64,000 bases of DNA from Patescibacteria group bacterium (GTDB lineage: Bacteria > Patescibacteriota > Patescibacteriia > 2-12-FULL-60-25), in contig JBAZVB010000002.1 in assembly GCA_041661105.1 (NCBI GenBank), positions 299,865-363,864 of the forward strand, given 5' to 3'. A program made the translations under genes and the position numbers. How positions within the stretch are numbered: the first letter of the stretch is position 1; the number at the start of each line of letters is the position of its first letter. Positions 1 through 64,000 of the stretch are shown here, one piece after another. The notes beneath the pieces were generated by a model. It saw nothing but the letters and a program-made list of their open reading frames with translations, was not told the origin of the DNA and did no database searches.

Positions 1-868
1 AGTACGGCTTTTAAAGCTTCTTTTGTCCCACCGCCTTTGCACGCGGCTTTCATCCTCGAACCGGATCCTTTGGCTTCGGGGTGTTTCATGGCAGGGCAAT
101 CTTCACTGCAAATGACATCCGATGGAGAACCGTTCTCGGTATAGCCGGTTGAAAAATCAAAGGGTTCTCTTTTGACAACGGGGACCATCAGCGAGGGGAG
201 AGTCGTTAGGTTGGGATTCAGGTTAGCCAAGATGACGTAAGAACCAAGAATCAAGGCCATGCCAATTAACGCGTCCTGAATAATTTCTTTTGAATCCCTG
301 ACACGGGCGCCTGTGCCCGAAAGGATGTAGGTTATGCCGCCGTAAACTAGCATGATGGCGGCGGCAATCAGGGCGATGCCGATTAACATCTTCTGTACGC
401 CTACGATGTATTCAGCCAGAAAGGGAACATAGACAATGCCCTGGTCCTGGTAGGCGGGAGAAAGATTAATGCCCGGGATGGGAATGTTTAGGCCTGGAGC
501 AGGAGTTTGGCTGGGGGCGGTTGTTCCGGATTTTTTTTGAGTGACACCGGGTGTTTTGGGCAAAGAGGCAAAGTTAAAGTTGTTGCTGTCAACCGGAGTG
601 TTGACGCAAGATCCTCCCAGCGCAGTTTGGGCGCAGGTTGTAGCATTGGCGCAGGTGGCAGCCTGCAGGCTGGCATCTGAATTATTTTTTAAAGTTGAAC
701 AGTCAAAGCCGGCCGGATAACTTATACAAAATTTACCGTTCACTTCCGGGTGCGTGCAGACGCAACAGTCAGCCAAAGCCAGCAGGGGATAGCCGAAAAA
801 ACAAACCGCTAACAAGCCGCCAATCAGGAAACGGCTTCGTAGAAAATTATATGAACCGCTTGGTTGAG
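1..868 (-). CDS. Secreted Cys-rich protein with a T4SS-pilin-like (TrbC/VirB2-like) two-helix membrane hairpin; 3' end runs off the window
   Basis: Absent from the ORF track because it is open at the window edge. My translation from ATG 866-868 gives MVPSQPSGSYNFLRSRFLIGGLLAVCFFGYPLLALADCCVCTHPEVNGKFC...MLIGIALIAAAIMLVYGGITYILSGTGARVRDSKEIIQDALIGMALILGSYVILANLNPN... The signal peptide, CCxCxHP..NGKFC motif and TM hairpin are colinear with the paralogue at 882..2522. Confidence 0.6.
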
Positions 869-881
869 ATGGAACCATAGT

Positions 882-2522
882 TTATTTATTGCGATACTTG
901 TAACCGCTTTTGGCGTCGCCTACCACGGGCATTCGTTTGTCCCAGCAACCCACGCTACAGGCGAACTTCGGGTTAATGTCCGGTTTCAGGGGGACTATCT
1001 CTTTTTCAACAAAAGCTTGACATTCGGTTGGATCCAGCGGGAAATCGCCCCGGCAGACGGTCAAAAAAATCGGGTTGATATTTTCATAGATATTTGTGCC
1101 CTGCATACACCAATAGGTATCGTTGTTCCGGTGGTCGGGCGTGCCCATCCTTACCGGTTTCATCGGTTTAATGTCAAGGTTTTTATTAGAGGCGGCGCAG
1201 GGCCCCGGTGAGCCGTCTTTATTATAACATCCGCCGTAATAAATCCAGACCATGGATATCGTGCCCAGCAGTTTTTGGGTATCGAAAGCATTATTAGTGC
1301 GCAACGTCCTGCGGATATGCAGTGAGCCGAAATACATGCCCCAATACGGATCCATCAACTGTTTGGGAGTGAAAGGTTCTCCGTCGAACGAATATTTGCC
1401 TGATTTATTGACGCTGAAGGTGAACATCATCAACCCGAAGCCGTGGCTGAAGCGCGGATCTAATCCCAGGTCATCCTTGGTGTAATCGACTACGTCGTCA
1501 TTGATGGTGACGTCGGGGATAACGGGTTTGCCTTTATAGGTGACGCCCAGTTCGTTGAATCGTTTGCGTCCGGGATAAATACTCATGCCCGTACCACGAA
1601 CCGGACCGATGGGATTTTCGTCGTGCCCGGCGATGTTCGGCAGGGCCATGTAGGACTCGTTATTCATGGCCGTGAAAATATAACATGGATTTATGTTCAG
1701 ATCTTTTGAGAGGACGTCGGCCGCGCAGTGGTATATCGAAAGGAGCGTGGGCTGACCCCCGGGGTTCATTTCAAAAGTGCATTTGCCAGGTTTGGTCGAG
1801 CCGCTTGAGCCGACGGTGCTGACCGTTTCGATGTTAGATTTTTCCGCGGGAACACGGTAAAGCTGTAAAGCCGTGAGGCGGGCCGTATTTGGATTCAGGT
1901 TGGAGAGTATGACGACCGCGCCCAAAACAATGATCATGCCAATCAAGGCATCAATGATGATTTTCTTGCCTTCCTGCACTTTGAGCCCTGTCCCGGAAAG
2001 AAGATAAAGCCAGCCTCCGTAAATCAGCATAATGGCCGTCGCGATCAGGCTGATGCCGATGAGTAAAGCCTGGAAAGCTTGCAGATACTGGGCCATCATC
2101 GGCACGATGACCGTATTGTTGTCATTATAAGGGGCAAAAAAAGTCAGACCGGGAAGATCTATGTTGAGCTTGAAGTCCAGGGTTTTAGGTTGCGTGTCTG
2201 CGCTCTTACTGGCCACGTAACCGGGGACGGAAGAAAGTTTAAAATCAATCTCGCTTGACGGTTCATTCAGACATTGGCCGGCTGGAATTTTTTTACACGG
2301 GTTGGCACTGACGTCAGTCACGCAAGAAGCCGCCTTGACGTCATTGTTCGTCGAACTGTTTAAGTTTTCGCAGGATGTATTGACGTTGTTAAGACAGAAT
2401 TTTCCATTGGCAACGGCGGGATGGGAACAGAGACAACAACTGGCCGCTAAGGCTTCCGGAGTACAAATCAAAAAAACAGTTATCAGGATAACCAGACTAA
2501 AAAAAGTTCGCGGCTGGTTCAT
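882..2522 (-). CDS. Secreted Cys-rich protein: pilin-like TM hairpin plus a C-terminal domain with SLT/lytic-transglycosylase-like motifs
   Basis: Signal peptide MNQPRTFFSLVILITVFLICTPEALA, then CCLCSHPAVANGKFC. TM hairpin LIGISLIATAIMLIYGGWLYLLSGTGLKVQEGKKIIIDALIGMIIVLGAVVILSNLNPN. The C-terminal part has ES (NNESYMAL), GLMM (HGFGLMMF) and YYGG in the order of the ES/GLMQ/AYNAG motifs of SLT enzymes. The SLT assignment is tentative. Confidence 0.5.
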   Translation of the reverse strand: MNQPRTFFSLVILITVFLICTPEALAASCCLCSHPAVANGKFCLNNVNTSCENLNSSTNNDVKAASCVTDVSANPCKKIPAGQCLNEPSSEIDFKLSSVPGYVASKSADTQPKTLDFKLNIDLPGLTFFAPYNDNNTVIVPMMAQYLQAFQALLIGISLIATAIMLIYGGWLYLLSGTGLKVQEGKKIIIDALIGMIIVLGAVVILSNLNPNTARLTALQLYRVPAEKSNIETVSTVGSSGSTKPGKCTFEMNPGGQPTLLSIYHCAADVLSKDLNINPCYIFTAMNNESYMALPNIAGHDENPIGPVRGTGMSIYPGRKRFNELGVTYKGKPVIPDVTINDDVVDYTKDDLGLDPRFSHGFGLMMFTFSVNKSGKYSFDGEPFTPKQLMDPYWGMYFGSLHIRRTLRTNNAFDTQKLLGTISMVWIYYGGCYNKDGSPGPCAASNKNLDIKPMKPVRMGTPDHRNNDTYWCMQGTNIYENINPIFLTVCRGDFPLDPTECQAFVEKEIVPLKPDINPKFACSVGCWDKRMPVVGDAKSGYKYRNK

Positions 2523-2526
2523 GGTT

Positions 2527-3228
2527 CTAATTGATCAGATAAGACATGGCGGTCCGTATCATGGTGGAGCTTGAGGCGCTTTGAGCCGGGAAAACATGCG
2601 TCCCGATAAAAACGAAAGGCGCCTTATCGATGCCGTCTCCCCGGGCGATATCTATCTTTTGTCGGAGGTAGCTCCGGAGATTCTTATCCTGGCGGCAGGT
2701 GTAGAGCAGACCGTCTTTGTCTTTCAATTTATCGGCCAGGAGGTTAAGGGTCTGATTGTCGATTTTCGGCAGGGAGATCAAAAGCTTGTGAGCTTGCCAC
2801 GCATCATCCAAAAGGCGTGAGCATTCGGATAACACGGCGGCTTCGAAAGAGACATCGTTGTCATCCGTTTTAGCCGGCAAATAATACCAAATAAAACGGA
2901 CCCGGCCTTGGTTGCGGGCCCAACTTTCGAGCTCGCGCGCCAGGGCATTGGACTGCGAGTCGGCGTAATCACCGTAAAAAGCAATCCCGGCGGTGGAGGA
3001 CATCGATCCGATGACCAAGGCGTCAGTCGCCAGGAAAGCCGGCGGCTTGATTTGGTCGTAGGGAACTTTTTTGGGTTCAACCTTTTCCAAAATATCCTGG
3101 GGCGGCGCTCCGCTCAAAAAATAATCCTTGCGATTATGGTACCAACGCCAGCCCATGGAACCCACCAAAACCAGGCAGGCCAGGGCCAGGATAAAGATCG
3201 CCAAGCGCTCTTTGGTAAACCATTTCAT
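2527..3228 (-). CDS. Membrane-anchored DsbA-like thioredoxin-fold protein lacking the CXXC motif
   Basis: N-terminal TM segment. IAFYGDYADSQSNALAREL sits where DsbA family members have F.D..CP.C. The C-terminal APFVFIGTHVF resembles the TPTFFING strand. Confidence 0.45.
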   Translation of the reverse strand: MKWFTKERLAIFILALACLVLVGSMGWRWYHNRKDYFLSGAPPQDILEKVEPKKVPYDQIKPPAFLATDALVIGSMSSTAGIAFYGDYADSQSNALARELESWARNQGRVRFIWYYLPAKTDDNDVSFEAAVLSECSRLLDDAWQAHKLLISLPKIDNQTLNLLADKLKDKDGLLYTCRQDKNLRSYLRQKIDIARGDGIDKAPFVFIGTHVFPAQSASSSTMIRTAMSYLIN

Positions 3229-3230
3229 AT

Positions 3231-4499
3231 TTAGTAGTTGAGATTATAACTGTAGAGCTTGCCGGTTACGGAGTCGGTGAAAACCAGTTTTGTATGATCC
3301 TGGTTCAAGACCGGTTGGTTGATGGGGTGGTTTTGGTCGCTCGAATTAATTTTTTTGGAGACGCCCGTATCAAGGTTGATGTAGTAGAGATCGTCCGGTA
3401 TGTTGGAAAACTTGCTTTTGTCATAACCGGCTCCCATTGGGAGGTCGATGGGCACGGCGCAAAATAATTCCTTATCATTGCTCCAAACGCATTTATCCGC
3501 CCAGGTCATGAGGTTCAATTTTTTACGGTTCCTGCCGATATCCTGGCCGGAGGCTTCCGAGACCCAAAGCATGGGCTTGTCATTGTCTCTTGCGTGATAG
3601 ACGCTGTAGAGCAAAAGTTTGCCGGTCGGGGACCAGCTGGGCACAAACCCCCGGCCCGGAACGGTCAGGGCTTTAAAGTTTTCGTGATTCTTACCCAGGA
3701 GATAGATCTGCTCGGCATTGTCGGCCTGCGGAGTGCCGGTCCGCGAAAAAGCAATGACCTGGTTATTGGGCGACCAGCTCGGGATGACCAGGTCTGCGTT
3801 TTCTCCCATGTGATAAACAGCCGTGGCCTCGTTGCCATCCGGTTGGGCGGTGATCAGGAAACGGTTACCCTCGTCCAAGCCCACGCTCTTGGCCACTACT
3901 TGCTGATCCTGAGGTGCGAATTCAAAATCCGTCCAGTGCGAGGGGAGCGTGACCTGCCTTTGGTCATCAAAGTTGTAATAAATATTGCTGCCGTCCGGAA
4001 AGCCCATGATTGCCTCATCCACGCTATTGCCCCAGCTTACATTATCGACGTTCACGAATTGCCTATCGGAAAGCAGAGTCAGCGTTCCGTCGTCATTGAT
4101 ACGGTAGAAACGCCCGTCTTCAGGATTGTAATAGCGGGTATCGCCTTTGGGTGAAGGGCTAACCGCTTGGGTTACTCCATCTCGGAGCAATGTGACATCG
4201 GCTTGAGCGGTTGCCCCGTTTGTCGGAGTTACGCCGCCCGCCTCCGGTAAAGTCCCACCGCCCGTCACCTCGGAAGTGGTCGTAGCGCCGCGCGGGCCGG
4301 ATTGGCCGAGCGTGCCCGTCAATCCTTCCGGATTTTGCACCTGGATCACGGGAGCGGCCGGCTTAAAGAAAAAATAATAAAGGGCGTAGCCTGTTCCGAT
4401 CGAGAAGAGGATGAAAAATCCGATAAAAAGCAATCGTTTGGTGTTTTCTGTCAAAGTGATCATAAAGGTTATTATATTACGTCGGGAGGCTAATTCCAA
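3231..4499 (-). CDS. Membrane-anchored TolB-like beta-propeller (PD40/WD40-like repeat) protein
   Basis: N-terminal TM segment and a Gly/Thr-rich linker. Repeated PSWSPNNQVIAFS and PSWSPTGKLLLYS motifs are typical of PD40 repeats. The start may instead be the internal Met at about 4463. Confidence 0.55.
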   Translation of the reverse strand: MELASRRNIITFMITLTENTKRLLFIGFFILFSIGTGYALYYFFFKPAAPVIQVQNPEGLTGTLGQSGPRGATTTSEVTGGGTLPEAGGVTPTNGATAQADVTLLRDGVTQAVSPSPKGDTRYYNPEDGRFYRINDDGTLTLLSDRQFVNVDNVSWGNSVDEAIMGFPDGSNIYYNFDDQRQVTLPSHWTDFEFAPQDQQVVAKSVGLDEGNRFLITAQPDGNEATAVYHMGENADLVIPSWSPNNQVIAFSRTGTPQADNAEQIYLLGKNHENFKALTVPGRGFVPSWSPTGKLLLYSVYHARDNDKPMLWVSEASGQDIGRNRKKLNLMTWADKCVWSNDKELFCAVPIDLPMGAGYDKSKFSNIPDDLYYINLDTGVSKKINSSDQNHPINQPVLNQDHTKLVFTDSVTGKLYSYNLNY

Positions 4500-4502
4500 A
4501 TA

Positions 4503-6905
4503 TTAGAGAATGCTAATTCCAAAATAGTTGGCCAGTTGCAGGAAGGTGCCAAAAAAAGAAGCGACAATCAAAGCCGTCACGGTCAGCGGGATGGCCATAA
4601 AGGCGATAGCCGAAATCGGAAGCAGAATATCGGCAAAGATGATTACACCGTCTTTGACATTGGAGATGGTTTTCTCCAAGGGCAGGGAACCCGCGGAAGG
4701 TTTTTGTTCGAAGAAAGGTATTTTACCGTCGGCCACATGTTTATTAATAAGGTCGATATTCCATTCCACCCAGAGGGTCAACAAAGATACTCCGGATTCG
4801 CTAGAACCGATTTCACCGATATCCAAAAGATTTTTGAAAGCTTGTTTGCCGCGTTTAAGGCTCTCAATTTTAGCTTTAAAATCTTCGATCTGTTTCGTCG
4901 CTTGATCCGCCTTAAGTTTGCTGCTGACTTGGTTGGAAAGCAGTTTCAAGGCAAAGCCGATCTCATCCATCTTGCCTGGTCCGCCTGAACCGGCGGCCTG
5001 CCCCCGGCCTGCCTGCGAGACCAACTGTCTGGTAGATGGCGGCTCGGGTTTGACGTTGCGCAATCTCGAGGAAGGCGCCCCGGTCAATTGTTCTCCGGCT
5101 ACGGTGTCCCGTCGCTGTATGGCTTGGAAGGATCTCAGCCTGTCTATATCGCTCTCAGGAGTACCTCCTCCGGCTGTCTCGTCTTCTATTTCTTCTTCCA
5201 TGGCCATGGTTCCTGGACCGCGTTCTGCCTGCGGGTAATAGCCGCCCTGTTGCGCGAGCGGATTAAAAAATTGTCCGTACGCCATGGATGGGGTCAGTCC
5301 TTCTTCCATGCCTTCGGCCAGTTCTGATTCGAGCCCGCTACCACTTAATTCTAAACCTTCTTCGGTCGCCATGGCCTCTTCGTCTCCACGCTCCATGGCT
5401 CGACCTCTCCAAGCTTCGTTTTGCGCGGCGTGGAGATCCATGGCCCGGCTAATCGGAGGTTTGATTTCTTGAGGGCCAACGCTTTTAGAGCTCCTACGTC
5501 CTGGTCGTCCCAGCGTCCCAGCGTCCCACGTCCCTGGGACGACTGAAACTTGCGACGAGGGGCTTTTGGTTGTTGGCAAATTTGGCGTCCCTCTGGCTCC
5601 AAAGGCAGAGGCGGCTGACATGGGTTGTTCGGTCTGGGTCGAGGGGATAGCCAAATCCTGTCCCGTGGTTTGGGCTTGAGCGCGACCGCCGGGAGATGGA
5701 GCTTGTTCAACTTCTGTTGTCCGCCGTGTATCAGGCCGTGAAATTTCCGTCCCAGCTCCACCTTGGCGTGATGGCAGAACTGGAATTCTAGTTGCTTGAT
5801 CTGGGCCTGGTCTGGTTCCAACGAGATTTTGAGGAGAAGGAGTCGTTCGCGCGGCCGATCCCCGTGCGGGTTGGCGGCCGTACGTCCCCAAACGTGACCG
5901 ACGAGGTTGTATGGGTGTTTGCCTGGCTGGTGAAACGGATGAGATGGGCGAGAGAGGTGGCGGTAAGCTCACTTCTGATTCGGCTGGTGCCTGGATAGAT
6001 ATTTCTTTGAAAATAGCTCCGGTCTGTCCACCGGCTGTTGGAATCGGGATTTTAATCCTTGTCTCCGTTTCACCTTTGGCCTCTATTTGAGCTGTTTGAG
6101 GAGTACCTTTTCCACCAGAGGCTGTCGGAGACGGGGGAGCAGGGAGGTTGGGCGCTTGGACTTCGGCTTCGTTTTTAATTTCGCCCTCCGCCTTCAACTC
6201 GACGCCCGGCGCGGCGGGAGCGGCTCCTGTTGCTTGTTGTTGCGGTGCGGCCGCGCTCTTGGCAGGCGCGGCTATGGGCACGTTGGAAATTTCCGGACTG
6301 CGCCCTGCACCAGACGGTGCATGGCCGCGCAAAGCTGCCGGGGATGAGAGAGTTTTTTTCTGGGGAGCCGGAGTTGTCTCCTTTGTTCCACCAGCTGAAG
6401 CTCTTGTTCGTCGACTAACCGGTTTGAGCCCTGCCATGCTTCCCAGAGTTTGTCCGATGGCTCCAAAACCTTTACCCAAAACGGCAGCTTTGGCCGCATC
6501 TAATTTGGTGGATGAACCTTCTGACTTAGCCGAGGCTTCAGCCTGGCTTTTGACTTGCAGATCTTGGTAATTTCGCCGGTCGTAATCTGCAAAAAATGAT
6601 CGGGCCGGAGTTTTTAAATCTTCCGTAAAGATTTTTTTTGGTATGTAAAGGCCAGGTAATTCCTGGATTATAAAAGTGAGGTCGGGTTTGTTCCTTATAG
6701 CGGACGCCGAGTCAAACATTTTTTTGACGACCCCGCGATCAAGTTTGAAAAGATTGTTTTTAAAAGCCTCAACCGTGTCCACGCGGTTGGCTTCGTTGCT
6801 CGAATTGTAATTCGTGACCAGGTTGGCGACTTGGTCTAAGGCTTGGGATTGATTATTGACCAATCCGGAATTCGATGGTGCGTTTTGATTTTTTTCCTCC
6901 GCCAT
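4503..6905 (-). CDS. 800-aa low-complexity (Pro/Ala/Ser/Gly-rich) protein with C-terminal TM segments; function unknown
   Basis: Long ORF on the same strand and tightly packed with its neighbours. The C-terminus VIIFADILLPISAIAFMAIPLTVTALIVASFFGTFLQLANYF is hydrophobic. I recognise no domain. Confidence 0.5.
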   Translation of the reverse strand: MAEEKNQNAPSNSGLVNNQSQALDQVANLVTNYNSSNEANRVDTVEAFKNNLFKLDRGVVKKMFDSASAIRNKPDLTFIIQELPGLYIPKKIFTEDLKTPARSFFADYDRRNYQDLQVKSQAEASAKSEGSSTKLDAAKAAVLGKGFGAIGQTLGSMAGLKPVSRRTRASAGGTKETTPAPQKKTLSSPAALRGHAPSGAGRSPEISNVPIAAPAKSAAAPQQQATGAAPAAPGVELKAEGEIKNEAEVQAPNLPAPPSPTASGGKGTPQTAQIEAKGETETRIKIPIPTAGGQTGAIFKEISIQAPAESEVSLPPPLSPISSVSPARQTPIQPRRSRLGTYGRQPARGSAARTTPSPQNLVGTRPGPDQATRIPVLPSRQGGAGTEISRPDTRRTTEVEQAPSPGGRAQAQTTGQDLAIPSTQTEQPMSAASAFGARGTPNLPTTKSPSSQVSVVPGTWDAGTLGRPGRRSSKSVGPQEIKPPISRAMDLHAAQNEAWRGRAMERGDEEAMATEEGLELSGSGLESELAEGMEEGLTPSMAYGQFFNPLAQQGGYYPQAERGPGTMAMEEEIEDETAGGGTPESDIDRLRSFQAIQRRDTVAGEQLTGAPSSRLRNVKPEPPSTRQLVSQAGRGQAAGSGGPGKMDEIGFALKLLSNQVSSKLKADQATKQIEDFKAKIESLKRGKQAFKNLLDIGEIGSSESGVSLLTLWVEWNIDLINKHVADGKIPFFEQKPSAGSLPLEKTISNVKDGVIIFADILLPISAIAFMAIPLTVTALIVASFFGTFLQLANYFGISIL

Positions 6906-6956
6906 ACTTTAGAAAGTGCTTAGTCTGGCTACCGTCTACTGTCTAATAGCTATCGT

Positions 6957-9458
6957 CTATTTAAATCTCACTCCTTTGTCAGTGGCCAGGACGGTGATCT
7001 TCGACCTTTTATGTTTTGAAATGAGGTACTTGCCGAGCGGCGCGCTGATTTCTCTTTCGATGAGGCGTCTTATAGCGCGGGCGCCTTCCTCGGCCGGCAG
7101 ATTCTGTTGCATGAGCCAGTCCCTAACAGAATCGGTAACTTCGCAGGCCACACGTTGCATACGTTCCAATCGTTCGCAGACCTCGGTTAGTTCACGATCT
7201 AGAATGCGTCGTAAGTTATCAGCCGAAAGGGGATTAAAGATGATGATCCGATCCAGGCGATTAATTAATTCTGACTTGAAACGTTGTTTAACCTCGTCGC
7301 TGATCAGGGAACTCAAGTCATTGCTTTCGCGCGTAAAACCCAGATGCTTCCTTTGCAGTTGATCTGATCCGACGTTGGATGTCAGAACGATGTAGGCGTT
7401 GCGGAAAGAGATGGTCCGGCCCGTCGCATCGGTTAAACGTCCGTCTTCTAATATCTGGAGCAAAGTTTGCTGCACGTCCTGATGAGCTTTTTCAATTTCA
7501 TCAAAACAAACCACGCAGTGCGGACGTTTGCGTACGGCATCGGTCAGCTTGGTGCTCTCGCGATAACCGACATAGCCGGCCGGTGAACCTACCAGTTTGG
7601 AAATGGAGTGCGATTCGGAAAATTCCGACATGTCGAGTTTGATCAAGGCGTCTTCGCGGCCGTAGAGCTCTTGCGCCAGTGTCCTGGCTAATTCGGTTTT
7701 GCCGGTACCCGAAGGGCCAACCAAAAGCATGGTGGCTTTGGGCCGTCTGGGATCATGCAAACCAAGCCTGGCGCGACGGACAACGTCGGCCACCTGGGCA
7801 ATCGCTTCATCCTGACCCAAAACATGTTCAGCTAATCTCTCTTCCAAGCCAGTCAATCTCTCCCGTTCCGAAGCCAGGATGACTGACACGGGCACGTGGG
7901 CGATGCGGGCCACGACTTTGGCCACATCTTCCGGTTTGATAATCGGCTTGTCGTGCTCACGCAGTTCGTCTAACTCTTTCGTCAAAGCGTCGCGATCCAT
8001 TTCTAAACAGGCCGCGTCAGCCGAGGCTTGCTCGGCGGATTCCATTTCATTGCGTTGTACGTGTTGTTCAGCTTCTTCTTTTTTAGCTTTGACGGCGGCA
8101 TCCAAGACGGACAATCTTTCCATTTGGTCGCGCGATTGGCGTTTGGCTACCACCGAAGCCGCGGCTTCATCCATCAAATCAACGGCTTTGTCCGGGAAAA
8201 GCCGGTCAGTCATAAAGCGTTCAGCCAGATCAACGGCCGCTCGGAGCGTTTGCGGGTGGTATTTAACTCCGTGATGTTTGGCATACCTTTCTTCGAGTCC
8301 CTTTAGCATTTCATGCGTGGCTTCAGCGGTCGGCTCATCAATCATGATGGGCTGGAAGCGGCGTTCGAGGGCCGCGTCCGGCTCGATGTGTTTTTTATAT
8401 TCAGCCCAAGTCGTAGCGCCCACGCAACGGATTTCGCCGCGGGCCAAAGCCGGCTTGAGGATGTTGGCCGCGTCCAGTGAACCGGAAGTCGATCCCGCTC
8501 CTACGATGTTATGAATTTCATCGATAAAAAGAATGGTTTTGGGATCAAGGCGAGCCTCTTCCACTATTTGCTTGAGCCGTGCTTCAAATTCTCCGCGATA
8601 CATGGTCCCGGCGACCGTCGAAGCCAAATCGAGCGAAAGTAAACGATGGCCGTAAAGCGCGTCCGGCACATCGCCTTCTGCCAGGCGTTTAGCTAAGCCT
8701 TCGACGATAGCCGTTTTGCCGACGCCCGGGTCTCCCAGCAAAACCGGATTGGATTTGGTGCGTCTGATTAAGACCTCGATTACACGTTCAAGTTCAGCTT
8801 CGCGTCCAATCACAGGGTCGAGCTTTTCGGCGGTTTCCGGTTGTGTCAAGTTACGCGCAAAACTTTCCAAAGCCGAAGACGTCTGTTGATTGCGCCAAGG
8901 GCGTTGGCCCGGATATTGATTTTGAGCATGATCTTCTTCTGCGCCGGGCATAATGTCGTCATCATCCTGGGCGCGTTGCAAGACCTGATCCATGGAAGGG
9001 AAGTTAGAAGTTGAGCGCAGGACGCTTTCGACCTGTTCGCGCAAAGTCTTGAGCGGGATGTTATGCGATTTGAAAAAATCAACGATAGTGAGATCGTCGC
9101 ATTCGGCCAGGGCCGCGGCCAAGTGTTCGGTCCCGACGAATTTATGTTCTCTCAGGTGGGCGGTCACGATGCACTTCTCAAGAATCTTTTTGACGGCCGG
9201 AGAAAGATCCAGGGCCATGAGCGATTTATGCTGATTAGGACTGCCCCGGAAAAAATTAGCCGCTTCTTGGGCATTACAGCCGGACTTTTTAAGTATCTCG
9301 CCGCCCAAAGCGCCCTTCTCTTCCAATAAACCCACGATCAGGTCGCCCGGTTCAACGATTTCCCGTCCATTGGCTACGGCAAAATTCAACGCCTTTTGCA
9401 GCGTGTCCTTCAAGTGGTTGGTAAACCGGTGGATGAGATCGTTGGGCAACATACTCAA
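6957..9458 (-). CDS. clpC: ATP-dependent Clp protease ATP-binding subunit (ClpC-type class I AAA+)
   Basis: Clp N-domain repeats. Two Walker A sites, [15 protein letters not shown] and [16 protein letters not shown]. The short middle domain fits ClpC rather than ClpB. Confidence 0.85.
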
Positions 9459-9572
9459 TTAAAGCAAAAAGCAAAATTCAAAGAGCAAAATGCAGGTATC
9501 GCTATGCGATTTAATATATATTTGTGCCGAAGGCCTCCTGCATTTTGAAATTTGCTTTTTGAATTTTGAATT
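9457..9572. repeat. Composite inverted-repeat element, copy 1 (AATTCAAA/GCAAAA word arms plus conserved core)
   Basis: Arms gcaaaattcaaagagcaaaatgcagg / cctgcattttgaaatttgctttttgaattttgaatt. Core ggtatcgctatgcgat-AT-rich-gccgaaggcctcc is shared with 13677, 30411 and 59077. Confidence 0.8.
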
Positions 9573-9625
9573 ATCATATTGCTTATCCGGTGTGGGAGTA
9601 TATGGGCAGTGTCAGGTCTCAAGTT

Positions 9626-9660
9626 ACAAGCTTCAAGACGTTAATGGGCTTGAAGCTTGT
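9626..9660 (-). terminator. Perfect 12-bp hairpin downstream of lemA
   Basis: acaagcttcaag-(11 nt)-cttgaagcttgt lies just 3' of the lemA stop on the minus strand. Confidence 0.5.
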
Positions 9661-9670
9661 GGCTCGGAAC

Positions 9671-10240
9671 TTACGCTTGAGGTGTTGGTTGGTTGAACTC
9701 AACCTTGGGGACGGCTTTTTCGTCCTCGCCTGCCTCAAAGAATTTGTAGGCTTTGAATTGCAAGAAACCGGCAATCAGGTTAGTCGGAAAGACCTGAATT
9801 TTGGTGTTGAAATCACGCACGTTGCCGTTGTAAAAGCGGCGGGAAGCCTGGATTTTATTTTCCGTCTCCGCAAGTTCAGTCTGAAGTTGCAAAAAATTCT
9901 GGTTGGCTTGAAGCCCAGGATAGTTCTCAGTTACGGCGAACAAGCTTTTGAGCGTTTCGGACAGTTGATTCTCAGTCGCTATCTTGTCGTCAATGCTTTT
10001 GGCCTGCATGGCCTGGGAGCGAGCTTCTGCGACCTTCGTGAAAACCGCGCTTTCATGTGAAGCGTAGCCCTGAACGGTGGCTATCAGGTTAGGGATTAAG
10101 TCGTGTCGGCGTTTAAGTTGGACATCAATGTCCGACCAGGCCTCGTCAGTCTGGTTACGCGCTTTGATCAGGCCATTGTAAGTAGCCAGCAACCAAAGGG
10201 CGATTATGATGACAACTATCAGCAAAATCCACCAAATCAT
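9671..10240 (-). CDS. lemA: LemA family membrane protein
   Basis: N-terminal TM segment, then YNGLIKARNQTDEAWSDIDVQLKRRHDLIPNL, the characteristic LemA block. Confidence 0.85.
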   Translation of the reverse strand: MIWWILLIVVIIIALWLLATYNGLIKARNQTDEAWSDIDVQLKRRHDLIPNLIATVQGYASHESAVFTKVAEARSQAMQAKSIDDKIATENQLSETLKSLFAVTENYPGLQANQNFLQLQTELAETENKIQASRRFYNGNVRDFNTKIQVFPTNLIAGFLQFKAYKFFEAGEDEKAVPKVEFNQPTPQA

Positions 10241-10293
10241 AGAGGATTTTAAGCTAGGAATTAAGTCCTCAAATTGTAGACGAAAAGCTGCGC

Positions 10294-11697
10294 ATGGTCA
10301 ATAATGTTTTTTATATGCACAAAGAGCTTTTTTCGGTCTTTAAGGCCTATGACATCCGGGGGGAGTCACCTCAGGTGATCGATCCGGCCTTTTCAGCTAA
10401 TTTAGGGTTGGCCATCGTCAACGTCCGTCAGCCTAAGCGGGTCATGGTTGGTCGTGATATGCGTCGGACGTCACCCGAGCTTGAACAGGCACTGGTCGAG
10501 TCGTTGGTTTCACAAGGAGTAGAAGTGACCAGGATAGGTCTTTGTTCAACTCCTATGTTCAATGTCCTACTGGGATTGGCTGATCCTAAGTTTGATTTGG
10601 GAGTCATGATCACCGCCTCACACAATCCCGGCAAGTATAACGGCTTCAAGTTTTCTGACGGCAATTGCGTGCCCGTTGGTTTAGGGTCGGGACTCGAAAT
10701 GATCCGCGACGCTTGGCCAACCGATCCAATCCCGTCCGCCGAAAAGATAGGATCTGTTGTTGATGATCCGACGGCACTCGACCGTTACGTTGACCATATA
10801 GTCAAACTCGCCGATCTTCCGACTGACATGCCTGAGATGAAAGTTGTCATTGACGCGGGCAATGGCATGGCGGGTCATGTTATTCCGAAGTTGCTTGAAA
10901 AATGTCTATGGATAAAAGCTGAGAAACTATATTTTGAGTTGGATGGTAACTTTCCAAACCACGAAGCCAATCCACTTAAAGAAGAAACGCTGGCAGCCTT
11001 GAAAACAAAGATCAAAGAGAGCGGTGCCGCGTGCGGCATAGCTTTTGACGGTGATGCGGATCGCGTGGGTTTCGTTGACGAGAGGGGCGTACAAATTAAG
11101 GGCGATATTTTGACCGCTTTATTCTCAACCATCCAGTTACCTAAAAAACCAGGCTCAGAAATTTTGTTTGATGTCAGATCTTCTTGGTCAGTCCCGGAAA
11201 CGGTTTTGGAAGCCGGAGGCAAACCCAGAATTTTTAAAGTCGGCCATGCTTTGATCAAAAAAGAAATGAGCGTTTCAGGCGCTTGGTTTGCCGGAGAAGT
11301 CTCCATGCATTATTATTTTAATGAGCTTTGGAATGTAGAGAGCGGGGATTATGCCATGCTGATTTTACTCAAGGTTTTAGTCGCTAGCGGACAGCCGCTA
11401 AGCTCAATGTGGAAAAAAATTGCTCATTACTTCCATTCCGGCGAAATCAACTTTGAGGTAAAGGATACAAAAAGTGTTCTTGAGAGAGTCAAGGAAGTCT
11501 ACGTCGGTCAATCCACCAAAGTCATTGATATCGACGGCATCCGTTGTGAGTTTGGCGATCCTAAGGTGGATATGGAGGCTTGGTGGTTTAATGTTAGGGC
11601 TTCCAACACAGAACCCTTGGTCAGGTTAACCCTCGAAGCTACGACTGAAGAGCTTATGAAACAGAAAGTCGATGAGCTGACAAAGTTAATCATATGA
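10294..11697 (+). CDS. Phosphomannomutase/phosphoglucomutase (alpha-D-phosphohexomutase family)
   Basis: Active-site TASHNPGKYNGFK and metal loop FDGDADRVGF. The start may be the Met at 10315. Confidence 0.85.
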   Translation: MVNNVFYMHKELFSVFKAYDIRGESPQVIDPAFSANLGLAIVNVRQPKRVMVGRDMRRTSPELEQALVESLVSQGVEVTRIGLCSTPMFNVLLGLADPKFDLGVMITASHNPGKYNGFKFSDGNCVPVGLGSGLEMIRDAWPTDPIPSAEKIGSVVDDPTALDRYVDHIVKLADLPTDMPEMKVVIDAGNGMAGHVIPKLLEKCLWIKAEKLYFELDGNFPNHEANPLKEETLAALKTKIKESGAACGIAFDGDADRVGFVDERGVQIKGDILTALFSTIQLPKKPGSEILFDVRSSWSVPETVLEAGGKPRIFKVGHALIKKEMSVSGAWFAGEVSMHYYFNELWNVESGDYAMLILLKVLVASGQPLSSMWKKIAHYFHSGEINFEVKDTKSVLERVKEVYVGQSTKVIDIDGIRCEFGDPKVDMEAWWFNVRASNTEPLVRLTLEATTEELMKQKVDELTKLII

Positions 11698-12473
11698 TCG
11701 GTTTATTCGACTCTGGTATCGGTGGATTGACCGTCGTTAAAGCTTTGCTGGACAAGGCGCCCAAGGCAGATTTTGTGTATTTGGGAGACACGGCTCGTAC
11801 TCCTTATGGCAATAAAACTCAGGAAACGGTTGAGCGCTACGCCAAGGAAGATGCGGAATATGTTATAAAGCACGGCGCACAGCTCGTGATCGTAGCCTGC
11901 AATACGGCCAGCGCTTTGGCTTTGCCTAAGTTGCAAGAGGCTTTCCCTGACATTCCGTTTATCGGCGTGGTCAAACCTGCCACGCAAGCCGCGGCCGCTT
12001 TGGGCAGGGAAAGGGTGGGCGTCATCGGAACCAAGGCGACAGTCAACTCCGGCATTTACGAAAAAGTGGTCCACAAATACGAATCAAAAGCCAAGATTAT
12101 TCAGAAAGTCTGTCCGTTATTTGTGCCGTTGGTCGAAGAGGGCATGTTGGATGACCAGGTGACAAAGATCATGGTCAAACGCTACTTAACGCCTCTCAGG
12201 CAGGCTAACGTCGGTTCATTGATTTTGGGCTGCACACACTATCCTTTTCTAAAAGATCAGATTCAAAGATTTATGGGGAAGAAGGTCGTCGTCATCGATT
12301 CGGCCAGCACGGTTATCCAGCAGGCCATGGAAGCTTATCCGGATTTGTTCGAACCGAAAGCTGATCCGAGCCAAATCATTGCCTTTACGGATACTTCCGA
12401 AGCCTCGGATAAGTTGGCCAGCCGCTGGTTGGGCAGGCAGGTAAAAGCCGTCAAGGCCGTTCTTCAGTCGTGA
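11694..12473 (+). CDS. murI: Glutamate racemase
   Basis: GLFDSGIGGLTV, VIVACNTAS and LGCTHYPF motifs. Confidence 0.9.
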   Translation: MIGLFDSGIGGLTVVKALLDKAPKADFVYLGDTARTPYGNKTQETVERYAKEDAEYVIKHGAQLVIVACNTASALALPKLQEAFPDIPFIGVVKPATQAAAALGRERVGVIGTKATVNSGIYEKVVHKYESKAKIIQKVCPLFVPLVEEGMLDDQVTKIMVKRYLTPLRQANVGSLILGCTHYPFLKDQIQRFMGKKVVVIDSASTVIQQAMEAYPDLFEPKADPSQIIAFTDTSEASDKLASRWLGRQVKAVKAVLQS

Positions 12474-12511
12474 ACTATACAAAAAGCTGAAATTTAAGTA
12501 ATATTCTACCC

Positions 12512-13675
12512 ATGTTAATCGTCCTTATTTTTTTGTTGGTCTTGTCCGTTTTGGTGCTGATCCACGAATTCGGGCATTTTATTGCGGCCAGGATTTTTGG
12601 CGTCAAAGCTGATGAGTTTGGCTATGGTTTTCCGCCCCGGGTGGTCGGTATCGTTAAGGATAAGGGCAAATGGCATAAAGTCAGCGGTAAAGACGAAAAA
12701 GAATACCAGAACACAATCTGGTCTTTGAATTGGTTGCCTTTGGGTGGCTTCGTGCGGATCAAAGGTGAAAACGGGGAAGATGAGACCATAAAAGACAAAG
12801 ATGCTTTCCATGCTAAGCCCATCTGGCAGCGCATCATTATCCTGGCGGCGGGCGTGGCCATGAATTGGTTGCTGGCCTTCGTACTTTTTACCGGCATCTT
12901 TACTTTTGGAGCCACGGCCATTCTGGATGGCGTGCCAGCTGACGCTAAGATAGAAAACAGAGAGGTTAGGATCACTAATCTCGTATCGGGCGGACCAGCG
13001 GACAAAGCGGGTTTAATACCGGGCGATGCAATCATTTCCATTGCAGGAATCAAAGCCGGAGATTACGAACAAGCTAGAACGACCATCGCGGATCAAAAAG
13101 ACAAACCTTTCGAAGTTGATTACCAACGGGATGGCGAGTCTAAAAAAGTTACGGTCAATCCGATTTATCTGGAAGAAATTAAAAAATTTGGCATCGGGGT
13201 CGGCCTGGCTGACGTGGGTAAAGTTAAATTCCGTTTTGATAGGGCTTTGCTTTATGCCGGTGAGGCGGTTGTCGGTTACACCCGCGACATCGTTGTCAGT
13301 TTTGGGACTTTGATTCGCGACTTGGTTCTCTTGCGCCACGTGGAACAAGAAGTGGCTGGTCCGATCGGGATTGCGGTCATCACCGGACAGGTGGCCAAGC
13401 AGGGTATTGTGCCGCTCCTTCAGTTCGCGGCCATTCTTTCCATTAACCTGGCTGTCGTCAACTTCCTGCCGATTCCGGCCTTGGACGGTGGCCGGGTGTT
13501 TTTCCTCATCATTGAAAAGATTAGACGCAAGCCTGTGGCGCGTAGAGTCGAAGCCAGAATCCACCAAATAGCTTTTTTGACTCTAATCGTCTTGATCTTG
13601 CTAGTCACCTTGAGAGATATCGGCAAATACGGCGGAGTTATTTGGGGAGGAATTAAGGGGATGGTAGGAATATGA
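12512..13675 (+). CDS. rseP: RIP zinc metalloprotease RseP (M50 site-2 protease with PDZ domain)
   Basis: HEFGHF zinc motif, a central PDZ-like segment, and NFLPIPALDGG. Confidence 0.9.
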   Translation: MLIVLIFLLVLSVLVLIHEFGHFIAARIFGVKADEFGYGFPPRVVGIVKDKGKWHKVSGKDEKEYQNTIWSLNWLPLGGFVRIKGENGEDETIKDKDAFHAKPIWQRIIILAAGVAMNWLLAFVLFTGIFTFGATAILDGVPADAKIENREVRITNLVSGGPADKAGLIPGDAIISIAGIKAGDYEQARTTIADQKDKPFEVDYQRDGESKKVTVNPIYLEEIKKFGIGVGLADVGKVKFRFDRALLYAGEAVVGYTRDIVVSFGTLIRDLVLLRHVEQEVAGPIGIAVITGQVAKQGIVPLLQFAAILSINLAVVNFLPIPALDGGRVFFLIIEKIRRKPVARRVEARIHQIAFLTLIVLILLVTLRDIGKYGGVIWGGIKGMVGI

Positions 13676-13676
13676 T

Positions 13677-13788
13677 AATTCAAAGAGCAAAATTCAAAGA
13701 GCAAAATTTTGGTGGCCTACGGCATTCATTAAATAAATATCCCGAAGGGATACCGATATTTTGAATTTTGCTTTTTGAATTTTGAATT
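13677..13788. repeat. Composite inverted-repeat element, copy 2 (core in opposite orientation)
   Basis: Arms aattcaaagagcaaaattcaaagagcaaaatttt / gatattttgaattttgctttttgaattttgaatt. Core ggtggcctacggcat-AT-rich-atcccgaagggatacc is the reverse complement of the core in the other copies. Confidence 0.8.
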
Positions 13789-13797
13789 AATAAATTT

Positions 13798-14853
13798 ATG
13801 AAAGATCAATTAGAAGCTTTGCGGCTCGAAATCGAGCGCGACGTGAAAGCGGCCAAATCGCTCGAGGAACTTGAGCAGATTGAGGTTAAGTATTTGGGGC
13901 GCAAAGGTCAGTTGACCTCTATGCTCAAAGGCCTAGCCAATGTCTCGGCCGAAGAGCGGCCGGTGCTGGGTGCTCTAGCTAACAAGATTAAGCAAGCGGG
14001 ACTTGATTTGCTCGCCGGCAAGCGGGAATCCCTCGCGTCCAGTCGCTATGACGCGGTGGCCGAAACGGAACGAGTGGATGTGACCGAGCCGGGCACCCGT
14101 CCGCCGGAAGGTCATTTGCATATAATGACTCAAACCATCCGCGAGATCACGGCGATTTTTGAGAAGATTGGTTTTTATCGCATTCGTTATCCGGAGATTG
14201 ATTGGGATTGGTACGCTTTTGAAGCTTTAAACATGCCGCCCGACCATCCGGCCCGCGATGACTGGGAAACTTTTTTCATGGATGCGCCTCTTTCCAAAAA
14301 AGGGAAGATGGTTATGACGCCGCACACCTCCAATGGTCAGATCCACGAGCTTGAACGACATAAATTTCCGATCCGTTTATTGGGCATAGGCAAATGTTAT
14401 CGCCGTCAAATCGACGCCACGCACACACCCATGTTCCATCAGTTTGAAGGTTTGTTGGTAGACAAGGGAGTGAGCATCACGCATTTACGCGGTATCTTAG
14501 ATTATTTTGCCAAGGAATTTTTTGGACCCGGTCGTGTCTCGCGCATTCGTCCGCATCATTTCAGATTCACCGAACCGTCCTTCGAAGTTGATATCTCCTG
14601 CGGCGTTTGCGGCGGTACGGGTCTCGTCAACAAACAAAAATGCAAAGTTTGCAAACGCGGTTGGCTGGAAATTGGCGGTGCGGGTATGGTCCATCCTAAT
14701 GTTTTGAAAGCCACGGGTGTCGATCCCAAGCAATATACTGGTTTTGCTTTTGGATGGGGAATCGAGCGCGTAGCCATGATGAAAGAGGGCGTCAAAGTCG
14801 ATGACATCCGCATCCTCTACCAGAATGACGTCAGATTTCTTAAGCAATTCTAA
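13798..14853 (+). CDS. pheS: Phenylalanine--tRNA ligase alpha subunit
   Basis: Class II motifs FRFTEPSFEVD and GWGIERVAMM. Also the CxxC..CxxC insert seen in many Gram-positive-type PheS proteins. Confidence 0.95.
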   Translation: MKDQLEALRLEIERDVKAAKSLEELEQIEVKYLGRKGQLTSMLKGLANVSAEERPVLGALANKIKQAGLDLLAGKRESLASSRYDAVAETERVDVTEPGTRPPEGHLHIMTQTIREITAIFEKIGFYRIRYPEIDWDWYAFEALNMPPDHPARDDWETFFMDAPLSKKGKMVMTPHTSNGQIHELERHKFPIRLLGIGKCYRRQIDATHTPMFHQFEGLLVDKGVSITHLRGILDYFAKEFFGPGRVSRIRPHHFRFTEPSFEVDISCGVCGGTGLVNKQKCKVCKRGWLEIGGAGMVHPNVLKATGVDPKQYTGFAFGWGIERVAMMKEGVKVDDIRILYQNDVRFLKQF

Positions 14854-14865
14854 TAACCTTCATTT

Positions 14866-14897
14866 CGTCATCCTGAACTTGTTTCAGGATCTCGATA
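14866..14897. repeat. Half copy (first hairpin) of the gtcatcctgaac element
   Basis: cgtcatcctgaacttgtttcaggatctcgata. The 31-nt portion from gtcatcc onward is identical to 16624..16654. Confidence 0.85.
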
Positions 14898-14910
14898 CTA
14901 AACGCAGGCT

Positions 14911-15462
14911 ATGTCCAACTCCTCAAAAAAGTTAACAAAGATTCTAGATTACGGTTTAGCTTTATTATCGATTGTTATTTTTATAACGGCCTTTTTTACT
15001 TCATCCAAAGAATTTATAACTACAACGTTTTCTCAAGTCAAAATTTGCATCTCATCTTCTTTTTGTTTCTGGCCGGGATTCATAGTTCTAGCATTGTTAT
15101 TAATCTCGGCTTTGGTTTTGTTCTTGATAATACGTACGAGAACGAATAAAGAGAGATGGTATTTATCTTTAAACAAAGCAGCTTGGCCATCCTTTATTTT
15201 TGGAGCTATTTTGCTGATTGTATCAATTTTAAAATTTTCAAATGCCACGGAGTTAATAGATCTTCCCTCAATGTTATTGATGTTATTTTCTGTAATTGTA
15301 CCCTTCCTAACATTAATTATTTTCTGTATTAGTTTCATTGCAAGTCCCAAATCCAAAATAAGAGAAAACATGGTTTTCTTCAGAACTATATCGATTGTAG
15401 GTTTTATCGTGAGTTGTATATTAGGACCGGAATTATTGATAGTACTGTTTGTAATGTCTTAA
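14911..15462 (+). CDS. Small multi-pass membrane protein (183 aa), unknown function, AT-rich
   Basis: About 5-6 hydrophobic segments. Low GC relative to pheS and pheT. Confidence 0.55.
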   Translation: MSNSSKKLTKILDYGLALLSIVIFITAFFTSSKEFITTTFSQVKICISSSFCFWPGFIVLALLLISALVLFLIIRTRTNKERWYLSLNKAAWPSFIFGAILLIVSILKFSNATELIDLPSMLLMLFSVIVPFLTLIIFCISFIASPKSKIRENMVFFRTISIVGFIVSCILGPELLIVLFVMS

Positions 15463-15468
15463 GAGAAT

Positions 15469-15831
15469 ATGAAAAAAAGAATACTCGTGCCTATACTGAT
15501 TGGTTGTGCCTTAGAAATTGGGGCGGGGATCTTGTTTTTAACGAATGCCACTTCTGATTTGGTTTATACTCTGATTTTGTCCGGGCTAGTTTTTGTAGGG
15601 GTAGGAGTAGTTATTTTGATATTCGCAAAATATTTTGAAAAAAGTCATATACAAATGCATGGCATATCGTTGATACTTCTTGGATTGCTTTCAACCATTC
15701 CGATTATTTATGGTCTGGTTAAGTCCGCGTTAATGAAAGATTGGCTAGCATTTCTGATGGTATTTGTTATTTTTCTGTGTGCTTCATTTATTTGCGGTTT
15801 GGGACTATTTTTTTGGAAAATAAAACGTTAA
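15469..15831 (+). CDS. Small multi-pass membrane protein (120 aa), unknown function
   Basis: Four hydrophobic segments. Starts 7 nt after the previous stop. Confidence 0.55.
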   Translation: MKKRILVPILIGCALEIGAGILFLTNATSDLVYTLILSGLVFVGVGVVILIFAKYFEKSHIQMHGISLILLGLLSTIPIIYGLVKSALMKDWLAFLMVFVIFLCASFICGLGLFFWKIKR

Positions 15832-15871
15832 ATTCCTCGTAATTCGTAATTTTGAATTCGTAATTAAAAGT

Positions 15872-15961
15872 ATGAACCTCCTAGTCTCCTACGATTGGCT
15901 GAAAGAGTATGTCAGCCTTAAAGAAAAGCCCGAAGATTTCGCGGCGCGGATTTCGCTTTGA
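15872..15961 (+). pseudogene. Remnant of the pheT 5' end (29 codons then stop)
   Basis: About 88 nt colinear with pheT 17207 onward, with 2 mismatches that are both synonymous (GAA/GAG, TAC/TAT). Encodes MNLLVSYDWLKEYVSLKEKPEDFAARISL then TGA. Confidence 0.9.
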
Positions 15962-15987
15962 GTGGTAAAAACTAAACATTGTTTAAT

Positions 15988-16350
15988 ATGACTACGACTG
16001 ATCGTTTCGAACCATATCTTGAACCTCTGTATGTGCCAGCGTTTTTCGGTTGGTTGACTTTGATTTTTGATCATTATCTGACTCGAAGTACTTTTCTTCT
16101 GTATGTTGGCATGATTTTTTCTGGCTTACTTATTCTTACTTCAATTCTGGTCATAGTGTACGAATTTCTTTTATTTTTTAGAAGAATAAAACCACGCGCA
16201 TTGATAGATGGAAACGTTAAAATATATAAATTTATCAGATGGATATTTGGTGCAGTAGGCCTTGTTTCGGTTCTAATTTCTGTCGGGTTTATCCTTGCTC
16301 TTGGATCAATGCTGTCATCAGGTCCTTGGGATAAATTAGATCAAATATGA
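15988..16350 (+). CDS. Small membrane protein, paralogous to the C-terminal half of 16660..17172
   Basis: MTTTDRFEPYLEPLYVP... versus MTAIDPFEPYLEPLYLL... in the later gene. Three to four TM segments. The ORF track starts it at 15979 with an alternative start codon. Confidence 0.55.
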   Translation: MTTTDRFEPYLEPLYVPAFFGWLTLIFDHYLTRSTFLLYVGMIFSGLLILTSILVIVYEFLLFFRRIKPRALIDGNVKIYKFIRWIFGAVGLVSVLISVGFILALGSMLSSGPWDKLDQI

Positions 16351-16583
16351 AAAAGTCTTCCAGATACATAATAAGTGCTGTCCTGGGTGCAATAGGCGTG
16401 ATGAGCTATGTCTTTTATGTCGCTGTTACTTATATTGATTTTGATCCGGATCCAAATATTGGTAGCGTAGCCTTTGTTAAACCAGAAATAGTATCAGGGG
16501 TTATTTTATTCGGTGGTATATCGTTATTGATCGGTGCAATATTAGCAATCAGCACGTTATTCTCGAAGTCTAAAAACATATGA
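16347..16583 (+). CDS. Small two-TM membrane protein (78 aa)
   Basis: ATGA overlap with the upstream gene. Two hydrophobic helices. Confidence 0.5.
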   Translation: MKKSSRYIISAVLGAIGVMSYVFYVAVTYIDFDPDPNIGSVAFVKPEIVSGVILFGGISLLIGAILAISTLFSKSKNI

Positions 16584-16613
16584 ACCTCCTAGTCTCCTAC
16601 GATTGGCTAAAGA
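16580..16613 (+). pseudogene. Second, shorter remnant of the pheT 5' end
   Basis: atgaacctcctagtctcctacgattggct is identical to pheT 17207..17235, then the sequences diverge. Confidence 0.85.
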
Positions 16614-16623
16614 TTCTTTTGAA

Positions 16624-16654
16624 GTCATCCTGAACTTGTTTCAGGATCTCGATA
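16624..16654. repeat. Half copy of the gtcatcctgaac element
   Basis: gtcatcctgaacttgtttcaggatctcgata, identical to the copy downstream of pheS. Confidence 0.85.
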
Positions 16655-16659
16655 TCAAT

Positions 16660-17172
16660 ATGCCTAAAACAGTTTCCTTTACACTAATGATTGTTGGTTT
16701 TTTGATTTCCTCCACTCTTTGGGCTTGGATTGCTTACCCGCAACAATGGTATCCAGGGTTGTATGTCGTTGGTTTCTATGGAGTCATTTTGATGTTTATT
16801 GGAGGGATAGGAGCCCTCAAAGAAAAAATTCGTAATTTAAACATGACCGCAATCGATCCTTTTGAGCCGTATTTAGAGCCTTTATACTTACTTGTACCCG
16901 GCCCTATTGGCATCATTTTTTCTATTTTTGTTTGGGAGAATGGATTGGCTATTATGTTTTTTTACTACACGATGATGACAATTAGTGGCCTAGTTGTAAT
17001 ATATTTGGGACTTCTTATTCTCAGAATACTACCAGCCAAAGCATTGGTTAAAGAGATTGGACCAATTTATTCAAGAATAAGGTGGGTTTTGGCAACAGCA
17101 GGCGTAGCTGGATTATTTTTTACTTTTTTATGTGTCGTAGCGGCCGTTTTCAGAATAAATCTCAGTTCATAA
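16660..17172 (+). CDS. Multi-pass membrane protein (170 aa), unknown function
   Basis: Start taken at MPKTVSF. The ORF-track start at 16603 would translate the pheT remnant and the repeat (VILNLFQDL). The C-terminal half is paralogous to 15988..16350. Confidence 0.55.
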   Translation: MPKTVSFTLMIVGFLISSTLWAWIAYPQQWYPGLYVVGFYGVILMFIGGIGALKEKIRNLNMTAIDPFEPYLEPLYLLVPGPIGIIFSIFVWENGLAIMFFYYTMMTISGLVVIYLGLLILRILPAKALVKEIGPIYSRIRWVLATAGVAGLFFTFLCVVAAVFRINLSS

Positions 17173-17206
17173 ATTATAGATAAGTAAATAAGAATTTCAA
17201 AAATAT

Positions 17207-19789
17207 ATGAACCTCCTAGTCTCCTACGATTGGCTGAAAGAATACGTCAGCCTTAAAGAAAAGCCCGAAGATTTCGCGGCGCGGATTTCGCTTTCTGGTC
17301 CGTCCGTGGAAAAGATTCTGCCGCTCTATTCGGAACTCGACGGGATCGTGGTCGGAGCAGTCCGGTCACTTAAGCCGCACCCCCAGGCGGATAAACTTCA
17401 GGTCGTGTCCGTCGATATAGGACGCACAGGACGCGAAGGACGTTCAGGACTCTTGTCGTTAGTCTGTGGCGGATCAAATCTTTATGTAGGACAAAAAGTC
17501 GCCGTGGCCCTTGTTGGCGCTAAAGTCAGATGGCATGGTCAAGGAGATTTGATTGAGCTTAAGCCGGCCTTAATCCGCGGCGTCAAAAGCGAGGGCATGA
17601 TTTGTGCGGCGAGTGAAATTGGTTTGGGCGAGGCTTTCCCACACGAAGAACGCGAGATTTTGGATTTGGGTAAAGAAATACCAGAGATGGACGTCGAGCC
17701 AGGCACCCCGCTATCGGATGCTTTGGGTGGCAAGGACGACGTGGCCATGGATATTGAAGTTACCAGCAACCGTCCTGATTGTATGGGTATGGTTGGCATG
17801 GCTCGCGAAGCCTCAGCGATTTTGAAACAGCCTTTTAAGTGGAAAGAGCCAAGCCTAAATTCAAAATTCAAAATTCAAAATTCAAAATCAGGACGCGGGA
17901 CGACGGGTGTGAAAGTTACCATCGACGCTAAGAAAGCTTGTTCACGCTACATTGGAGTCAGAATCGACAACGTGAAGGTCAAAAAGTCACCTTGGTGGCT
18001 CAAACGTCGCTTAATGTCGGCCGGTATCCGTCCCATTAATAATCTCGTGGATATCACAAATTACGTCATGCTCGAAACGGGTCAGCCGATGCACGTGTTC
18101 GACGCGGCTAAGCTACGTCGTCATCCTGAACTTGTTTCAGGATCTAAGACACGTAACACGGAGATGCTGAAACAAGTTCAGCATGACACACCACCGGAGA
18201 TCCGCGTGCGATTCGCACGGACGGGGGAGAGGATAATGGCTTTGGATGGTAAGACTTATCAGTTGGACGATAAGATTTTGGTGATTGCTGATGCCGAGCG
18301 TCCGGTAGCCATTGCTGGCGTGATGGGAGGAGAACAGACCGGAGCTGACGAAAAGACAACCAACATCGTGCTCGAAGCCGCGACTTTTGATCTAGTCATC
18401 GTTCGCAAAGGTTCACGCAAGATTAATTTGCAATCAGATTCGCAACTGCGTTTTGAAAAAGGTTTGTCCCAGATGGCCCCGCCTTCAGCCATGGCACGAG
18501 CGATTGAGTTGGTCTTGGAATTAGCCGGAGGTCAGATTGTCGGCACACCGGCTGACGTTATGCCCGCCGCCTATAAACCTCTGTCATATTCCGTCACGAC
18601 GGATGAGGTAAATGGTTTGATTGGCATTGAAGTTAAAAAGACTGAAATGGTGGATGTGCTCAAACGCCTGGGTTTTGGAGTCAAAGTTACCGGTAAACAC
18701 ATCAAAGCCACTGTCCCATGGTGGCGTGATCATGATATTGAAATGGGACGCGACTTGGTTGAGGAAATCGCCCGCGTCATTGGTTATGCCAGCATCCCTT
18801 CGATTGTGCCTATCGCCGTCGCGCCTCGTGAGACTGATCCGGTTATCAAATGGGAGGATCGCCTCAAAGACGTGGCTAAAGCGGCGGGTTACACGGAGGT
18901 TTTTAGTTGGTCTTTCGTGTCAGAGGATTTGTTGCGCAAGGCCAGTTATGACCCGGCTCATCTTTTGCGCCTCCAGAATCCTTTGTCTAACGACTGGCTG
19001 GTCATGCGTCCCTCGCTTATGCCTGGCATGTTGCAGGCTGTGGCGGATAATCAAGAACGCGAAAAAGATCTTCATCTTTTTGAGTGCTCAAATGTTTACA
19101 TTCGTCCCACGTCCCACGTCCCACGTCCTACGGAAAGGACGATCAGGACGAAGGACGATCAGGACGTTTGGTCTGACCTGCCGGATGAAGTGCCGGAGTT
19201 TACGCTCATGATTCGCGAGGCGGATAATCAAGATCCTTGGCGCAAGGCCAAAGGATTCGTTGAACATCTTTTCGAGGAGTATGGCATCGGCGAGGTGCAT
19301 TGGAAGCGCGTCTCACGTGACGCGGTTTGGCATCCCGGTCGCACGGCCCAGGCTTTTAGCGGCGATAAGCTGTTGGCCACGGTCGGGGAGATCGGTCCGC
19401 AGATGTCCGAAGCCTTTAAGATCAAGGGTCGAGTTGGCGCAGCCGTGGTTAACATTCGTGAGTTCATCTCTTTTGCCAAAATTTCCAAAGCCTATGTGCC
19501 GCCCACGCCTTATCCCGAGGCTAAGCGCGATTTAGCATTGGTTGTCGATCGGAATGTCGATTATCGTGAACTGGAATTGGCCATCCTCCGCGCGGATGAA
19601 CGTATCTTAAAAGTTGAATGGTTTGATACTTACGCCGGCAAGGGGATTGTTGACAACAAAAAATCAGTGGCCATGCATTTGACTATCGGCTCACGCGAAA
19701 AAACCCTCGAAAGCTCTGAGGTGGATGGCGTGCTGGAAGATGCGGTTTTAGCTTGTAAGGAAAAGTTCAAGGCAGAAGTAAGAGGATAA
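17207..19789 (+). CDS. pheT: Phenylalanine--tRNA ligase beta subunit, carrying several repeat-derived in-frame inserts
   Basis: N-terminal MNLLVSYDWLKEYV, tRNA-binding domain, and B3/4, B5 and anticodon-binding-like regions. At 860 aa it is longer than I would expect for PheT, which I attribute to the inserts. Confidence 0.95.
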   Translation: MNLLVSYDWLKEYVSLKEKPEDFAARISLSGPSVEKILPLYSELDGIVVGAVRSLKPHPQADKLQVVSVDIGRTGREGRSGLLSLVCGGSNLYVGQKVAVALVGAKVRWHGQGDLIELKPALIRGVKSEGMICAASEIGLGEAFPHEEREILDLGKEIPEMDVEPGTPLSDALGGKDDVAMDIEVTSNRPDCMGMVGMAREASAILKQPFKWKEPSLNSKFKIQNSKSGRGTTGVKVTIDAKKACSRYIGVRIDNVKVKKSPWWLKRRLMSAGIRPINNLVDITNYVMLETGQPMHVFDAAKLRRHPELVSGSKTRNTEMLKQVQHDTPPEIRVRFARTGERIMALDGKTYQLDDKILVIADAERPVAIAGVMGGEQTGADEKTTNIVLEAATFDLVIVRKGSRKINLQSDSQLRFEKGLSQMAPPSAMARAIELVLELAGGQIVGTPADVMPAAYKPLSYSVTTDEVNGLIGIEVKKTEMVDVLKRLGFGVKVTGKHIKATVPWWRDHDIEMGRDLVEEIARVIGYASIPSIVPIAVAPRETDPVIKWEDRLKDVAKAAGYTEVFSWSFVSEDLLRKASYDPAHLLRLQNPLSNDWLVMRPSLMPGMLQAVADNQEREKDLHLFECSNVYIRPTSHVPRPTERTIRTKDDQDVWSDLPDEVPEFTLMIREADNQDPWRKAKGFVEHLFEEYGIGEVHWKRVSRDAVWHPGRTAQAFSGDKLLATVGEIGPQMSEAFKIKGRVGAAVVNIREFISFAKISKAYVPPTPYPEAKRDLALVVDRNVDYRELELAILRADERILKVEWFDTYAGKGIVDNKKSVAMHLTIGSREKTLESSEVDGVLEDAVLACKEKFKAEVRG
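18120..18187. repeat. Full gtcatcctgaac...ttcagcatgac element inside the pheT reading frame
   Basis: gtcatcctgaacttgtttcaggatc...gagatgctgaaacaagttcagcatgac, translated in frame as HPELVSGSKTRNTEMLKQVQHD. Confidence 0.85.
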
Positions 19790-19828
19790 AAAAGTAGAGA
19801 CGTCCCGTGGGACGTCTCTACTTTTTTA
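19789..19828. terminator. Bidirectional intrinsic terminator between pheT and the convergent gene
   Basis: aaaaagtagagacgtccc..gggacgtctctactttttt: a 13-bp perfect stem flanked by an A-run and a T-run. Confidence 0.8.
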
Positions 19829-20101
19829 TAACCCGTCAACTTCTTTTTTACCGGCCGCCAGTTCGCGGACTTGTTCTTTGTCGAGTCCGAGCAAGAGAGC
19901 CTGAAATTCTCCAACGTGAGTCTTTTCTTCCTTGGCAATTTCCATCAGGACTTTTTTGATTTTGGTTGACTTTGACTTAGCCGCGAACTGCTCGTAAAGA
20001 TTAACTGCATCCAGCTCGGCGATGATAGCCGCCCGCAGGATTTCTTTATCTATGTTCTGTTGCGGAACTTTACTTAAATCGATGGGGAGGGAAGACATCA
20101 T
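19826..20101 (-). CDS. Small ferritin-like protein resembling encapsulated ferritin (EncFtn/rubrerythrin-like)
   Basis: IIAELDAVNLYEQF and IAKEEKTHVGEF match the ELxAVxxYxQ and EExxHxxE metal-site helices of EncFtn-type proteins, as I recall them. Confidence 0.55.
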   Translation of the reverse strand: MMSSLPIDLSKVPQQNIDKEILRAAIIAELDAVNLYEQFAAKSKSTKIKKVLMEIAKEEKTHVGEFQALLLGLDKEQVRELAAGKKEVDGL

Positions 20102-20240
20102 AGAAAATTAACAATTAACAATTAACAATTAAGAATGTCAGAAACAGTATACCTTATCCTGCCAAGATTGACACAGCCTGTAATCAGGGGTAAAAATCGG
20201 TGGTTGTTGAGGTTGTTGTTCCGTCACAATTGGAGGTTCC

Positions 20241-21107
20241 ATGGAAACCAGGAAGATCGCGTTGGCTTGTTTCATCGGCGGAGCGCTTTGCTCTCTCGTC
20301 GCGTTGCTCTTCGCGCCGGCCTTTTGGTGGCTCGGCCTGATCGCCGGCTTTGTCGGCGGCTATCTAGCCTACGATTTCCGCGAGGTGCCCCGAGCAGTTC
20401 CCAAAGCCGCGCAGGCAGTGGGTGAGGTCGTTGCTGAAGAATGGTCTGATGTCAAAAAGTCGCTGGTCAGACCGCGGCCGATCATTTATGCGGCAACACT
20501 TTTGACAGTAACCATAGGCATCGCCTGCTGGCCTTCGTGGCGCAACCATATGACGGGTGATGCAGTAGGATTCGCATACATCGTCCTGATGGGCTTCGCA
20601 TGGTGTGCCGTATCCTTGTTTCTGATGTTTCTTTTGAAGATGGGGGTAGAAGCAGAACGGTGCTTCTTTGTCTGGCCCTCTGATAAAGGCATAGGGTACA
20701 ATTGGTACCAGAAAGAGCTCGAGAAAGGATTCACGGAAAAACCTTACACCTACGCCAATGCCTACTGGTGGATCGCTCGAGGACTAGACATCTGTCTCCC
20801 TACAGCCATTACCTTCCTACTCTGTGACATGTGGATGTACCTGGCGATCGGTATCGGCTACGGCTGCTACTACTTCGGCCTGTTCTGCCGGGAACTCTTC
20901 GAACTCATCCATTCGCACAAGCGTCTGCTCTGCGCCATCGATTGTGCGATTGGCGGAGCCATGAGCTACCTCCTACTCGCCAGGTCCGCGCACACGCTGG
21001 GCGCGCAAGTCGCGCTCGTCCTCTTCGGCGGCTTGCTCGGCGCCGGCCTCGGCGTCCTGAACTGGGAGGTTGTCTCCAAGCGCCTCCTGCACGTTGCCAA
21101 GAGCTAG
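20241..21107 (+). CDS. GC-rich multi-pass membrane protein, unknown function
   Basis: TTGACA-17-TAAAAT promoter at about 20169-20198 and a GGAGG RBS. Several TM segments. Visibly higher GC than the flanks. Confidence 0.6.
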   Translation: METRKIALACFIGGALCSLVALLFAPAFWWLGLIAGFVGGYLAYDFREVPRAVPKAAQAVGEVVAEEWSDVKKSLVRPRPIIYAATLLTVTIGIACWPSWRNHMTGDAVGFAYIVLMGFAWCAVSLFLMFLLKMGVEAERCFFVWPSDKGIGYNWYQKELEKGFTEKPYTYANAYWWIARGLDICLPTAITFLLCDMWMYLAIGIGYGCYYFGLFCRELFELIHSHKRLLCAIDCAIGGAMSYLLLARSAHTLGAQVALVLFGGLLGAGLGVLNWEVVSKRLLHVAKS

Positions 21108-21176
21108 GCGCAACTTGCCGACTATTCCTCCGCCCGATCCCAAGTGACCGGGCTCTTTTTTTTGCGCTAATGCGCT

Positions 21177-21274
21177 CCTACGAATTACTAATTTGTCGCG
21201 AATATACGAATTTTTTGTTGAAGAGTCTATTCGTAAATTTGTATATTCGTATGAAGCCATTCGTAATTCGTAGG
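21177..21274. repeat. ACGAAT-word hairpin element (homologous to 54595..54688)
   Basis: cctacgaattactaatttgtcgcgaatatacgaat ... attcgtaaatttgtatattcgtatgaagccattcgtaattcgtagg. Confidence 0.8.
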
Positions 21275-21308
21275 GTATATTCCATGTTATGTGCTATACT
21301 CTTCTTAT

Positions 21309-21647
21309 ATGGATCTCGCCTCATCACAAGCATTTTTCTGGCTCGCATTCGGCGTTGCGCTTTTCGGCGTTGCAGCTTTTATTTGTTGGTGCCTTTTCGA
21401 AATCGCCAGGTTACTGCGTCAAAGCAACGAAGTTGTGGAACATACTCGGGAAGTCGTCGGCGGCATTGAAGAGGATGTGGCCCACGCCAGGGAGAAACTA
21501 GGTGGTGTCTTAGGCGCTTTGGGTGGCATCGCGGCCGCGGCCAAGGGTCTGTCATCATTTGTCCACAGCGCCAAAGAATCAACCAAGGGTCCAAAGACCA
21601 CGAAGAAACGTTTCAATAAGTTATTGGACGAAGAGGAGGAAGAGTAA
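21309..21647 (+). CDS. DUF948-like membrane-anchored coiled-coil protein
   Basis: One N-terminal TM segment followed by a helical region, then a Lys-rich tail ending in an acidic EEEEE run. The extended -10 tgtgctatact ends 8 nt before this ATG. The ORF-track start at 21291 lies within that -10. Confidence 0.5.
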   Translation: MDLASSQAFFWLAFGVALFGVAAFICWCLFEIARLLRQSNEVVEHTREVVGGIEEDVAHAREKLGGVLGALGGIAAAAKGLSSFVHSAKESTKGPKTTKKRFNKLLDEEEEE

Positions 21648-21700
21648 TCAACTTGGCAGCCTGTTGACCACCCGTTAAGATACGGGTGATTTAATTATAT

Positions 21701-22942
21701 ATGTCAAATCCTTATAGATTCCCAGCGGAAGGTGTAATCAATACTCCTCGAGTCGAGCGCGACTGGAGAGACTATGCCCTGAAAGAGCGGCTAGATTCGG
21801 TCGATATGACGGTCGTGGACGATCGCAGCCACAAGCTGCGGGACGGGAATTATTGTTTTGTAGGCGATCGCGAAATAAATCCGCATACGAAAAAAGCGCA
21901 TAGCAAGTTCGATATTTGCCAAGCCATCGGACCAAGGTTGGAAAAACAGCAAAGTATCGAATTGGAGGGTGTGGATAGTATCAGTTGTATCACGCAGAGC
22001 AAGCAGGGTGATATTTTTATGGCCGGGCGTAAGGGAGGGGAGTTCGTCTCATATCCCGCTCCCGACGGAAGAGGCCTTACTGCAATCCTTGAGGGATCGG
22101 GACTTTTCATAGGCATCCTTCAGGATGTAAAAGGCCAATATGCCCCAAAACAAAACATCGAAGGCCTTGGGGGAAGGGGATTCGGTGGCATCTGTGAACT
22201 GAAAAACCATGAAATTGTAACCGCGACCAACGGGATTTTTGATGTTTATGGCATTACGGCAGAGGGGTTTACTCGTGTCGACTCAATTCGTCGGCCGCCT
22301 ATAAGCATCGTGACTGAAGGAAAAGAGAGCAGAGAACGCCTGGATGTAGACGCGGAAGGCGTGAGTAATATTTTTCCATTATCAGATGCTAATTTTGCGG
22401 CCATTTATGATAGACGATACTCGCATCATTCTGATAAAGATGTGGAGGATAAAATCTTAAAAGAGGGCAATTTCGGGTCGATTGTGGTCTATGCGCCAAA
22501 AGAGGGACATTACGCACCATCCCAGAAAATTGATTTGGAATTAGAAGATATGGATAGCGCCATGCAACTTAAAGATGGTACCTTGGCCGTCTGCGGTGAG
22601 GCTATAAAAAAGCCAGGGCACCCAAATCACCCACAAGAAGTAGCCCATTCCACTATGCGGTTATGGGGTCCGACGGAACAAGGTGGTTTGGAACTTAAGC
22701 AAGAAATTCGTAACGAGTTATTGGAAAAAGTCGATAGCTTGATAGAGACGTTTGATGGGCATCTGGTGACGGCCGGCGATTGGATTGTTATCTGGGAAAA
22801 AGCTGAGGGCAAATATAGGCCTGTCCATACCATAAAACCTGAAGTAGATAAAAAAAGCTTTGGAAAAGTTAAGGTCCAGGAGGCCGCAAACCATGATTTG
22901 GTCGTGAGGGGACGGGATGGGAAGGTTACGGTTTGGGGATAG
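21701..22942 (+). CDS. Hypothetical protein, possibly beta-propeller-like
   Basis: 413-aa ORF. Repetitive G-x-hydrophobic patterns ending ..DGKVTVWG. No confident domain. Confidence 0.5.
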   Translation: MSNPYRFPAEGVINTPRVERDWRDYALKERLDSVDMTVVDDRSHKLRDGNYCFVGDREINPHTKKAHSKFDICQAIGPRLEKQQSIELEGVDSISCITQSKQGDIFMAGRKGGEFVSYPAPDGRGLTAILEGSGLFIGILQDVKGQYAPKQNIEGLGGRGFGGICELKNHEIVTATNGIFDVYGITAEGFTRVDSIRRPPISIVTEGKESRERLDVDAEGVSNIFPLSDANFAAIYDRRYSHHSDKDVEDKILKEGNFGSIVVYAPKEGHYAPSQKIDLELEDMDSAMQLKDGTLAVCGEAIKKPGHPNHPQEVAHSTMRLWGPTEQGGLELKQEIRNELLEKVDSLIETFDGHLVTAGDWIVIWEKAEGKYRPVHTIKPEVDKKSFGKVKVQEAANHDLVVRGRDGKVTVWG

Positions 22943-23042
22943 TGAGTATCGGCAAAAACTTGGCAGGCCGGTGCCCACCCGTTAAGATACGGAGAGTTTA
23001 CAACTTATCCGCAGGCTTTATGCCGTCAGCGGAATCACGCAT

Positions 23043-23714
23043 ATGCAAGAAGGTAATTGGCGGGAACAACTAATAAAGGAAACGGCTGTAATCGCATATA
23101 TAGATTTGGCTAACGTATTCAATTGGCGAAAAACTTTAAAATGGCAGATTCGGATAGAGGATATGATTCGGAGCATATGGGCGTTTCCGGCAGTTAAAGA
23201 GATAAAGGTGTATTACGGGACAAATGACCGTGAACCGGAAAAATCAAAGGCACTGCATAATAGAATCCGTAAAGCGGGGGCTATATTACGCACGAAACCG
23301 GTGAAATATATTCGTAAAACCATTGACGAATCTTTTTTTGTCAGAAAATCAACTTTAAAATCATTTACTCCAGAGGCTACAACTTTAGTTCAAAATATCG
23401 TTTCGGCAGTCCAATCCAGCGGTTCGGTGATAGAGGAACGGAAGTGTAATTTTGATGTCGAAATGGCAATGGAGATGCTGGATGATATGGATCGTGTCTC
23501 GGCTGTCATGTTACTTTCCGGAGACTCTGACTTCTTTGCTCCTTTGGAAAGGTTGAAAATAAAAAATAGGCGAATATATATTGTCGGAGTACGCGGTCAG
23601 GTAGCAAAAGAATTGTTTGACATAAAAGATGTGTTTATCGATTTTGGAAAATTATACACTGGTAAAAGAACCGCTCTAGAAAGCGAAAATCCCGCTTTTG
23701 GCGGGACCGCGTGA
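23043..23714 (+). CDS. NYN-domain (LabA/DUF88-like) putative ribonuclease
   Basis: AYIDLANV..., CNFDVEMAMEML and LLSGDSDFFAPLERLK fit the NYN/LabA acidic motifs. Confidence 0.7.
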   Translation: MQEGNWREQLIKETAVIAYIDLANVFNWRKTLKWQIRIEDMIRSIWAFPAVKEIKVYYGTNDREPEKSKALHNRIRKAGAILRTKPVKYIRKTIDESFFVRKSTLKSFTPEATTLVQNIVSAVQSSGSVIEERKCNFDVEMAMEMLDDMDRVSAVMLLSGDSDFFAPLERLKIKNRRIYIVGVRGQVAKELFDIKDVFIDFGKLYTGKRTALESENPAFGGTA

Positions 23715-23770
23715 TTTGTAGCGTTTCCACTACGATACTAGCATAACATAAGAATCGGTGTAGTCAAAAT

Positions 23771-26700
23771 ATGCTTGAGGATAAAGATGAAATACAGCGT
23801 AATAAAGCCCCCTTCGTCCACCTTCACGTCCACTCCATGTATTCGCTTTCGGATGCCATGGGTGATGTGGATGAAGTTGTTAAGTCTGCTAAGGCCAAAG
23901 GTTTTGATACTATTGCTCTGACAGATCATGGTGCGCTCTACGGCACAATTGAATTCTACGAAGCGGCGCAGAAAGAGGGGATAAAGCCTATTATCGGGCT
24001 TGAAGCCAACATTGCGCCTAACCTTTTGACTGACAGGCGTCCCCGCATTGATGATTGGACCTATCATTTGACGTTATTGGTTGAAACGCATGAAGGCTAC
24101 CAAAATTTGCTCAAGCTCGTCTCTATTTCGTATTTGGATGGTTTTTATTATAAGCCGCGCATGGATAAAAATATCCTGCGCCAATACCACCAAGGTTTGA
24201 TCGCGCTCTCCGGCTGTATGAAGGGGCAGATACCCAAAGCATGCCAGGAGAAGGATTTGGTAAAGGCAGAAGCGGCCCTGCGTGAATATCAGGATATTTT
24301 TGGTGTGGATAACTTCTTTTTGGAGCTGGTCCACCACCCGGAGTCACCGACCCAAATTGATATCAATCAGAACTTGATTAGGCTCTCCCAAAAGACCGGC
24401 GCGCCTCTAGTGGCTACAAAAGATGTTCATTATATAGATGAGGATGATGCCGAGGCTCAAGACGCTCTCCAATGTATCCACGCCGGCAAGTTGATTTCCG
24501 ATACTAACCGTTTTACGATCAGGACCATGGATCATTCCATGGTCAGCGCCGATGTCATGATCCAGGCTTTTGCTGACGTGCCGGAGGCGATCGAAAACAC
24601 GCGTAAGATCGCGGATCGTTGCAATGTCAAACTCGAACTGGGTAAAAATTTGCTCCCCAAGTTCGATGTGCCGGAAGGTGAGACTGAGATGTCCTATTTA
24701 CGCAAATTATCGAGGCAAGGCCTGGTCGAACGTTATGGAAACGAACCGACGACCGAAGCTAAAGAACGCATGGAGTTCGAGCTTTCAGTCGTTGAGCGCA
24801 TGGGTTTCTCCGGATACTTTTTAATCGTGCATGATTATGTGAACTGGGCTAAAGACCATGGTGTGATCGTAGGTCCTGGCCGCGGTTCGGGCGCGGGTTC
24901 GATCATGGCTTATGCGCTTAAGATTACCAACCTGGATCCGTTGCATTATGGTTTGCTGTTCGAGCGTTTCCTCAATCCAGACCGCATCAGCATGCCTGAT
25001 TTTGATATGGATTTCGACGACGTCCGGCGCAAGGACGTGATTGAATATGTGACAAAAAAATACGGGGCAGATCGTGTGGCCGGCATTATCACTTTTGGAA
25101 CCATGGCCGCTCGGGCCGCGGTGCGCGATGTCGGTCGCGTGCTTGGCTGGACGTTCCAGGAAGTTGATCGCGTGGCCAAAGTCATACCGCCGCCCGTGCA
25201 AGGCAAGAACATACCCATCCATATTTCGCGCAAGGAAAATCCCGAGCTTAAGGCGTTGGATGAAACTGACCCGCGCGTCACGCAATTACTTGACCTGGCT
25301 TCAAGGCTCGAAGGTACTTCGCGCCATGCCAGCCAACATGCCTGCGGCATCGTGATTGCGCCCGGCGCTTTAGTCGAATATGCTCCGCTTCAGAAAGCGC
25401 AGGGCGGCGATGTGGAGCAAGTCATCCAATATTCCTTGCATCCGTGCGAGGCGGTCGGGCTGTTGAAGATGGACTTTCTTGGCCTTTCCAACCTGACGAT
25501 TATTCGCGAATGTCTGGAAATTATTGAAGCCGTGCATGGCGATCAGATCAACTTGGATTATATACCGTTGGATGATGAACAAACTTTTGAACTATTAGGC
25601 AGGGCGGAGACTACGGGCGTCTTTCAGTTGGAATCCGACGGCATGAAGCGGTATATCCGCGAGCTCCGTCCCTCGTGCATCGACGACATCATCGCCATGG
25701 TGGCCCTTTACCGCCCCGGCCCCATGCAATTCATAGATTCGTTTATCGCCCGCAAACATGGCAAAGAGAAAATCGTCTACGCCCACCCGTTGACGGAAAA
25801 CGCGCTTAAAAGCACTTACGGCATTCCGGTCTATCAGGAACAGGTCATGCAAGTCTCAAAAGATATGGCCGGGTTTACGGGTGGCCAGGCCGATACGTTG
25901 CGTAAGGCTATGGGCAAGAAGATTGCCAAGCTCATGGCAGAGATGCGGGAAAAGTTTATAAACGGGTCAGTGAAAAACGGGGTGGAACAATCCATCGCTG
26001 AATCTGTTTTTACCCAGTTTGAGGAATTCGCGGCCTACGGTTTTTGCAAGTCGCACGCGGCCTGCTACGCCATGATCGCTTACCAAACGGCTTACCTCAA
26101 ATCCCGTTATCCTGAATGTTTCATGGCAGCGCTTTTGAATTCCGACAGTTTAAACATGGACCGCGTGACTATCGAAGTTGAAGAATGCCGTCGCATGGGC
26201 ATAAACGTCCTTCCGCCCGACGTCAATGAATCTTTTGCCGGTTTTTCAGTTATCAAGAGCACTGTCCAGCCCTCGCCGGAACGCAAGGCTGGCCAGCGCG
26301 GGACGATTCGTTTTGGTTTGCTGGCCATCAAGGGTTTGGGCAATGACGTTGTTGAATATATTATCCATGAGAGAAAGCAGAACGGGCAGTATAAAGATTT
26401 GGCTGATTTCGTAAAGCGCGTGCAGGGCAAATACATCAACAAGAAGTCTTTGGAATCCCTGGTCCGTTCCGGAGCCATGGATCGTTTTGGAGACCGCGGT
26501 CAGTTGTTTTATAACATAGAAAATATCTTGGATTTCCATCGCCAAGCGGAGCGCGAGGTTCAGTCCGGCCAATTCAACCTTTTCGCGACGTCAGCTCAAA
26601 GTCCGGCCGCGGGTTTGAATCTCAAGCCTTCCCCAATGGTTACGCCGCAGGAAAAACTCAAGTGGGAAAAAGAGCTGCTTGGTTTGTACGTCTCGGAGCA

Positions 26701-27364
26701 TCCCTTTAAGTACATGGCATCCAAGCTGAGCGGCGTTGTCTCGCCGATTTCGAAGTTGCCAGAGTTGAAGAAGGAAAAGAAGGCAAGGATCGGTGGCGTC
26801 ATCACGACCGTCAAAAAAATCTATACCAAAAAAAACGAACCGATGCTGTTTTGTCGTTTGGAAGACGGGATTTCAGACTGTGAGGTGGTGGTCTTCCCGC
26901 GGGTTTATCAAGACACGGTCGATTGTTGGGTAGAGGATAAGGTTGTGGTCGTCAGCGGTCGTCCGGCCGAAGACGCGGGCAAGTGGAAACTTTTGGCCGA
27001 AGCGGCTTATGAGGTCACGCCGCAGAATATAGACGAGATCGCCAGGTCAACAGGTGTCAGTGATCAGGTGTCAGTGATCAGTAAGGACGGCCAGGACGAT
27101 CAGGACGTTAAGGACGATAGAGGATGTTCAGTGTCGGATGAAGAGAAGCCAGTCGTCCTGTATGTCAGCGCCACTTTGTCTGAAACAACGGTCCGCAAGC
27201 TACGTGAAGTTTTTGACGCCAATCTCGGCACCCAGCCGGTTGAATTTTTAATTGATGACGTGGAAGGTCGCCGCCGGGTCAAAGCCTCGGCCAAAATCCA
27301 CCTGACACCGGAAGCTATCGCCCAACTCGAATCGCTCTTAGGACCGAGAACGGTCACATTCTGA
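23771..27364 (+). CDS. dnaE: DNA polymerase III alpha subunit
   Basis: PHP domain FVHLHVHSMYSLSDAMG, polymerase core, OB fold. Repeat-derived insert near the C-terminus (27051..27127). Confidence 0.95.
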   Translation: MLEDKDEIQRNKAPFVHLHVHSMYSLSDAMGDVDEVVKSAKAKGFDTIALTDHGALYGTIEFYEAAQKEGIKPIIGLEANIAPNLLTDRRPRIDDWTYHLTLLVETHEGYQNLLKLVSISYLDGFYYKPRMDKNILRQYHQGLIALSGCMKGQIPKACQEKDLVKAEAALREYQDIFGVDNFFLELVHHPESPTQIDINQNLIRLSQKTGAPLVATKDVHYIDEDDAEAQDALQCIHAGKLISDTNRFTIRTMDHSMVSADVMIQAFADVPEAIENTRKIADRCNVKLELGKNLLPKFDVPEGETEMSYLRKLSRQGLVERYGNEPTTEAKERMEFELSVVERMGFSGYFLIVHDYVNWAKDHGVIVGPGRGSGAGSIMAYALKITNLDPLHYGLLFERFLNPDRISMPDFDMDFDDVRRKDVIEYVTKKYGADRVAGIITFGTMAARAAVRDVGRVLGWTFQEVDRVAKVIPPPVQGKNIPIHISRKENPELKALDETDPRVTQLLDLASRLEGTSRHASQHACGIVIAPGALVEYAPLQKAQGGDVEQVIQYSLHPCEAVGLLKMDFLGLSNLTIIRECLEIIEAVHGDQINLDYIPLDDEQTFELLGRAETTGVFQLESDGMKRYIRELRPSCIDDIIAMVALYRPGPMQFIDSFIARKHGKEKIVYAHPLTENALKSTYGIPVYQEQVMQVSKDMAGFTGGQADTLRKAMGKKIAKLMAEMREKFINGSVKNGVEQSIAESVFTQFEEFAAYGFCKSHAACYAMIAYQTAYLKSRYPECFMAALLNSDSLNMDRVTIEVEECRRMGINVLPPDVNESFAGFSVIKSTVQPSPERKAGQRGTIRFGLLAIKGLGNDVVEYIIHERKQNGQYKDLADFVKRVQGKYINKKSLESLVRSGAMDRFGDRGQLFYNIENILDFHRQAEREVQSGQFNLFATSAQSPAAGLNLKPSPMVTPQEKLKWEKELLGLYVSEHPFKYMASKLSGVVSPISKLPELKKEKKARIGGVITTVKKIYTKKNEPMLFCRLEDGISDCEVVVFPRVYQDTVDCWVEDKVVVVSGRPAEDAGKWKLLAEAAYEVTPQNIDEIARSTGVSDQVSVISKDGQDDQDVKDDRGCSVSDEEKPVVLYVSATLSETTVRKLREVFDANLGTQPVEFLIDDVEGRRRVKASAKIHLTPEAIAQLESLLGPRTVTF

Positions 27365-27374
27365 AACAACTTTA

Positions 27375-27536
27375 TTGTCACCTCGACTGGAGCATCCCTC
27401 CCTTCTGTCATCTCGAGCGATAGTCTCACGCCTGAGGCGGATGCGCCTATGGAGCAGAGAGATCGCATAAACCGAAGTCACTTAGTCACATTCGACCGAC
27501 GATTTCTCGACTCGTCGTACTCGCTCGAAATGACAA
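27375..27536. repeat. MITE/REP-like inverted-repeat element
   Basis: gtcatctcgagcgatag (27407-27423) pairs with tactcgctcgaaatgac (27518-27535). An extra outer copy ttgtcacctcgac is also present. Its translation accounts for the spurious ORFs 27100..27468 and 27478..27765. Confidence 0.6.
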
Positions 27537-27597
27537 TGAGGAGTACTGATTGGTTTGATGTTTGTTTCTTGGTTTTTGTGTTATAATTTCCCCCAGT

Positions 27598-28785
27598 ATG
27601 GGCATTAAAATCTCGCGCAGCCCGGCGGCTCATTTCCCACAGCCTCCGACCCCTAAGCTTTTCCGCAATATCGCCGTAACCTTTGTTTTGGTGACGGTGG
27701 CGGTCATTGGCGTGGCTCTTTGGACCTCCTCGGTTAAGGCCAAAGTCATCGTCAAGGTCAAGCATGAGCCGGTTAACGTGGATACGGTCTTGGATGTCTC
27801 AGGCACGCCGTCCTCCGGTCAAATCAAGGGCAGGGTGGTCACGGGAACCTTTACTGAAGCCAAGGAGTTCGTGGTTACGGCTGTCAGCACAACGGTGATT
27901 GCCGCCGCCATACCCACCAAGGCTACGGGCAAGGTCAAAATTATCAATCAATACTCGAAGGATCAGCCCTTGGTCGTTAAAACTCGTCTTCTGGCATCAG
28001 ACGGGCGTTTATACAGGATCACCAAGACGATTGACGTCCCAGCTGGAGGTTCAGTTGAGGTCGAAGCCACCTCGGACGAGGTTGGTAGCCAATATAATCT
28101 CCCAATTGGAACTAAACTAACCATCCCAGGCCTGTGGAAAGATATCCAATCCATGATTTACGCCGAAACGATTACGGCTTTTGGCGGAGTTGGTGCGAGC
28201 CATCCGGGAGGGACGGCCAAAATCTTGACGGCGGACGCTTTGGATAAGGGGCAGGAAGAACTTTATGCGGCGGCTTTGGATAAGGCTAAGCAGACCTTAA
28301 GCGTGGAAGCCGGAGCAGACCAGAATTGGGAGTCCATTTATTTGGTTGGCAGTTCACAGAAACAAAGCAACGCTGCTGTTGGCCAAGAGGCGGATAGCTT
28401 TCTGGCCCAGGTCAAAGTCACGGTCACAGCCGTCTTTTTCCCCAAAGAAGACGTGATTGCTTTTATCCGGTCGCGGCTCAATGACAAGATCCCTGAAGGG
28501 CAGAGTCTGGGTGATTTTGATTTGAGCAAAGCTTCTTTCAAACTCGAAAGCACTGATCCTGGCAAAGGTACAGCCCGTCTGGCAGTCTCGGCCGAAGGGG
28601 AAAGCCGCCTCACGGTCGACAGTCCATCCCTGCGCAAAGATTTGATTGTGGGTTTGCCTTCCGATGAAGTCATCCGCAAATGGTCAGCTTTGGACGGCGT
28701 CGAGCAGGTGGATGTGGAACTCCAACCCAGTTGGGTGCACCGGTTGCCGAGCATGAAAGATAAAATTACGGTTGTGATTAATTAG
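27598..28785 (+). CDS. Membrane-anchored hypothetical protein
   Basis: Start at MGIKISR, directly after the extended -10 tgtgttataat. One TM segment, then a beta-rich extracytoplasmic region. Confidence 0.5.
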   Translation: MGIKISRSPAAHFPQPPTPKLFRNIAVTFVLVTVAVIGVALWTSSVKAKVIVKVKHEPVNVDTVLDVSGTPSSGQIKGRVVTGTFTEAKEFVVTAVSTTVIAAAIPTKATGKVKIINQYSKDQPLVVKTRLLASDGRLYRITKTIDVPAGGSVEVEATSDEVGSQYNLPIGTKLTIPGLWKDIQSMIYAETITAFGGVGASHPGGTAKILTADALDKGQEELYAAALDKAKQTLSVEAGADQNWESIYLVGSSQKQSNAAVGQEADSFLAQVKVTVTAVFFPKEDVIAFIRSRLNDKIPEGQSLGDFDLSKASFKLESTDPGKGTARLAVSAEGESRLTVDSPSLRKDLIVGLPSDEVIRKWSALDGVEQVDVELQPSWVHRLPSMKDKITVVIN

Positions 28786-28850
28786 CATCAGAGCTTGACA
28801 GAGGAACTTTAGGCGCTTAGGATAGCGCCACTTGTTGTAAACGTTCGCAA

Positions 28851-30200
28851 ATGGAGGAAGGCATGAAAAAGATTCATGACGTTTCAAAACAGGGTGCACA
28901 TTCCAAGGCTCACAAGTGTCCCAAGGCCAAGGAGTTGCTTGGACCGCCGGTGGACGTTTGGTCTGTTGAAGACGCCCAAACCACGGAAGATGTGATTCTG
29001 CATTGCATGCCCGCGTTTGGCGCAGCCTACGTCCGGCGTATCTACCAGATCCTGGACTTGGCCATTGGTCGGGGCGTGCCGCTCATCATGGCCGTGGCCG
29101 GACCGGTCACCGTGTCCAACCAACACCGCGCCTGGCTCATCCCTTTGCTCAAGACCGGCTGGGTGGCATACCTGACCATCACGGACGCGGCTTGTTACCA
29201 CGACGGCCACGACTCGCTTGAGAAATTCGATGCGCGCCCCTTGCGCGAGGCGGCTATCGAAGGCAGAGATCTGGAGTACGGGGAGAACAAGGTAATCCGT
29301 ATCACGGACGTGGGCATGAAAGAAGAGATCTTGTATAAGCAGGATCAATTCTTCACGGCTCTACTTCGGCAACCTGAGTTTCAACGCAAGATGACCGGCA
29401 CTGAATTTCGCCATTTGGTAGGCAAGTACTACCAAGCCCAGGAAAAGGCACATGGCGTCAAGCCGGGGCTTCTTTCCACTTGCTATGACATGGGCATCCC
29501 TGTGTTCGTGGGCGCGCCCGGCGACGGGTCTGCGTATCTGAACTCGGTCAAACTCTGGGCACTTAATCGACTGGGTGTGATTAACCACAAGTTTGGGATC
29601 GATGTGCATGAAGAGGTGTTCGAGTCATGCGCCTACCACTACTACGGTTTGACTCATGACCCCAAGCAGTTGGCCATCCTGATTTTGGGTGGCGGCGTGC
29701 CCAAGAACTTCAGCCTCCAGCCCGAACCCACGCTCTCGCAGATCTTCATGCTGGATGATATCCGCGGATACGACTATGACGTGCAGATCGTGAGCTCGCC
29801 GGTTACGGACGGATCGCTTTCCGGTTGCAAAGGGCAGGAAGCGCACACTTGGGGCAAAGTCTCGCGCGAGGCGTTGGCTTCAACCGTGGAGAGTGTGCAA
29901 GCGGATTACTCCATGATTATGCCCTTCATCGTCCGAGCCCTGCTCGAAAAACGCAAGCGCGTGATCAAGCAATACGACGCCAAAAAAGTACATTTCCCTG
30001 TGCGCGAGCAGGACAAGGGTTACTTGCGAGGTTACGCCACGCATCCATACCGATTGTACGATCTGCGCGAAGAACTCAGATCCGCGCTCTTGTGCAAGAT
30101 CAATGAGCCCAAACAGCTCAAGCGCCTCAAGAGTACATTCAACTTCCCGCTTCAGTTCCTGGCCCGCGCCAAGGGCGGAGGCATGGGGGACGACGTCTAG
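28851..30200 (+). CDS. Deoxyhypusine synthase-like protein
   Basis: LILGGGVPKNF and VTDGSLSGCKGQEAHTWGKVS resemble the DHS family NAD/spermidine-site motifs. TTGACA-17-TAGGAT promoter upstream. GC-rich. The start may be the Met at 28863. Confidence 0.65.
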   Translation: MEEGMKKIHDVSKQGAHSKAHKCPKAKELLGPPVDVWSVEDAQTTEDVILHCMPAFGAAYVRRIYQILDLAIGRGVPLIMAVAGPVTVSNQHRAWLIPLLKTGWVAYLTITDAACYHDGHDSLEKFDARPLREAAIEGRDLEYGENKVIRITDVGMKEEILYKQDQFFTALLRQPEFQRKMTGTEFRHLVGKYYQAQEKAHGVKPGLLSTCYDMGIPVFVGAPGDGSAYLNSVKLWALNRLGVINHKFGIDVHEEVFESCAYHYYGLTHDPKQLAILILGGGVPKNFSLQPEPTLSQIFMLDDIRGYDYDVQIVSSPVTDGSLSGCKGQEAHTWGKVSREALASTVESVQADYSMIMPFIVRALLEKRKRVIKQYDAKKVHFPVREQDKGYLRGYATHPYRLYDLREELRSALLCKINEPKQLKRLKSTFNFPLQFLARAKGGGMGDDV

Positions 30201-30224
30201 GCAGTCACTCGACTGTCTTTTTTT
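30201..30224 (+). terminator. Intrinsic terminator after the DHS-like gene
   Basis: cagtc-actc-gactg followed by tcttttttt. Confidence 0.5.
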
Positions 30225-30226
30225 AT

Positions 30227-30255
30227 TTGACGTTTTAAATCGATCGGTCTATTCT
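30227..30255 (+). promoter_or_regulatory. Sigma-70-type promoter of the thrS leader
   Basis: TTGACG (30227-30232), 17-nt spacer, TATTCT (30250-30255). Confidence 0.5.
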
Positions 30256-30261
30256 ATTTCT

Positions 30262-30403
30262 TGTTCCGGCTACCAACCGGATATCGGAGGAAAACTAGAT
30301 AAAAGAGCCTCGATGAAAGTCGGGGAAGGCGGGTGGAACCGCCCCACGAAGCTTTAGCGAAGTGGGGTCCCGACGAGTTAATTATTAGCTGGTCGGATTT
30401 TTA
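30262..30403 (+). promoter_or_regulatory. Candidate T-box leader (Thr-specific) with a very short specifier hairpin
   Basis: Antiterminator-like fold: A1 CGGG (30330-33), 7-nt bulge UGGAACC (30334-40), A2 GCCCCAC (30341-47), loop, GUGGGGU (30362-68), CCCG (30369-72). GGGUGGAACCGC matches the T-box consensus. Hairpin uccgg-CUACCAA-ccgga (30265-30281) presents ACC followed by A. A weak alternative hairpin cccgac...gtcgg plus a T-run lies at 30369-30403. Confidence 0.6.
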
Positions 30404-30410
30404 TATAAAT

Positions 30411-30521
30411 GCAAAATTCAAAGAGCAAAATTCAAAATGAAGGTGTCGCTTCGCGATTTAATTATAATTTTAATGCCATAGGCCACCAGCATTTTACTTT
30501 TTGAATCTTGAATTTTGAATT
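30411..30521. repeat. Composite inverted-repeat element, copy 3
   Basis: Arms gcaaaattcaaagagcaaaattcaaaatgaagg / agcattttactttttgaatcttgaattttgaatt. Core ggtgtcgcttcgcgat-AT-rich-gccataggccacc. Confidence 0.8.
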
Positions 30522-30533
30522 ATAATAAATATT

Positions 30534-32321
30534 ATGCATTCTTCATTAGAGACCACGCGTCACAGCGCAGCCCATGTCATGGCGGCCGCTATTCAAAGTT
30601 TGTTTCCCAACGCCAAGTTCGGCGTGGGGCCAGCCATCGACAATGGTTTTTACTATGACATAGATATCGGTCGCACGGTCACGCCGGAAGATTTGAAAGA
30701 TATCCAGAAAGCCATGCAAAAGCTGGCTAATAAGAAATTAGCTTTCGAGCGGCAGGAGATGAAGGCTGATGAGGCTATCGAACTTTTTGAAAAGCTTGAC
30801 CAGCCTTTTAAGGTTGAATTATTGAACGATATTAAAACTAAAGGCACAACCAAACTCTCGGCTGAAGAGGAGGGCGACGTCGATCCGGCCATGAAAGGCA
30901 AGGTTAGTATCTACAAGACGGGTGAGTTCACAGATCTCTGTCGCGGCCCTCACGTAGAAGACTCGAGCCAGATTGGAGCCTTTAAAGTCTGGAAAATGGC
31001 CGGCGCCTTTTGGAGAGGCAAAGAAACCAATCCGCAACTTCAGCGTATTTATGGTTTGTGTTTTGCGACGCAAGATGAGTTGGAGGCTTATGAGAAGATG
31101 ATGGTAGAAGCTGAAAAGCGTGACCATAAAAAATTGGGCAAGGAACTCGGTTTATTCTCTTTCTCAGACTTGGTAGGTAGCGGTCTGCCTCTCTGGTCGC
31201 CTAAGGGCACGATTTTGAGGACTTTGTTGGATGAATACGTCTGGGAACTGCGCAAAGCCAGGGGTTTTAATAAAGTTGCCATTCCTCACATCACCAAAAA
31301 AGAGCTCTACATCAAGAGCGGCCATTGGGCCAAGTTTAAGGATGAGCTTTTTAAGATCGTGACCCGTGAAAAGCACGAGTTCGCGCTCAAGCCCATGAAC
31401 TGTCCGCATCACACTCAGATTTTTGATTCTGAGATGCGGAGCTATCGCGACATGCCCCAGCGCTATGCTGAAACGACCATGTGCTATCGCGATGAGCAGA
31501 CGGGCGAACTGTCTGGCCTTTCCCGCGTTCGATGCATCACTCAGGATGATGCGCACGTTTTTTGCCGCCAGAACCAGATTGAGCAAGAGATGTTTGCCAT
31601 CTGGGATATTGTAGATGCTTTTTATGCCACCTTTGGTTTTGAGCTCAAGCTCAGGCTCTCAACGCATGATCCGGATCATTTTGAGAAATACTTGGGGACG
31701 CCGGAGGTGTGGCAAGGGGCTGAGTCTCAACTTAAGAAGTTAATCGAGAAGCGAGGAGTGGATTATGTGGAAGGCAAGGGCGAGGCGGCTATGTACGGCC
31801 CCAAACTCGACTTCATGGGCAAGGATGCTTTGGGTCGGTTGCACCAAGTGGCTACTATTCAGCTCGATTTCAACATGCCGGCTAATTTTGACCTGAATTG
31901 CGTCAATGAAAAAGGCGAAAAGGAACCGGTCGTTATGATCCATTGCGCCATTATGGGATCAATCGAGCGTTTCTTGGCGGTCTTGATCGAGCATTATGCC
32001 GGTGCTTTCCCGCTTTGGCTTTCTCCGGTCCAGGTGGCAGTCTTGCCGGTAGCTGATCGTCATAATGACGCGGCCTATGCCTTCGCGTCTAAGTTAATAG
32101 AACAGGGGATCAGGGTTGAGATTGATAATACGACTGAATCCGTTGGTAAAAAAATCCGCAACGCCGAAAAGCAAAAAACGCCTTGCATGCTGGTTTACGG
32201 TGAAAAAGAAGCTGAGGGCAAAGAACTGACAGTTCGTTGGCGTGGTCAAGCAGACCAAGAAACGCTACCTATTGCAGCGTTCCTGGAAAAAGTCTTAAAT
32301 TTAATTATAAATAGACAGTAG
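30534..32321 (+). CDS. thrS: Threonine--tRNA ligase (begins at the editing-domain HxxxH; no TGS domain)
   Basis: RHSAAHVMA editing motif, class II core, HCAIMGSIERF, and a C-terminal anticodon-binding domain. Confidence 0.95.
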   Translation: MHSSLETTRHSAAHVMAAAIQSLFPNAKFGVGPAIDNGFYYDIDIGRTVTPEDLKDIQKAMQKLANKKLAFERQEMKADEAIELFEKLDQPFKVELLNDIKTKGTTKLSAEEEGDVDPAMKGKVSIYKTGEFTDLCRGPHVEDSSQIGAFKVWKMAGAFWRGKETNPQLQRIYGLCFATQDELEAYEKMMVEAEKRDHKKLGKELGLFSFSDLVGSGLPLWSPKGTILRTLLDEYVWELRKARGFNKVAIPHITKKELYIKSGHWAKFKDELFKIVTREKHEFALKPMNCPHHTQIFDSEMRSYRDMPQRYAETTMCYRDEQTGELSGLSRVRCITQDDAHVFCRQNQIEQEMFAIWDIVDAFYATFGFELKLRLSTHDPDHFEKYLGTPEVWQGAESQLKKLIEKRGVDYVEGKGEAAMYGPKLDFMGKDALGRLHQVATIQLDFNMPANFDLNCVNEKGEKEPVVMIHCAIMGSIERFLAVLIEHYAGAFPLWLSPVQVAVLPVADRHNDAAYAFASKLIEQGIRVEIDNTTESVGKKIRNAEKQKTPCMLVYGEKEAEGKELTVRWRGQADQETLPIAAFLEKVLNLIINRQ

Positions 32322-32398
32322 ACGGTAGCAGGTAGACGATAGCCTGAAAATCAAACTACGTTCTGGCTACCAGCTACCGTCTAAAAGCTATCGTCTAG
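32311..32398. repeat. TAGACGATAGC/GGTAGAC-word hairpin between convergent genes (likely bidirectional terminator)
   Basis: atagacagtagacggtagcaggtagacgatagcc ... ggctaccagctaccgtctaaaagctatcgtctag. Confidence 0.75.
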
Positions 32399-35299
32399 TT
32401 AAGCCGCCTTGTTTTTTCCTTGAGCCCGAATCGTTCGGGCTTTCTTGGCTTTTGGTGCTTCTGATTTAACGGTTGAAGCTTTCGTCTCACCGAATTTTGG
32501 TTTGGCGCGCATCATGCTAAAATCCTGACCCTCCTGCTCCTTTTGGCGGGCTATTTCTTTTTCAGCTTTAGCTATCTCAGTATCCAGCTTGCTTAAAGTT
32601 GATTCGACAATGTCTTGGGCAAAATCATCAGCGAAATCAGCGGGGCTCAACGCTCTTAGGAAGATGTAAGCGGCCGTTTCAGGAGATTGGTTGAACCTCT
32701 CGGTATGGCGGACAATGTCCATCATCTGGGGCAAATCACGATATTCGTCTGAGAAGCGATCTTTTTTGAAGTTAGGTAAATTCTCAATCTTCTTAAGCAT
32801 GTCGCTGACTTCTCGCTCTATGGTCGCGCCTAATTTAGCTTCCATGATGATCGGTGCCACTAGATCCCATCGCTTAGCCGCGCCAGCGCCCAGCTTTTCG
32901 ATGGCCCAGGCGGTGTTAAAAGGTTGGAGCTCTTTAGTTTCGAGCCTAGCCGTCTTTTCAAGCTTGGAGCGGGTCTTCTCGCGTGCGCCTGAGTGTACGT
33001 CGCCTTCATATTTTCCTCTTTGTACGCGTTTTGAGGCCAGGTCGCTGCCGATCACACCCATACGGCCAATGCCTGACTTGCCAGTCGTTGCCACAGATGG
33101 ATCCTCGTTGTCCCCGAGTATTCCTTGGTCACGCCAGGTAGCGTTGATTAAGTTAATCCTTTTTTGTAAGGCGGCTGCTGCCTGCTCGTCATTTTCCTTG
33201 TAAGCTTTGTCGCGTTTACTCGCCAAGCCGATGTAATCTTCTATCTGTTCTTCATCTTTGACTCTTTCCGTCAACTCTTGCCTTAAATTGTGATAGGGAT
33301 CAGCTTTCTCTTTGGTGCGTAGAGATAGAGCCTTCTCTTTTTTAGGAGCGGACGGTTTTTCCAAACGGTTAGCCACGGCTTCCAGTTCGTCAGTTGCGTG
33401 ATTGACCATCTCTGACCTTTCAACGGACAAGTCGCGCAATTCCTGGATGATTTTTTTGCTGAATTTGCCTTTAGCTCTTTCGATGATGCCGTCTCGGCGC
33501 GCGTCAAAAACGCTTATATCGTTTTGCAAATTTTTCAAAATCGGAACCATAGCTGCATTATCGGCATGTTTCGCGATCAGAGGATGGTCACGGACTACGC
33601 CTTTAAACCAGCCGGCTCTTTCTATTTCCTCCTCCTTAGTTCTATGTTCAATAAAGGCGGTCAGTATTTTTTTTCCTTGGGGAGACAGAGTGTCCTCAAA
33701 TTTAACATCTTCCTCTCCGTAAGCCGCTTTCATCTCCTCGGGAGTCAATTCGCCCTCGCCAACTTCTATGGCCGGCGTTTCCGCTCTCTTGCGTTTTTCA
33801 GCCGAAGGCGGGGGAGGGGCTTTCTTTGAAACGCTTTCTTCGACCGGCTCAAGCCTTTCCAAACTGGATTCTTCTAATTTTTCGGCTATGGCTCGGGCTT
33901 CTGCCAGCAAAGAGTCATGCTGAGATAAAAAAACTCCATTATTTTCAAGTTCTTCTTGCTTGGCTTGGATTTGCTTTCTGATTTCTTCTGCCTTTTCCTG
34001 CGCAGTCTGTCTTATTTTTTTAGTAGTTTTTTTTCTTAACTGATCAGATAATGTCTCCAACTCTTTATCTAAAGCGTCTATTTCTGTTTGAAGATGGTTA
34101 ACCCTTTCATCCTCACCCTTGATCAGCTCGCCCAATTCCGTCAGCTTTTCGTAAACTTTACCTTGGCCGCGGAATTCATAAAGCGGCGTTCCCGGCTGGA
34201 TGATGTCCGTGTTGGCCAAATCGCCGTCAATTAGCCCCTCGAAATGAGTTTTTTGCAGAAGTTCAGGTTCACTGGCCCCTTCGTTAAGCTCAGACAGGTC
34301 AACTTCCATGCTTTCTTCCTCCGGCATCCTGACGCTTTCGGCCAGGGGAGAGGTTTTAATTTCAGGGATAATGTCCTCAGCTCCTAAGGTCTTGGATTTA
34401 ACTTGAGCTCTTTCGATCCTCTCGCCGATGTTTGGTTTCTTGACGGCCGGTTTTTCTTCTACCACTTCGACGTGGATGTTCTCCAAAGCTTTGTCAGCTT
34501 CGTCCGATTGTTTAGTTTCAATCTCTTTAATTCTGGTTCTCAGAGTTCTGGGTTTTTTGGTTGTAGCCACCTGTTCAGCGATTGATCTGGCTTTAGCCGC
34601 CTCAATCCGCGCCGCCAGGCTCTCCGGAGGAGCTTCCGGTTCAACTACTTCGATATGTACTTCGTCCAGAGCCTTCTCGGCTTGGCTGGCCTGTCTTGTC
34701 TCGAGTTCCTCAATCCGGGACTTAATGCTTCTTAAGGTTCTGGGTTTTCTGGCTATAGAACCCGGCCTGACGACAGAGATGTCAGGAGTCAGTTTAACTT
34801 CCAAAGTTTTTTCAGCCAGTTTTAACTGGTCCAATAGTTCATTAAGGCTCGAGCTATCGGTTTTTTTGCCGGTGATCTTACCCAACCAGGCACCAAATCT
34901 GTCCCCTAAAGTGATGTTGGACTTTATCTCTTCAGCAGTCTTGCCAGTGACAGAATGGCCGATAATGGTCCCGACCCTTCCTCTCAGGGATTTAATTTTC
35001 GCTTGGAGCTTATCAACCTCATTCGAAGGTCTGTGCGATACCTCATTAGAGACTGACCTGCGGAGAGAAGCTACATGCTTAACTTCCTCAGTCTCGGTTT
35101 GCGTTTCCAGACGAGAGGATCGGCGCCGGGCGCTGGGCGTCTCTTGGGCCGGAGTTTCGCGGGGCCCTGCACCGTATGGTTCAGGGCGGGGAACCGGCTT
35201 CGCTTCCATCATGCTGAAAGCCTTTCTTTTAGAAGGGGTTTCAGGGGCCGGTGTGGCCTTGGGTTCTCTGTCCGTCAAAGGAATATCAAATTTTTGCAT
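32399..35299 (-). CDS. 966-aa Lys/Glu-rich coiled-coil protein, unknown function
   Basis: Long ORF. Heptad-like charged repeats, for example LQTEIDALDKELETLSDQLRKK. No TM segment or recognised domain. Confidence 0.55.
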   Translation of the reverse strand: MQKFDIPLTDREPKATPAPETPSKRKAFSMMEAKPVPRPEPYGAGPRETPAQETPSARRRSSRLETQTETEEVKHVASLRRSVSNEVSHRPSNEVDKLQAKIKSLRGRVGTIIGHSVTGKTAEEIKSNITLGDRFGAWLGKITGKKTDSSSLNELLDQLKLAEKTLEVKLTPDISVVRPGSIARKPRTLRSIKSRIEELETRQASQAEKALDEVHIEVVEPEAPPESLAARIEAAKARSIAEQVATTKKPRTLRTRIKEIETKQSDEADKALENIHVEVVEEKPAVKKPNIGERIERAQVKSKTLGAEDIIPEIKTSPLAESVRMPEEESMEVDLSELNEGASEPELLQKTHFEGLIDGDLANTDIIQPGTPLYEFRGQGKVYEKLTELGELIKGEDERVNHLQTEIDALDKELETLSDQLRKKTTKKIRQTAQEKAEEIRKQIQAKQEELENNGVFLSQHDSLLAEARAIAEKLEESSLERLEPVEESVSKKAPPPPSAEKRKRAETPAIEVGEGELTPEEMKAAYGEEDVKFEDTLSPQGKKILTAFIEHRTKEEEIERAGWFKGVVRDHPLIAKHADNAAMVPILKNLQNDISVFDARRDGIIERAKGKFSKKIIQELRDLSVERSEMVNHATDELEAVANRLEKPSAPKKEKALSLRTKEKADPYHNLRQELTERVKDEEQIEDYIGLASKRDKAYKENDEQAAAALQKRINLINATWRDQGILGDNEDPSVATTGKSGIGRMGVIGSDLASKRVQRGKYEGDVHSGAREKTRSKLEKTARLETKELQPFNTAWAIEKLGAGAAKRWDLVAPIIMEAKLGATIEREVSDMLKKIENLPNFKKDRFSDEYRDLPQMMDIVRHTERFNQSPETAAYIFLRALSPADFADDFAQDIVESTLSKLDTEIAKAEKEIARQKEQEGQDFSMMRAKPKFGETKASTVKSEAPKAKKARTIRAQGKNKAA

Positions 35300-35381
35300 A
35301 TATAAATAAAATATCTGGCTAAATTATACACTAAAAACCGCCTCGATGTTACATCGGGGCGGCTTTGACCTGTGGATTAAA

Positions 35382-35456
35382 CTAGACGATAGCTGGTAGA
35401 CAGTAGGCGGTAGCCGGATTTTTTGGAAGCTACTGTCTACCGTCTATTGTCTAAGG
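35382..35456. repeat. TAGACGATAGC-word hairpin
   Basis: ctagacgatagctggtagacagtaggcggtagcc ... gctactgtctaccgtctattgtctaagg. Confidence 0.75.
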
Positions 35457-35462
35457 CCTAGG

Positions 35463-35801
35463 TCAGGCTTTAACCAACTGCTTGAAAATCTCCGGGTGCT
35501 TGGCAGCGATTTGGGACAAGACCTTCTTGTCCAAGAGGATCTTGCGTTTCTTGAGGCTGCCCATGACTTTATTGAACGAAGTTCCCAGCTCGTGGGCCGA
35601 GGCGTTGATGCGGATCTGCATCAATCCGCGATTGACGCGCTTCTTAAGCTTGCGGCTGACATAAGCCTGCACGCCTGCTTTGGCCGAAGCGGTTTTGGCG
35701 AGAGTGATCTTTGATTTGCGACCCCACATCATGCCTTTGGTGCGCGCCAATATATTCTTACGGCGTTTGATGCGGTGCATTCCACGTTTGACTCGGGGCA
35801 T
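35463..35801 (-). CDS. rplT: 50S ribosomal protein L20
   Basis: MPRVKRGMHRIKRRKNILARTKG... is a typical L20 N-terminus. Confidence 0.95.
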   Translation of the reverse strand: MPRVKRGMHRIKRRKNILARTKGMMWGRKSKITLAKTASAKAGVQAYVSRKLKKRVNRGLMQIRINASAHELGTSFNKVMGSLKKRKILLDKKVLSQIAAKHPEIFKQLVKA

Positions 35802-35818
35802 ATTTAGAATTATTAATT

Positions 35819-35880
35819 ATCAACATTCAACATACAATAAGCGATTGCCGATAATTGAATGTTGAATGTTATATGTTGAA
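35819..35880. repeat. CAACATTCAACA-word hairpin inside the rpmI-rplT spacer
   Basis: atcaacattcaacata ... aattgaatgttgaatgttatatgttgaa. Confidence 0.7.
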
Positions 35881-35882
35881 AA

Positions 35883-36071
35883 TTAGTTAAAGGGGAGCAG
35901 GGCTTTGACCGTTCTCGTGTATTGTTTGGGGAGTGACTGGTCACGACGCTTCTTGCTGGTGATTTTACCGGAGTCGCGGGCGTTAAAATGATCTTGTCCG
36001 CCATGGCGTTTCATGACCTTGCCGGTTTTGGTGATGCGCACGCGTTTGGCAACGGCTTTGCAGGTTTTCAT
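35883..36071 (-). CDS. rpmI: 50S ribosomal protein L35
   Basis: MKTCKAVAKRVRITKTGKVMKRHGGQDHFNA... in the infC-rpmI-rplT gene order. Confidence 0.9.
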   Translation of the reverse strand: MKTCKAVAKRVRITKTGKVMKRHGGQDHFNARDSGKITSKKRRDQSLPKQYTRTVKALLPFN

Positions 36072-36180
36072 AATAATGGTCTACGAAATTACGAATTTTT
36101 TACGAATATACGAAATTACGAATTAGGATTGTTAGGACATTCTGGCTACTGGCTATCGTCTACCAGCTACCGTCTTTTAT

Positions 36181-36738
36181 TTATGATTTGCGTCCGATGA
36201 TGGCCGAGACGTTGCCGCCCTGGTTCTTGGGAGCTTGTTCAATATACATTTCGTACTTTTTGGAGATGAGGTTGATGAACTCCTGAATTTTGCCGAGTGC
36301 GATGTCGGCGTGAGCCTTTTCGCGACCCCGCAGGATGATTTCTATTTTGAGTTTTTGACCGTCTTCCAGGAACTTGATGGCTTGCTTCTCGCGGTTTTCC
36401 ACATCGTGTTGTCCGATTTTGACCGAGAGCCTAATGCCTTTGACTTCGACTTTTTTAGCGTGGGCTTTTTGTTGTTTGAATTCCTTGTCTTTCTGGTATT
36501 TGAAAGCGCCAAAGTTCAAAAGTTTGCAGACGGGAGGTTGTTCCTTGGGGGAGACTTCTACCAGGTCAAAGCCTTTCTCTTCGGCCATGGCCACGGCTTG
36601 GCTGGTAGGCATGACTCCCAGAAAATTCCCTTCCTCATCTATAACCCTGACTTCAGGGACTTTAATTTGTTGATTGTGCCGATATTGCGCCGCTTCCTCC
36701 CTAGGAATGAAACGCCTTCGGCGATAATGGATACGCAT
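36181..36738 (-). CDS. infC: Translation initiation factor IF-3
   Basis: INQQIKVPEVRVIDEEGNFLGVM and the C-terminal domain. Operon context. Confidence 0.9.
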   Translation of the reverse strand: MRIHYRRRRFIPREEAAQYRHNQQIKVPEVRVIDEEGNFLGVMPTSQAVAMAEEKGFDLVEVSPKEQPPVCKLLNFGAFKYQKDKEFKQQKAHAKKVEVKGIRLSVKIGQHDVENREKQAIKFLEDGQKLKIEIILRGREKAHADIALGKIQEFINLISKKYEMYIEQAPKNQGGNVSAIIGRKS

Positions 36739-36742
36739 ACTT

Positions 36743-36810
36743 AGTAACTAGTAACAAGTAACTAGTAACTAGTGAACGGATTTGACTCGTTACTCGTTAC
36801 TTTTTACTAC
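36743..36810. repeat. GTAAC-word hairpin immediately 3' of ssrA
   Basis: agtaactagtaacaagtaactagtaactagtgaac ... tcgttactcgttactttttactac. Confidence 0.7.
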
Positions 36811-36823
36811 GCCGTAAGGCGGA

Positions 36824-37218
36824 TGGTGGAGATGGGGGGAGTTGCACCCCCGTCCGGCAACGCATGACATGACCTTCTTTCACAAGCTTGGCTTACTCGG
36901 ATACACAGGAACCGCAGCGAGCAAGCGAGGGCCGGTTCCCGGTGGCATTGGCCTTGTCGTTTCAATTGTTATGCCAACAATTGATTCCAAGCCCGGTTAA
37001 TGACAGTCATTCCAGCCCGTCGGGCCGCAAACTGGGTGACCGCAGCAGACGCTTTAAGCGAGTACTGGTTGGAGCGAAGGCATGCGGAACGCTTGCGCGA
37101 TAGCAGCCTTGGCTTTTGATAAGACGTTGGCAATTGTCTTGTTTGACACGGTTTTACGAGTCATGTCGGCTCGGCTTGCAGAACATGGAATGACGCACCG
37201 TCGAAGCTCGGCATCCCC
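36824..37218 (-). ncRNA. ssrA: tmRNA (SsrA)
   Basis: Minus strand reads 5' GGGGAUGCCGAGCUUCGACGG... to ...GGACGGGGGUGCAACUCCCCCCAUCUCCACCA 3', that is a tRNA-like acceptor/T-arm with CCA. Internal reading frame GCC AAC GUC ... GUA CUC GCU UAA. Adjacent to smpB. Confidence 0.9.
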
Positions 37219-37229
37219 TTAAAAACGAA

Positions 37230-37697
37230 TCAAATGTCTTCGCCGCGCATAAACCGTTTAGTTTCGCGGTCCAGATCGCGGTCTTTGATTTTTTGGCGCT
37301 TCTCAAAGGTTTTTTTGCCTCGAGCCAGCCAAAAACCAACCTTAATCCGTTGGCCACGAGTATATAGTGATATGGGTATCAATGTCAAGCCTTTTTGCCC
37401 TAATTTACCCGTTAAATATCGTATTTCTTTAGCGCTTAAGAGCAAATCCCTGGTTCTTTCGGTGTCATGCGGGGACTGGGCAGAGGCCTTTTTATAGCGG
37501 GCAATGACCGCTCCAATCAGCCTGGGACGGCCTCCTTGCAGGATGATGTGGGCGGCGTCGATCTTGGCCCCGCCTTCGCGGGTCGATTTAACTTCCTGGC
37601 CGGTCAATGCCAAACCGCCCTCGAATTCCTCGAGCTTTTCATAGTCATAACCAGCTTTACGGTTGGTGGCCAAAGTCGGCATGGAACTATCGTACAA
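37230..37697 (-). CDS. smpB: SsrA-binding protein
   Basis: LATNRKAGYDYEKLEEFEGGLALTGQEVKS and the basic C-terminal tail. Confidence 0.95.
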   Translation of the reverse strand: MYDSSMPTLATNRKAGYDYEKLEEFEGGLALTGQEVKSTREGGAKIDAAHIILQGGRPRLIGAVIARYKKASAQSPHDTERTRDLLLSAKEIRYLTGKLGQKGLTLIPISLYTRGQRIKVGFWLARGKKTFEKRQKIKDRDLDRETKRFMRGEDI

Positions 37698-37758
37698 CTA
37701 ACAACTGACAACTAACAAGAGTAAAACTGTTAAACTCTTGTCAGTTGTTAGTTGTCAC
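37695..37758. repeat. CAACTAACA-word hairpin between divergent smpB and the permease gene
   Basis: caactaacaactgacaactaacaagagt ... actcttgtcagttgttagttgtcac. Confidence 0.75.
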
Positions 37759-37764
37759 TTTTAA

Positions 37765-38811
37765 ATGGTATCATTAGCTCATATGACCGAAAGAGTAATC
37801 CACATTTCGACAGCCACGATCTTAAAGACGATTGCCATCATTCTGGGACTGGCTCTGCTTTGGCTGGTAAAGGACATAATCATTTTACTTTTCCTTTCCC
37901 TGTTCTTAGCGGCCCTGATTCAGCCGGCGGCGGATTGGGGATCTAAATACAAGATTCCTCGAGGCCTAATGGTCGTGTTTGTTTATCTTGCCACTTTCGG
38001 GGTATTGGTTCTGGTGGTCGCGCTTATGGTTCCGACTTTGATCGAGCAGGCCGTAAGGTTGGCGACAATTTTCGGTGAGAAATGGGTTGTGATACAAGAC
38101 GTGGCCAATGCCGCGACAAAATTTGCCAACGCGCATTCTTTGAGTTCTTCGCTCAAGCCGGACATGGCTTCGATCTGGACGCAGGTTGGCAGCACCGTCA
38201 CCGGCTTATTTAACACCCTGACTGATGTGGTCGGCGGCTTGGTGGCTTTTGTGGTCGTGCTGGTCATGGCTTTTTATCTTGTCGCGCAGGAAAGGAAAGC
38301 CCTGACCATCATTCAAGATTTTGTGCCGGTTAAGCATCAGAAATTCGCGTTGGATTTGGTCGAAGCGGTTCAGTTAAAGATGGGAGCCTGGTTCCGCGGA
38401 CAGATCCTTCTCTGTTTAATCATCGGCGCGTTGTATTACATTGGTTTATTAATTATAGGCATCGACAGCCCGTTGGTTCTGGCATTATTCGGAGGGCTGA
38501 CGGAATTCATTCCTTATCTGGGCCCGATCTTGGGAGGGATTCCGATTGTTTTCGTGGCTTTCATTGCTTCGCCTTTCATGGGCCTTTTGGCTTTAATCGT
38601 GATCATCGTCATTCAACAAGCCGAAGGACATTTTATTGTGCCCAAGGTCATGCAAAAGGCGGTCGGCTTAAATCCTCTGGTCAGTATCCTTGCGTTGTTA
38701 ATAGGTGCGCAACTTTACGGCATCTTGGGAGCTTTGTTGGCTATTCCGGTGGCCACGGCCATCTCTGTTATCTATAAAGAAGCCCGCAATTATTGGTCGA
38801 CTTTGGCATAA
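37765..38811 (+). CDS. AI-2E family transporter (PerM-like permease)
   Basis: About 8 TM segments with the typical AI-2E layout and length. Confidence 0.7.
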   Translation: MVSLAHMTERVIHISTATILKTIAIILGLALLWLVKDIIILLFLSLFLAALIQPAADWGSKYKIPRGLMVVFVYLATFGVLVLVVALMVPTLIEQAVRLATIFGEKWVVIQDVANAATKFANAHSLSSSLKPDMASIWTQVGSTVTGLFNTLTDVVGGLVAFVVVLVMAFYLVAQERKALTIIQDFVPVKHQKFALDLVEAVQLKMGAWFRGQILLCLIIGALYYIGLLIIGIDSPLVLALFGGLTEFIPYLGPILGGIPIVFVAFIASPFMGLLALIVIIVIQQAEGHFIVPKVMQKAVGLNPLVSILALLIGAQLYGILGALLAIPVATAISVIYKEARNYWSTLA

Positions 38812-38815
38812 CGCT

Positions 38816-39469
38816 ATGCCTCCCGTAAAACCAAAATTGGGATTAAACGCGTTAAGTTGTGTCGCGTTGATTTTCGCGGCGGTCGTTTTGTCCATCATCG
38901 GGTTGGCGTTTGCGGTAGCCAAGTCAGGCTTTTTGGACGTTCCTATTTTCGATCGTTTTTATCACGGTCCAACGCCGACCAGGTTGATTCAGGCTAGTCC
39001 GTTGAGTTGGGATGCTTTTAGCGCGGAGTTGGCCAGCAAGATTTATGAACAGCGGGAATATAAAAAACCAAGTTACACGGTTCAAGTCAGCGAGCAGGAA
39101 TTGAGCGGTCTGATCCAGAGCGTGGCCAAACAAAATTTAAGGAATGGAAATTGGAAAGTCGAACTCGTCCAGTTGGCGGTCAATCCGGATTACATGGAGC
39201 TGTATATCAAGTTGGCCTGGCGCGAGACCGGGAATTTGGATATGCTTTTCAGGTTCAAGCCTCTTTTGGACGAGCGCGGCAACATCCGGTTTGATCTCCT
39301 TGAGACCAGAGTGGGGGATTACAGGTTGCCGACTTCCTGGGGCATGGCTTTGGCGAGTAATCTTTTTGCCCGGGATTTAGGCGCTTGGGAATTAAAAATC
39401 GGCGGGCAAAACGCCATTCAGTCTGTGTCCTTGCTAGAGAAAGGTTTGAATATCATACTGTCTAAATAG
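38816..39469 (+). CDS. Membrane-anchored hypothetical protein
   Basis: Start at MPPVKPKLGLNALSCVALIFAAVVLSIIGLAF. The ORF-track 5' extension overlaps the permease. Confidence 0.5.
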   Translation: MPPVKPKLGLNALSCVALIFAAVVLSIIGLAFAVAKSGFLDVPIFDRFYHGPTPTRLIQASPLSWDAFSAELASKIYEQREYKKPSYTVQVSEQELSGLIQSVAKQNLRNGNWKVELVQLAVNPDYMELYIKLAWRETGNLDMLFRFKPLLDERGNIRFDLLETRVGDYRLPTSWGMALASNLFARDLGAWELKIGGQNAIQSVSLLEKGLNIILSK

Positions 39470-39476
39470 CTATCGC

Positions 39477-40238
39477 ATGTATTTCATTTATCGTTTGTTT
39501 CCGGCTCTAGCCGCTCTCGCGATCGGTTTGTGTTTTTATTCGCAACTCGGCCAGCCGCAGGTTTATCCTTGGATCGCACTAGGCGGTGTGCTTTTGGCCG
39601 TGGCCGCCATTTTTGTCATGGCACACAAGCGGGTCAAACTGGTTGATCTGGTAGAAAAGATGCTCCCCACCATGATACTTCTTCTATCATTGGTTTTTGG
39701 CATGCTCTTGGCCGAAGGCGTTTGGGCACGTTGGGCCATTGTTGGTTTTGGGGTGGTGGCCACCTTTTTATCTTTAGAGCTTTTGTTTTTACTTTCCTTT
39801 ACGCCCTCGCGTTACCCCATGAGCGGATTGTCGCACGTGAATATCGCCTATGTGCCTTTTATCATCTGGTACATGGTCGCTAATTTGATGGGCTTAATGA
39901 CGTTTTTGCATAGCCCGGGTTGGATTCATGTTCTGGTTATGACATTGATCTCGGTAGTTCTTTTTAGAACCACCGGCCACCCCGGCGCCACGCACGAACA
40001 GAACAGGGTATGGACTTTAGTCGGCGGACTGGTAGGATTGCACATCGGTCTGCTCGGTATCATGCTCCCGATGTCCATGGCGGCTCAGGCGACTCTGGGC
40101 ATGATCATTATCTGCGCCATCCTGCGGTTAAGACGATATCTATATCACCCTTTGCCCGGTCGGAAACAAGCCTGGATCGAAGGGGTTACGGCAGTTTTGA
40201 TTTTGGGGGTGGCCATTGGTACGGCCCGTTGGCTCTAA
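39477..40238 (+). CDS. Multi-pass membrane protein, unknown function
   Basis: Seven to eight hydrophobic segments. Confidence 0.5.
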   Translation: MYFIYRLFPALAALAIGLCFYSQLGQPQVYPWIALGGVLLAVAAIFVMAHKRVKLVDLVEKMLPTMILLLSLVFGMLLAEGVWARWAIVGFGVVATFLSLELLFLLSFTPSRYPMSGLSHVNIAYVPFIIWYMVANLMGLMTFLHSPGWIHVLVMTLISVVLFRTTGHPGATHEQNRVWTLVGGLVGLHIGLLGIMLPMSMAAQATLGMIIICAILRLRRYLYHPLPGRKQAWIEGVTAVLILGVAIGTARWL

Positions 40239-40249
40239 TTTAAAATATT

Positions 40250-41431
40250 ATGTCAAAATTTACGCAACTCATTAAACATCCATCGGTTTGGATTACGGTC
40301 GTTATCGTTGGGACGGTTGTTTTGAGCGCCTTATCCGGCGGTTTAGCCGGCGCCTGGATGGCGGCCCGGATCGTGCCCAGCTCCAACCCTGGTAATTTTA
40401 GAGTGCTTTCAGCTACCTCGACCGCCAATGGAACTGCGACGCAGACGGCGGTCTCCAGCACATCCATCAAATTAGTCTCAGTTCAAATGCAGGATTCTTC
40501 GGAAAGAGTTGTTCCGGAACCCATCTTTAATCGCCGGAGCCCGGTTGGTTTGATCTACGCTCGCAAAAAAGCGTTTGGCGATAGTTTGTTAGTCAACCAA
40601 GATTTGCAAGGCCGCGTCGTGGCCATGACTTCTGACGGATGGTTTGTGACGCCTCCTCAGGTTATCGCAGGCTGGCGGGTGGCAGAGATGTTGGTTTGGT
40701 ATGATGGCCACGCTTACAAAATTGAAAAAGCTATTTTGGATAAATCCACTCAAGCCGTCTTTCTGAAAACATCAGCCAGAGATTTACCGGCCATTCCTTT
40801 TGCCGATCTTTGGTCAACCCGGACCGGTCTCGCGGCTTGGATTGAATCTGCGCCGAGTGAACTGGCACCGTCATCCGTCGAAGCATTGCGGGCAGTCATA
40901 GAAAACGATCCTGTCTCAAGCGATCACGCGTATCGCCGTCTGGTAGCCCAGGGCACTTTGCGCAAAGAGGAGCAAGGCTCGCCTGTCTGGGATGCCAAAG
41001 GAGCTTTAATCGGCATCGCGGAATCATCGGCCGATGGCCGGTTGTCTTTAATCCCGGGGAGCAGCCTTTCCGCTTCTTTGCAGAGTTTGGTTGGTAGCGG
41101 ACAGATCAGCCACGCCTTGTTGGGTGTGTATAGTTTAGATCGCGGATTGATTCGTCTCGCCACGACTGTAACAGATATGCCAAACCGCGGCGCTTGGATT
41201 ACGGGCCGCGCGATTCTTAAAGATAGTGTGGCCGAAAAAGCCGGTTTAAAAATCAATGATGTGATTCTTCAAGTGGATCGTGATATAATGGATGGGAGTT
41301 CTGATTTGAGTGATATAATTTTGCAATATCGTCCCGGGTCCAATGTTACTCTGCGCCTCTGGCGGGCCGGGAAAGAGATAGAGGTGTCAGTCACTCTGGG
41401 CACGCAAATCACGAGCGAAGCAATTTTGTAA
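40250..41431 (+). CDS. HtrA-like trypsin-fold plus PDZ protein, possibly non-catalytic
   Basis: YDGHAYKIEKAILDKSTQAVFLK and GSPVWDAKGALIGI align with the HtrA Asp and Ser regions. TPPQV sits where TNxHV would be. The C-terminal PDZ includes AEKAGLKINDVILQVD. Confidence 0.45.
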   Translation: MSKFTQLIKHPSVWITVVIVGTVVLSALSGGLAGAWMAARIVPSSNPGNFRVLSATSTANGTATQTAVSSTSIKLVSVQMQDSSERVVPEPIFNRRSPVGLIYARKKAFGDSLLVNQDLQGRVVAMTSDGWFVTPPQVIAGWRVAEMLVWYDGHAYKIEKAILDKSTQAVFLKTSARDLPAIPFADLWSTRTGLAAWIESAPSELAPSSVEALRAVIENDPVSSDHAYRRLVAQGTLRKEEQGSPVWDAKGALIGIAESSADGRLSLIPGSSLSASLQSLVGSGQISHALLGVYSLDRGLIRLATTVTDMPNRGAWITGRAILKDSVAEKAGLKINDVILQVDRDIMDGSSDLSDIILQYRPGSNVTLRLWRAGKEIEVSVTLGTQITSEAIL

Positions 41432-41436
41432 ACACA

Positions 41437-42045
41437 ATGCCATCCGTCAATATCCTGCACCTTTACGTTCGAGCTTGGAAGCCGCTTGTTTTGATTACTC
41501 TGGCCGGTTTGGTTTTGGCTTTATTGGGTTCGGCTTTGATGCCTCTCAAATTTTCTTCCACCGTGCGTTTGTTAATCACGCAGACCAATGCCACGGGAGT
41601 CGACCCTTACACGGCCATCAAATCTACCGAAAGGATTGGACAGAATTTGGCTGAGATTGTTTATACGAGCAGTTTTTTTAACGCGGTGACTCAGCAACAG
41701 GGCGTTGACCTTACGTATTTTTCAACTGACGAAATAGACAAACGCCAGGAATGGAAGAACACCATGTCCATCAACGTGGTCGCCGGCACGGGGATTATGG
41801 AAGTCACGGCCTACCATAAGGATCGCAATCAGGCCACGATTTTGGCGGTTGATGTGGCCAAGGAGCTAGCGCAACAAGCTCCCAACTATTTTGGATATTC
41901 CGTTCGTTTGCAGATTATTGATGATCCGTTGCCGTCTCGTTTTTTTGCCAAACCTGACTTTGTTCAAAACGGCGGTCTGGGAGCCTTATTCGGATTTTTG
42001 GTCGGTTCGCTTTGGGTTTTAGCCAGAATGAAGGAGATAAGATAA
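41437..42045 (+). CDS. Wzz/polysaccharide co-polymerase-like protein (N- and C-terminal TM segments)
   Basis: TM - periplasmic helical domain - TM topology. LVLITLAGLVLALLGSAL ... GALFGFLVGSLWVLA. Confidence 0.4.
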   Translation: MPSVNILHLYVRAWKPLVLITLAGLVLALLGSALMPLKFSSTVRLLITQTNATGVDPYTAIKSTERIGQNLAEIVYTSSFFNAVTQQQGVDLTYFSTDEIDKRQEWKNTMSINVVAGTGIMEVTAYHKDRNQATILAVDVAKELAQQAPNYFGYSVRLQIIDDPLPSRFFAKPDFVQNGGLGALFGFLVGSLWVLARMKEIR

Positions 42046-42186
42046 CCCCCTCATCCCAACCCTTCCCACCGAACTCGGGGGAAGGGCTTTATGGCTCAAC
42101 AGAGCCTCTTTTTGTTTATATCAGGCAAACAGGGTTTACGTCATCCGAATATCGATAGTAAGGTTAGCCGCAGATGCCCGATACCC

Positions 42187-42245
42187 TTGACAAATATGCT
42201 GATTTGTGCTATATTATCGTATTCTTTAAACACCAAAGTTGTGTG
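42187..42245 (+). promoter_or_regulatory. Promoter plus conserved 5' leader module, copy A
   Basis: TTGACA (42187-92), 17 nt, extended -10 TGc TATATT (42210-15), then ttctttaaacaccaaagttgtg. About 75 % identical by hand alignment to 63174..63232, with the same spacing. Confidence 0.65.
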
Positions 42246-42484
42246 ACCCTGAAGCCGTTTTGTGCCAATTGGGAAGTCTTCCTCCTCTTCTCAGGAGGCA
42301 CAGGACGGCTCTAGGGTCTCACCAACGCAGCTCACCCCAGGTTTACTTCATTGTGACTTGGGTTGCTGGGCCGCGTGGTGTGTGCCCAGTACTTTGACTT
42401 TTACGAGGGAACTAACCTGACCCGCAGACAGCGGGCAGAACATTGGATTCTGCCCCACGAACGGGCAGGAAGGAGCTCGAGAAG

Positions 42485-43828
42485 ATGAACTGGATGAAGA
42501 GTGCATTCTGGGCGGTGGCGATTTTCGTCGTCACCATGGTCTTCAACCTCAACCCGGCTCACGCCGATGGGTGGGCCCGCAAGTCGCTCGGCGACAAATC
42601 GTCCGTGATCCCGCCGACTGAGTGTCCCAATGTGAAGCTTCCTGACATGGCTCGCGACTTGTGCAAGGACGCGGCTACCAAGGCTGCTTGCCCTACCGAG
42701 TGCGCACAAGTCGCTTGCATCCAGAACTGTCTGCAGCCTCCTGCGACGCCTGCGGCCACTCCGACCCCGCCTCCCGTCAAGAAGCCGTTGACCACTCTGC
42801 CTTCTCAGCTCATCTGCGAAGGCGGAACGCAGATCACCGACGCCAAGGGAATGCCCGACTGCGGATGTTCCCCGGATAAGGTGAATCTGGAGAACGGCAC
42901 GCCCAAGGAACAGCCGAGGGTCTCCGTTCTGAAGGCCACCCGGTACGTGACCACGGCCACCACGATTCAGTTCATTCGCCACATGGTGTGCGCGAGCGAT
43001 GGCGAGGTCACCAAGATCCTCAACGACAGGTTGAACCTCCACACCAAGAAGATCGATGCTCTCGAGAAGTTCGCTCGGGAGCAGAACATCTTCGACCAGG
43101 CGGTGCTGGACCAGTTCGAAGCACTGCGGAGGCATGCCGAACAGACTCGCAGTCTCCTCCTTGTCATGGCCAAGACGGTCGAAGAACTCAACAAGAAGAT
43201 CAGCGAGTTCGACGGTGCCCTGGAGACCATGAACGCGACGTACAAGAAGTTGCGTTCTGACGTCGAGAACATCAAGAGGTTCGTGCCCCGCTTTGACCTG
43301 GCGTACTCGATCGGAGTCATGTTCCGCGGATCGGACGCCGGCGCCGGTATGACGCACCACCTGGTGGTCGGATACACTCAGACGTTCGACAATTCGCCGA
43401 TCAATGTCTGGGCTCAGGCCCGCGCCGGTTACCTGACCTGCAACGGTTGCGACCCGCGGACGGCTGGCAGTACTACGATGTACACGGGCGGCGGAGCTGC
43501 TGGCCTTGGCATCGGCCTCGGTGACAACCGAGCTTTCAGCATTCGCGCCGGCTTGTTCGCACAGCTCGTCGCCGCGCCGGATTCTCTCAAGGAGAACGGC
43601 ATGGGTCGCCAGATCGGTGGGGAACTCCAGGTTCGCTACGACATCCCCAACTTTCCGGTCTTCATCGCAGGCGTCGGAGATTTGGCCTTGTACAACAAGT
43701 CCAACTACTTCGGCAAAGCCGGCGAGCCTCCGAACAACATCCACGCGGGGGCTGATCGAAGCATGGGCGGGGCGCTCATGTTCATGATTGGCCTTTCCCC
43801 GGAGCTCCCGTTCATCGGAAGCTTCTAA
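42485..43828 (+). CDS. GC-rich secreted protein A: signal peptide, Cys-rich region, Pro-rich linker, coiled coil, Gly/aromatic beta-rich C-terminal domain ending ..FIGSF
   Basis: AAGGAG RBS 8 nt before the ATG. MNWMKSAFWAVAIFVVTMVFNLNPAHA signal. CPTECAQVACIQNC. PPATPAATPTPPPVKKP. Heptad region LNDRLNLHTKKIDALEKF... Alternating-hydrophobic strands in the last ~170 aa. Confidence 0.65.
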   Translation: MNWMKSAFWAVAIFVVTMVFNLNPAHADGWARKSLGDKSSVIPPTECPNVKLPDMARDLCKDAATKAACPTECAQVACIQNCLQPPATPAATPTPPPVKKPLTTLPSQLICEGGTQITDAKGMPDCGCSPDKVNLENGTPKEQPRVSVLKATRYVTTATTIQFIRHMVCASDGEVTKILNDRLNLHTKKIDALEKFAREQNIFDQAVLDQFEALRRHAEQTRSLLLVMAKTVEELNKKISEFDGALETMNATYKKLRSDVENIKRFVPRFDLAYSIGVMFRGSDAGAGMTHHLVVGYTQTFDNSPINVWAQARAGYLTCNGCDPRTAGSTTMYTGGGAAGLGIGLGDNRAFSIRAGLFAQLVAAPDSLKENGMGRQIGGELQVRYDIPNFPVFIAGVGDLALYNKSNYFGKAGEPPNNIHAGADRSMGGALMFMIGLSPELPFIGSF

Positions 43829-43954
43829 TCCCTCGGCTTGAGGCGGTATGAGTACTCTCATATCGCCTCCCCGACACGAGTTACCAACTGTCAGTTGATA
43901 CCTCATGTCGCTGCACGATTCATTCGCGCAGATGCTCTAAGACAACTAAAAATT

Positions 43955-44061
43955 TCCCCTCCTAATTTTAGGATGTTGTGACGGATAAAAAGGATTCAGC
44001 TACTATCGATTGTTTAAGATCCAATGTTTTAATTTTCACGGCGCCTAAAATTAGGAGGGGA
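43955..44061. repeat. 18-bp perfect inverted repeat around a 71-nt AT-rich spacer
   Basis: tcccctcctaattttagg (43955-72) and cctaaaattaggagggga (44044-61). The right arm contains AGGAGG. Confidence 0.8.
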
Positions 44062-44156
44062 GTAAATCTGTTGGCAATTTGGCCGGCAGATCAAGTGTGT
44101 CATGTTCGCGGTTGTGCTTTTGCGCACCGCGCGAGACTACGTCAAGGAGAAGGACC

Positions 44157-45503
44157 ATGAAGACGACGTTTTGGATGACTCTTGTTCTCGTGAGTGCGCT
44201 CGTCGGCTGTGCATTCGACCCCCAGCCCGAAAACGCTGGTGGTTCATCTGGCACAGCTGGAACGGCTGGCGTTGGCGGCGCGGGCGGAACCGGCGGCAAC
44301 AGCTGCGTCCCCAACTGCGGCGGCAACAGCGGCGCGGGCGGTTCGACGAAGGTCTGCAACGCGGGCAGCTTGGCTGCTTGCGAGTGCACGCCCGGCGTGT
44401 GGGGTCAGAAGACCTGCAACGCCGACGAAAAGGGCTACGGAGCCTGCTCGTGCGTTCAGCCCGGCGTGTTCTGCCGCGATGCGGACGGCGACAGCTTCGG
44501 TGATCCGAAGCAGTGCGCGCAGTACCAGAACCAGCCGAACGGCTATGTCGCGAACAGCGGCGACTGCGACGACAGCAACGCTGATGTCAAACCGAGTGCA
44601 AACGAGATCTGCGGCAACAAAATCGACGACAACTGCAACGGGCAGATCGACGAGAATTGTGCGCAGAACTACACCTTCTTCCCTGACAACGACCATGACG
44701 GTCATGGTGCGCAGGGAAGCCAGGGTGTCCAGTTCACGACGCTCACCCCGCCGTACGGCTACGCCGTGACTGCGGACGACTGCGACGACAACAACGCGGC
44801 CGTGTACAACACGTGCGGCCAGGTCTGCGTCCCCGGAGCTTCCGTCACCTGCAGTTGCGGCGCCGGATCCTACGGGAACCAGATCTGCAACTCGGCTGGC
44901 ACGGGCTTCGGCACTTGCCAGAACTGCAGCGGCGGAACTGGTGGCAGCGGCGGAACCGGCGGATCGGGACCTCACCCCACGGACTGCTCGGATCTCTCGG
45001 GCCAGAAGACGCTTCACCTCGTCGTCAATGCTCGAGCTGGGGTCACCATCCAGGTGCGCGGTGCGGCAACGTTCTGGGGCAACTACAACCAGGACGACAG
45101 CCCGGCCATGGCCTGGTGCGGACACTGGCAAGTTCCGGGGTACTACAACGACACCCCGGTTCTGAGCGCGGTGCAGCATCTCGAGGCTGACATTCCTGTT
45201 GCCATCGAGAGCAACGGCAAGGACATCCTGATCGCCGGCATCCCGCAGTGGATGGCATGGCGCGGTCAGGTATACCTCCTCGATCCCGGCAACACGGACA
45301 TCTGGCACGCCCGCTACGCATTCACCGTCAATCCGGTGGGTGCCAAAGCCGCACTTCAGGGCGATGAGTCCTGCACGCTGTACTTCGACGGCAAGGCGAT
45401 CACGGACAACTACTGCCGCGCGCTTCCGGGTGTGGGTTTCCACCAGGCCCCGAATCTGACCACTGGTCAGAACGGAGTCGTGGACAACCCGCTGAACCCG
45501 TAA
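44157..45503 (+). CDS. GC-rich lipoprotein B with MopE-type Cys/Asp 'putative metal-binding' motifs
   Basis: AAGGAGAAGG RBS. MKTTFWMTLVLVSALVGC lipobox. DADGDSFGD...DCDDSNADVKPSANEICGNKIDDNCNGQIDE and DNDHDGHG...DCDDNNAAVYN. Gly-rich linkers. Confidence 0.65.
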   Translation: MKTTFWMTLVLVSALVGCAFDPQPENAGGSSGTAGTAGVGGAGGTGGNSCVPNCGGNSGAGGSTKVCNAGSLAACECTPGVWGQKTCNADEKGYGACSCVQPGVFCRDADGDSFGDPKQCAQYQNQPNGYVANSGDCDDSNADVKPSANEICGNKIDDNCNGQIDENCAQNYTFFPDNDHDGHGAQGSQGVQFTTLTPPYGYAVTADDCDDNNAAVYNTCGQVCVPGASVTCSCGAGSYGNQICNSAGTGFGTCQNCSGGTGGSGGTGGSGPHPTDCSDLSGQKTLHLVVNARAGVTIQVRGAATFWGNYNQDDSPAMAWCGHWQVPGYYNDTPVLSAVQHLEADIPVAIESNGKDILIAGIPQWMAWRGQVYLLDPGNTDIWHARYAFTVNPVGAKAALQGDESCTLYFDGKAITDNYCRALPGVGFHQAPNLTTGQNGVVDNPLNP

Positions 45504-45571
45504 CAGCGGCAATCGCGATCGTAGCCCCCATAACTGAGCTCAGGGGCTGACGGTCAAACAACTTCAACTGG

Positions 45572-45610
45572 GGCGCTGGTCAGGATTGCTCATCCTGGAC
45601 CAGCGCCTTT
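45572..45610 (+). terminator. Intrinsic terminator after gene B
   Basis: ggcgctggtcagga-ttgctca-tcctggaccagcgcc followed by tttt. Confidence 0.65.
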
Positions 45611-45618
45611 TACGTTTC

Positions 45619-45795
45619 TAGTTAGACGATAGCTGGTAGACGATAGCTAGTAGCAAGAATTTGGCTACTGTCTAATAGCTACCGGCTATCGTCTAGTTAT
45701 AATTGGCTAACTTTACATTAAAAATAGCTACTAGCTGGTAGACGATAGCTAGTAGCTAGGGTTTGGCTACCGTCTACCAGCTACCGTCTACCAGC
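45619..45795. repeat. Two tandem TAGACGATAGC-word hairpins (backbone-type repeat) inside the GC-rich cassette
   Basis: Hairpin a at 45619-45696 and hairpin b at 45725-45795. Same word family as 32311, 35382, 36141 and 6923. Confidence 0.8.
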
Positions 45796-45811
45796 TTTAA
45801 GGTTGGGGAGC

Positions 45812-45840
45812 TTGACAAATTCACTTTTTTTTGCCTAAAT
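45812..45840 (+). promoter_or_regulatory. Promoter of gene C
   Basis: TTGACA (45812-17), 17 nt, CTAAAT (45835-40). Confidence 0.45.
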
Positions 45841-45901
45841 GCAAGCACAACCCATAGGTCAGGTCGGGCTCCCAGAGCCCAATTTCGAGGAGGATATGGT
45901 C

Positions 45902-47197
45902 ATGAACAAGGTTCTTTGGACATTCATCATCGGTTTGTTCAGCCTCGTGCTGAGCAGCCAAGCCTGGGCTGATCCCACGGCCATCGAGAAGTGCGCGGAC
46001 GCCTGCGCTCGAACCGTCAACGTCTGTCTGAACGTCAGCACGGTCGATCCACCGGTTCTGCCGGATATGGCGGTGGCCTGCAAGGACATCACCGAGTGTA
46101 AGGGCGTGGACGCCACGTTGTTCGCCACGTACTCGAAGTGGTTTGCGGAATGCGTCAAGAATCCCGGCTCCTGTCATCAAGCTTGCATCGCGCCCAAGGT
46201 CACTCCTGCGCCGACCGGCGGTACCGGGCAAACGCCTCCACCGCCCCCGCCCAAGTCGCAGCCTGCCCCCATGTCCGAAAAGGACAAGTGCGTCAAGATC
46301 CATCACGGTTACTACACCGGGATCAAGACGGAGGACGGCAAGTTCATTGAACGGTGCTACAAGATCTCGAACGCCGAGCACGATGTCGAGGCACTCAAGG
46401 CCGAGGTGGCTGCGATCAAGGCAAGGCTCGACAACGGTCAGCCCGCGGGTATCTCTCCCATGGTCATGTACCTCTACTGGCAGGTCTACCAGTTGAGCCT
46501 GGCTTCCAACGGCCACACCGAAGTCCTGAACGAGGCACGTCGCATCGTCACAGAGTTCGACGGACTCAAGAAGCGTGTCGAGGGTCTCGAGAAGCGCATG
46601 GGCGATGCTGAGCACAACATCAGTGTTGTGACTGGCAAGGTCGCTACCTTGGAAGGTCGGCCAGGATCGTCTCCGGGTCAACCGGGCGGTACGAAGCTTG
46701 TCATCAACAGGGCAGGATTGCCTTGCTGGCTCGGCGGCTACGGGTCGGTCAACACCCACAAGGTGTACGATCATCTCATCGGCTCCATCGGTGGGGAACT
46801 CGGTTGCTCGCTCTTCGGCTCCAACGACGGCGCGCACAGTTTCGTCCTGGGCGGCGGCGGCGGGTTCGTACCGAGCGAGTACTTCGCTCACAAGCTCGTC
46901 GAGCTCCATGCTCTAGCAGGGTACAAGTATCGTGGTGCAGACTACGAGCTCCTGATGACCGGTTCCGGCAAGTGGTTCAACACAACCACCTTCGAGACCG
47001 GGACCATGAGCTGGTACGGCGTCCTGCCCGAGGCCCGCTATCTCTTCGGCTCTGACAAGAACTGGTTCGTGGGCGGTCGGCTTGGTCTAGGCGTGATGAA
47101 TGTTGCGCCTCCTTTCCCGCCTGATGTGATGGCGAATGGAAGGCAGACGTCCTTCAGCGCCAACCTGTCAGGCTTGCTCGGCGCTTCGTTCCGATGA
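45902..47197 (+). CDS. GC-rich secreted protein C, distant paralogue of protein A
   Basis: GAGGAGG RBS 8 nt upstream. MNKVLWTFIIGLFSLVLSSQAWA signal. Same order of Cys-rich, Pro-rich (PPPPPPKSQP), coiled-coil and beta-rich parts. Shared LPDMA..CKD and EFDG motifs with A. Confidence 0.65.
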   Translation: MNKVLWTFIIGLFSLVLSSQAWADPTAIEKCADACARTVNVCLNVSTVDPPVLPDMAVACKDITECKGVDATLFATYSKWFAECVKNPGSCHQACIAPKVTPAPTGGTGQTPPPPPPKSQPAPMSEKDKCVKIHHGYYTGIKTEDGKFIERCYKISNAEHDVEALKAEVAAIKARLDNGQPAGISPMVMYLYWQVYQLSLASNGHTEVLNEARRIVTEFDGLKKRVEGLEKRMGDAEHNISVVTGKVATLEGRPGSSPGQPGGTKLVINRAGLPCWLGGYGSVNTHKVYDHLIGSIGGELGCSLFGSNDGAHSFVLGGGGGFVPSEYFAHKLVELHALAGYKYRGADYELLMTGSGKWFNTTTFETGTMSWYGVLPEARYLFGSDKNWFVGGRLGLGVMNVAPPFPPDVMANGRQTSFSANLSGLLGASFR

Positions 47198-47230
47198 CAC
47201 GACCCTGACCAGGTCCTCCTCCTCGCTACC

Positions 47231-47267
47231 GCGGTCTTGCTAATCACAGCAAGACCGCTCTTTTTTT
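47231..47267 (+). terminator. Intrinsic terminator ending the GC-rich cassette
   Basis: gcggtcttgct-aatcac-agcaagaccgc followed by tcttttttt. Confidence 0.8.
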
Positions 47268-47294
47268 ATCATGCACTTCACGTCCTCCCAGTCT

Positions 47295-47366
47295 GTCATC
47301 CTGAACTTGTTTCAGGATCCCAGCACCAATTGCTACGTGAGATGCCGAAACAAGTTCGGCATGACG
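47295..47366. repeat. Full gtcatcctgaac... two-hairpin element upstream of holB
   Basis: gtcatcctgaacttgtttcaggatc-ccagcaccaattgctacgt-gagatgccgaaacaagttcggcatgac. Confidence 0.85.
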
Positions 47367-47405
47367 AAAAGAATGACAGATTGTTTCTTATGCTATAATG
47401 GTTTT

Positions 47406-48338
47406 ATGCCCGGATATTGGGATGAAATCATCGGCCACAAGCCAGTGGTCAAGCTTTTGGACTTATGGGTTGAACACCCGGCTTTTTCATATCTCTTTTA
47501 CGGACCGGCCCATTTGGGCAAATCGGCCGTGGCTGAAAAGTTCGTCAGAGCCTTGGTGGGCGAGACTGATCTCAAAGATTTAAATTTGCATCCAGACATC
47601 GTCATGTTCTTGCCAGAAGAGGGGAAGAAAGATATTTCCGTCGAACAAGTCAGAAAGAATCGTCTCCGCTTGTATGAACGCCCGCAGATTGCCCAAAGAG
47701 TCGTAGCTTTTTTACCCAAGCTTGATCGTCTGAACGAAACGGGTTTCAACGCCTTGCTCAAGGTCATGGAAGAACCACCGGCTGACGCGGTTTTTATTTC
47801 AGTCGCGGAAAATCTGGCGCGCCTTCCTTCAACCATTGTCAGTCGAACGGTTTGCGTGCCTTTTGGTTTAGTTTCACAAAAAGAAATTCAAGCCGGATTG
47901 GAATTAAAAGGCATGGAACCGGAAGAAGCTAAAAGACGCGCCGGCGAAAGTCGCGGGCGTCCCGGATTGGCCATAGAGGAAGATCAAAGCAAGGAAGCGT
48001 TTATGGAAGCGGCTAATCAGTACGCGCTTGGCCCCACGGTCGGCCATCGCTTGGCCGCCTCTGAGAAGTTGCGACAAGCTTGTGAGTCCAGCGAAGACAC
48101 ATCTTCGGCTTGGACTTCTGCTTTGGAAGCTTGTATGTTGGCTCTGCGCCAGGATTTCTTAAAACGGACGCGTGAGACTCTAATTTTGGGGCAGGGCATC
48201 GCCGACGCCATGGCCAGCATCAACGGCCCGGTCCAACCGCGTTTTTTGCTGGATGCCGCCGCCCTTCAGGTCTCCCGTAATTTTTTACTCATGCCAAATC
48301 TTTATCCAAGATATTTTCCTCTAAGTTTAACTGTTTAA
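47406..48338 (+). CDS. holB: DNA polymerase III delta-prime subunit
   Basis: IIGHKPVVKLL...LFYGPAHLGKSAVAEKF (Walker-A-like) and LLKVMEEPP. Start chosen downstream of the repeat. Confidence 0.8.
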   Translation: MPGYWDEIIGHKPVVKLLDLWVEHPAFSYLFYGPAHLGKSAVAEKFVRALVGETDLKDLNLHPDIVMFLPEEGKKDISVEQVRKNRLRLYERPQIAQRVVAFLPKLDRLNETGFNALLKVMEEPPADAVFISVAENLARLPSTIVSRTVCVPFGLVSQKEIQAGLELKGMEPEEAKRRAGESRGRPGLAIEEDQSKEAFMEAANQYALGPTVGHRLAASEKLRQACESSEDTSSAWTSALEACMLALRQDFLKRTRETLILGQGIADAMASINGPVQPRFLLDAAALQVSRNFLLMPNLYPRYFPLSLTV

Positions 48339-48348
48339 CTCTTTGATT

Positions 48349-48415
48349 GTCATGCTGAATTTATTTCAGCATCCCACGAAGCTTCGTGAGATCCCGAAAC
48401 AAGTTCGGGATGACG
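48349..48415. repeat. Variant full copy of the two-hairpin element downstream of holB
   Basis: gtcatgctgaatttatttcagcatc-ccacgaagcttcgt-gagatcccgaaacaagttcgggatgac. Stem changes are compensatory relative to 47295. Confidence 0.85.
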
Positions 48416-48449
48416 CGTAAGGGTTTAAAATGGTAATATATTTCAAATT

Positions 48450-49523
48450 ATGCACTTACAAAACTATTGTCGCCTCGCCGCCGTCGCTCTTGGTCTGTCG
48501 CTCTTTGGCGCGGGTTGTTCTCTGACGCCGGCCAAACAAACTGTCACCGGTCCGGATGCCGGTATCTGGAAGTCATCTGACCATGGTCAAACATGGGTTA
48601 ACAAAAAAGCTTTGGTTGATGGGCCGCGCCTTTCGGCCGGAGCGGCTGAACTGGCTGTCCAGGCCATGGCTTTTGATCCTCAAGACAGGATGGCTATTTA
48701 TCTGGCTACCAAGGCCAACGGTTTAGTCTATTCTTTGGACGGGGGAGATTCCTGGCAGCGCTTCAAGAATTTAGAAGCGACCAGCATCAGAACAGTCGTC
48801 GTCGATAACAAAAACAAGTGCACCATCTACGCGACCGGGCAGAATAAAATCTACAAAACCAAGACTTGCGGACGAGATTGGCAAATTGCTTTTTTTGATC
48901 CGCGGACGGATAAACAGTTTACGCAGATTGTGTTGGATTGGTTTAACCCGACAGTGCTTTACGCCGGCACGAACGATGGAGACATTTTTAAGTCATCGGA
49001 TGAAGGCGTGACTTGGCAGATTGTAAAACGCGCCAACGCGCCTATCACTCATTTGATAGTCAGCCCTCAGGACTCGCGCATGATTTACGCTGGCACGGAC
49101 GGCGACGGCCTTTGGAAAACCACAGACGGCGGCATCACCTGGCTCCAGATCAAGAAAGAATTCGGCAATATCACCGAAGCCCGGCGCGTCATACAAATCG
49201 TGGCTGACTCGGCCAACGCCAACCATCTCTTCGTTGTTCATCGTTCGGGCATTGCCGAAAGCCTTGACCAAGGCCAGACTTGGACAGCCCTGACCCTGCT
49301 AACGGATGTGGGTGAAGGCAAAATCACTTGGATGGCCATCGATCCCAATAACAGCAAGAACCTCGTTTATACGGGCCCGACGGCGGTTGTCTTTAGCTTG
49401 GATGGGGGAAAGACCTGGGTCAGCAAGCGCTTGCCGGCTACCAGCCAAGGCTCGGTTATCGCAGTCGATTCCAAAGACGGCAACGTCATTTACCTTGGGA
49501 CAATTCCGGCACCGAAGAAATAA
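48450..49523 (+). CDS. Lipoprotein with BNR/Asp-box repeats (Ycf48/sialidase-like beta-propeller)
   Basis: Lipobox LFGAGC. Six SxDxGxTW boxes: SSDHGQTW, SLDGGDSW, SSDEGVTW, TTDGGITW, SLDQGQTW, SLDGGKTW. Confidence 0.8.
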   Translation: MHLQNYCRLAAVALGLSLFGAGCSLTPAKQTVTGPDAGIWKSSDHGQTWVNKKALVDGPRLSAGAAELAVQAMAFDPQDRMAIYLATKANGLVYSLDGGDSWQRFKNLEATSIRTVVVDNKNKCTIYATGQNKIYKTKTCGRDWQIAFFDPRTDKQFTQIVLDWFNPTVLYAGTNDGDIFKSSDEGVTWQIVKRANAPITHLIVSPQDSRMIYAGTDGDGLWKTTDGGITWLQIKKEFGNITEARRVIQIVADSANANHLFVVHRSGIAESLDQGQTWTALTLLTDVGEGKITWMAIDPNNSKNLVYTGPTAVVFSLDGGKTWVSKRLPATSQGSVIAVDSKDGNVIYLGTIPAPKK

Positions 49524-49627
49524 TCAAAATCCAAAAACCAAATAACAATGTCCAAATTTGGTGATTGGTTTTTGGCTTTCGAGAATTGACGAAAGTCGCG
49601 AAATCTAGCATACTAGGTTTAAGTTTT

Positions 49628-50182
49628 ATGTCTCAATATATTCAAACCGCACAGCAGGAATTTGATCAGGCTATCGAACATTTGGCCAAGGACCTCAAGA
49701 ACCTTCGTACCAACCGGGCGAGTGCCGGTTTAGTGGAAGACATCCGCGTCCAGGCGTATGACTCGAACATGGACATGAAAAGCGTGGCCTCAATCACCAC
49801 GCCCGATGCGCGCACCATCCAGATCGAGCCTTGGGACAAGAATTTAGTTAAAGAAATAGAAAAAGCCATTGCGGGTTCGGGTTTGGGCATCAACCCCAAG
49901 ATTGCGGGCACGGTCATCCATATCAACCTACCTCCCATGACCGAGGAAAATCGCAAAGATTTGGTCAAAGTCATCGGGCAGAAAGCCGAAGCCACGCGCA
50001 TCAGCGTCAGAAACATCAGGGAAGATGCGCGTTCCAAGGTTATGCAAGATGAAAAAGCCAAAGTCATTTCGGAAGACGAGCGCTTTTCTTTATTGGAGCA
50101 GTTGGATAAGTCGGTGACTAAGGCTAACGAAAAAATCCAAGAGCTGGCTGATGAAAAGGAAAAGGATGTAATGGAGATTTAA
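49628..50182 (+). CDS. frr: Ribosome recycling factor
   Basis: Start at MSQYIQTAQQEFDQAIEHL. NLRTNRASAGLVEDIRV and LPPMTEENRKDLVK. TTGACG-17-CATACT promoter at 49587-49621. Confidence 0.95.
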   Translation: MSQYIQTAQQEFDQAIEHLAKDLKNLRTNRASAGLVEDIRVQAYDSNMDMKSVASITTPDARTIQIEPWDKNLVKEIEKAIAGSGLGINPKIAGTVIHINLPPMTEENRKDLVKVIGQKAEATRISVRNIREDARSKVMQDEKAKVISEDERFSLLEQLDKSVTKANEKIQELADEKEKDVMEI

Positions 50183-50224
50183 ACAACGTCCTGAGCGTCC
50201 TTAACGTCCTACACGTCCTAAAAT

Positions 50225-51619
50225 ATGCCAAAAGAAAATGATTTGATGGAAAAAATCGTCTCCTTGTGCAAAAGGCGCGGTTTTGTTTTTCCGGGCAGCG
50301 AAATTTACGGCGGTTTTGCCAACTCTTACACTTATGGCCCATACGGTGTTGAACTGAAAAATAACATTAAAGCCCTTTGGTGGAAGAAATTCGTTCAGGA
50401 TAGGGAAGACATGGTCGGAATGGATGGTCCCATTATTTTGCATCCGCGCGTTTGGGAGGCTTCGGGCCATACCGGCGGTTTTAATGATGCCATGGTCGAC
50501 TGTAAAAATTGCAAAAAGCGTTTCCGGGCTGACCATCTGGTTGAAGACGCTACGGGAGAAGACCTTGAAGGCAAGTTGGATGAAATGAAAAAGATTTTGG
50601 ATGAAAAAATCAAGTGTCCCAATTGCGGAAAACAGAACTGGACCGAAGTGCGGAATTTTAACCTCATGTTCAAAACCCAGCTGAATACCACGGATGACGC
50701 TAAAGAGGAGTTTGCCTACCTGCGTCCGGAAACGGCAGGAGCCATTTTTATCGAGTTTAAAAACATCTTGGATTCCACGCGCATGAAGGTCCCGTTTGGC
50801 ATCGCCCAAATTGGAAAGTCGTTCCGCAATGAAATCGTGGCCGGCAATTTTATTTTTCGTTTGAGGGAATTTGAGATCATGGAATTGGAATACTTTATCA
50901 ATCCCAAAGCCGATTGGGAAAAGCTGTTTGAAGAGTGGTTGCTGCAGCAAGAGGAGTTCGCTTTGGCTTTAGGCGTCAAACGTGAAAAACTGCGCCGCCG
51001 TGAGCATCCCAAGGAAAAACTGGCCCATTACTCGCGCAAAACCGTAGACATTGAATTTGATTTCGGGTTTGGGGGGTTCAAAGAACTTTTCGGGCTTGCG
51101 CATCGCGGGGATTTCGATTTATCCCAACATGCTAAATTCTCCGGCCAGAAGTTGGATTATCTTGATCCCGAAAGTAACGAACGATACGTGCCGCAGGTTT
51201 TGGAACCAACTTTTGGTTTGGATCGTAGCATTCTCGCCGCCTTAGTGGCGGCTTACGTTGAAGAAGATGTGAACGGTGAGACCCGTGTTGTCATGAAATT
51301 CCCAAGTCGCATCGCTCCGGTTAAAGTGGCTATTTTCCCGTTGCTCAAGAACAAGCCGGACTTAGTTAAAAAAGCCAGATCAATCCACGACTCGCTGCGC
51401 AAGCAATTTACCTGTGAGTTTGACGATAACGGCAATGTTGGCAAGCGCTACCGCCGCCAGGACGAAATCGGCACGCCGTATTGCATCACGGTTGATTTTG
51501 ATACTTTGGAAAATGATACGGTGACCGTGCGCGACCGTGACACCATGCAACAGGATAGAGTAGCCGTCAGCGAACTCGAAGCCTGGTTAAAATCGCACCT
51601 CAGCGGATCGACAGAGTAA
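50225..51619 (+). CDS. glyQS: Glycine--tRNA ligase (dimeric GlyQS type)
   Basis: FRNEI..REFEIMELEYF class II motif 2 region and the C-terminal anticodon-binding domain. Confidence 0.95.
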   Translation: MPKENDLMEKIVSLCKRRGFVFPGSEIYGGFANSYTYGPYGVELKNNIKALWWKKFVQDREDMVGMDGPIILHPRVWEASGHTGGFNDAMVDCKNCKKRFRADHLVEDATGEDLEGKLDEMKKILDEKIKCPNCGKQNWTEVRNFNLMFKTQLNTTDDAKEEFAYLRPETAGAIFIEFKNILDSTRMKVPFGIAQIGKSFRNEIVAGNFIFRLREFEIMELEYFINPKADWEKLFEEWLLQQEEFALALGVKREKLRRREHPKEKLAHYSRKTVDIEFDFGFGGFKELFGLAHRGDFDLSQHAKFSGQKLDYLDPESNERYVPQVLEPTFGLDRSILAALVAAYVEEDVNGETRVVMKFPSRIAPVKVAIFPLLKNKPDLVKKARSIHDSLRKQFTCEFDDNGNVGKRYRRQDEIGTPYCITVDFDTLENDTVTVRDRDTMQQDRVAVSELEAWLKSHLSGSTE

Positions 51620-51621
51620 AT

Positions 51622-52935
51622 ATGGAGACAGTCAAACGTCAGACATTAAAGAACGGGATGTCGCTGATTATTGCCCCCCAAAAAGGCGCGGAATCAATGA
51701 CGCTTTTGGTTTTGATCAAGGTCGGATCACGCTACGAGCCGCTTAAATTAAATGGAGCTTCCCACATGGTGGAGCATCTCATGTTTAAAGGGACTAAGCG
51801 CCGCCCCTCGACTCTGATGATCTCAAAAGAGCTGGATCGCTACGGTGCGGAATACAATGCCTACACTGGCAAGGATTTGACCGGGTATTACATCAAAATG
51901 GACGCGGCTCATACGGACAATGCCATTGATTTGTTGCATGACATGCTTTTTCATTCGTTGTTTGACCCAAAGGAAATGGATCGCGAACGGATGGTCATCA
52001 CCGAAGAGATTAAGATGTATAACGATAACCCGCGGGAGCACATCTCGGAATTATTAGAACAACACTTGTTTACGGGTTCATCTTTGGGCCGGAATATCGC
52101 GGGAACGCGGCAGAGTGTCGAAAGGATCAGTCGTCGTGACTTAGTTTCTTACAAAGATGCGTATTACATACCGTCCCGCATGACAGTCGCCATCGCCGGT
52201 AAGATTACGCCGGACGCCGTCAACCGGGTGAAGAGGACTTTTGGCAACGTCCCCAAGCCCAAACAAACTAAAGACATGCCCTTTGCTTGTTTCAAACTAC
52301 CCGTGAAGGCTAAACAGCCTTTGGCCCTGCAAAAGAAAGATACGGAGCAGACGCAAATGGCTTTGAGTTTTTATGGTTTGCCGTTTGGTCATAAAGACAG
52401 GCATGTGGCTTCTCTGCTATCCAATATTTTAGGCGGCAGCATGTCATCTCGTCTGTTTACGGAAATTCGGGAACGCCGAGGCTTGTGCTATGCCATTGGT
52501 TCATCTCATGAATCATTGGAAGACATCGGCTCATTCACCATTGCGGCCGGGTTGGATCACAGCCGCCTCAAAGAGGCTTTACAGGCGATATATGGCGAAT
52601 TAAACAAGATTATTCAGGAAAACGTCGGCCACGAAGAGCTGACCCTGGCCAAAGACCATATCCGCGGCCGATTGGCGTTGGCTTTCGAGGATTCGGCTGT
52701 TCGGGCGGAGTGGTATGGACGTCAATGGCTTTATGAGCGTAAAGTGGAGTCCCCAGAGGCCAGGGTTAAACAAATCCAGCAGATTACGGCCGGGGACATC
52801 AGGCGGGTAGCCGCTTCGATCCTTGTTCCGAGGCGGATGGTGCTGGCGGCCATTGGGCCCAGTGCTGAGCCAAAAATTTTCAACAAAGCAATGAACATGG
52901 AACATACAACATGGAACATGGAACATAGAATATGA
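51622..52935 (+). CDS. M16 family zinc peptidase (pitrilysin-like)
   Basis: HMVEHLMFKGT (HxxEH). The C-terminus NMEHTTWNMEHRI is encoded by catggaaca word repeats. Confidence 0.85.
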   Translation: METVKRQTLKNGMSLIIAPQKGAESMTLLVLIKVGSRYEPLKLNGASHMVEHLMFKGTKRRPSTLMISKELDRYGAEYNAYTGKDLTGYYIKMDAAHTDNAIDLLHDMLFHSLFDPKEMDRERMVITEEIKMYNDNPREHISELLEQHLFTGSSLGRNIAGTRQSVERISRRDLVSYKDAYYIPSRMTVAIAGKITPDAVNRVKRTFGNVPKPKQTKDMPFACFKLPVKAKQPLALQKKDTEQTQMALSFYGLPFGHKDRHVASLLSNILGGSMSSRLFTEIRERRGLCYAIGSSHESLEDIGSFTIAAGLDHSRLKEALQAIYGELNKIIQENVGHEELTLAKDHIRGRLALAFEDSAVRAEWYGRQWLYERKVESPEARVKQIQQITAGDIRRVAASILVPRRMVLAAIGPSAEPKIFNKAMNMEHTTWNMEHRI

Positions 52936-53690
52936 AAACTCTTCTAATTGCCAACTGGAAAATGCATTATGGCCCCATGAAAGCCGGGGGCTGGATTCGC
53001 GCTTTTCGACGTGAGCGTTTGCCCAAGGATTTGGATATCGCCGTAGCCGTCCCGCACGTCTCACTGGCCGCCGCCCGGGCTTCGCTCGGCCGGGCTTCTA
53101 TCCCTGCCTTGGCCGCGCAAGATGCTTTTTGGGCGCAGGACGGAGCTTTTACGGGTGAGATCTCGCCTAACATGCTTTTGGAATTCGGAGTCCAGTATTG
53201 CTTGGTTGGACACAGCGAACGCCGTATCTATCTGGGTGAAACGGATGAGATGGTGGCCAAGAAAGCCGCTGCCCTGCAGGCCGCCGGCATTTCGCCGGTC
53301 ATCTGCGTAGGGGAGAACGAAGCTCAATATAAGAAAGGTGAAATGTCTAAAGTTTTGAAAGCACAAGTGGCCGCGGCTATCGTTAATCTCAAAGCGGATG
53401 GCAAAGCGCCTTTGGTTTTTGCTTATGAACCGGTCTGGTCGATTGGCACGGGCAAAGCTTGCCCGCCTCAGATGGCCAAGGAAGCGCACGAGGTTATCCG
53501 TTCCGTGATCCAGAAAAAATTCAGCGCTTCGGCCGCCGAACATGTACGGGTTATTTATGGCGGCTCGGTTGATGCGAATAATATTAACGAATACGTCACC
53601 ACGACGGGCGTCAATGGCGCTTTAGTGGGCGGCGCCTCTTTAGATCCTCGGGCTTTTGCCTTGCTTTGCCGGACAGCTAACCCGGCTTAA
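52932..53690 (+). CDS. tpiA: Triosephosphate isomerase
   Basis: ANWKMH, VGHSERR, AYEPVWSIGTG and YGGSV. Confidence 0.95.
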   Translation: MKTLLIANWKMHYGPMKAGGWIRAFRRERLPKDLDIAVAVPHVSLAAARASLGRASIPALAAQDAFWAQDGAFTGEISPNMLLEFGVQYCLVGHSERRIYLGETDEMVAKKAAALQAAGISPVICVGENEAQYKKGEMSKVLKAQVAAAIVNLKADGKAPLVFAYEPVWSIGTGKACPPQMAKEAHEVIRSVIQKKFSASAAEHVRVIYGGSVDANNINEYVTTTGVNGALVGGASLDPRAFALLCRTANPA

Positions 53691-53695
53691 CTGAC

Positions 53696-54589
53696 ATGCT
53701 TGCCTGGATCCTTTTGATTCTAGCTTTGGTCTGCGCCGCGATAGTCGGGTTTCTTGTGTTGCGCCACTGGTCTGAAATCCGTTTGCTTAACCCGCTCTCC
53801 ATCAAAGAAGAGAGCGAAAGGCAGAAGCGCGACGCCATGGTGGCCCAAAGATTCTCCCGAATCCAGACAGATAAATTGGCGCCGATTAAATATCTTTATC
53901 AACAGAGCGCCTTTCAGGCTAAAAAAACTTTTCACGCCGCCTATATCAGGTTGGTGAGATTGGATCGGCTTTATCGCCAAGCGACCAGGCCTTTTGCTAA
54001 AGTCGCACCGAGTGAGCAGGAGAGGATCAAGACTTTATTGGATGAGGCTCGCAGTTTGGCGCGTGATTTGAAATGGGGCGAATCAGAGAAGCGTTATTTA
54101 GAGATTTTGCTTTTGGACAATCGCAATAAAGATGCCTATCAGGGCATTGGAACTTTGTATCTCAAACAAAAGATGTATCCACAGGCGAAAGAAACTTTTG
54201 AATATCTGGCTAAGACCAGACAGGCGGATGATGCCTGCTTTGCCGCGTTGGCCGAAATTGCCGAAATGGAAGGGGAGGTTGGCAAAGCTGAAGAGATGCG
54301 CCTTAAAGCGATTGAACTCCGGCCGCGTTTGGCTTGCCGCCATGCCGAGTTGGCCAGACATTATGCCGATCGGAATGAAGTGGCCAAAGCCTGGCCGCCC
54401 GCTAAAAGGGCAAGCGATCTCGAACCAAAGTCAGCCAAGTATTGTGAGTTGGCTTTGGAATGCGCCATCACTTTGGGTGATTGGCCAGAGGCTAAGCGTC
54501 GATACGACAAGCTGAGGTTGCTTTCGGAAGATTACCAAAGATTACAACAGTTCAGGGAACGTATTGATAAAATTCGGCCAATAGGTTAA
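53696..54589 (+). CDS. Membrane-anchored TPR-repeat protein
   Basis: N-terminal TM segment. TPR-like helices, for example AYQGIGTLYLKQKMYPQAKETFEY. Confidence 0.6.
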   Translation: MLAWILLILALVCAAIVGFLVLRHWSEIRLLNPLSIKEESERQKRDAMVAQRFSRIQTDKLAPIKYLYQQSAFQAKKTFHAAYIRLVRLDRLYRQATRPFAKVAPSEQERIKTLLDEARSLARDLKWGESEKRYLEILLLDNRNKDAYQGIGTLYLKQKMYPQAKETFEYLAKTRQADDACFAALAEIAEMEGEVGKAEEMRLKAIELRPRLACRHAELARHYADRNEVAKAWPPAKRASDLEPKSAKYCELALECAITLGDWPEAKRRYDKLRLLSEDYQRLQQFRERIDKIRPIG

Positions 54590-54594
54590 TCTAT

Positions 54595-54688
54595 GGTCTA
54601 CGAAATTACGAATTCACGCGAATATACGAATTACCAATAAAATAAATATTCGTATTTTCGTATGAGGCCATTCGTATTTTCGTAGACC
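54595..54688. repeat. ACGAAT-word hairpin element (homologous to 21177..21274)
   Basis: ggtctacgaaattacgaattcacgcgaatatacgaat ... attcgtattttcgtatgaggccattcgtattttcgtagacc. Confidence 0.8.
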
Positions 54689-54695
54689 AAGTCGT

Positions 54696-54771
54696 GCCGT
54701 AGTAGCTCAGCTGGTAGAGCATCTCCATGGTAAGGAGAAGGTCTCGGGTTCAAGTCCCGACTACGGCTCCA
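54696..54771 (+). tRNA. tRNA-Thr (anticodon GGU), discriminator U73, CCA encoded
   Basis: Hand-folded cloverleaf: GCCGTAG / CTACGGC acceptor stem, anticodon loop ATGGTAA, T-loop TTCAAGT. Confidence 0.9.
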
Positions 54772-54822
54772 TAGTCAACATACTCGCGAACGAAGGGCAG
54801 GCCCCGTCGCTCGCGAGCGACG

Positions 54823-54908
54823 GGGCAGGTACCGAAGCGGTCAAACGGGGCAGACTGTAAATCTGCTGGCTCACGCCTTCCCAGGTTCGAATCCTGGCCT
54901 GCCCACCA
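54823..54908 (+). tRNA. tRNA-Tyr (anticodon GUA), long variable arm, CCA encoded
   Basis: GGGCAGG / CCTGCCC acceptor stem, 3-bp D stem, anticodon loop CTGTAAA, variable stem ggc/gcc. Confidence 0.85.
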
Positions 54909-54912
54909 TAAC

Positions 54913-54936
54913 AAAAAATCCCTTCGGGGATTTTTT
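54913..54936 (+). terminator. Intrinsic terminator after the tRNA pair
   Basis: aaaaaatccc-ttcg-gggatttttt. Confidence 0.8.
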
Positions 54937-55045
54937 GAAACACCAAAAACCAAACACCAATCTCCAAAGCGAGTCAGGATGAGAACGGCATTGGACTCAC
55001 GTATTACTTTTTGTTAGGATGAAACCCTAAAGGATCATATAATTT

Positions 55046-56071
55046 ATGAACCACGAAAAAATAGTTCCACATTACAGCGAGAATAGAGCTGAAGATATTG
55101 GCGCGCAAAATCAGCAAATTATCCAAAAAAAGGAAGGGAAGTTACAATTCACCTCTGCTTATGTAGATTTAAATGGTGGATGCAATTTTAAATGCGAGGG
55201 ATGCTTTAAGCACATGAATATGGAGCAATCCAGTGAAAGATTGCAATTAGAACAGATCAAAGAGATTGTTAATTTTGTGAAAGAACGAGGCGGCGAATCT
55301 ATTGCGTTTGCAGGCCAAGGAGAGCCATTGATGGACAGGGATTTTTGGGAAGTTACTGAATACATAAAAGAACGAGGGCTAGAGAGCATTGTCTTTACCA
55401 ACGGCACATTAATAAGAGATAATAACGATGCTGAAAAATTACTCCAATCTGGCTCCGTCATTATCAAAAGGAATACACTTAATGATGCTTTACAGGATAA
55501 ACTAGTTGGTGTGGAAGGGGCGAGTAAAATGATACAGCATGGGCTTGATGCTTTGTTTGAAGCTCGCGAAAAACTTGATCAGAATAACGAAAAACACGGC
55601 GTCCTTGGGATTGATACCTACGTCATCAAAGATAATTTAGACGATCTTCCTGATTTGTTAAGGTATTGCAGAAGGAATGGTGTCATTCCTTACTTTGAAG
55701 CTTTTATAGAGCTTGGTCAGACTAAAGATACAGTTGAAAAGTTGGGACTTACAGCAGAAGAGTTGACTAAAGCGTTCTTGGTGTTGCAAAGAATAGATAA
55801 AGAAGAATTTAATATGGAAATCCCAGTTGTTCCCGGCATGCGTACGTATGGCCAACCAGTATGTAGTAGGGGGACACACATGTTTTCTGTACGTGTGAAT
55901 GGAGAGATTTACCCTTGCATATCTGCTGTAAATAATCCTTTGGGTACCATATACGACGATGATGGAGCAAAGAGAAGTTTAGAAAAAGTATTTGCCCCAG
56001 GAAACGAAAAGTTAAAGAGAATGTTTTGTGCGGTGTGTTCAAAAAGAGTACAAAAGAAATATTGCCAGTAA
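55046..56071 (+). CDS. Radical SAM enzyme with a SPASM/twitch-like C-terminal Cys cluster
   Basis: CNFKCEGC (CX3CX2C) and GQGEPL. C-terminal C-x12-G-x4-C (CSRGTHMFSVRVNGEIYPC), then CAVCSKRVQKKYC. Confidence 0.75.
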   Translation: MNHEKIVPHYSENRAEDIGAQNQQIIQKKEGKLQFTSAYVDLNGGCNFKCEGCFKHMNMEQSSERLQLEQIKEIVNFVKERGGESIAFAGQGEPLMDRDFWEVTEYIKERGLESIVFTNGTLIRDNNDAEKLLQSGSVIIKRNTLNDALQDKLVGVEGASKMIQHGLDALFEAREKLDQNNEKHGVLGIDTYVIKDNLDDLPDLLRYCRRNGVIPYFEAFIELGQTKDTVEKLGLTAEELTKAFLVLQRIDKEEFNMEIPVVPGMRTYGQPVCSRGTHMFSVRVNGEIYPCISAVNNPLGTIYDDDGAKRSLEKVFAPGNEKLKRMFCAVCSKRVQKKYCQ

Positions 56072-56170
56072 GTTATGATATTAAAAATCCCAAAGATAGA
56101 AACATCAAACTCAACCCATGGTTGCCACCTTGCAGTAGGCATTGAAAGACGATAAAGTGATTGCACTTAT

Positions 56171-57553
56171 ATGTCAGAACGTCCGCCAATATTTCAGCCA
56201 GCGTCTGAGCCGAATCCTTTTGTCCCGAAAGCGGGCGTTGAAGAATTAAAAGGCGAAAAAGAGGCGTTAAATGAGGCCGAACCCAATCGCGAGGCCATGG
56301 ATAAAATAGTTGATTTTTTGGTCACGGAAAATCTGAAGTATAGGGACATGCGATCGCAAAGTTCCGCGGATTTGCATCTGATGGTCTCTACGCTGGAAAC
56401 CGGAGTTCCGACCCCTCAGACTGATTTTTTTTATAAACCGTTAGGCCGTCTCGACAAAGCTGCCAAGCATAAAATTCGGAGTAAAGAGCATAACAGGCAG
56501 AAAGGGAATGTTTTTTATCCAGAGGGTATGCTCAAAGTGTTCCGCGACAAGCTATTAAGTACGCAAGAGACGGAATATTACGACGAAAATAAGCCGTATC
56601 TGCATCAGGAGGGTTTTATTGAGGATGCGGTTTATGAGTTCATCGAGCATCTGGACAATGATCAATTTGGACGGCTTATGGAGATTGACGGTATTGATCG
56701 CAGCAACTTTAACGAATTGTCTGAAGGAGCCGATAAGGGACGACTTAGATGGCGAATCTTGATGGGGAATCCGAATAATTTTAGGCTCGTTCTAGAAAAT
56801 AAAGAGGCGTGGGAAGCCCTTAGGCGCGAGTGGTTAAAGTTGTTCTTCGCAAGGAAAGAAGTTGGCATAGGATTGCAGTCGGAAGCCTTTCAGTTATCCT
56901 TCGGCCTCGTACTTTCCCCGGAAGTGCGGGTGGCTGTTTCGCCGCATGAAGATTATCCTATGCAAGCTACGATAATGTCACCAAGAGTGAAGCCAAAAGA
57001 CATCATTGGAGTATATATCAATGCCGATACCTTAAGGGATGCTCATTTATTTGATGACGAATCGATCCATACCGAAGACTCCTCGAAGATGACCGTTTGG
57101 GAACAGTTGAAGAAAGCTGTTTACAGGTACCCCGAATACCCGGTTGAGTATTCATTCCTTCATTATTCCCGTCCGTTCATCTTATTCATGGAGAACGAAG
57201 GAATAAAAGCTGACAAGCTGAAAGCATATTTTGATGTATTTTCAAGTCTCAAGGATTTGATCGAACATCAGATATATCGGGAAAACAAAGAAAATAAGGA
57301 TGTGATTAATGAAGAATTTAGAAAGATTTTAGGTGGCGGATATCAAGAGCTCGAAATGCTCGCAAAACGTTTTTTGGAAGAAAAGTCCCCGATTAAAGAT
57401 GGGGAAACTTTAATGGTCGGCCTTAAACGCCTCGCTGAACTCCATCAATTACCCATCTATAATACCCGCGGAGATCTTCTCTGGCCGAAAAAAATGGAGC
57501 ATGAAGAGCTGGCTAGATTTGTCGCGAAAAAGAAAGAGTCGGGTTCAGAATAG
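56171..57553 (+). CDS. 460-aa hypothetical protein, no recognisable domain
   Basis: Long uninterrupted ORF on the same strand, 100 nt downstream of the radical SAM gene. Confidence 0.5.
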   Translation: MSERPPIFQPASEPNPFVPKAGVEELKGEKEALNEAEPNREAMDKIVDFLVTENLKYRDMRSQSSADLHLMVSTLETGVPTPQTDFFYKPLGRLDKAAKHKIRSKEHNRQKGNVFYPEGMLKVFRDKLLSTQETEYYDENKPYLHQEGFIEDAVYEFIEHLDNDQFGRLMEIDGIDRSNFNELSEGADKGRLRWRILMGNPNNFRLVLENKEAWEALRREWLKLFFARKEVGIGLQSEAFQLSFGLVLSPEVRVAVSPHEDYPMQATIMSPRVKPKDIIGVYINADTLRDAHLFDDESIHTEDSSKMTVWEQLKKAVYRYPEYPVEYSFLHYSRPFILFMENEGIKADKLKAYFDVFSSLKDLIEHQIYRENKENKDVINEEFRKILGGGYQELEMLAKRFLEEKSPIKDGETLMVGLKRLAELHQLPIYNTRGDLLWPKKMEHEELARFVAKKKESGSE

Positions 57554-57697
57554 TAAAGAATGGAGGTCTATTTTGTGCCATTGGACTCATTTTGTCTTTG
57601 AGTTATAATAACCCGACTTAATAAATTGAGAATTTTGAATTTGGAATTTTGAACCAGTTGCCCAAATTCCATATTCCAAATTCCACATTCCAAAGTT

Positions 57698-58927
57698 ATG
57701 AACGCCTTCTACGAATCGTTGATGCAGAGACTTGAGACTGTTAAGGGGATCGCCGGGTTTAGCGACCAGGAGATGCAGGCCATTCTAAACTTTAAACAAA
57801 TCAGCAAGGCTGAGCTCGAGGTTGATGGCCAGAAATATCAAGCTTATCGAGTTCTGCACAGCCAAGCTCTGGGTCCCGGTAAAGGAGGCATACGTTTCCA
57901 TCCGGATGTCTGCGAGGATGAGGTCAAGTCACTGGCGTTGGTCATGAGCCTCAAAAACTCCCTGGCCGGCTTGCCTTATGGCGGAGGCAAGGGCGGAGTG
58001 GTCATAGACACCAAAGGCAAAGACCTGAAACTCGTCGAAAAAGTCAGTCGGGCTTATATCGATGCTTTTTACAAAGTGCTTGGCCAAGACGTGGATGTCC
58101 CGGCCCCGGACGTTTATACTAACCCTCAAATCATGGGTTGGATGTTGGACGAATTCGAGAAGCAGGTCGGCCATCATGAGCCAGGCATGATCACCGGCAA
58201 GCCTTTGGCTTTGGGAGGGATTGCCCAAAGGGCAGACGCTACGGCCAAGGGCGGTCTTTATATGATTCAATCTTTGATTCAACAACTTGGATGGCAAAAG
58301 AGCGGATTGAAGATCGCGGTTCAGGGTTTTGGCAACGCGGGATCTTTTATCGCTAAGATGTTACATGAGGCCGGTCATAAAGTAGTGGCCGTGACTGATT
58401 CAAAAGGGGGAGTCATGGATCAAAACGGGTTGGACATTCCGTTTTTGATTTCCAAAAAGGCAGGCGGCATGGCCCTCTCAGAAACCGGTGTGGGCAATCA
58501 AATCGATAATAAATCTATTTTGGAACTCGAAGTTGATATTTTGCTTTTAGCCGCGCTTGAGAACCAAATCAATCAAAATAACGTAGCCAACGTCAAAGCC
58601 AAGGTTATAGTCGAACTCGCCAACGGTCCGGTTTCAGCTGAAGCCGATAAGACGTTATTCGAGAAGAACATTATGGTTGTTCCTGACGTGGCCGCCAACG
58701 CGGGCGGAGTGACGGTCAGCTATTTTGAGTGGGCCCAGAACCGGGCGGGCAATGTTTTGGATGAGAATTATCTGGAAATTAAGCTGAAACAGATGATGGA
58801 AAGCATTTGGCTGAGGATGTTTAAAGTCTATGAAGAGCAGGGCAAGAAGGTTGACCTGCGCACCTGCGCTTATATCTTAGCCATAAGGAGGATCCTCGAA
58901 GCCGAAAGGGCCAGGGGCAATATTTGA
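57698..58927 (+). CDS. gdhA: Glutamate dehydrogenase (Glu/Leu/Phe/Val dehydrogenase family)
   Basis: GPGKGGIRFHP catalytic Lys motif and the GFGNAGS Rossmann motif. Confidence 0.9.
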   Translation: MNAFYESLMQRLETVKGIAGFSDQEMQAILNFKQISKAELEVDGQKYQAYRVLHSQALGPGKGGIRFHPDVCEDEVKSLALVMSLKNSLAGLPYGGGKGGVVIDTKGKDLKLVEKVSRAYIDAFYKVLGQDVDVPAPDVYTNPQIMGWMLDEFEKQVGHHEPGMITGKPLALGGIAQRADATAKGGLYMIQSLIQQLGWQKSGLKIAVQGFGNAGSFIAKMLHEAGHKVVAVTDSKGGVMDQNGLDIPFLISKKAGGMALSETGVGNQIDNKSILELEVDILLLAALENQINQNNVANVKAKVIVELANGPVSAEADKTLFEKNIMVVPDVAANAGGVTVSYFEWAQNRAGNVLDENYLEIKLKQMMESIWLRMFKVYEEQGKKVDLRTCAYILAIRRILEAERARGNI

Positions 58928-58990
58928 CTTTAAAGCCTGCTTTGGCTATACTGAGCCCCACATTTGGAGGGCTACTGCTCAAAGCTCGTC

Positions 58991-59065
58991 GCCCACGTAG
59001 CTCAGCGGTAGAGCAACGGTTTTGTAAACCGTAGGTCGTCGGTTCAAACCCGACCGTGGGCTCCA
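58991..59065 (+). tRNA. tRNA-Thr (anticodon UGU), discriminator U73, CCA encoded
   Basis: GCCCACG / CGTGGGC acceptor stem, anticodon loop TTTGTAA. Confidence 0.9.
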
Positions 59066-59076
59066 CCTTAACATCA

Positions 59077-59193
59077 ATGCCAAATTACGAATTACGAATT
59101 ACAAATTCAGGTATCGCTTCGCGATGTTAGTTAATAAAATAAAAAAGCCTCCTGAATTTAGCATTCGTAATTTGGCATTCGTAATTCGTAATT
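59077..59193. repeat. Composite inverted-repeat element, copy 4 (ACGAAT-word arms, same core)
   Basis: Arms atgccaaattacgaattacgaattacaaattcagg / cctgaatttagcattcgtaatttggcattcgtaattcgtaatt. Core ggtatcgcttcgcgat-AT-rich-gcctcc. Confidence 0.8.
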
Positions 59194-59202
59194 GAAGATA
59201 TT

Positions 59203-59358
59203 ATGTCACAAGATAATCTCATCAAGCTGGAATGTACTAACTGTAAGACGGTTGGTTATCATTCGTTCAAGAACAAGAAGACCATCAAACAGCGTCTCGA
59301 ACTGAAGAAGTTTTGCCGTAAGTGCAAAATGCACGAAACGCATAAGGAGACCAAATAA
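59203..59358 (+). CDS. rpmG: 50S ribosomal protein L33
   Basis: Below the ORF-track size cut-off. My translation gives MSQDNLIKLECTNCKTVGYHSFKNKKTIKQRLELKKFCRKCKMHETHKETK (CxxC...CxxC). The terminator ccggc-ttag-gccgg plus a T-run follows. Confidence 0.85.
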   Translation: MSQDNLIKLECTNCKTVGYHSFKNKKTIKQRLELKKFCRKCKMHETHKETK

Positions 59359-59468
59359 AAAATCCGGCTTAGGCCGGGTTTTTTGTGTAACGTGTATCGT
59401 GTAACGTCTGAAGGGTCGTCGATGCGCGTTGCGCGTTACAGGATTTGCGAATATCATTACTTAGAATT

Positions 59469-60041
59469 ATGAATGACCAGATGTATCAACCTTTGACGGC
59501 TAAGGCCATGGAGTTTGCTGCTATTAAGCACCAGGGGCAATACCGCAAAAATCCTGCAGAAAAGATACCCTACATCACTCACCCTGCGGACGTGGGCTTA
59601 ATGCTCGCTCGCGCCGGTTATGATGATGAGGTGGTGGCCGCCGGCATCCTGCATGACGTGGTTGAGGATTGCGGTGTCAGCCTCGAGGAGCTGTCAAAGA
59701 AGTTCGGGCCTCGGGTGGCCCGTTTGGTCGACCAGGTCAGCGAAGCCAGCAAGAAGCCATCCTGGGAGACGCGTAAGCAAGCCTACCGAGACAGACTCGA
59801 GGGAGCGGAGCCGGACGCTTTGGCCATTGCGGTGGCCGATCATTTGCATAATCTGCAAAATTTATTAGAGGTTTACAAAGTCGCACCTTCGGTGGTCAAC
59901 ATGTTTAAGACTGGTATGGCTCAAAAACACGATCATGAGCAAAAATGTTTAGATATTTTTCAATCCCGCCTGGACGGACCGTTGGTGCAGGAACTTAAAT
60001 CTGTTTTGGCTGAAAGCAGTTTTTTAGCTGAAATCAATTAG
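59469..60041 (+). CDS. HD-domain (RelA/SpoT-type) putative (p)ppGpp hydrolase
   Basis: AAIKHQGQYRK...PYITHPADV...GILHDVVEDC...RVARLVDQVSE. Confidence 0.7.
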   Translation: MNDQMYQPLTAKAMEFAAIKHQGQYRKNPAEKIPYITHPADVGLMLARAGYDDEVVAAGILHDVVEDCGVSLEELSKKFGPRVARLVDQVSEASKKPSWETRKQAYRDRLEGAEPDALAIAVADHLHNLQNLLEVYKVAPSVVNMFKTGMAQKHDHEQKCLDIFQSRLDGPLVQELKSVLAESSFLAEIN

Positions 60042-60045
60042 CCCT

Positions 60046-61536
60046 ATGTCCGCTTTTAAAGACTACCTGACAGCTTCGGATTACTTCCGTTTTTTGCGAT
60101 GCCCGCACTGGCCTTATTACGAACGCTTTGCCACCGACGAAGAGAAAAAGCTTAAACGTGATTTAACCGAAGGCGAAAAGCAACGCTTGGAAGATGGTTT
60201 GGCACACGAGGTGGAAGTGATCAAGGAGCTATTTAAAGATGAGCAAGTTGTGGAGGCCATAGTCACGCACGACGTGGAGGCGGATTGCCATGCCACGCTG
60301 GAACTCATGAAACAAGGCGTGCCGCTAATTTATCAAGGTACGTTGACGAACGAGGACTGGACCGGCCGTCCTGATCTTTTGCGCCGCGTGGAAGGGCAAA
60401 GCGAATTGGGGGATTGGTATTATGAGCCGGTGGACATCAAAAGCTCGCACTCTTTGGAAAAATATCACCGTCTGCAACTCATGTTTTATGCCGTCTTGCT
60501 CGAGACGTTGCAAGGCAAGTTCCCTCCTTTCGGGTATATCCTCACCAAAGACAGAACTGAGTTGCCGGTTGAGTTAGGTGAATATATCAGCGAGTTCGAA
60601 GAGCTGACTCAGGAATTGGAACGCATCAGAGCAGGCGAAAGACCGGATCCGGTTTTGCGCAAGAGTTGTTTTGATACCAGCCCCTGGGGAGACGCTTGCG
60701 AGAAGTTGTCCCGATCAACAGATGATATCGCCCAGCTTTTTAACGTTGATGTTAAGAAGCTTAAAGCCTTGCGGGAATTAGGCATCAGAACAGTCAGCGA
60801 CGCGGCTGAGATGGACGTGGTTGATTTGGATGGCAGGGCACCAGGCCTCCGTCTGCATGGTCTGGAGGTGGCCAAGCTTCAAGCTCAATCGCTTAAACAC
60901 AAACAAGTTATCATCCGTGAGGCGGTGTTTTTGCCTAAGACCAAAGTGGAGATTCATTTTGATATTGAAAGCGATCCGCCTAATGATACGGATTACCTCT
61001 TTGGGTTCTATGTCCGCGGAGAAGACAAAGCTTACTACAAACCTTTCGTGGCCAAGCGCCTGGAAGATGAAAAACTCATGTGGCAGTCATTTTTAGACTG
61101 GATAGCCGAAATGCCTTTGGATTATCAGGTGATTCATTATGCGGCTTACGAAAAGGTCCGTTTAGCCGTCCTCGAGAAGCGTTATGGCGGGAGCCCGGCT
61201 TTGGATTTGTTTAGAGAGAGAATGATCGATCTCAAACAGATAGTGACTTCTTGCATGGTTATCCCGCAATATTTTTACGGCTTAAAATACGTGGCCAAAT
61301 TTTTAGGCCATGCCTGGCGCGGGGATGTTAAGGGCGGCGGGCAGTCAGTTGACGTCTTCGAAGAGTATCTGTCGACCGGCAACGAAAAACTGTTGAACGA
61401 TATTATTTTGTACAACGAAGATGATGTCTTGGCCACGGCTTACGTGTCTGATTGGTGTCGTGAATACGCCACCGAGCTCACGGCTTATGATCCGCCGTAT
61501 CCTTGGGCGAACGGCTTCCGAAGAATTTATAAATAG
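60046..61536 (+). CDS. RecB-like (PD-(D/E)xK) putative nuclease, TM0106-family-like
   Basis: N-terminal FLRCPHWPYY and DIKSS...LQLMFYAVLL (D..K..Q..Y nuclease core). The C-terminal half is RNase-H-fold-like (HFDIES...NEDDV). Confidence 0.55.
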   Translation: MSAFKDYLTASDYFRFLRCPHWPYYERFATDEEKKLKRDLTEGEKQRLEDGLAHEVEVIKELFKDEQVVEAIVTHDVEADCHATLELMKQGVPLIYQGTLTNEDWTGRPDLLRRVEGQSELGDWYYEPVDIKSSHSLEKYHRLQLMFYAVLLETLQGKFPPFGYILTKDRTELPVELGEYISEFEELTQELERIRAGERPDPVLRKSCFDTSPWGDACEKLSRSTDDIAQLFNVDVKKLKALRELGIRTVSDAAEMDVVDLDGRAPGLRLHGLEVAKLQAQSLKHKQVIIREAVFLPKTKVEIHFDIESDPPNDTDYLFGFYVRGEDKAYYKPFVAKRLEDEKLMWQSFLDWIAEMPLDYQVIHYAAYEKVRLAVLEKRYGGSPALDLFRERMIDLKQIVTSCMVIPQYFYGLKYVAKFLGHAWRGDVKGGGQSVDVFEEYLSTGNEKLLNDIILYNEDDVLATAYVSDWCREYATELTAYDPPYPWANGFRRIYK

Positions 61537-61606
61537 CAAATAACAAATAGCAAGAGTAAGTAAGTACCTGATAACTCTTGCCATTTGCTATTTGAAATTT
61601 GCTATT
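61531..61606. repeat. AAATAGCA-word hairpin between convergent genes
   Basis: aaatagcaaataacaaatagcaagagt ... actcttgccatttgctatttgaaatttgctatt. Confidence 0.75.
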
Positions 61607-62867
61607 ATTCGACGGTTTCCGTTGTTTCGACTGTCGTCTCTGTTTGCCGCCAGCTGACGGCGCGGCGCAGGGGATCGACTTCACGGTTGATTTGGCGCGC
61701 GTTGGCCAGAGTGATGATGAGTGAGACTAAGGGCACGGTTAGAATCAAGCTGATCAAACCCGTGATAGGTAACGCTATGGCCTGGGTCACGGCCTCGGTG
61801 TTAATAAATTTTAACCAAGGATAGTCGGCGGATGTTCCTTGGGCCAGTAAGATAATGGGTATGCCAAGGAAGGCCAGACTGAGAATGGGCGTCAGATTGA
61901 CCAGTCTTTCCCGCCCGATGACCATCCCGGATTGAAACAACGCCTTAAAGCTAAGCCCGCCGGTGATTCTTTTTATTTCCGATAAACCATACGAAATAGC
62001 CACGGCCATGTCTTGCTGAAAACAAAGTATGACTAACCAAGATCCGAAAATCATCAGATCTTTGGGATCAAGCAGGGGATTGTTACCGAGGGATAGTTCG
62101 ATCGCTCCGCCTAAGTGGGCCCAAGAAAAAGTAATCAGCATTAGGATGTATGACAGCAAGCCGCTGGCTAAAGTCCCAACCAAAGAGATAAGTGATTGTC
62201 GGCCCTTGCCCGCTAAAAGTAGGGTTGAGGCACCGGAAAAAAGAACCAGCAGGATCAAAGCGGTTACCCAGCCGGGCCAATCCAGGACATAAAACGGTAT
62301 AGCGACTTTAAAACAAAGGACGAAAGCTAAAAGATAAATGAGGGGAATTTTTAAACTCTTCCAGCCCGCAAAGAATAAGCCGCAGACAACAAGTATTGCG
62401 ATAAGCCAGAAAAAAGTATTTTGCCGATCATAACTTTCGAAAAATACGATAGGCACCGCTTGGTTAATATCCGGTTGCACGTAGACGACCACCATGTCGC
62501 CGACTTCCGGTTTGAAGCCAACTGGAAGTGAGCTTGGCGTAACCGTAATTTTCTGGGTTGTGCCTTGCAGGTGCCCAGTTCTAAATTCCAGAACGTAAGA
62601 AAAAACCAGCTCCGCTCCTTTGGAGCTTGTGATCGTTTGTTGCGAGGCTTCTTTGATCAGAGCTCGTTCGTAAGTTCCGTATTGCGAGCGTTGAGCATTT
62701 TGGACCGAGAGGCCAGTCAAGGCGGTGGTTGGAGTTGGCAGGGTCTGATTTGTTGAGGTCGTCGTGGTTGTAGCTTGTTGGGCGCTGGCCGTGGCCAAAG
62801 GCAGCCAAAGCAAGGCGCTGATTCCGGCCATCAATAGCACAAGCCGTTTCTTTTTTAACCCACTCAT
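61605..62867 (-). CDS. YibE/F-like multi-pass membrane protein
   Basis: Signal/anchor, Thr-rich linker, an extracytoplasmic domain, then about 7-8 TM segments. Confidence 0.4.
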   Translation of the reverse strand: MSGLKKKRLVLLMAGISALLWLPLATASAQQATTTTTSTNQTLPTPTTALTGLSVQNAQRSQYGTYERALIKEASQQTITSSKGAELVFSYVLEFRTGHLQGTTQKITVTPSSLPVGFKPEVGDMVVVYVQPDINQAVPIVFFESYDRQNTFFWLIAILVVCGLFFAGWKSLKIPLIYLLAFVLCFKVAIPFYVLDWPGWVTALILLVLFSGASTLLLAGKGRQSLISLVGTLASGLLSYILMLITFSWAHLGGAIELSLGNNPLLDPKDLMIFGSWLVILCFQQDMAVAISYGLSEIKRITGGLSFKALFQSGMVIGRERLVNLTPILSLAFLGIPIILLAQGTSADYPWLKFINTEAVTQAIALPITGLISLILTVPLVSLIITLANARQINREVDPLRRAVSWRQTETTVETTETVE

Positions 62868-63017
62868 AGTTCAATGCTATCGTGTGCTCCATAATCTTGC
62901 CAGGGGATAGGGCTTCTGATATTATCCCACCCGTTACGCGCATCGTGTAACGTGTAACGTTTGAAGGGTGTCGGTTCGGCGTTTCGCGATACACGTTTCG
63001 CGTTTTGCATAGTTAGA

Positions 63018-63093
<76 letters not shown>

Positions 63094-63096
63094 TTC

Positions 63097-63120
63097 AAAA
63101 AGACCCTTTTGGGTCTTTTT
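63097..63120 (+). terminator. Intrinsic terminator after tRNA-Pro
   Basis: aaaaagaccc-tttt-gggtcttttt. Confidence 0.8.
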
Positions 63121-63173
63121 GCGTTTTATAATTATTTGCCTTATTCTAAGCCAAATTCTGGCGGTATCAGACG

Positions 63174-63232
63174 GTTGACAAAATGGCGATTTTGTGCTAT
63201 ATTACTTTGTTCTTTAAAGTCCAAAATCGTGC
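63174..63232 (+). promoter_or_regulatory. Promoter plus conserved 5' leader module, copy B
   Basis: TTGACA (63174-79), 17 nt, TGc TATATT (63197-202), then ttctttaaagtccaaaatcgtg. Followed by the hairpin cctgaggctagatttagcga...tcgctaggttcagcctcggg. Confidence 0.65.
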
Positions 63233-63320
63233 TTCCTGAGGCTAGATTTAGCGATTTTTAAAAGTCGCTAGGTTCAGCCTCGGGAAACGCTACTCATGAC
63301 AACCAACCGGGAGAGATATC

Positions 63321-63527
63321 ATGCGAGTCAAGTATGTTACGTTCAGCATCGACGAAGGCAAGCGGCACGGGGAGAAGGCTCCAAAACAGCTCGGCATCAA
63401 TAAGGGCTACGAACACGTCAACGTCGTCTGTGAGGAGCTCGAGAAGGCGGGGAAAAAGATAGTGCGCATCTCGCCTCCGATCCCACAGTTTGGTCGTGAA
63501 GCGCTCGTCTCCATCGAGTATGAGTGA
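63321..63527 (+). CDS. GC-rich 68-aa hypothetical protein
   Basis: GGGAGAG RBS. MRVKYVTFSIDEGKRHGEKAPKQLG... Several frames are open in GC-rich DNA, so the frame is uncertain. Confidence 0.4.
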   Translation: MRVKYVTFSIDEGKRHGEKAPKQLGINKGYEHVNVVCEELEKAGKKIVRISPPIPQFGREALVSIEYE

Positions 63528-63740
63528 GCAAGCTCCTGGCGGCCTGAGACCATCTCCACCACCCGGCTTCCAACACCTCGCTCTTTCCCACTGAGTCCCA
63601 TCCCGGGACACCTCAGCCTATCGGTTCTCGGTAGGCTTCCGTTCTCAAGTGATCACGCTGTGGTCAGGTGAGAAGGGAATGAACTGGTTCGCACATTCCG
63701 CGCGGCTCGGAAAGCCGTATGCATCTTACAGGAGGACGGC

Positions 63741-64000
63741 ATGTCAAACGTGCGTCGATTCAAACTCTCGAAGTCTGCAGGAATGGTTCCGATCATCCAC
63801 TTCATCGAACGAGAAGGGAAGCGCGTCTATCGAATCTGGAGCCATCACTGTGAGTCGTACCTCACCAATGAGATGTCTCTGGATGAGGTCAGAAGCTGGC
63901 AGCTCCAGCAGGATCTCGTCGAGGCGACATCCAAAATATACCATCCAGACCCCGACTTCCTGGACATGGGCGCCAACGGGTGGTGGAGCGACGAAGCCAA
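63741..64000 (+). CDS. GC-rich hypothetical protein, 3' end beyond the window
   Basis: AGGAGGA RBS 4 nt before the ATG. MSNVRRFKLSKSAGMVPIIHFIEREGKRVYRIW... An alternative frame from 63679 is also open. Confidence 0.35.
   Translation, partial: MSNVRRFKLSKSAGMVPIIHFIEREGKRVYRIWSHHCESYLTNEMSLDEVRSWQLQQDLVEATSKIYHPDPDFLDMGANGWWSDEA

Follow-up and report, generated by a model that had tools for sequence, protein, structure and literature searches.

The GC-rich block of three genes (A, B, and C) described here is, with a probability of roughly 60%, a native locus for cell-envelope proteins that has been vertically conserved in a Parcubacteria-type clade of the Patescibacteria. Within the window, by which we mean the whole 64-kb stretch of DNA that was analyzed, the block had initially been annotated as a horizontally acquired and later domesticated cassette of secreted proteins. 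The ORFs were recovered as described, and the signal peptides of A and C as well as the lipobox of B, read from the sequence, agree with the secretion of all three products. Acquisition followed by domestication, on the other hand, fails as a reading, since similarly GC-rich homologues are found at the equivalent locus throughout related genomes and codon usage does not look like that of a GC-rich donor. The features of the cassette are collected in Table 1.

Table 1 Positions of the genes, signals, and hairpins of the cassette in the window
Feature	Position	Strand	Description
Gene A promoter	42187..42215	+	TTGACA, 17 nt, TG-n-TATATT; 11/12 in the consensus scan, extended TG
Structured 5' leader of gene A	42222..42484	+	about 263 nt; main hairpin 42241-42322
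Gene A	42485..43828	+	447 aa; signal peptide followed by a helical, Cys-rich head and a Pro/Thr linker, then a small beta unit, helical coiled coil of about 85 residues, 8-strand C-terminal domain (266-437), terminal Phe (AlphaFold2 prediction)
3' hairpin of gene A	43833..43874	+	-27.5 kcal/mol, z = -5.65; no U-tract
Long A-B spacer hairpin	43954..44062	+	arms TCCCCTCCTAATTTTAGG / CCTAAAATTAGGAGGGGA; -46.3 kcal/mol, z = -7.6
Gene B	44157..45503	+	448 aa lipoprotein with lipobox LVG|C; Cys-rich modules and Gly-rich linkers, MopE/DxDxDG repeat in two copies, C-terminal domain (about 165 aa) well conserved
Intrinsic terminator after gene B	45570..45619	+	-28.8 kcal/mol, z = -6.4, then UUUUACGUUU
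Two 'word' hairpins, B-C spacer	45616..45796		GTAGACGATAGCT-type words; inverted repeats I1-I5
Gene C promoter	45812..45841	+	TTGACA, 17 nt, CTAAAT; below the consensus-scan threshold
Gene C	45902..47197	+	431 aa (433 if start 45896); domain order as in A
Intrinsic terminator after gene C	47231..47268	+	terminator scan; -20.6 kcal/mol, z = -6.6, U-tract

Conserved locus and codon usage

The cassette lies between the gene of a 202-aa membrane protein and holB. At least 9 species-level genomes of Patescibacteria share this site, as do about 10 metagenome contigs. The gene order SmpB, AI-2E transporter, 253-aa TM protein, PDZ protein, 202-aa protein, A, B, C, holB, BNR, RRF, and GlyRS was also present in GCA_028715505.1. 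When the patchy presence typical of an island was looked for, every related locus of sufficient length carried the cassette at the equivalent site, and, as noted initially, neither an integrase nor a transposase was found nearby. The left junction was found again in at least 15 independent contigs, and the two assemblies of the source organism (contigs of 381,851 and 82,861 bp) encode identical proteins.

The contrast in composition with the lower-GC backbone was borne out: GC was 0.56-0.615 in positions 42001-47000 vs. about 0.47-0.52 in the surroundings (1-kb intervals), and genes A, B, and C had GC of 0.60, 0.64, and 0.60 and GC3 of 0.78, 0.79, and 0.76, as opposed to means of 0.487 (sd 0.048) and 0.541 (sd 0.081, maximum 0.71) in 40 backbone genes, which places the cassette at z = 2.7-3.0. 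Synonymous sites contributed 0.08-0.09 of this excess and amino-acid composition 0.02-0.06. Two-fold codons were shifted (cassette vs. backbone: TTC 0.92 vs. 0.39, TAC 0.92 vs. 0.44, AAG 0.92 vs. 0.41), four-fold T-ending codons were equal in cassette and backbone (GCT 0.27, GGT 0.24), and the spacers inside the cassette had a backbone-like GC of 0.47-0.48. The comparison of codon usage with the backbone that had been proposed as a check thus gave a pattern unlike that of a GC-rich donor, and a synonymous excess that is centred on two-fold sites and leaves the spacers plain fits codon selection instead. The genes of L20, L35, IF3, and RRF show the same C-ending bias (0.75-0.82). The G-ending codons AAG, CAG, and GAG were strongly favoured in the cassette (0.82-0.86 vs. 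0.27-0.56 in translation genes), so ordinary translational selection accounts for only a part of the bias. Every orthologous cassette had a GC3 of 0.73-0.84, despite flanking genes of 0.42-0.70 and protein divergence down to 25-45% identity; as inheritance alone would ameliorate, the pattern must be actively maintained.

Promoters, leader, and hairpins

A, B, and C are apparently separate transcription units, with promoters located for A and C. Both are TTGACA promoters, as first described, and both are conserved: the -35 and -10 boxes of the A promoter were kept in 7 of 7 aligned relatives, and the C promoter block (CTTGACAAAT..TTTTTGCCTAAATGCAAGC) was near-invariant in 4 loci. The ribosome-binding sites are strong in all three genes (GGAAGGAG, AAGGAGAAGG, and GAGGAGG for A, B, and C, respectively); B most likely starts at 44157 and C at 45902, 8 nt past its ribosome-binding site, with 45896 as the alternative.

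The gene A leader, for which Rfam contained no match, was more conserved than the coding sequence. Exact copies of its block GGGAAGnnTTCCTCCTCTTCTCA were found in 9 genomes as well as in 10 metagenome contigs, and the apical loop UCUUCCUCCU (42277-42286), which is anti-Shine-Dalgarno-like, was invariant. Across the 31 pairs of the leader hairpin, 95.4% of the alignment cells were paired vs. 45-50% in slid controls, compensatory changes occurred at 10 pairs, and the observed covariation score was reached by none of 500 shuffles.

A stable hairpin follows each gene (z = -5.7 to -6.6); those after B and C have U-tracts, and the one after A has none. The stem of the A hairpin is maintained via compensatory changes in relatives, the terminator after B is conserved in 4 loci, and the A-B spacer hairpin, with an 18-nt perfect inverted repeat, is conserved in 5 relatives. 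Promoters, terminators, and leader are all conserved better than the encoded proteins, and the structured leader together with the 3' hairpins would probably stabilise or regulate the mRNAs. The word hairpins described initially are real; judged from the sequence, they are a genome-specific repeat inserted into the B-C spacer, as the words recur at 35383-35453 and 36145 and the hairpins are absent at the equivalent position in three related loci (L008, L009, and L014). They argue against a chimera and are uninformative on domestication.

Encoded proteins and their divergence

The signal peptide of A reads ..NLNPAHA|DG and that of C ..SQAWA|DP. The AlphaFold2 models of both proteins are based on shallow alignments (5-7 sequences), with a mean pLDDT of 59 for A (70-83 in the C-terminal strands) and 45 for C, in which the 8 C-terminal strands are below 50. 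In the A model, helices (175-261) precede the strands (266-437), and the low-confidence C model repeats this order (157-252 and 279-430). The common architecture claimed for A and C was borne out: behind the signal peptide come a Cys-rich helical module and a Pro linker, then a small beta unit and long helices, and finally a C-terminal domain of 8 strands. Their status as paralogues was not borne out by sequence, since hhalign aligned the coiled coil only and detected no homology in the N-terminal or barrel parts. The likenesses around LPDMA..CKD and EFDG exist, but are weak (BLASTP E = 0.001).

An outer-membrane-type (OMP-like) barrel had been suspected in both proteins and is upheld as a prediction for A, with moderate confidence: its C-terminal domain is modelled as an 8-stranded barrel of the OmpX/Ail/OmpA/OmpW type. 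The leading PDB matches in Foldseek were Ail, OmpA, OmpX, OmpW, and NspA, 8-stranded OMPs took every one of the top 10 places (E from 2e-4; target-normalised TM-score 0.29-0.62, with 0.66 at rank 21), and the significant matches (prob 1.00) were exclusively membrane barrels. The strands, 11-18 residues long, have alternating faces, one hydrophobic/aromatic and the other with 28% Gly and few Lys/Glu, to which the invariant Gly residues of the family map; on the side of the termini the strands are joined by short turns, at the other end by longer loops. The last residue is Phe/Tyr in 8 of the 12 members of the A family, which are all that were found among 1.84 billion representatives, and Leu/Lys in the remainder. 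For C, the comparison of the weak model gave zero significant fold matches, the non-significant ones included soluble barrels (YceI, HtaA) alongside OMPs, and the C-terminal residue is irregular in the family (4 homologues). The suggested profile-HMM check was negative: no OMP family in Pfam or NCBIfam matched A, C, or any of the 12 A-type and 5 C-type proteins at E <= 1, with DUF3575 (E = 0.045, 2 C-type members) as the sole trace of an OMP profile. Profile searches of the PDB with A and C matched coiled coils only, the S-layer anchoring domains SLH and CWB2 had no HMM match in A- or C-type proteins, and no Omp85 was seen within the 64-kb window.

The description of B as a lipoprotein with the MopE motif is confirmed. 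Its lipobox (MKTTFWMTLVLVSALVG|C) satisfies [LVI][ASTVI][GAS]C, with a Cys that is invariant in 8 orthologues (54-76% identical), and the protein matched PF11617 (Cu-binding_MopE) at E = 4.8e-10 and 39.9 bits, the Pfam gathering cut-off being 27. The profile of its orthologues matched MopE (PDB 2vov, E = 2.1e-5) over the repeat only.

A and C evolve fast: compared with locus L009, flanking genes were 63-93% identical, and A, B, and C 36%, 61%, and 38%. The sequence of A is a mosaic, with modules that reassort. In the A of the window, the N-terminal part clusters with P0002, P0004, and P0006 (53-75%) and the barrel with P0003, P0005, and P0007 (60-68% vs. 26-30%), while P0016 and P0005 are about 90% identical in the head and 29% in the barrel. 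Whole alleles are also swapped between near-identical strains: in L001 vs. L002, dS was 0.02, 0.11, and 0.19 in the flanks and 1.59 in A, at 50.6% amino-acid identity. Since dN/dS was only 0.14 within one allele class, this evidence reaches deep allele classes and recombination, short of positive selection. Comparable module reassortment and allele replacement occur at O-antigen, flagellin, pilin, and S-layer loci.

Origin and proposed cell-envelope role

The composition had raised two further explanations of the block. A GC-rich donor (e.g., Myxococcota-like, rich in MopE-motif proteins) from which the clade ancestor obtained the cassette, with its composition retained, could account for a GC of 0.10-0.15 over the backbone and for G-ending Lys, Gln, and Glu codons unlike those of the host translation genes, and MopE repeats are indeed commonest in proteins of Myxococcota, Desulfobacterota, and Bacteroidota. 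We consider it unlikely, because 5.8 billion clusters and 1.84 billion representatives contained no homologue of A or C from outside the clade, B shares only its short repeat (about 35 residues) with non-clade proteins, internal spacers and four-fold sites are not donor-like, the promoters and leader are strongly conserved and clade-specific, and the GC3 range of the orthologous cassettes implies active maintenance; the cassette may nevertheless have been acquired long ago, when the clade arose. An assembly or binning chimera, supported only by the fact that composition changes abruptly at 42.2 kb and 47.2 kb, was ruled out in agreement with the initial annotation, as independent assemblies of different samples reproduce both junctions, as does the second assembly of the organism, and a backbone-specific repeat sits within the block.

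According to the native-locus reading, A, B, and C would be three abundant, hypervariable surface proteins of the envelope or S-layer. High expression is suggested by codon bias and promoter strength alone, and the high GC would then have two sources, selection on the codons of very highly expressed genes and a Gly/Ala/Pro/Cys-rich composition. A and C would act as stalk proteins (disulfide-rich head, Pro linker, coiled coil, C-terminal Gly/aromatic beta domain) and B as a membrane-anchored lipoprotein with MopE (DxDxDG) repeats that bind Ca/metal. The population may keep the exposed proteins diverse through reassortment of ectodomain and barrel modules and through homologous recombination that uses the conserved flanks and leader as anchors and replaces whole alleles.

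The barrel predicted for A may be embedded in a membrane, and, as rightly pointed out before, an OMP-like protein is unexpected in a single-membrane group. Imaged CPR cells are reported to lack an outer membrane (10.1101/2020.05.14.094862; PMC10160955) and have a periodic S-layer instead (10.1101/2020.05.14.094862; 10.64898/2026.03.03.709456); in groundwater, such cells were attached to Gram-negative hosts, and the constituent proteins of the CPR S-layer have yet to be identified in the literature (10.1101/2020.05.14.094862). The C-terminal domains could therefore be soluble or lattice-forming S-layer-type beta domains with hydrophobic faces in protein-protein contacts, their OMP likeness being convergence or a closed-barrel bias of AlphaFold towards alternating Gly/aromatic sequences. 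This explanation, which we regard as possible although somewhat less than evenly probable, is in line with the shallow alignments, the lack of OMP-family HMM matches, the mixed weak matches of C, and the precedent of beta-barrel domains in S-layer proteins, which are modular (10.1101/2025.04.02.646754). It sits less well with A, whose significant matches are all membrane barrels, whose long strands have a polar face too Gly-rich and Lys/Glu-poor for a solvent-exposed surface, and which has the turn and loop asymmetry of OMPs and, commonly in its family, an aromatic last residue.

With 8-stranded OMPs (OmpX/Ail, the OmpA N-domain, OmpW, NspA; clan MBB), the C-terminal domain modelled for A would share 8 long, antiparallel, amphipathic strands, short turns at the termini side with longer loops opposite, and a Gly-rich interior face, at target-normalised Foldseek TM-scores of 0.5-0.66; the last residue in the A family is often, though not always, aromatic. 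A nevertheless belongs to none of their sequence families, carries its barrel C-terminally behind a coiled coil, and comes from a phylum thought to have neither outer membrane nor BAM machinery. CPR are placed within or adjacent to Terrabacteria, and the SlpA/OmpM proteins of diderm Terrabacteria are outer-membrane tethers with an SLH domain, a periplasm-spanning coiled coil, and a C-terminal barrel (PMC10160955). The A model has the same succession of coiled coil and barrel (the C model with low confidence), with termini and coiled coil on the short-turn side, but the N-terminus of A and C is a Cys-rich module, SLH is absent from all members (E <= 1), and the barrel has 8 strands and is no large porin (OmpM1, 8bys, Foldseek prob 0.06). 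Trimeric autotransporter adhesins (type Vc, YadA-like) resemble A and C in that a signal peptide precedes a variable head, a stalk formed by a coiled coil, and a beta anchor at the C-terminus, and their heads are likewise hypervariable and modular. The YadA anchor has 4 strands per chain and its passenger leaves through the pore, whereas A has 8 predicted per chain and a loop/turn asymmetry that sets the stalk on the cis side, and no YadA anchor, head, or neck motif was found in A/C proteins with Pfam.

S-layer genes (Lactobacillus slpA, Corynebacterium PS2) resemble the cassette in several ways: the promoter is very strong, the 5' UTR is long and structured, terminators are strong, codon bias is extreme, and evolution is fast and modular, with allele replacement. 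In PS2, an umbrella of coiled coils is anchored in the mycomembrane (PMC12337289). The cassette differs in having no known anchoring or lattice domain and in encoding three different proteins rather than one dominant subunit. B has two DxDxDG...CDDxN...C repeats in common with MopE/PF11617 proteins (Methylococcus MopE, Myxococcota MYXO-CTERM), from which it is set apart by its lipobox, its Cys-rich modules, and a conserved, clade-specific C-terminal domain.

Conservation and composition of the cassette locus

All homologues of the stalk-type proteins A (12 A-type) and C (5 C-type) share one gene neighbourhood in the order SmpB(-), AI-2E transporter, two membrane proteins, PDZ protein, 202-aa membrane protein and cassette, and the genes neighbouring it in the window are housekeeping genes typical of CPR (PheRS, ThrRS, GlyRS, DnaE, holB, RRF, SmpB, tmRNA). 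Related loci were scanned with an exact 23–24-nt motif from the leader of A as query. Its exact 23-nt core tags the cassette locus in the genomes of 9 species representatives and in 10 metagenome contigs, always with the 202-aa gene on one side and a GC3-rich A-like gene on the other. In the window, 40250–42045 encodes a PDZ protein anchored in the membrane (393 aa), followed by the 202-aa membrane protein; both genes lie invariably directly upstream of the cassette, and the 202-aa protein is 82–96% identical with most relatives and 76% with the most distant one. In GCA_028715505.1 (NCBI), A, B and C are all present, followed by holB, a BNR lipoprotein, RRF, GlyRS etc. in the order of the window. 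NCBI MFA6100037.1 (WC750_04130), located on a 381,851-bp contig, has the same sequence as protein A of the window; the same organism was assembled twice, with identical cassette proteins in both assemblies, which together with the neighbourhood shared by the relatives bears out the view of the initial annotation that the cassette is not an assembly chimera. Two loci (L013, CAZRYH010000020.1; L017, CAZPAP010000027.1) come from MAGs labelled ‘uncultured Gammaproteobacteria’ and have CPR-type synteny (253-aa / PDZ / 202-aa / leader / A-like); judging by this gene order, their taxonomic labels are probably wrong. Downstream of the cassette, the listed holB ORF (47271–48338) encodes 355 aa vs. 310–311 aa in its orthologues, and its start adjoins the terminator of C and an inverted repeat (47295–47365); the true start is probably ~45 codons downstream of the listed one.

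The GC-rich block of three genes for secreted proteins described initially was confirmed over about 42.2–47.2 kb of the window, with GC and GC3 at z ~3 compared to the 40 backbone genes outside the cassette (mean GC 0.487, mean GC3 0.541, sd 0.081, max 0.71). The signal peptides, the lipobox of B and the strong ribosome-binding sites are likewise all readable in the sequence. The GC excess was partitioned by recomputing the expected GC of each gene from its amino acids at backbone codon frequencies: synonymous choice accounts for 0.08–0.09 and amino-acid composition for 0.02–0.06, the latter because of the higher Gly, Cys, Pro, Asn, and Thr content of the cassette proteins. The synonymous shift lies mainly in two-fold codons (fractions in cassette vs. 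backbone: TTC 0.92 vs. 0.39, TAC 0.92 vs. 0.44, AAG 0.92 vs. 0.41, CAG 0.88 vs. 0.49, ATC 0.86 vs. 0.49, AAC 0.85 vs. 0.49); four-fold T-ending codons are used alike (GCT 0.27/0.27, GGT 0.24/0.24, CCT 0.22/0.23), and the intra-cassette spacers have a GC of 0.47–0.48, i.e., the backbone level. The preference for C-ending codons is common to the L20, L35, IF3, and RRF genes (0.75–0.82 vs. 0.35–0.6 elsewhere), and its presence in these genes and the cassette would be as expected under translational selection. G-ending Lys/Gln/Glu codons (AAG, CAG, GAG) reach 0.75–0.93 in the cassette genes and their orthologues in the related locus L009, a preference peculiar to the cassette (0.27–0.56 in ribosomal-protein, IF3, and RRF genes).

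A gene from a donor with 60–65% GC is expected to be GC-rich also at four-fold sites and in spacers. The cassette had been proposed to be horizontally acquired and then domesticated, with similarly GC-rich homologues throughout related genomes named as what would speak against this; since GC3 of the cassette is 0.73–0.84 in every relative (flanking genes 0.42–0.70), horizontal acquisition is rejected. GC-biased gene conversion or regional mutation bias could also raise GC and may have contributed in part, but it is unlikely to be the sole cause, as spacers and four-fold sites stay near backbone values. As a caution, a sharp GC island is possible through codon selection and within-clade recombination, with foreign origin unneeded. 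Several other genes of the window have markedly low GC (14911–17172, 23043–23714, 55046–56071; GC 0.31–0.40 vs. 0.49 in the backbone): two small ORFs to which no family is assigned and the genes for a NYN-domain and a radical-SAM protein. Recent acquisition is more plausible for them than for the GC-rich cassette.

Leader RNA and other regulatory elements

The promoter of A and the ~263-nt leader are much better conserved than A itself; the regulatory wiring predates the cassette proteins. The first 100 nt of the leader form one long hairpin with 31 pairs, in which 95.4% of cells are paired vs. 45–50% in slid controls; compensatory changes occur at 10 pairs, and the covariation score was reached by 0 of 500 shuffles. 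The 10-nt loop, UCUUCCUCCU, varies solely at its first two positions (n = 21 sequences), is anti-Shine-Dalgarno-like and complementary to the ribosome-binding site of C (GAGGAGG). In addition, the 5′ end of the leader (UUCUUU) is predicted to pair with the Shine-Dalgarno sequence of A, both sides being invariant. An Rfam search of leader and spacers gave no family match; the leader RNA is strongly conserved, structured and undescribed. A cassette-wide pyrimidine signal was also considered and dropped, CCTCCTC not being enriched across the window (11 matches vs. 6.7 expected).

Further elements lie between and after the genes (see the table). The A–B spacer hairpin has 18-nt perfect arms with CCCCUCCU and AGGAGGGG, and may serve the processing, stability or translation of B. 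The word hairpins are assembled from short repeated words (GTAGACGATAGCT.. and ACAACTAACAACTGACAA..); those of the B–C spacer are missing in related genomes, and their words are common to other spacers of the same genome. They are a local repeat insertion and behave like a genome-specific REP/MITE-like repeat family.

Table. Coordinates and properties of the cassette genes and associated elements in the window
Feature	Position	Properties
Promoter of A	42187–42215	
Leader of A	42222–42484	upstream of gene A; main hairpin 42241–42322, loop 42277–42286
Gene A	42485–43828	GC 0.60–0.64, GC3 0.76–0.79 (range A–C)
Hairpin after A		stem kept via compensatory changes
A–B spacer hairpin	43954–44062	109 nt; -46 kcal/mol, z = -7.6; conserved in 5 relatives
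Gene B	44157–45503	GC 0.60–0.64, GC3 0.76–0.79 (range A–C)
Terminator after B		conserved or strongly stable
Intergenic word hairpins	45616–45796 (B–C spacer); also 35383–35453, 36145–36164, 37693–37770	
Promoter of C		TTGACA type; conserved or strongly stable
Gene C	45902–47197	GC 0.60–0.64, GC3 0.76–0.79 (range A–C)
Terminator after C		conserved or strongly stable

Cassette proteins and allele exchange

Protein A was modelled with AlphaFold2 from 7 sequences (mean pLDDT 59). In the model, the Cys-rich head is helical and is followed by a disordered Pro/Thr linker, a small beta unit, helices at 175–261 and eight long strands at 266–437 (pLDDT 70–83), the predicted barrel showing short turns (4–5 residues) on the side of the termini and longer loops (5–17 residues) opposite. 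The top matches of this model in a Foldseek search against the PDB were exclusively 8-stranded outer-membrane barrels (Ail, OmpA, OmpX, OmpW, NspA; E from 2e-4, probability 1.00, target-normalised TM-scores 0.5–0.66). One face of the strands is hydrophobic/aromatic; the other has 28% Gly, is almost devoid of Lys and Glu, and carries the invariant glycines of the family. Arguing the orientation from composition, this Gly-rich face would suit the packed interior of a barrel better than a surface exposed to solvent. The C-terminal residue is Phe or Tyr in 8 of the 12 A-type members. No A-type or C-type member matched outer-membrane protein profiles at E ≤ 1, searches of A and C against Pfam, NCBIfam and PDB sequences gave coiled-coil noise only, and a profile of the A barrel found 8 proteins only among 1.84 billion representatives, all of the same architecture.

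The order of elements in C is that of A, with weaker strand amphipathicity and an unreliable model (pLDDT 45); the outer-membrane-protein likeness suggested earlier for both proteins is partly supported, and for A only. Nor can the two be called paralogues as a demonstrated fact, as the initial annotation had done, since BLASTP aligned the N-terminus only (E = 0.001), hhalign of the full-length alignments matched the coiled coil solely, and the probabilities were 0.3% for the barrel domains and 0.9–5% for the N-terminal domains. The MopE motif of B was corroborated by a match to PF11617 (Cu-binding_MopE) above the cut-off; relatives of B outside the clade share the MopE repeat only.

Compared with L009, the flanking proteins are 63–93% identical, A 36%, B 61% and C 38%, B being the best conserved of the three cassette proteins. 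Protein A is a mosaic of modules: the head, middle and coil of the window protein group with the A-type members P0002, P0004, and P0006, and its barrel with P0003, P0005, and P0007, while P0016 has a head ~90% identical to that of P0005 but a different barrel (29%). Between the strains L001 and L002, dS increases across the upstream genes towards A (0.02, 0.11, 0.19), and the A alleles are 50.6% identical with a dS of 1.59; the gradient resembles the margin of a recombination tract, and the difference between the alleles reflects replacement via recombination, not in-place divergence. A dN/dS of 0.14 within one allele class of A gives no evidence of positive selection as such. O-antigen, flagellin, pilin and S-layer loci show the same combination of deep allele classes, reassorting modules and conserved flanks. 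In this pattern the alleles make up a clade-wide pool, uncoupled from the backbone GC of each genome, which is a second reason for the constant composition of the cassette.

Possible nature of the locus

Much of bacterial diversity belongs to CPR/Patescibacteria, and to our knowledge hardly any of the proteins that form their periodic surface layer or take part in host attachment have been identified. On the most economical reading, the products of the locus are abundant and exposed proteins of the envelope in a Parcubacteria-type clade. Groundwater CPR cells seen by cryo-TEM have a periodic S-layer and host-contact structures, and lack an outer membrane yet are attached to Gram-negative hosts (10.1101/2020.05.14.094862); the cassette proteins are candidates for these structures. 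The locus thereby supplies concrete candidate surface proteins that can be tracked across the clade: three strongly promoted, codon-optimised and hypervariable genes, which the exactly conserved leader tag locates in any metagenome. Its interest is that a lineage-specific hypervariable surface locus comes together with a predicted fold that is unexpected here and with a conserved leader RNA that is new.

The unexpected fold of A, the key claim, rests on a structure prediction of moderate confidence, and the barrel may lie in the lipid of a cryptic outer layer or of the host outer membrane, be buried within a protein lattice, or be mis-modelled. We consider it rather unlikely that A, and perhaps also C, is truly embedded in lipid as a beta-barrel protein of a phylum held to be monoderm. 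If it is, A might serve as an OmpM-like tether whose Cys-rich head would contact the wall or lipoprotein B, with the coiled coil bridging a periplasm-like gap towards a barrel seated in a toga-like or cryptic outer layer of the CPR clade. In the SlpA/OmpM tethers of diderm Terrabacteria, a wall-binding domain is combined with a coiled coil and a C-terminal barrel (PMC10160955); A resembles them in domain order (coiled coil, C-terminal barrel), but it lacks their SLH domain and its barrel is small. Alternatively, A might be an attachment device whose 8-stranded barrel inserts itself into the outer membrane of the Gram-negative host; its barrel and head modules, hypervariable and reassorting, would then follow host or phage diversity. 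A membrane-embedded barrel would bear on the loss or partial retention of the outer membrane in Terrabacteria and CPR, and on the docking of episymbionts onto diderm hosts.

A phage link was not found for A and C by tblastn against 50,697 phage records. Elsewhere in the window, a 407-aa protein with a Baseplate_J-like domain (27562–28785; E = 8e-7) is encoded between dnaE and a deoxyhypusine-synthase-like gene, with no other phage genes nearby. Three large ORFs on the reverse strand have no Pfam family, 4503–6905 (-) with 800 aa, 32399–35299 (-) with 966 aa, and 882–2522 (-) with 546 aa, and may be further lineage-specific envelope proteins.

Follow-up and report, generated by a model that had tools for sequence, protein, structure and literature searches.

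Two GC-rich segments of the window, the 64,000-nt stretch of Patescibacteria DNA analyzed here, are each headed by a member of a conserved promoter-leader module of the Patescibacteria (CPR), and no earlier description of such a module was found in the literature. In both copies the module consists of a promoter (TTGACAAA, a T-tract and TGcTATATT), a 5-nt gap, the sequence (G/A)TTCTTTAAA and then, past an unpaired spacer, a hairpin of ~30 bp with very high stability. As a mechanism, a strong promoter joined to a boxA-type Nus-factor anti-termination leader stands about an even chance of being correct.

The CPR/Patescibacteria are uncultured organisms with tiny genomes and many genes without a function, and the control of their transcription is almost unstudied. 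A promoter-leader unit with a boxA-like tag would be a rare handle on this group and predicts transcription start sites. Furthermore, the module would point to candidate host-interaction proteins among secreted proteins that evolve fast and are probably strongly expressed and, if the boxA reading is true, Nus-type anti-termination would be used well beyond rRNA in Patescibacteria.

Promoters, boxA-like motif and leader hairpins of the two copies

Copies A (42187-42237) and B (63175-63225) share 37 of 51 positions. The 51-nt pattern formed by these shared positions matched the window only at the two copies themselves and was not recovered in any of 100 dinucleotide shuffles. The first-pass annotation had put the similarity at ~75% over ~70 nt with identical spacing; the similarity lies where it was reported, although global alignment of 42187-42260 with 63175-63246 yielded a slightly lower identity (53/75, 71%), and the spacing is identical up to CCAAA but requires one 1-nt indel before CCTGA. 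Identity was 23/29 within the promoter and 16/22 from the -10 element to CCAAA. The stretch past the -10 element scored 15, whereas segments drawn at random from the window averaged 6 and reached 15 in a fraction of 0.0016; it is thus significant alone, in agreement with the earlier suggestion that the likeness exceeds promoter consensus. Roughly half of the shared positions are promoter consensus, as would be expected if two strong promoters merely resembled each other by chance; the lack of shuffle matches, the significance of the post -10 region by itself and the recurrence of the motif with the same spacing in dozens of other genomes render this explanation very improbable.

Promoter A (42187-42215, + strand) contains the -35 element TTGACA (42187-42192), a 17-nt spacer with a T-tract, TG at 42207-42208 and the -10 element TATATT (42210-42215). 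Promoter B (63175-63203, + strand) is built from the same -35 element, a 17-nt spacer with a T-tract, the TG extension and TATATT at 63198-63203. Promoters were scored against the sigma-70 extended -10 arrangement, i.e. TTGACA, 17 ± 1 nt and TATAAT with TG one base upstream of the -10 element, and both qualified, each with 11 of 12 matches, a 17-nt spacer and the TG extension. The promoter A layout recurs in 33 distinct copies, while none of the other promoter-like sites of the window, including those before tRNAs and the tmRNA, had the downstream motif. Each copy is located ~55-70 nt past an intrinsic terminator: one at 42093-42115 (+ strand; GGCTCAACAGAGCC followed by a T-run), which ends the upstream backbone operon after the gene for a CpsC-like 202-aa protein, and one at 63097-63120 (+ strand) after tRNA-Pro (63018-63093). 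Since an intrinsic terminator precedes each, units A and B are independent transcription units.

Transcription typically starts 6-8 nt past the -10 element, and with a gap of 5 nt the G of the motif falls at this usual position; the transcripts of A and B are predicted to begin at 42221 and 63209, respectively. The boxA-like motif of copy A (ATTCTTTAAA, 42221-42230, + strand) would comprise the first 10 nt of its transcript and is unpaired in the predicted fold, and that of copy B (GTTCTTTAAA, 63209-63218, + strand) is likewise unpaired at the predicted 5' end. The boxA consensus GYTCTTTAANA, the NusB/NusE site of rRNA leaders that also occurs upstream of other genes, was derived by Baniulyte et al. 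2017 (PMC5725501). The sequence (G)TTCTTTAAA(A) agrees with this consensus: copy B (GTTCTTTAAAG) matches at 10 of 11 positions, copy A (ATTCTTTAAAC) at 9 of 11, and the match is perfect in several related copies (GTTCTTTAAAA). Departures from the consensus occur in copy A and some orthologues (ATTCTTTAAAC, GTTCTTTAC, and GTTCTTTT in L118), and 8 orthologous leaders all keep the core TTCTTT. A literature search for boxA in Patescibacteria gave nothing relevant, and to our knowledge a boxA that opens a transcript is without precedent.

Behind the motif, hairpin P1 of leader A (42241-42322, + strand) has 31-32 bp and an apical loop, UCUUCCUCCU, at 42277-42286, and the hairpin of leader B (63229-63290, + strand) has ~27 bp with a loop in the UUUUAAAA region. 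Both fold as originally described, with predicted energies of -53.8 kcal/mol (z -6.6) and -37.4 kcal/mol (z -7.0), respectively. The remainder of leader A (42323-42484, + strand) is structured, partly conserved in orthologues and includes the ribosome-binding site GGAAGGAG (42468-42475). From the predicted +1 at 42221 to the ATG at 42485 the leader spans 264 nt (z -6.8), consistent with the structured leader of ~260 nt seen at first pass.

Across seven sequences all 31 predicted pairs of hairpin A are kept and none are broken, with double compensatory changes at four pairs. Its 10-nt loop UCUUCCUCCU is invariant and resembles the anti-Shine-Dalgarno end of 16S rRNA; pairing with the ribosome-binding region of the first gene of unit A (A1) is predicted at -16 kcal/mol, and it is speculated that the loop could pair with the A1 ribosome-binding site. 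A covariance model of hairpin A recovered L111 at 54 bits, a locus that is orthologous but more distant and has a 202-aa gene homologue upstream, as well as L082 and L113 (E ~1e-3), in which the leader occurs in another context; the matches lie at L111 1013-1098, L082 1185-1274 and L113 1732-1823. Hairpin A may represent an uncharacterized cis-regulatory RNA motif in several Patescibacteria leaders behind the module. The same model had no match to copy B (63229-63290), not even with the cutoff relaxed to E ≤ 10; the two hairpins show no detectable relationship, and hairpins behind module copies in other genomes are unrelated in sequence. Hairpins A and B are different RNAs, not one family. The proposal of a shared regulatory RNA with covariation is retained for hairpin A among its orthologues but does not extend to copy B and, because the model of hairpin A misses B and the other hairpins are unrelated, the segment CCTGARGC, which had been taken as a strand common to both hairpins, is not evidence of a common hairpin. 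A search of Rfam 15 (gathering score and E ≤ 1) matched neither leader and yielded tRNAs, the tmRNA and chance hairpins in the window. An attenuator or terminator role for the hairpins was rejected due to the lack of a U-tract; the sequence behind the hairpin is CAACGCAGC in copy A and TACTCATGAC in copy B.

Recurrence and geometry of the module

An exact-pattern scan (TTGACA-N14-TGNTATATT-N6-TTCTTTAAA) of one genome per species across 185,579 species yielded 16 matches, at least 13 of them in Patescibacteria (Uhrbacteria, Magasanikbacteria and Parcubacteria), and three metagenome-assembled genomes (MAGs) contained two matches each. Patescibacteria hold a few percent of the bases in the scanned collection by our own rough estimate, and 13 or more of 16 matches therefore represent a strong enrichment. 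Together with the metagenome scan described below, the search for further copies placed the module in many Patescibacteria genomes. The exact-pattern scan of 2.9 million viral contigs returned 0 matches, giving no sign of a phage origin. Within the genome under study, only two copies were present in ~83 kb.

Conservation also extends to positions on which the pattern placed no constraint, namely the AAA behind TTGACA, the T-tract and the TG ahead of TTCTTTAAA. Compared over 60 nt, copy B shows 86-88% identity with counterparts from other MAGs (L014, L016 and L007) and 79% with copy A; neither the flanking DNA nor the genes downstream in those MAGs are related to what surrounds copy B. Conservation sets in sharply at the -35 element and fades ~25 nt into the predicted transcript, a reach that fits a shared RNA-level signal.

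In the metagenome scan the gap between the -10 element and GTTCTTTAA was free at 2-9 nt, with the motif itself fixed in the scan patterns. There were no matches with gaps of 2 or 3 nt, five with 4 nt, 34 with 5 nt, and 13, 14, 9 and 12 with 6, 7, 8 and 9 nt, respectively. After deduplication of all fetched loci and the window, a gap of 5 nt was present in 48 of 97 distinct copies and a gap of 2-3 nt in none, the latter fitting a motif that needs to be fully transcribed. The preference for 5 nt could instead reflect common descent of the copies and not a functional need.

Copies with the 5-nt gap have the motif downstream of the predicted start, with a mean of 7.6 of its 10 nt predicted unpaired. 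DNA from +100 to +1100 of these copies averages 8 GC points above the upstream DNA (22 of 23 loci positive, p = 4e-5; the 23 loci include orthologous loci and are not fully independent), compared to a shift of 1.3 points (p = 0.43) for copies with other gaps. Similarly, folding of the first 120 nt of the leader had a median z of -3.9 for 5-nt gaps and -0.9 for other gaps (p = 7.5e-4). The association of the module with compositionally odd DNA, noted from the two copies of the window, is thus statistically supported for the 5-nt geometry as a link with GC-richer downstream DNA. The first downstream open reading frames behind 5-nt-gap copies in other genomes were without a Pfam family in 9 of 9 tested, and several are lipoprotein-like; at one module locus of another genome a gene for ValRS is located 444 nt downstream. 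Three copies with gaps other than 5 nt lie directly upstream of clusters of one to six tRNA genes, multi-tRNA clusters being the classical boxA setting. No rRNA genes were found downstream of module copies.

Genes and composition of the GC-rich segments

Unit A encodes three proteins, all with a signal-peptide-like N-terminus. Gene A1 (42485-43828, + strand; GC3 0.78) encodes a secreted protein of unassigned family; it carries a signal peptide and a coiled coil, and its C-terminus is predicted to form an 8-stranded beta-barrel. Gene A2 (44154-45503, + strand; GC3 0.79) encodes a Cys-rich secreted protein with a MopE metal-binding motif, and gene A3 (45899-47197, + strand; GC3 0.76) a secreted distant paralogue of A1. 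A1 and A3 have a common layout of Cys-rich head, Pro-rich linker, coiled coil and Gly-rich C-terminus, and both have an aromatic residue in the last or second-last position (F in A1, F then R in A3). The structure model of A1 is of moderate confidence, with a pLDDT of 61 overall and of 75-88 at the C-terminus, where eight long strands resemble the barrels of OmpW, OmpA, OmpX and Ail. Predicted barrel ends on A1 and A3 are odd, as CPR are usually thought to be without an outer membrane; the barrels might insert into a host membrane. Searches of the cargo proteins against PHROGs, NCBIfam and Pfam returned weak coiled-coil-type matches and the one MopE motif.

The intergenic spacers of unit A measure 325 and 395 nt. 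The A1-A2 spacer holds an inverted repeat (TTTCCCCTCCTAATTTT ... AAAATTAGGAGGGGA, 43952-43968 and 44048-44064) that encloses an AT-rich stretch of ~80 nt. Between A2 and A3, a terminator-like hairpin with TTTT (45560-45605, + strand), read by eye, is a candidate read-through site, and a promoter-like sequence (TTGACA-17-CTAAAT, 45812-45840), with no boxA, precedes A3. An intrinsic terminator (47231-47258, + strand) marks the end of the segment.

Unit B begins with gene B1 (63321-63527, + strand), which encodes a 68-aa protein of no known family (GC3 0.71; ribosome-binding site GGAGAG at 63310-63315), followed by B2 (63741-64000, + strand), which runs off the window and encodes a protein of ~161 aa, also of no known family. 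The window is identical to the public contig ENA ERZ27249449 k141_584429 up to 63711, past which unit B has a different second gene: in the public contig (L003 9156-8758, - strand) a 122-aa gene starting at 63712 is in the place of B2. The switch occurs ~25 nt before the start codon of the second gene and 500 nt after the module, and the difference looks like a strain-level gene swap.

The window backbone has ~49% GC, with richer DNA at 42.2-47.2 kb (56-62% GC) and from 63.2 kb onward. Backbone GC3 is mostly 0.50-0.60 with a few values of 0.63-0.71, and ribosomal protein genes range over 0.58-0.71 (L20 0.71, L35 0.63, L33 0.58), compared to 0.76-0.79 for the island genes. Island A, as the segment of unit A is called here, is syntenic in several related species, where it follows the genes for SmpB, a PDZ protease and the 202-aa protein, and this synteny persists even where backbone proteins have diverged to ~55-75% identity. 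Outside these syntenic related genomes A1 and A2 had no full-length relatives, and recent import from a GC-rich donor was rejected on this basis. Because island A is syntenic and the relatives of A1 and A2 are confined to related genomes, the segments are resident loci rather than the compositionally foreign genes of the first reading.

The encoded proteins are highly variable. Between the window and L028, backbone proteins are 80-93% identical and protein A1 45% identical, and between L021 and L022 the values are 95-100% and 51%. Nucleotide identity of L021 with L022 is 96% from the module across the leader and into the first ~140 nt of A1; further on, the two are unalignable or ~70% identical, and identity returns to 95% past the island. 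A role for the module as a cassette boundary, also proposed at first, is contradicted by this continuity: variation starts inside A1 and, in unit B, ~25 nt before B2, and the module is therefore not the boundary. The GC-rich segments are long-resident hypervariable loci with unusual codon composition, which corrects the view of them as recent foreign DNA to one of loci with their own codon usage.

The richness in GC3 is possibly due to codon choice tied to expression, to GC-biased repair where recombination is frequent or to alleles being exchanged repeatedly. High-expression codon bias as a full explanation fits only partly, given ribosomal GC3 of 0.58-0.71 against 0.76-0.79. In an AT-rich relative (36% GC) islands have 52-59% GC, and shifts from 36% to 55-59% GC are too large for codon bias alone. 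At one of the two islands of this relative, a similar promoter and hairpin occur without boxA: in L068, an Uhrbacteria contig, the island at 6400-8000 is headed at 6140-6370 by TTGACAAAT...TGGTATAAAT and a long hairpin with no boxA-like motif, and GC-rich islands are thus not always tied to the motif.

Other compositional and repeat features were observed in the window. An AT-rich segment between pheS and pheT (14911-17172; 34-37% GC, GC3 0.27-0.35) contains four small open reading frames without a family and is a compositional anomaly opposite to the GC-rich units. Intergenic hairpins made of short oligomer repeats and the complements of these (GGTAGACGATAGC..., CGTGTAACG..., CGGAGAGCG...) occur at 45616-45702, 45728-45789 and 62940-63010, and also at L068 6200-6280, in the leader of L011 and at L021 3990-4090, i.e. 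in several Patescibacteria contigs and often beside promoters, up- or downstream. A repeat of ~70 nt, 82% identical between 47294-47366 and 48348-48415 and containing the palindrome CTGAACTTGTTTCAG, flanks the gene for DNA polymerase III delta', and a second repeat family is present at 27376-27512 and at intergenic sites beyond the window (L003 5095-5150 and 6550-6713). The tmRNA gene (36824-37218, - strand) encodes an unusually long predicted tag peptide, ANVLSKAKAAIAQAFRMPSLQPVLA.

Candidate mechanisms and related systems

In the boxA-type reading, the near-consensus sigma-70 promoter with its extended -10 would give strong initiation, the transcript would open at 42221 or 63209 with (G/A)UUCUUUAAA, read as boxA, and an unpaired spacer of 10-20 nt would lead to the long, very stable and copy-specific hairpin. 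In known systems boxA RNA is the site of the NusB-NusE(S10) dimer, which forms a termination-resistant elongation complex with NusA and NusG. By analogy, NusB-S10 would bind the GUUCUUUAAAG RNA, an anti-termination complex would be assembled, and transcription would escape being cut short by Rho or by internal hairpins. This would matter because unit A has long untranslated structured stretches, namely its 264-nt leader and its two intergenic spacers, and the cargo served would be GC3-rich, fast-evolving genes without a family, including those of secreted proteins. What the analysis demonstrates is the module together with its spread, fixed geometry, hairpins and GC association; the start site, Nus binding and anti-termination at the module are inferred. 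Genes for NusA, NusB, NusE, NusG and Rho were not found among the ~40 window open reading frames scanned and the flanks (~83 kb of the genome), and a search of the fetched loci for NusB, NusG and Rho with approximate E. coli queries gave one weak and uninformative NusB-like match on an unrelated contig.

A strong promoter whose first ~25 transcribed bases act without Nus factors, in start-site choice, promoter escape, protection of the mRNA 5' end together with the hairpin, as an RNase III processing site or as a translation signal, would account for several of the same observations and is given roughly one chance in four. The very tight 5-nt geometry suits a role at the start site or in the initial transcribed region, long near-perfect hairpins come after the motif, the anti-Shine-Dalgarno-like loop of hairpin A has its predicted pairing with the ribosome-binding region, and high GC3, also found in the L20 gene, hints at high expression. 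Left unexplained are the coincidence of the conserved sequence with the boxA consensus and the same 9-mer after tRNA-cluster promoters at other gaps.

Both of these readings are more likely than two others, in which the module is a mobile promoter or the conserved bases are a DNA operator. Spread of a reused promoter cassette within and between genomes, serving as a platform for the capture and expression of foreign genes, would explain the same 60 nt before unrelated genes in one genome and in others, the closer likeness of copy B to foreign copies than to copy A, contigs with two copies 0.4-1 kb apart, the exchange of B2 between two otherwise identical contigs, and the GC shift of DNA downstream of the module. 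It is nevertheless unlikely: neither an integrase or transposase nor flanking repeats were seen, variation begins and ends inside coding sequence and away from the module, island A is syntenic across species, and the viral contigs had no matches and the ~83 kb of its own genome just the two copies. Slightly more doubtful still is an operator near +1 for a shared transcription factor that co-regulates the units. The conserved block does overlap the predicted start, a common operator position, and copy B contains the palindrome CTTTAAAG, but this palindrome is missing from copy A and the orthologues (TTCTTTAC, TTCTTTT), no second half-site or dyad is conserved, and copies at gaps of 4-9 nt exist.

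The boxA-type reading invites comparison with the boxA/Nus leaders of rRNA operons, lambda nut and suhB (PMC5725501), with which the module shares an 11-nt U-rich motif of the GYTCTTTAANA type, predicted here to be single-stranded in the 5' part of the transcript, and a position upstream of long or poorly translated RNA as well as of tRNA clusters. The module differs in that its motif is at the very 5' end as predicted, fixed 5 nt past the -10 element, in that it heads protein-coding operons of unassigned function and not rRNA, and in its hairpin of ~30 bp whose sequence is not conserved; furthermore, a variant of the motif is present in the single 16S leader of CPR type that was readable. A boxB hairpin adjoins boxA, and the hairpin of the module is comparable. 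RfaH with ops/JUMPStart and the leader hairpins of LoaP are dedicated leader signals of special operons. Like these, the module is a short leader element that recurs ahead of numerous operons, unrelated to each other and frequently variable or surface-related, whose transcription it would render resistant to termination, although its motif is boxA-like and not ops-like (the best matches to the ops element GGCGGTAGnnTG in the leaders had 2 mismatches in 8 and were inside hairpins) and no NusG paralogue was identified in the ~83 kb searched.

Reused or 'mobile' promoters are near-identical promoter segments upstream of non-homologous genes. The promoter-plus-leader segment of the module likewise stands before unrelated genes several times per genome, but its copies are only 71-79% identical within this genome and are conserved across distant genomes, which points to functional selection and not to recent copying. 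An integron platform (Pc, attI and cassettes) also has a promoter region before genes that vary and are odd in composition, and unit B offers a case of gene exchange between strains; in contrast, each unit has its own promoter and the variation boundaries are within genes. No integrase was present among the module neighbors and no attC-like sites were found.

It is tentatively suggested that Patescibacteria may tag GC3-rich, hypervariable genes without a family, many of them for secreted proteins and plausibly involved in host contact, with a dedicated module of fixed-geometry promoter, 5'-terminal boxA-like tag and hairpin; transcription of such genes would be termination-resistant and possibly co-regulated, and the module could be a portable anchor for the recombination and expression of new variants.

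Sequences related to the motif, but not identical to it, were also observed in other contigs. In L107, a contig of CPR type, GTACTTTGACAACA lies ~130 nt ahead of the 16S gene, and in contig L040 TTTCTTTGACCA is present twice. The CPR-like 16S leader that was readable, in one contig, has its own promoter without boxA at +1. In copy A, the GU-rich stretch after the spacer (UGUGUGAC) may recall the boxC of E. coli rRNA leaders.
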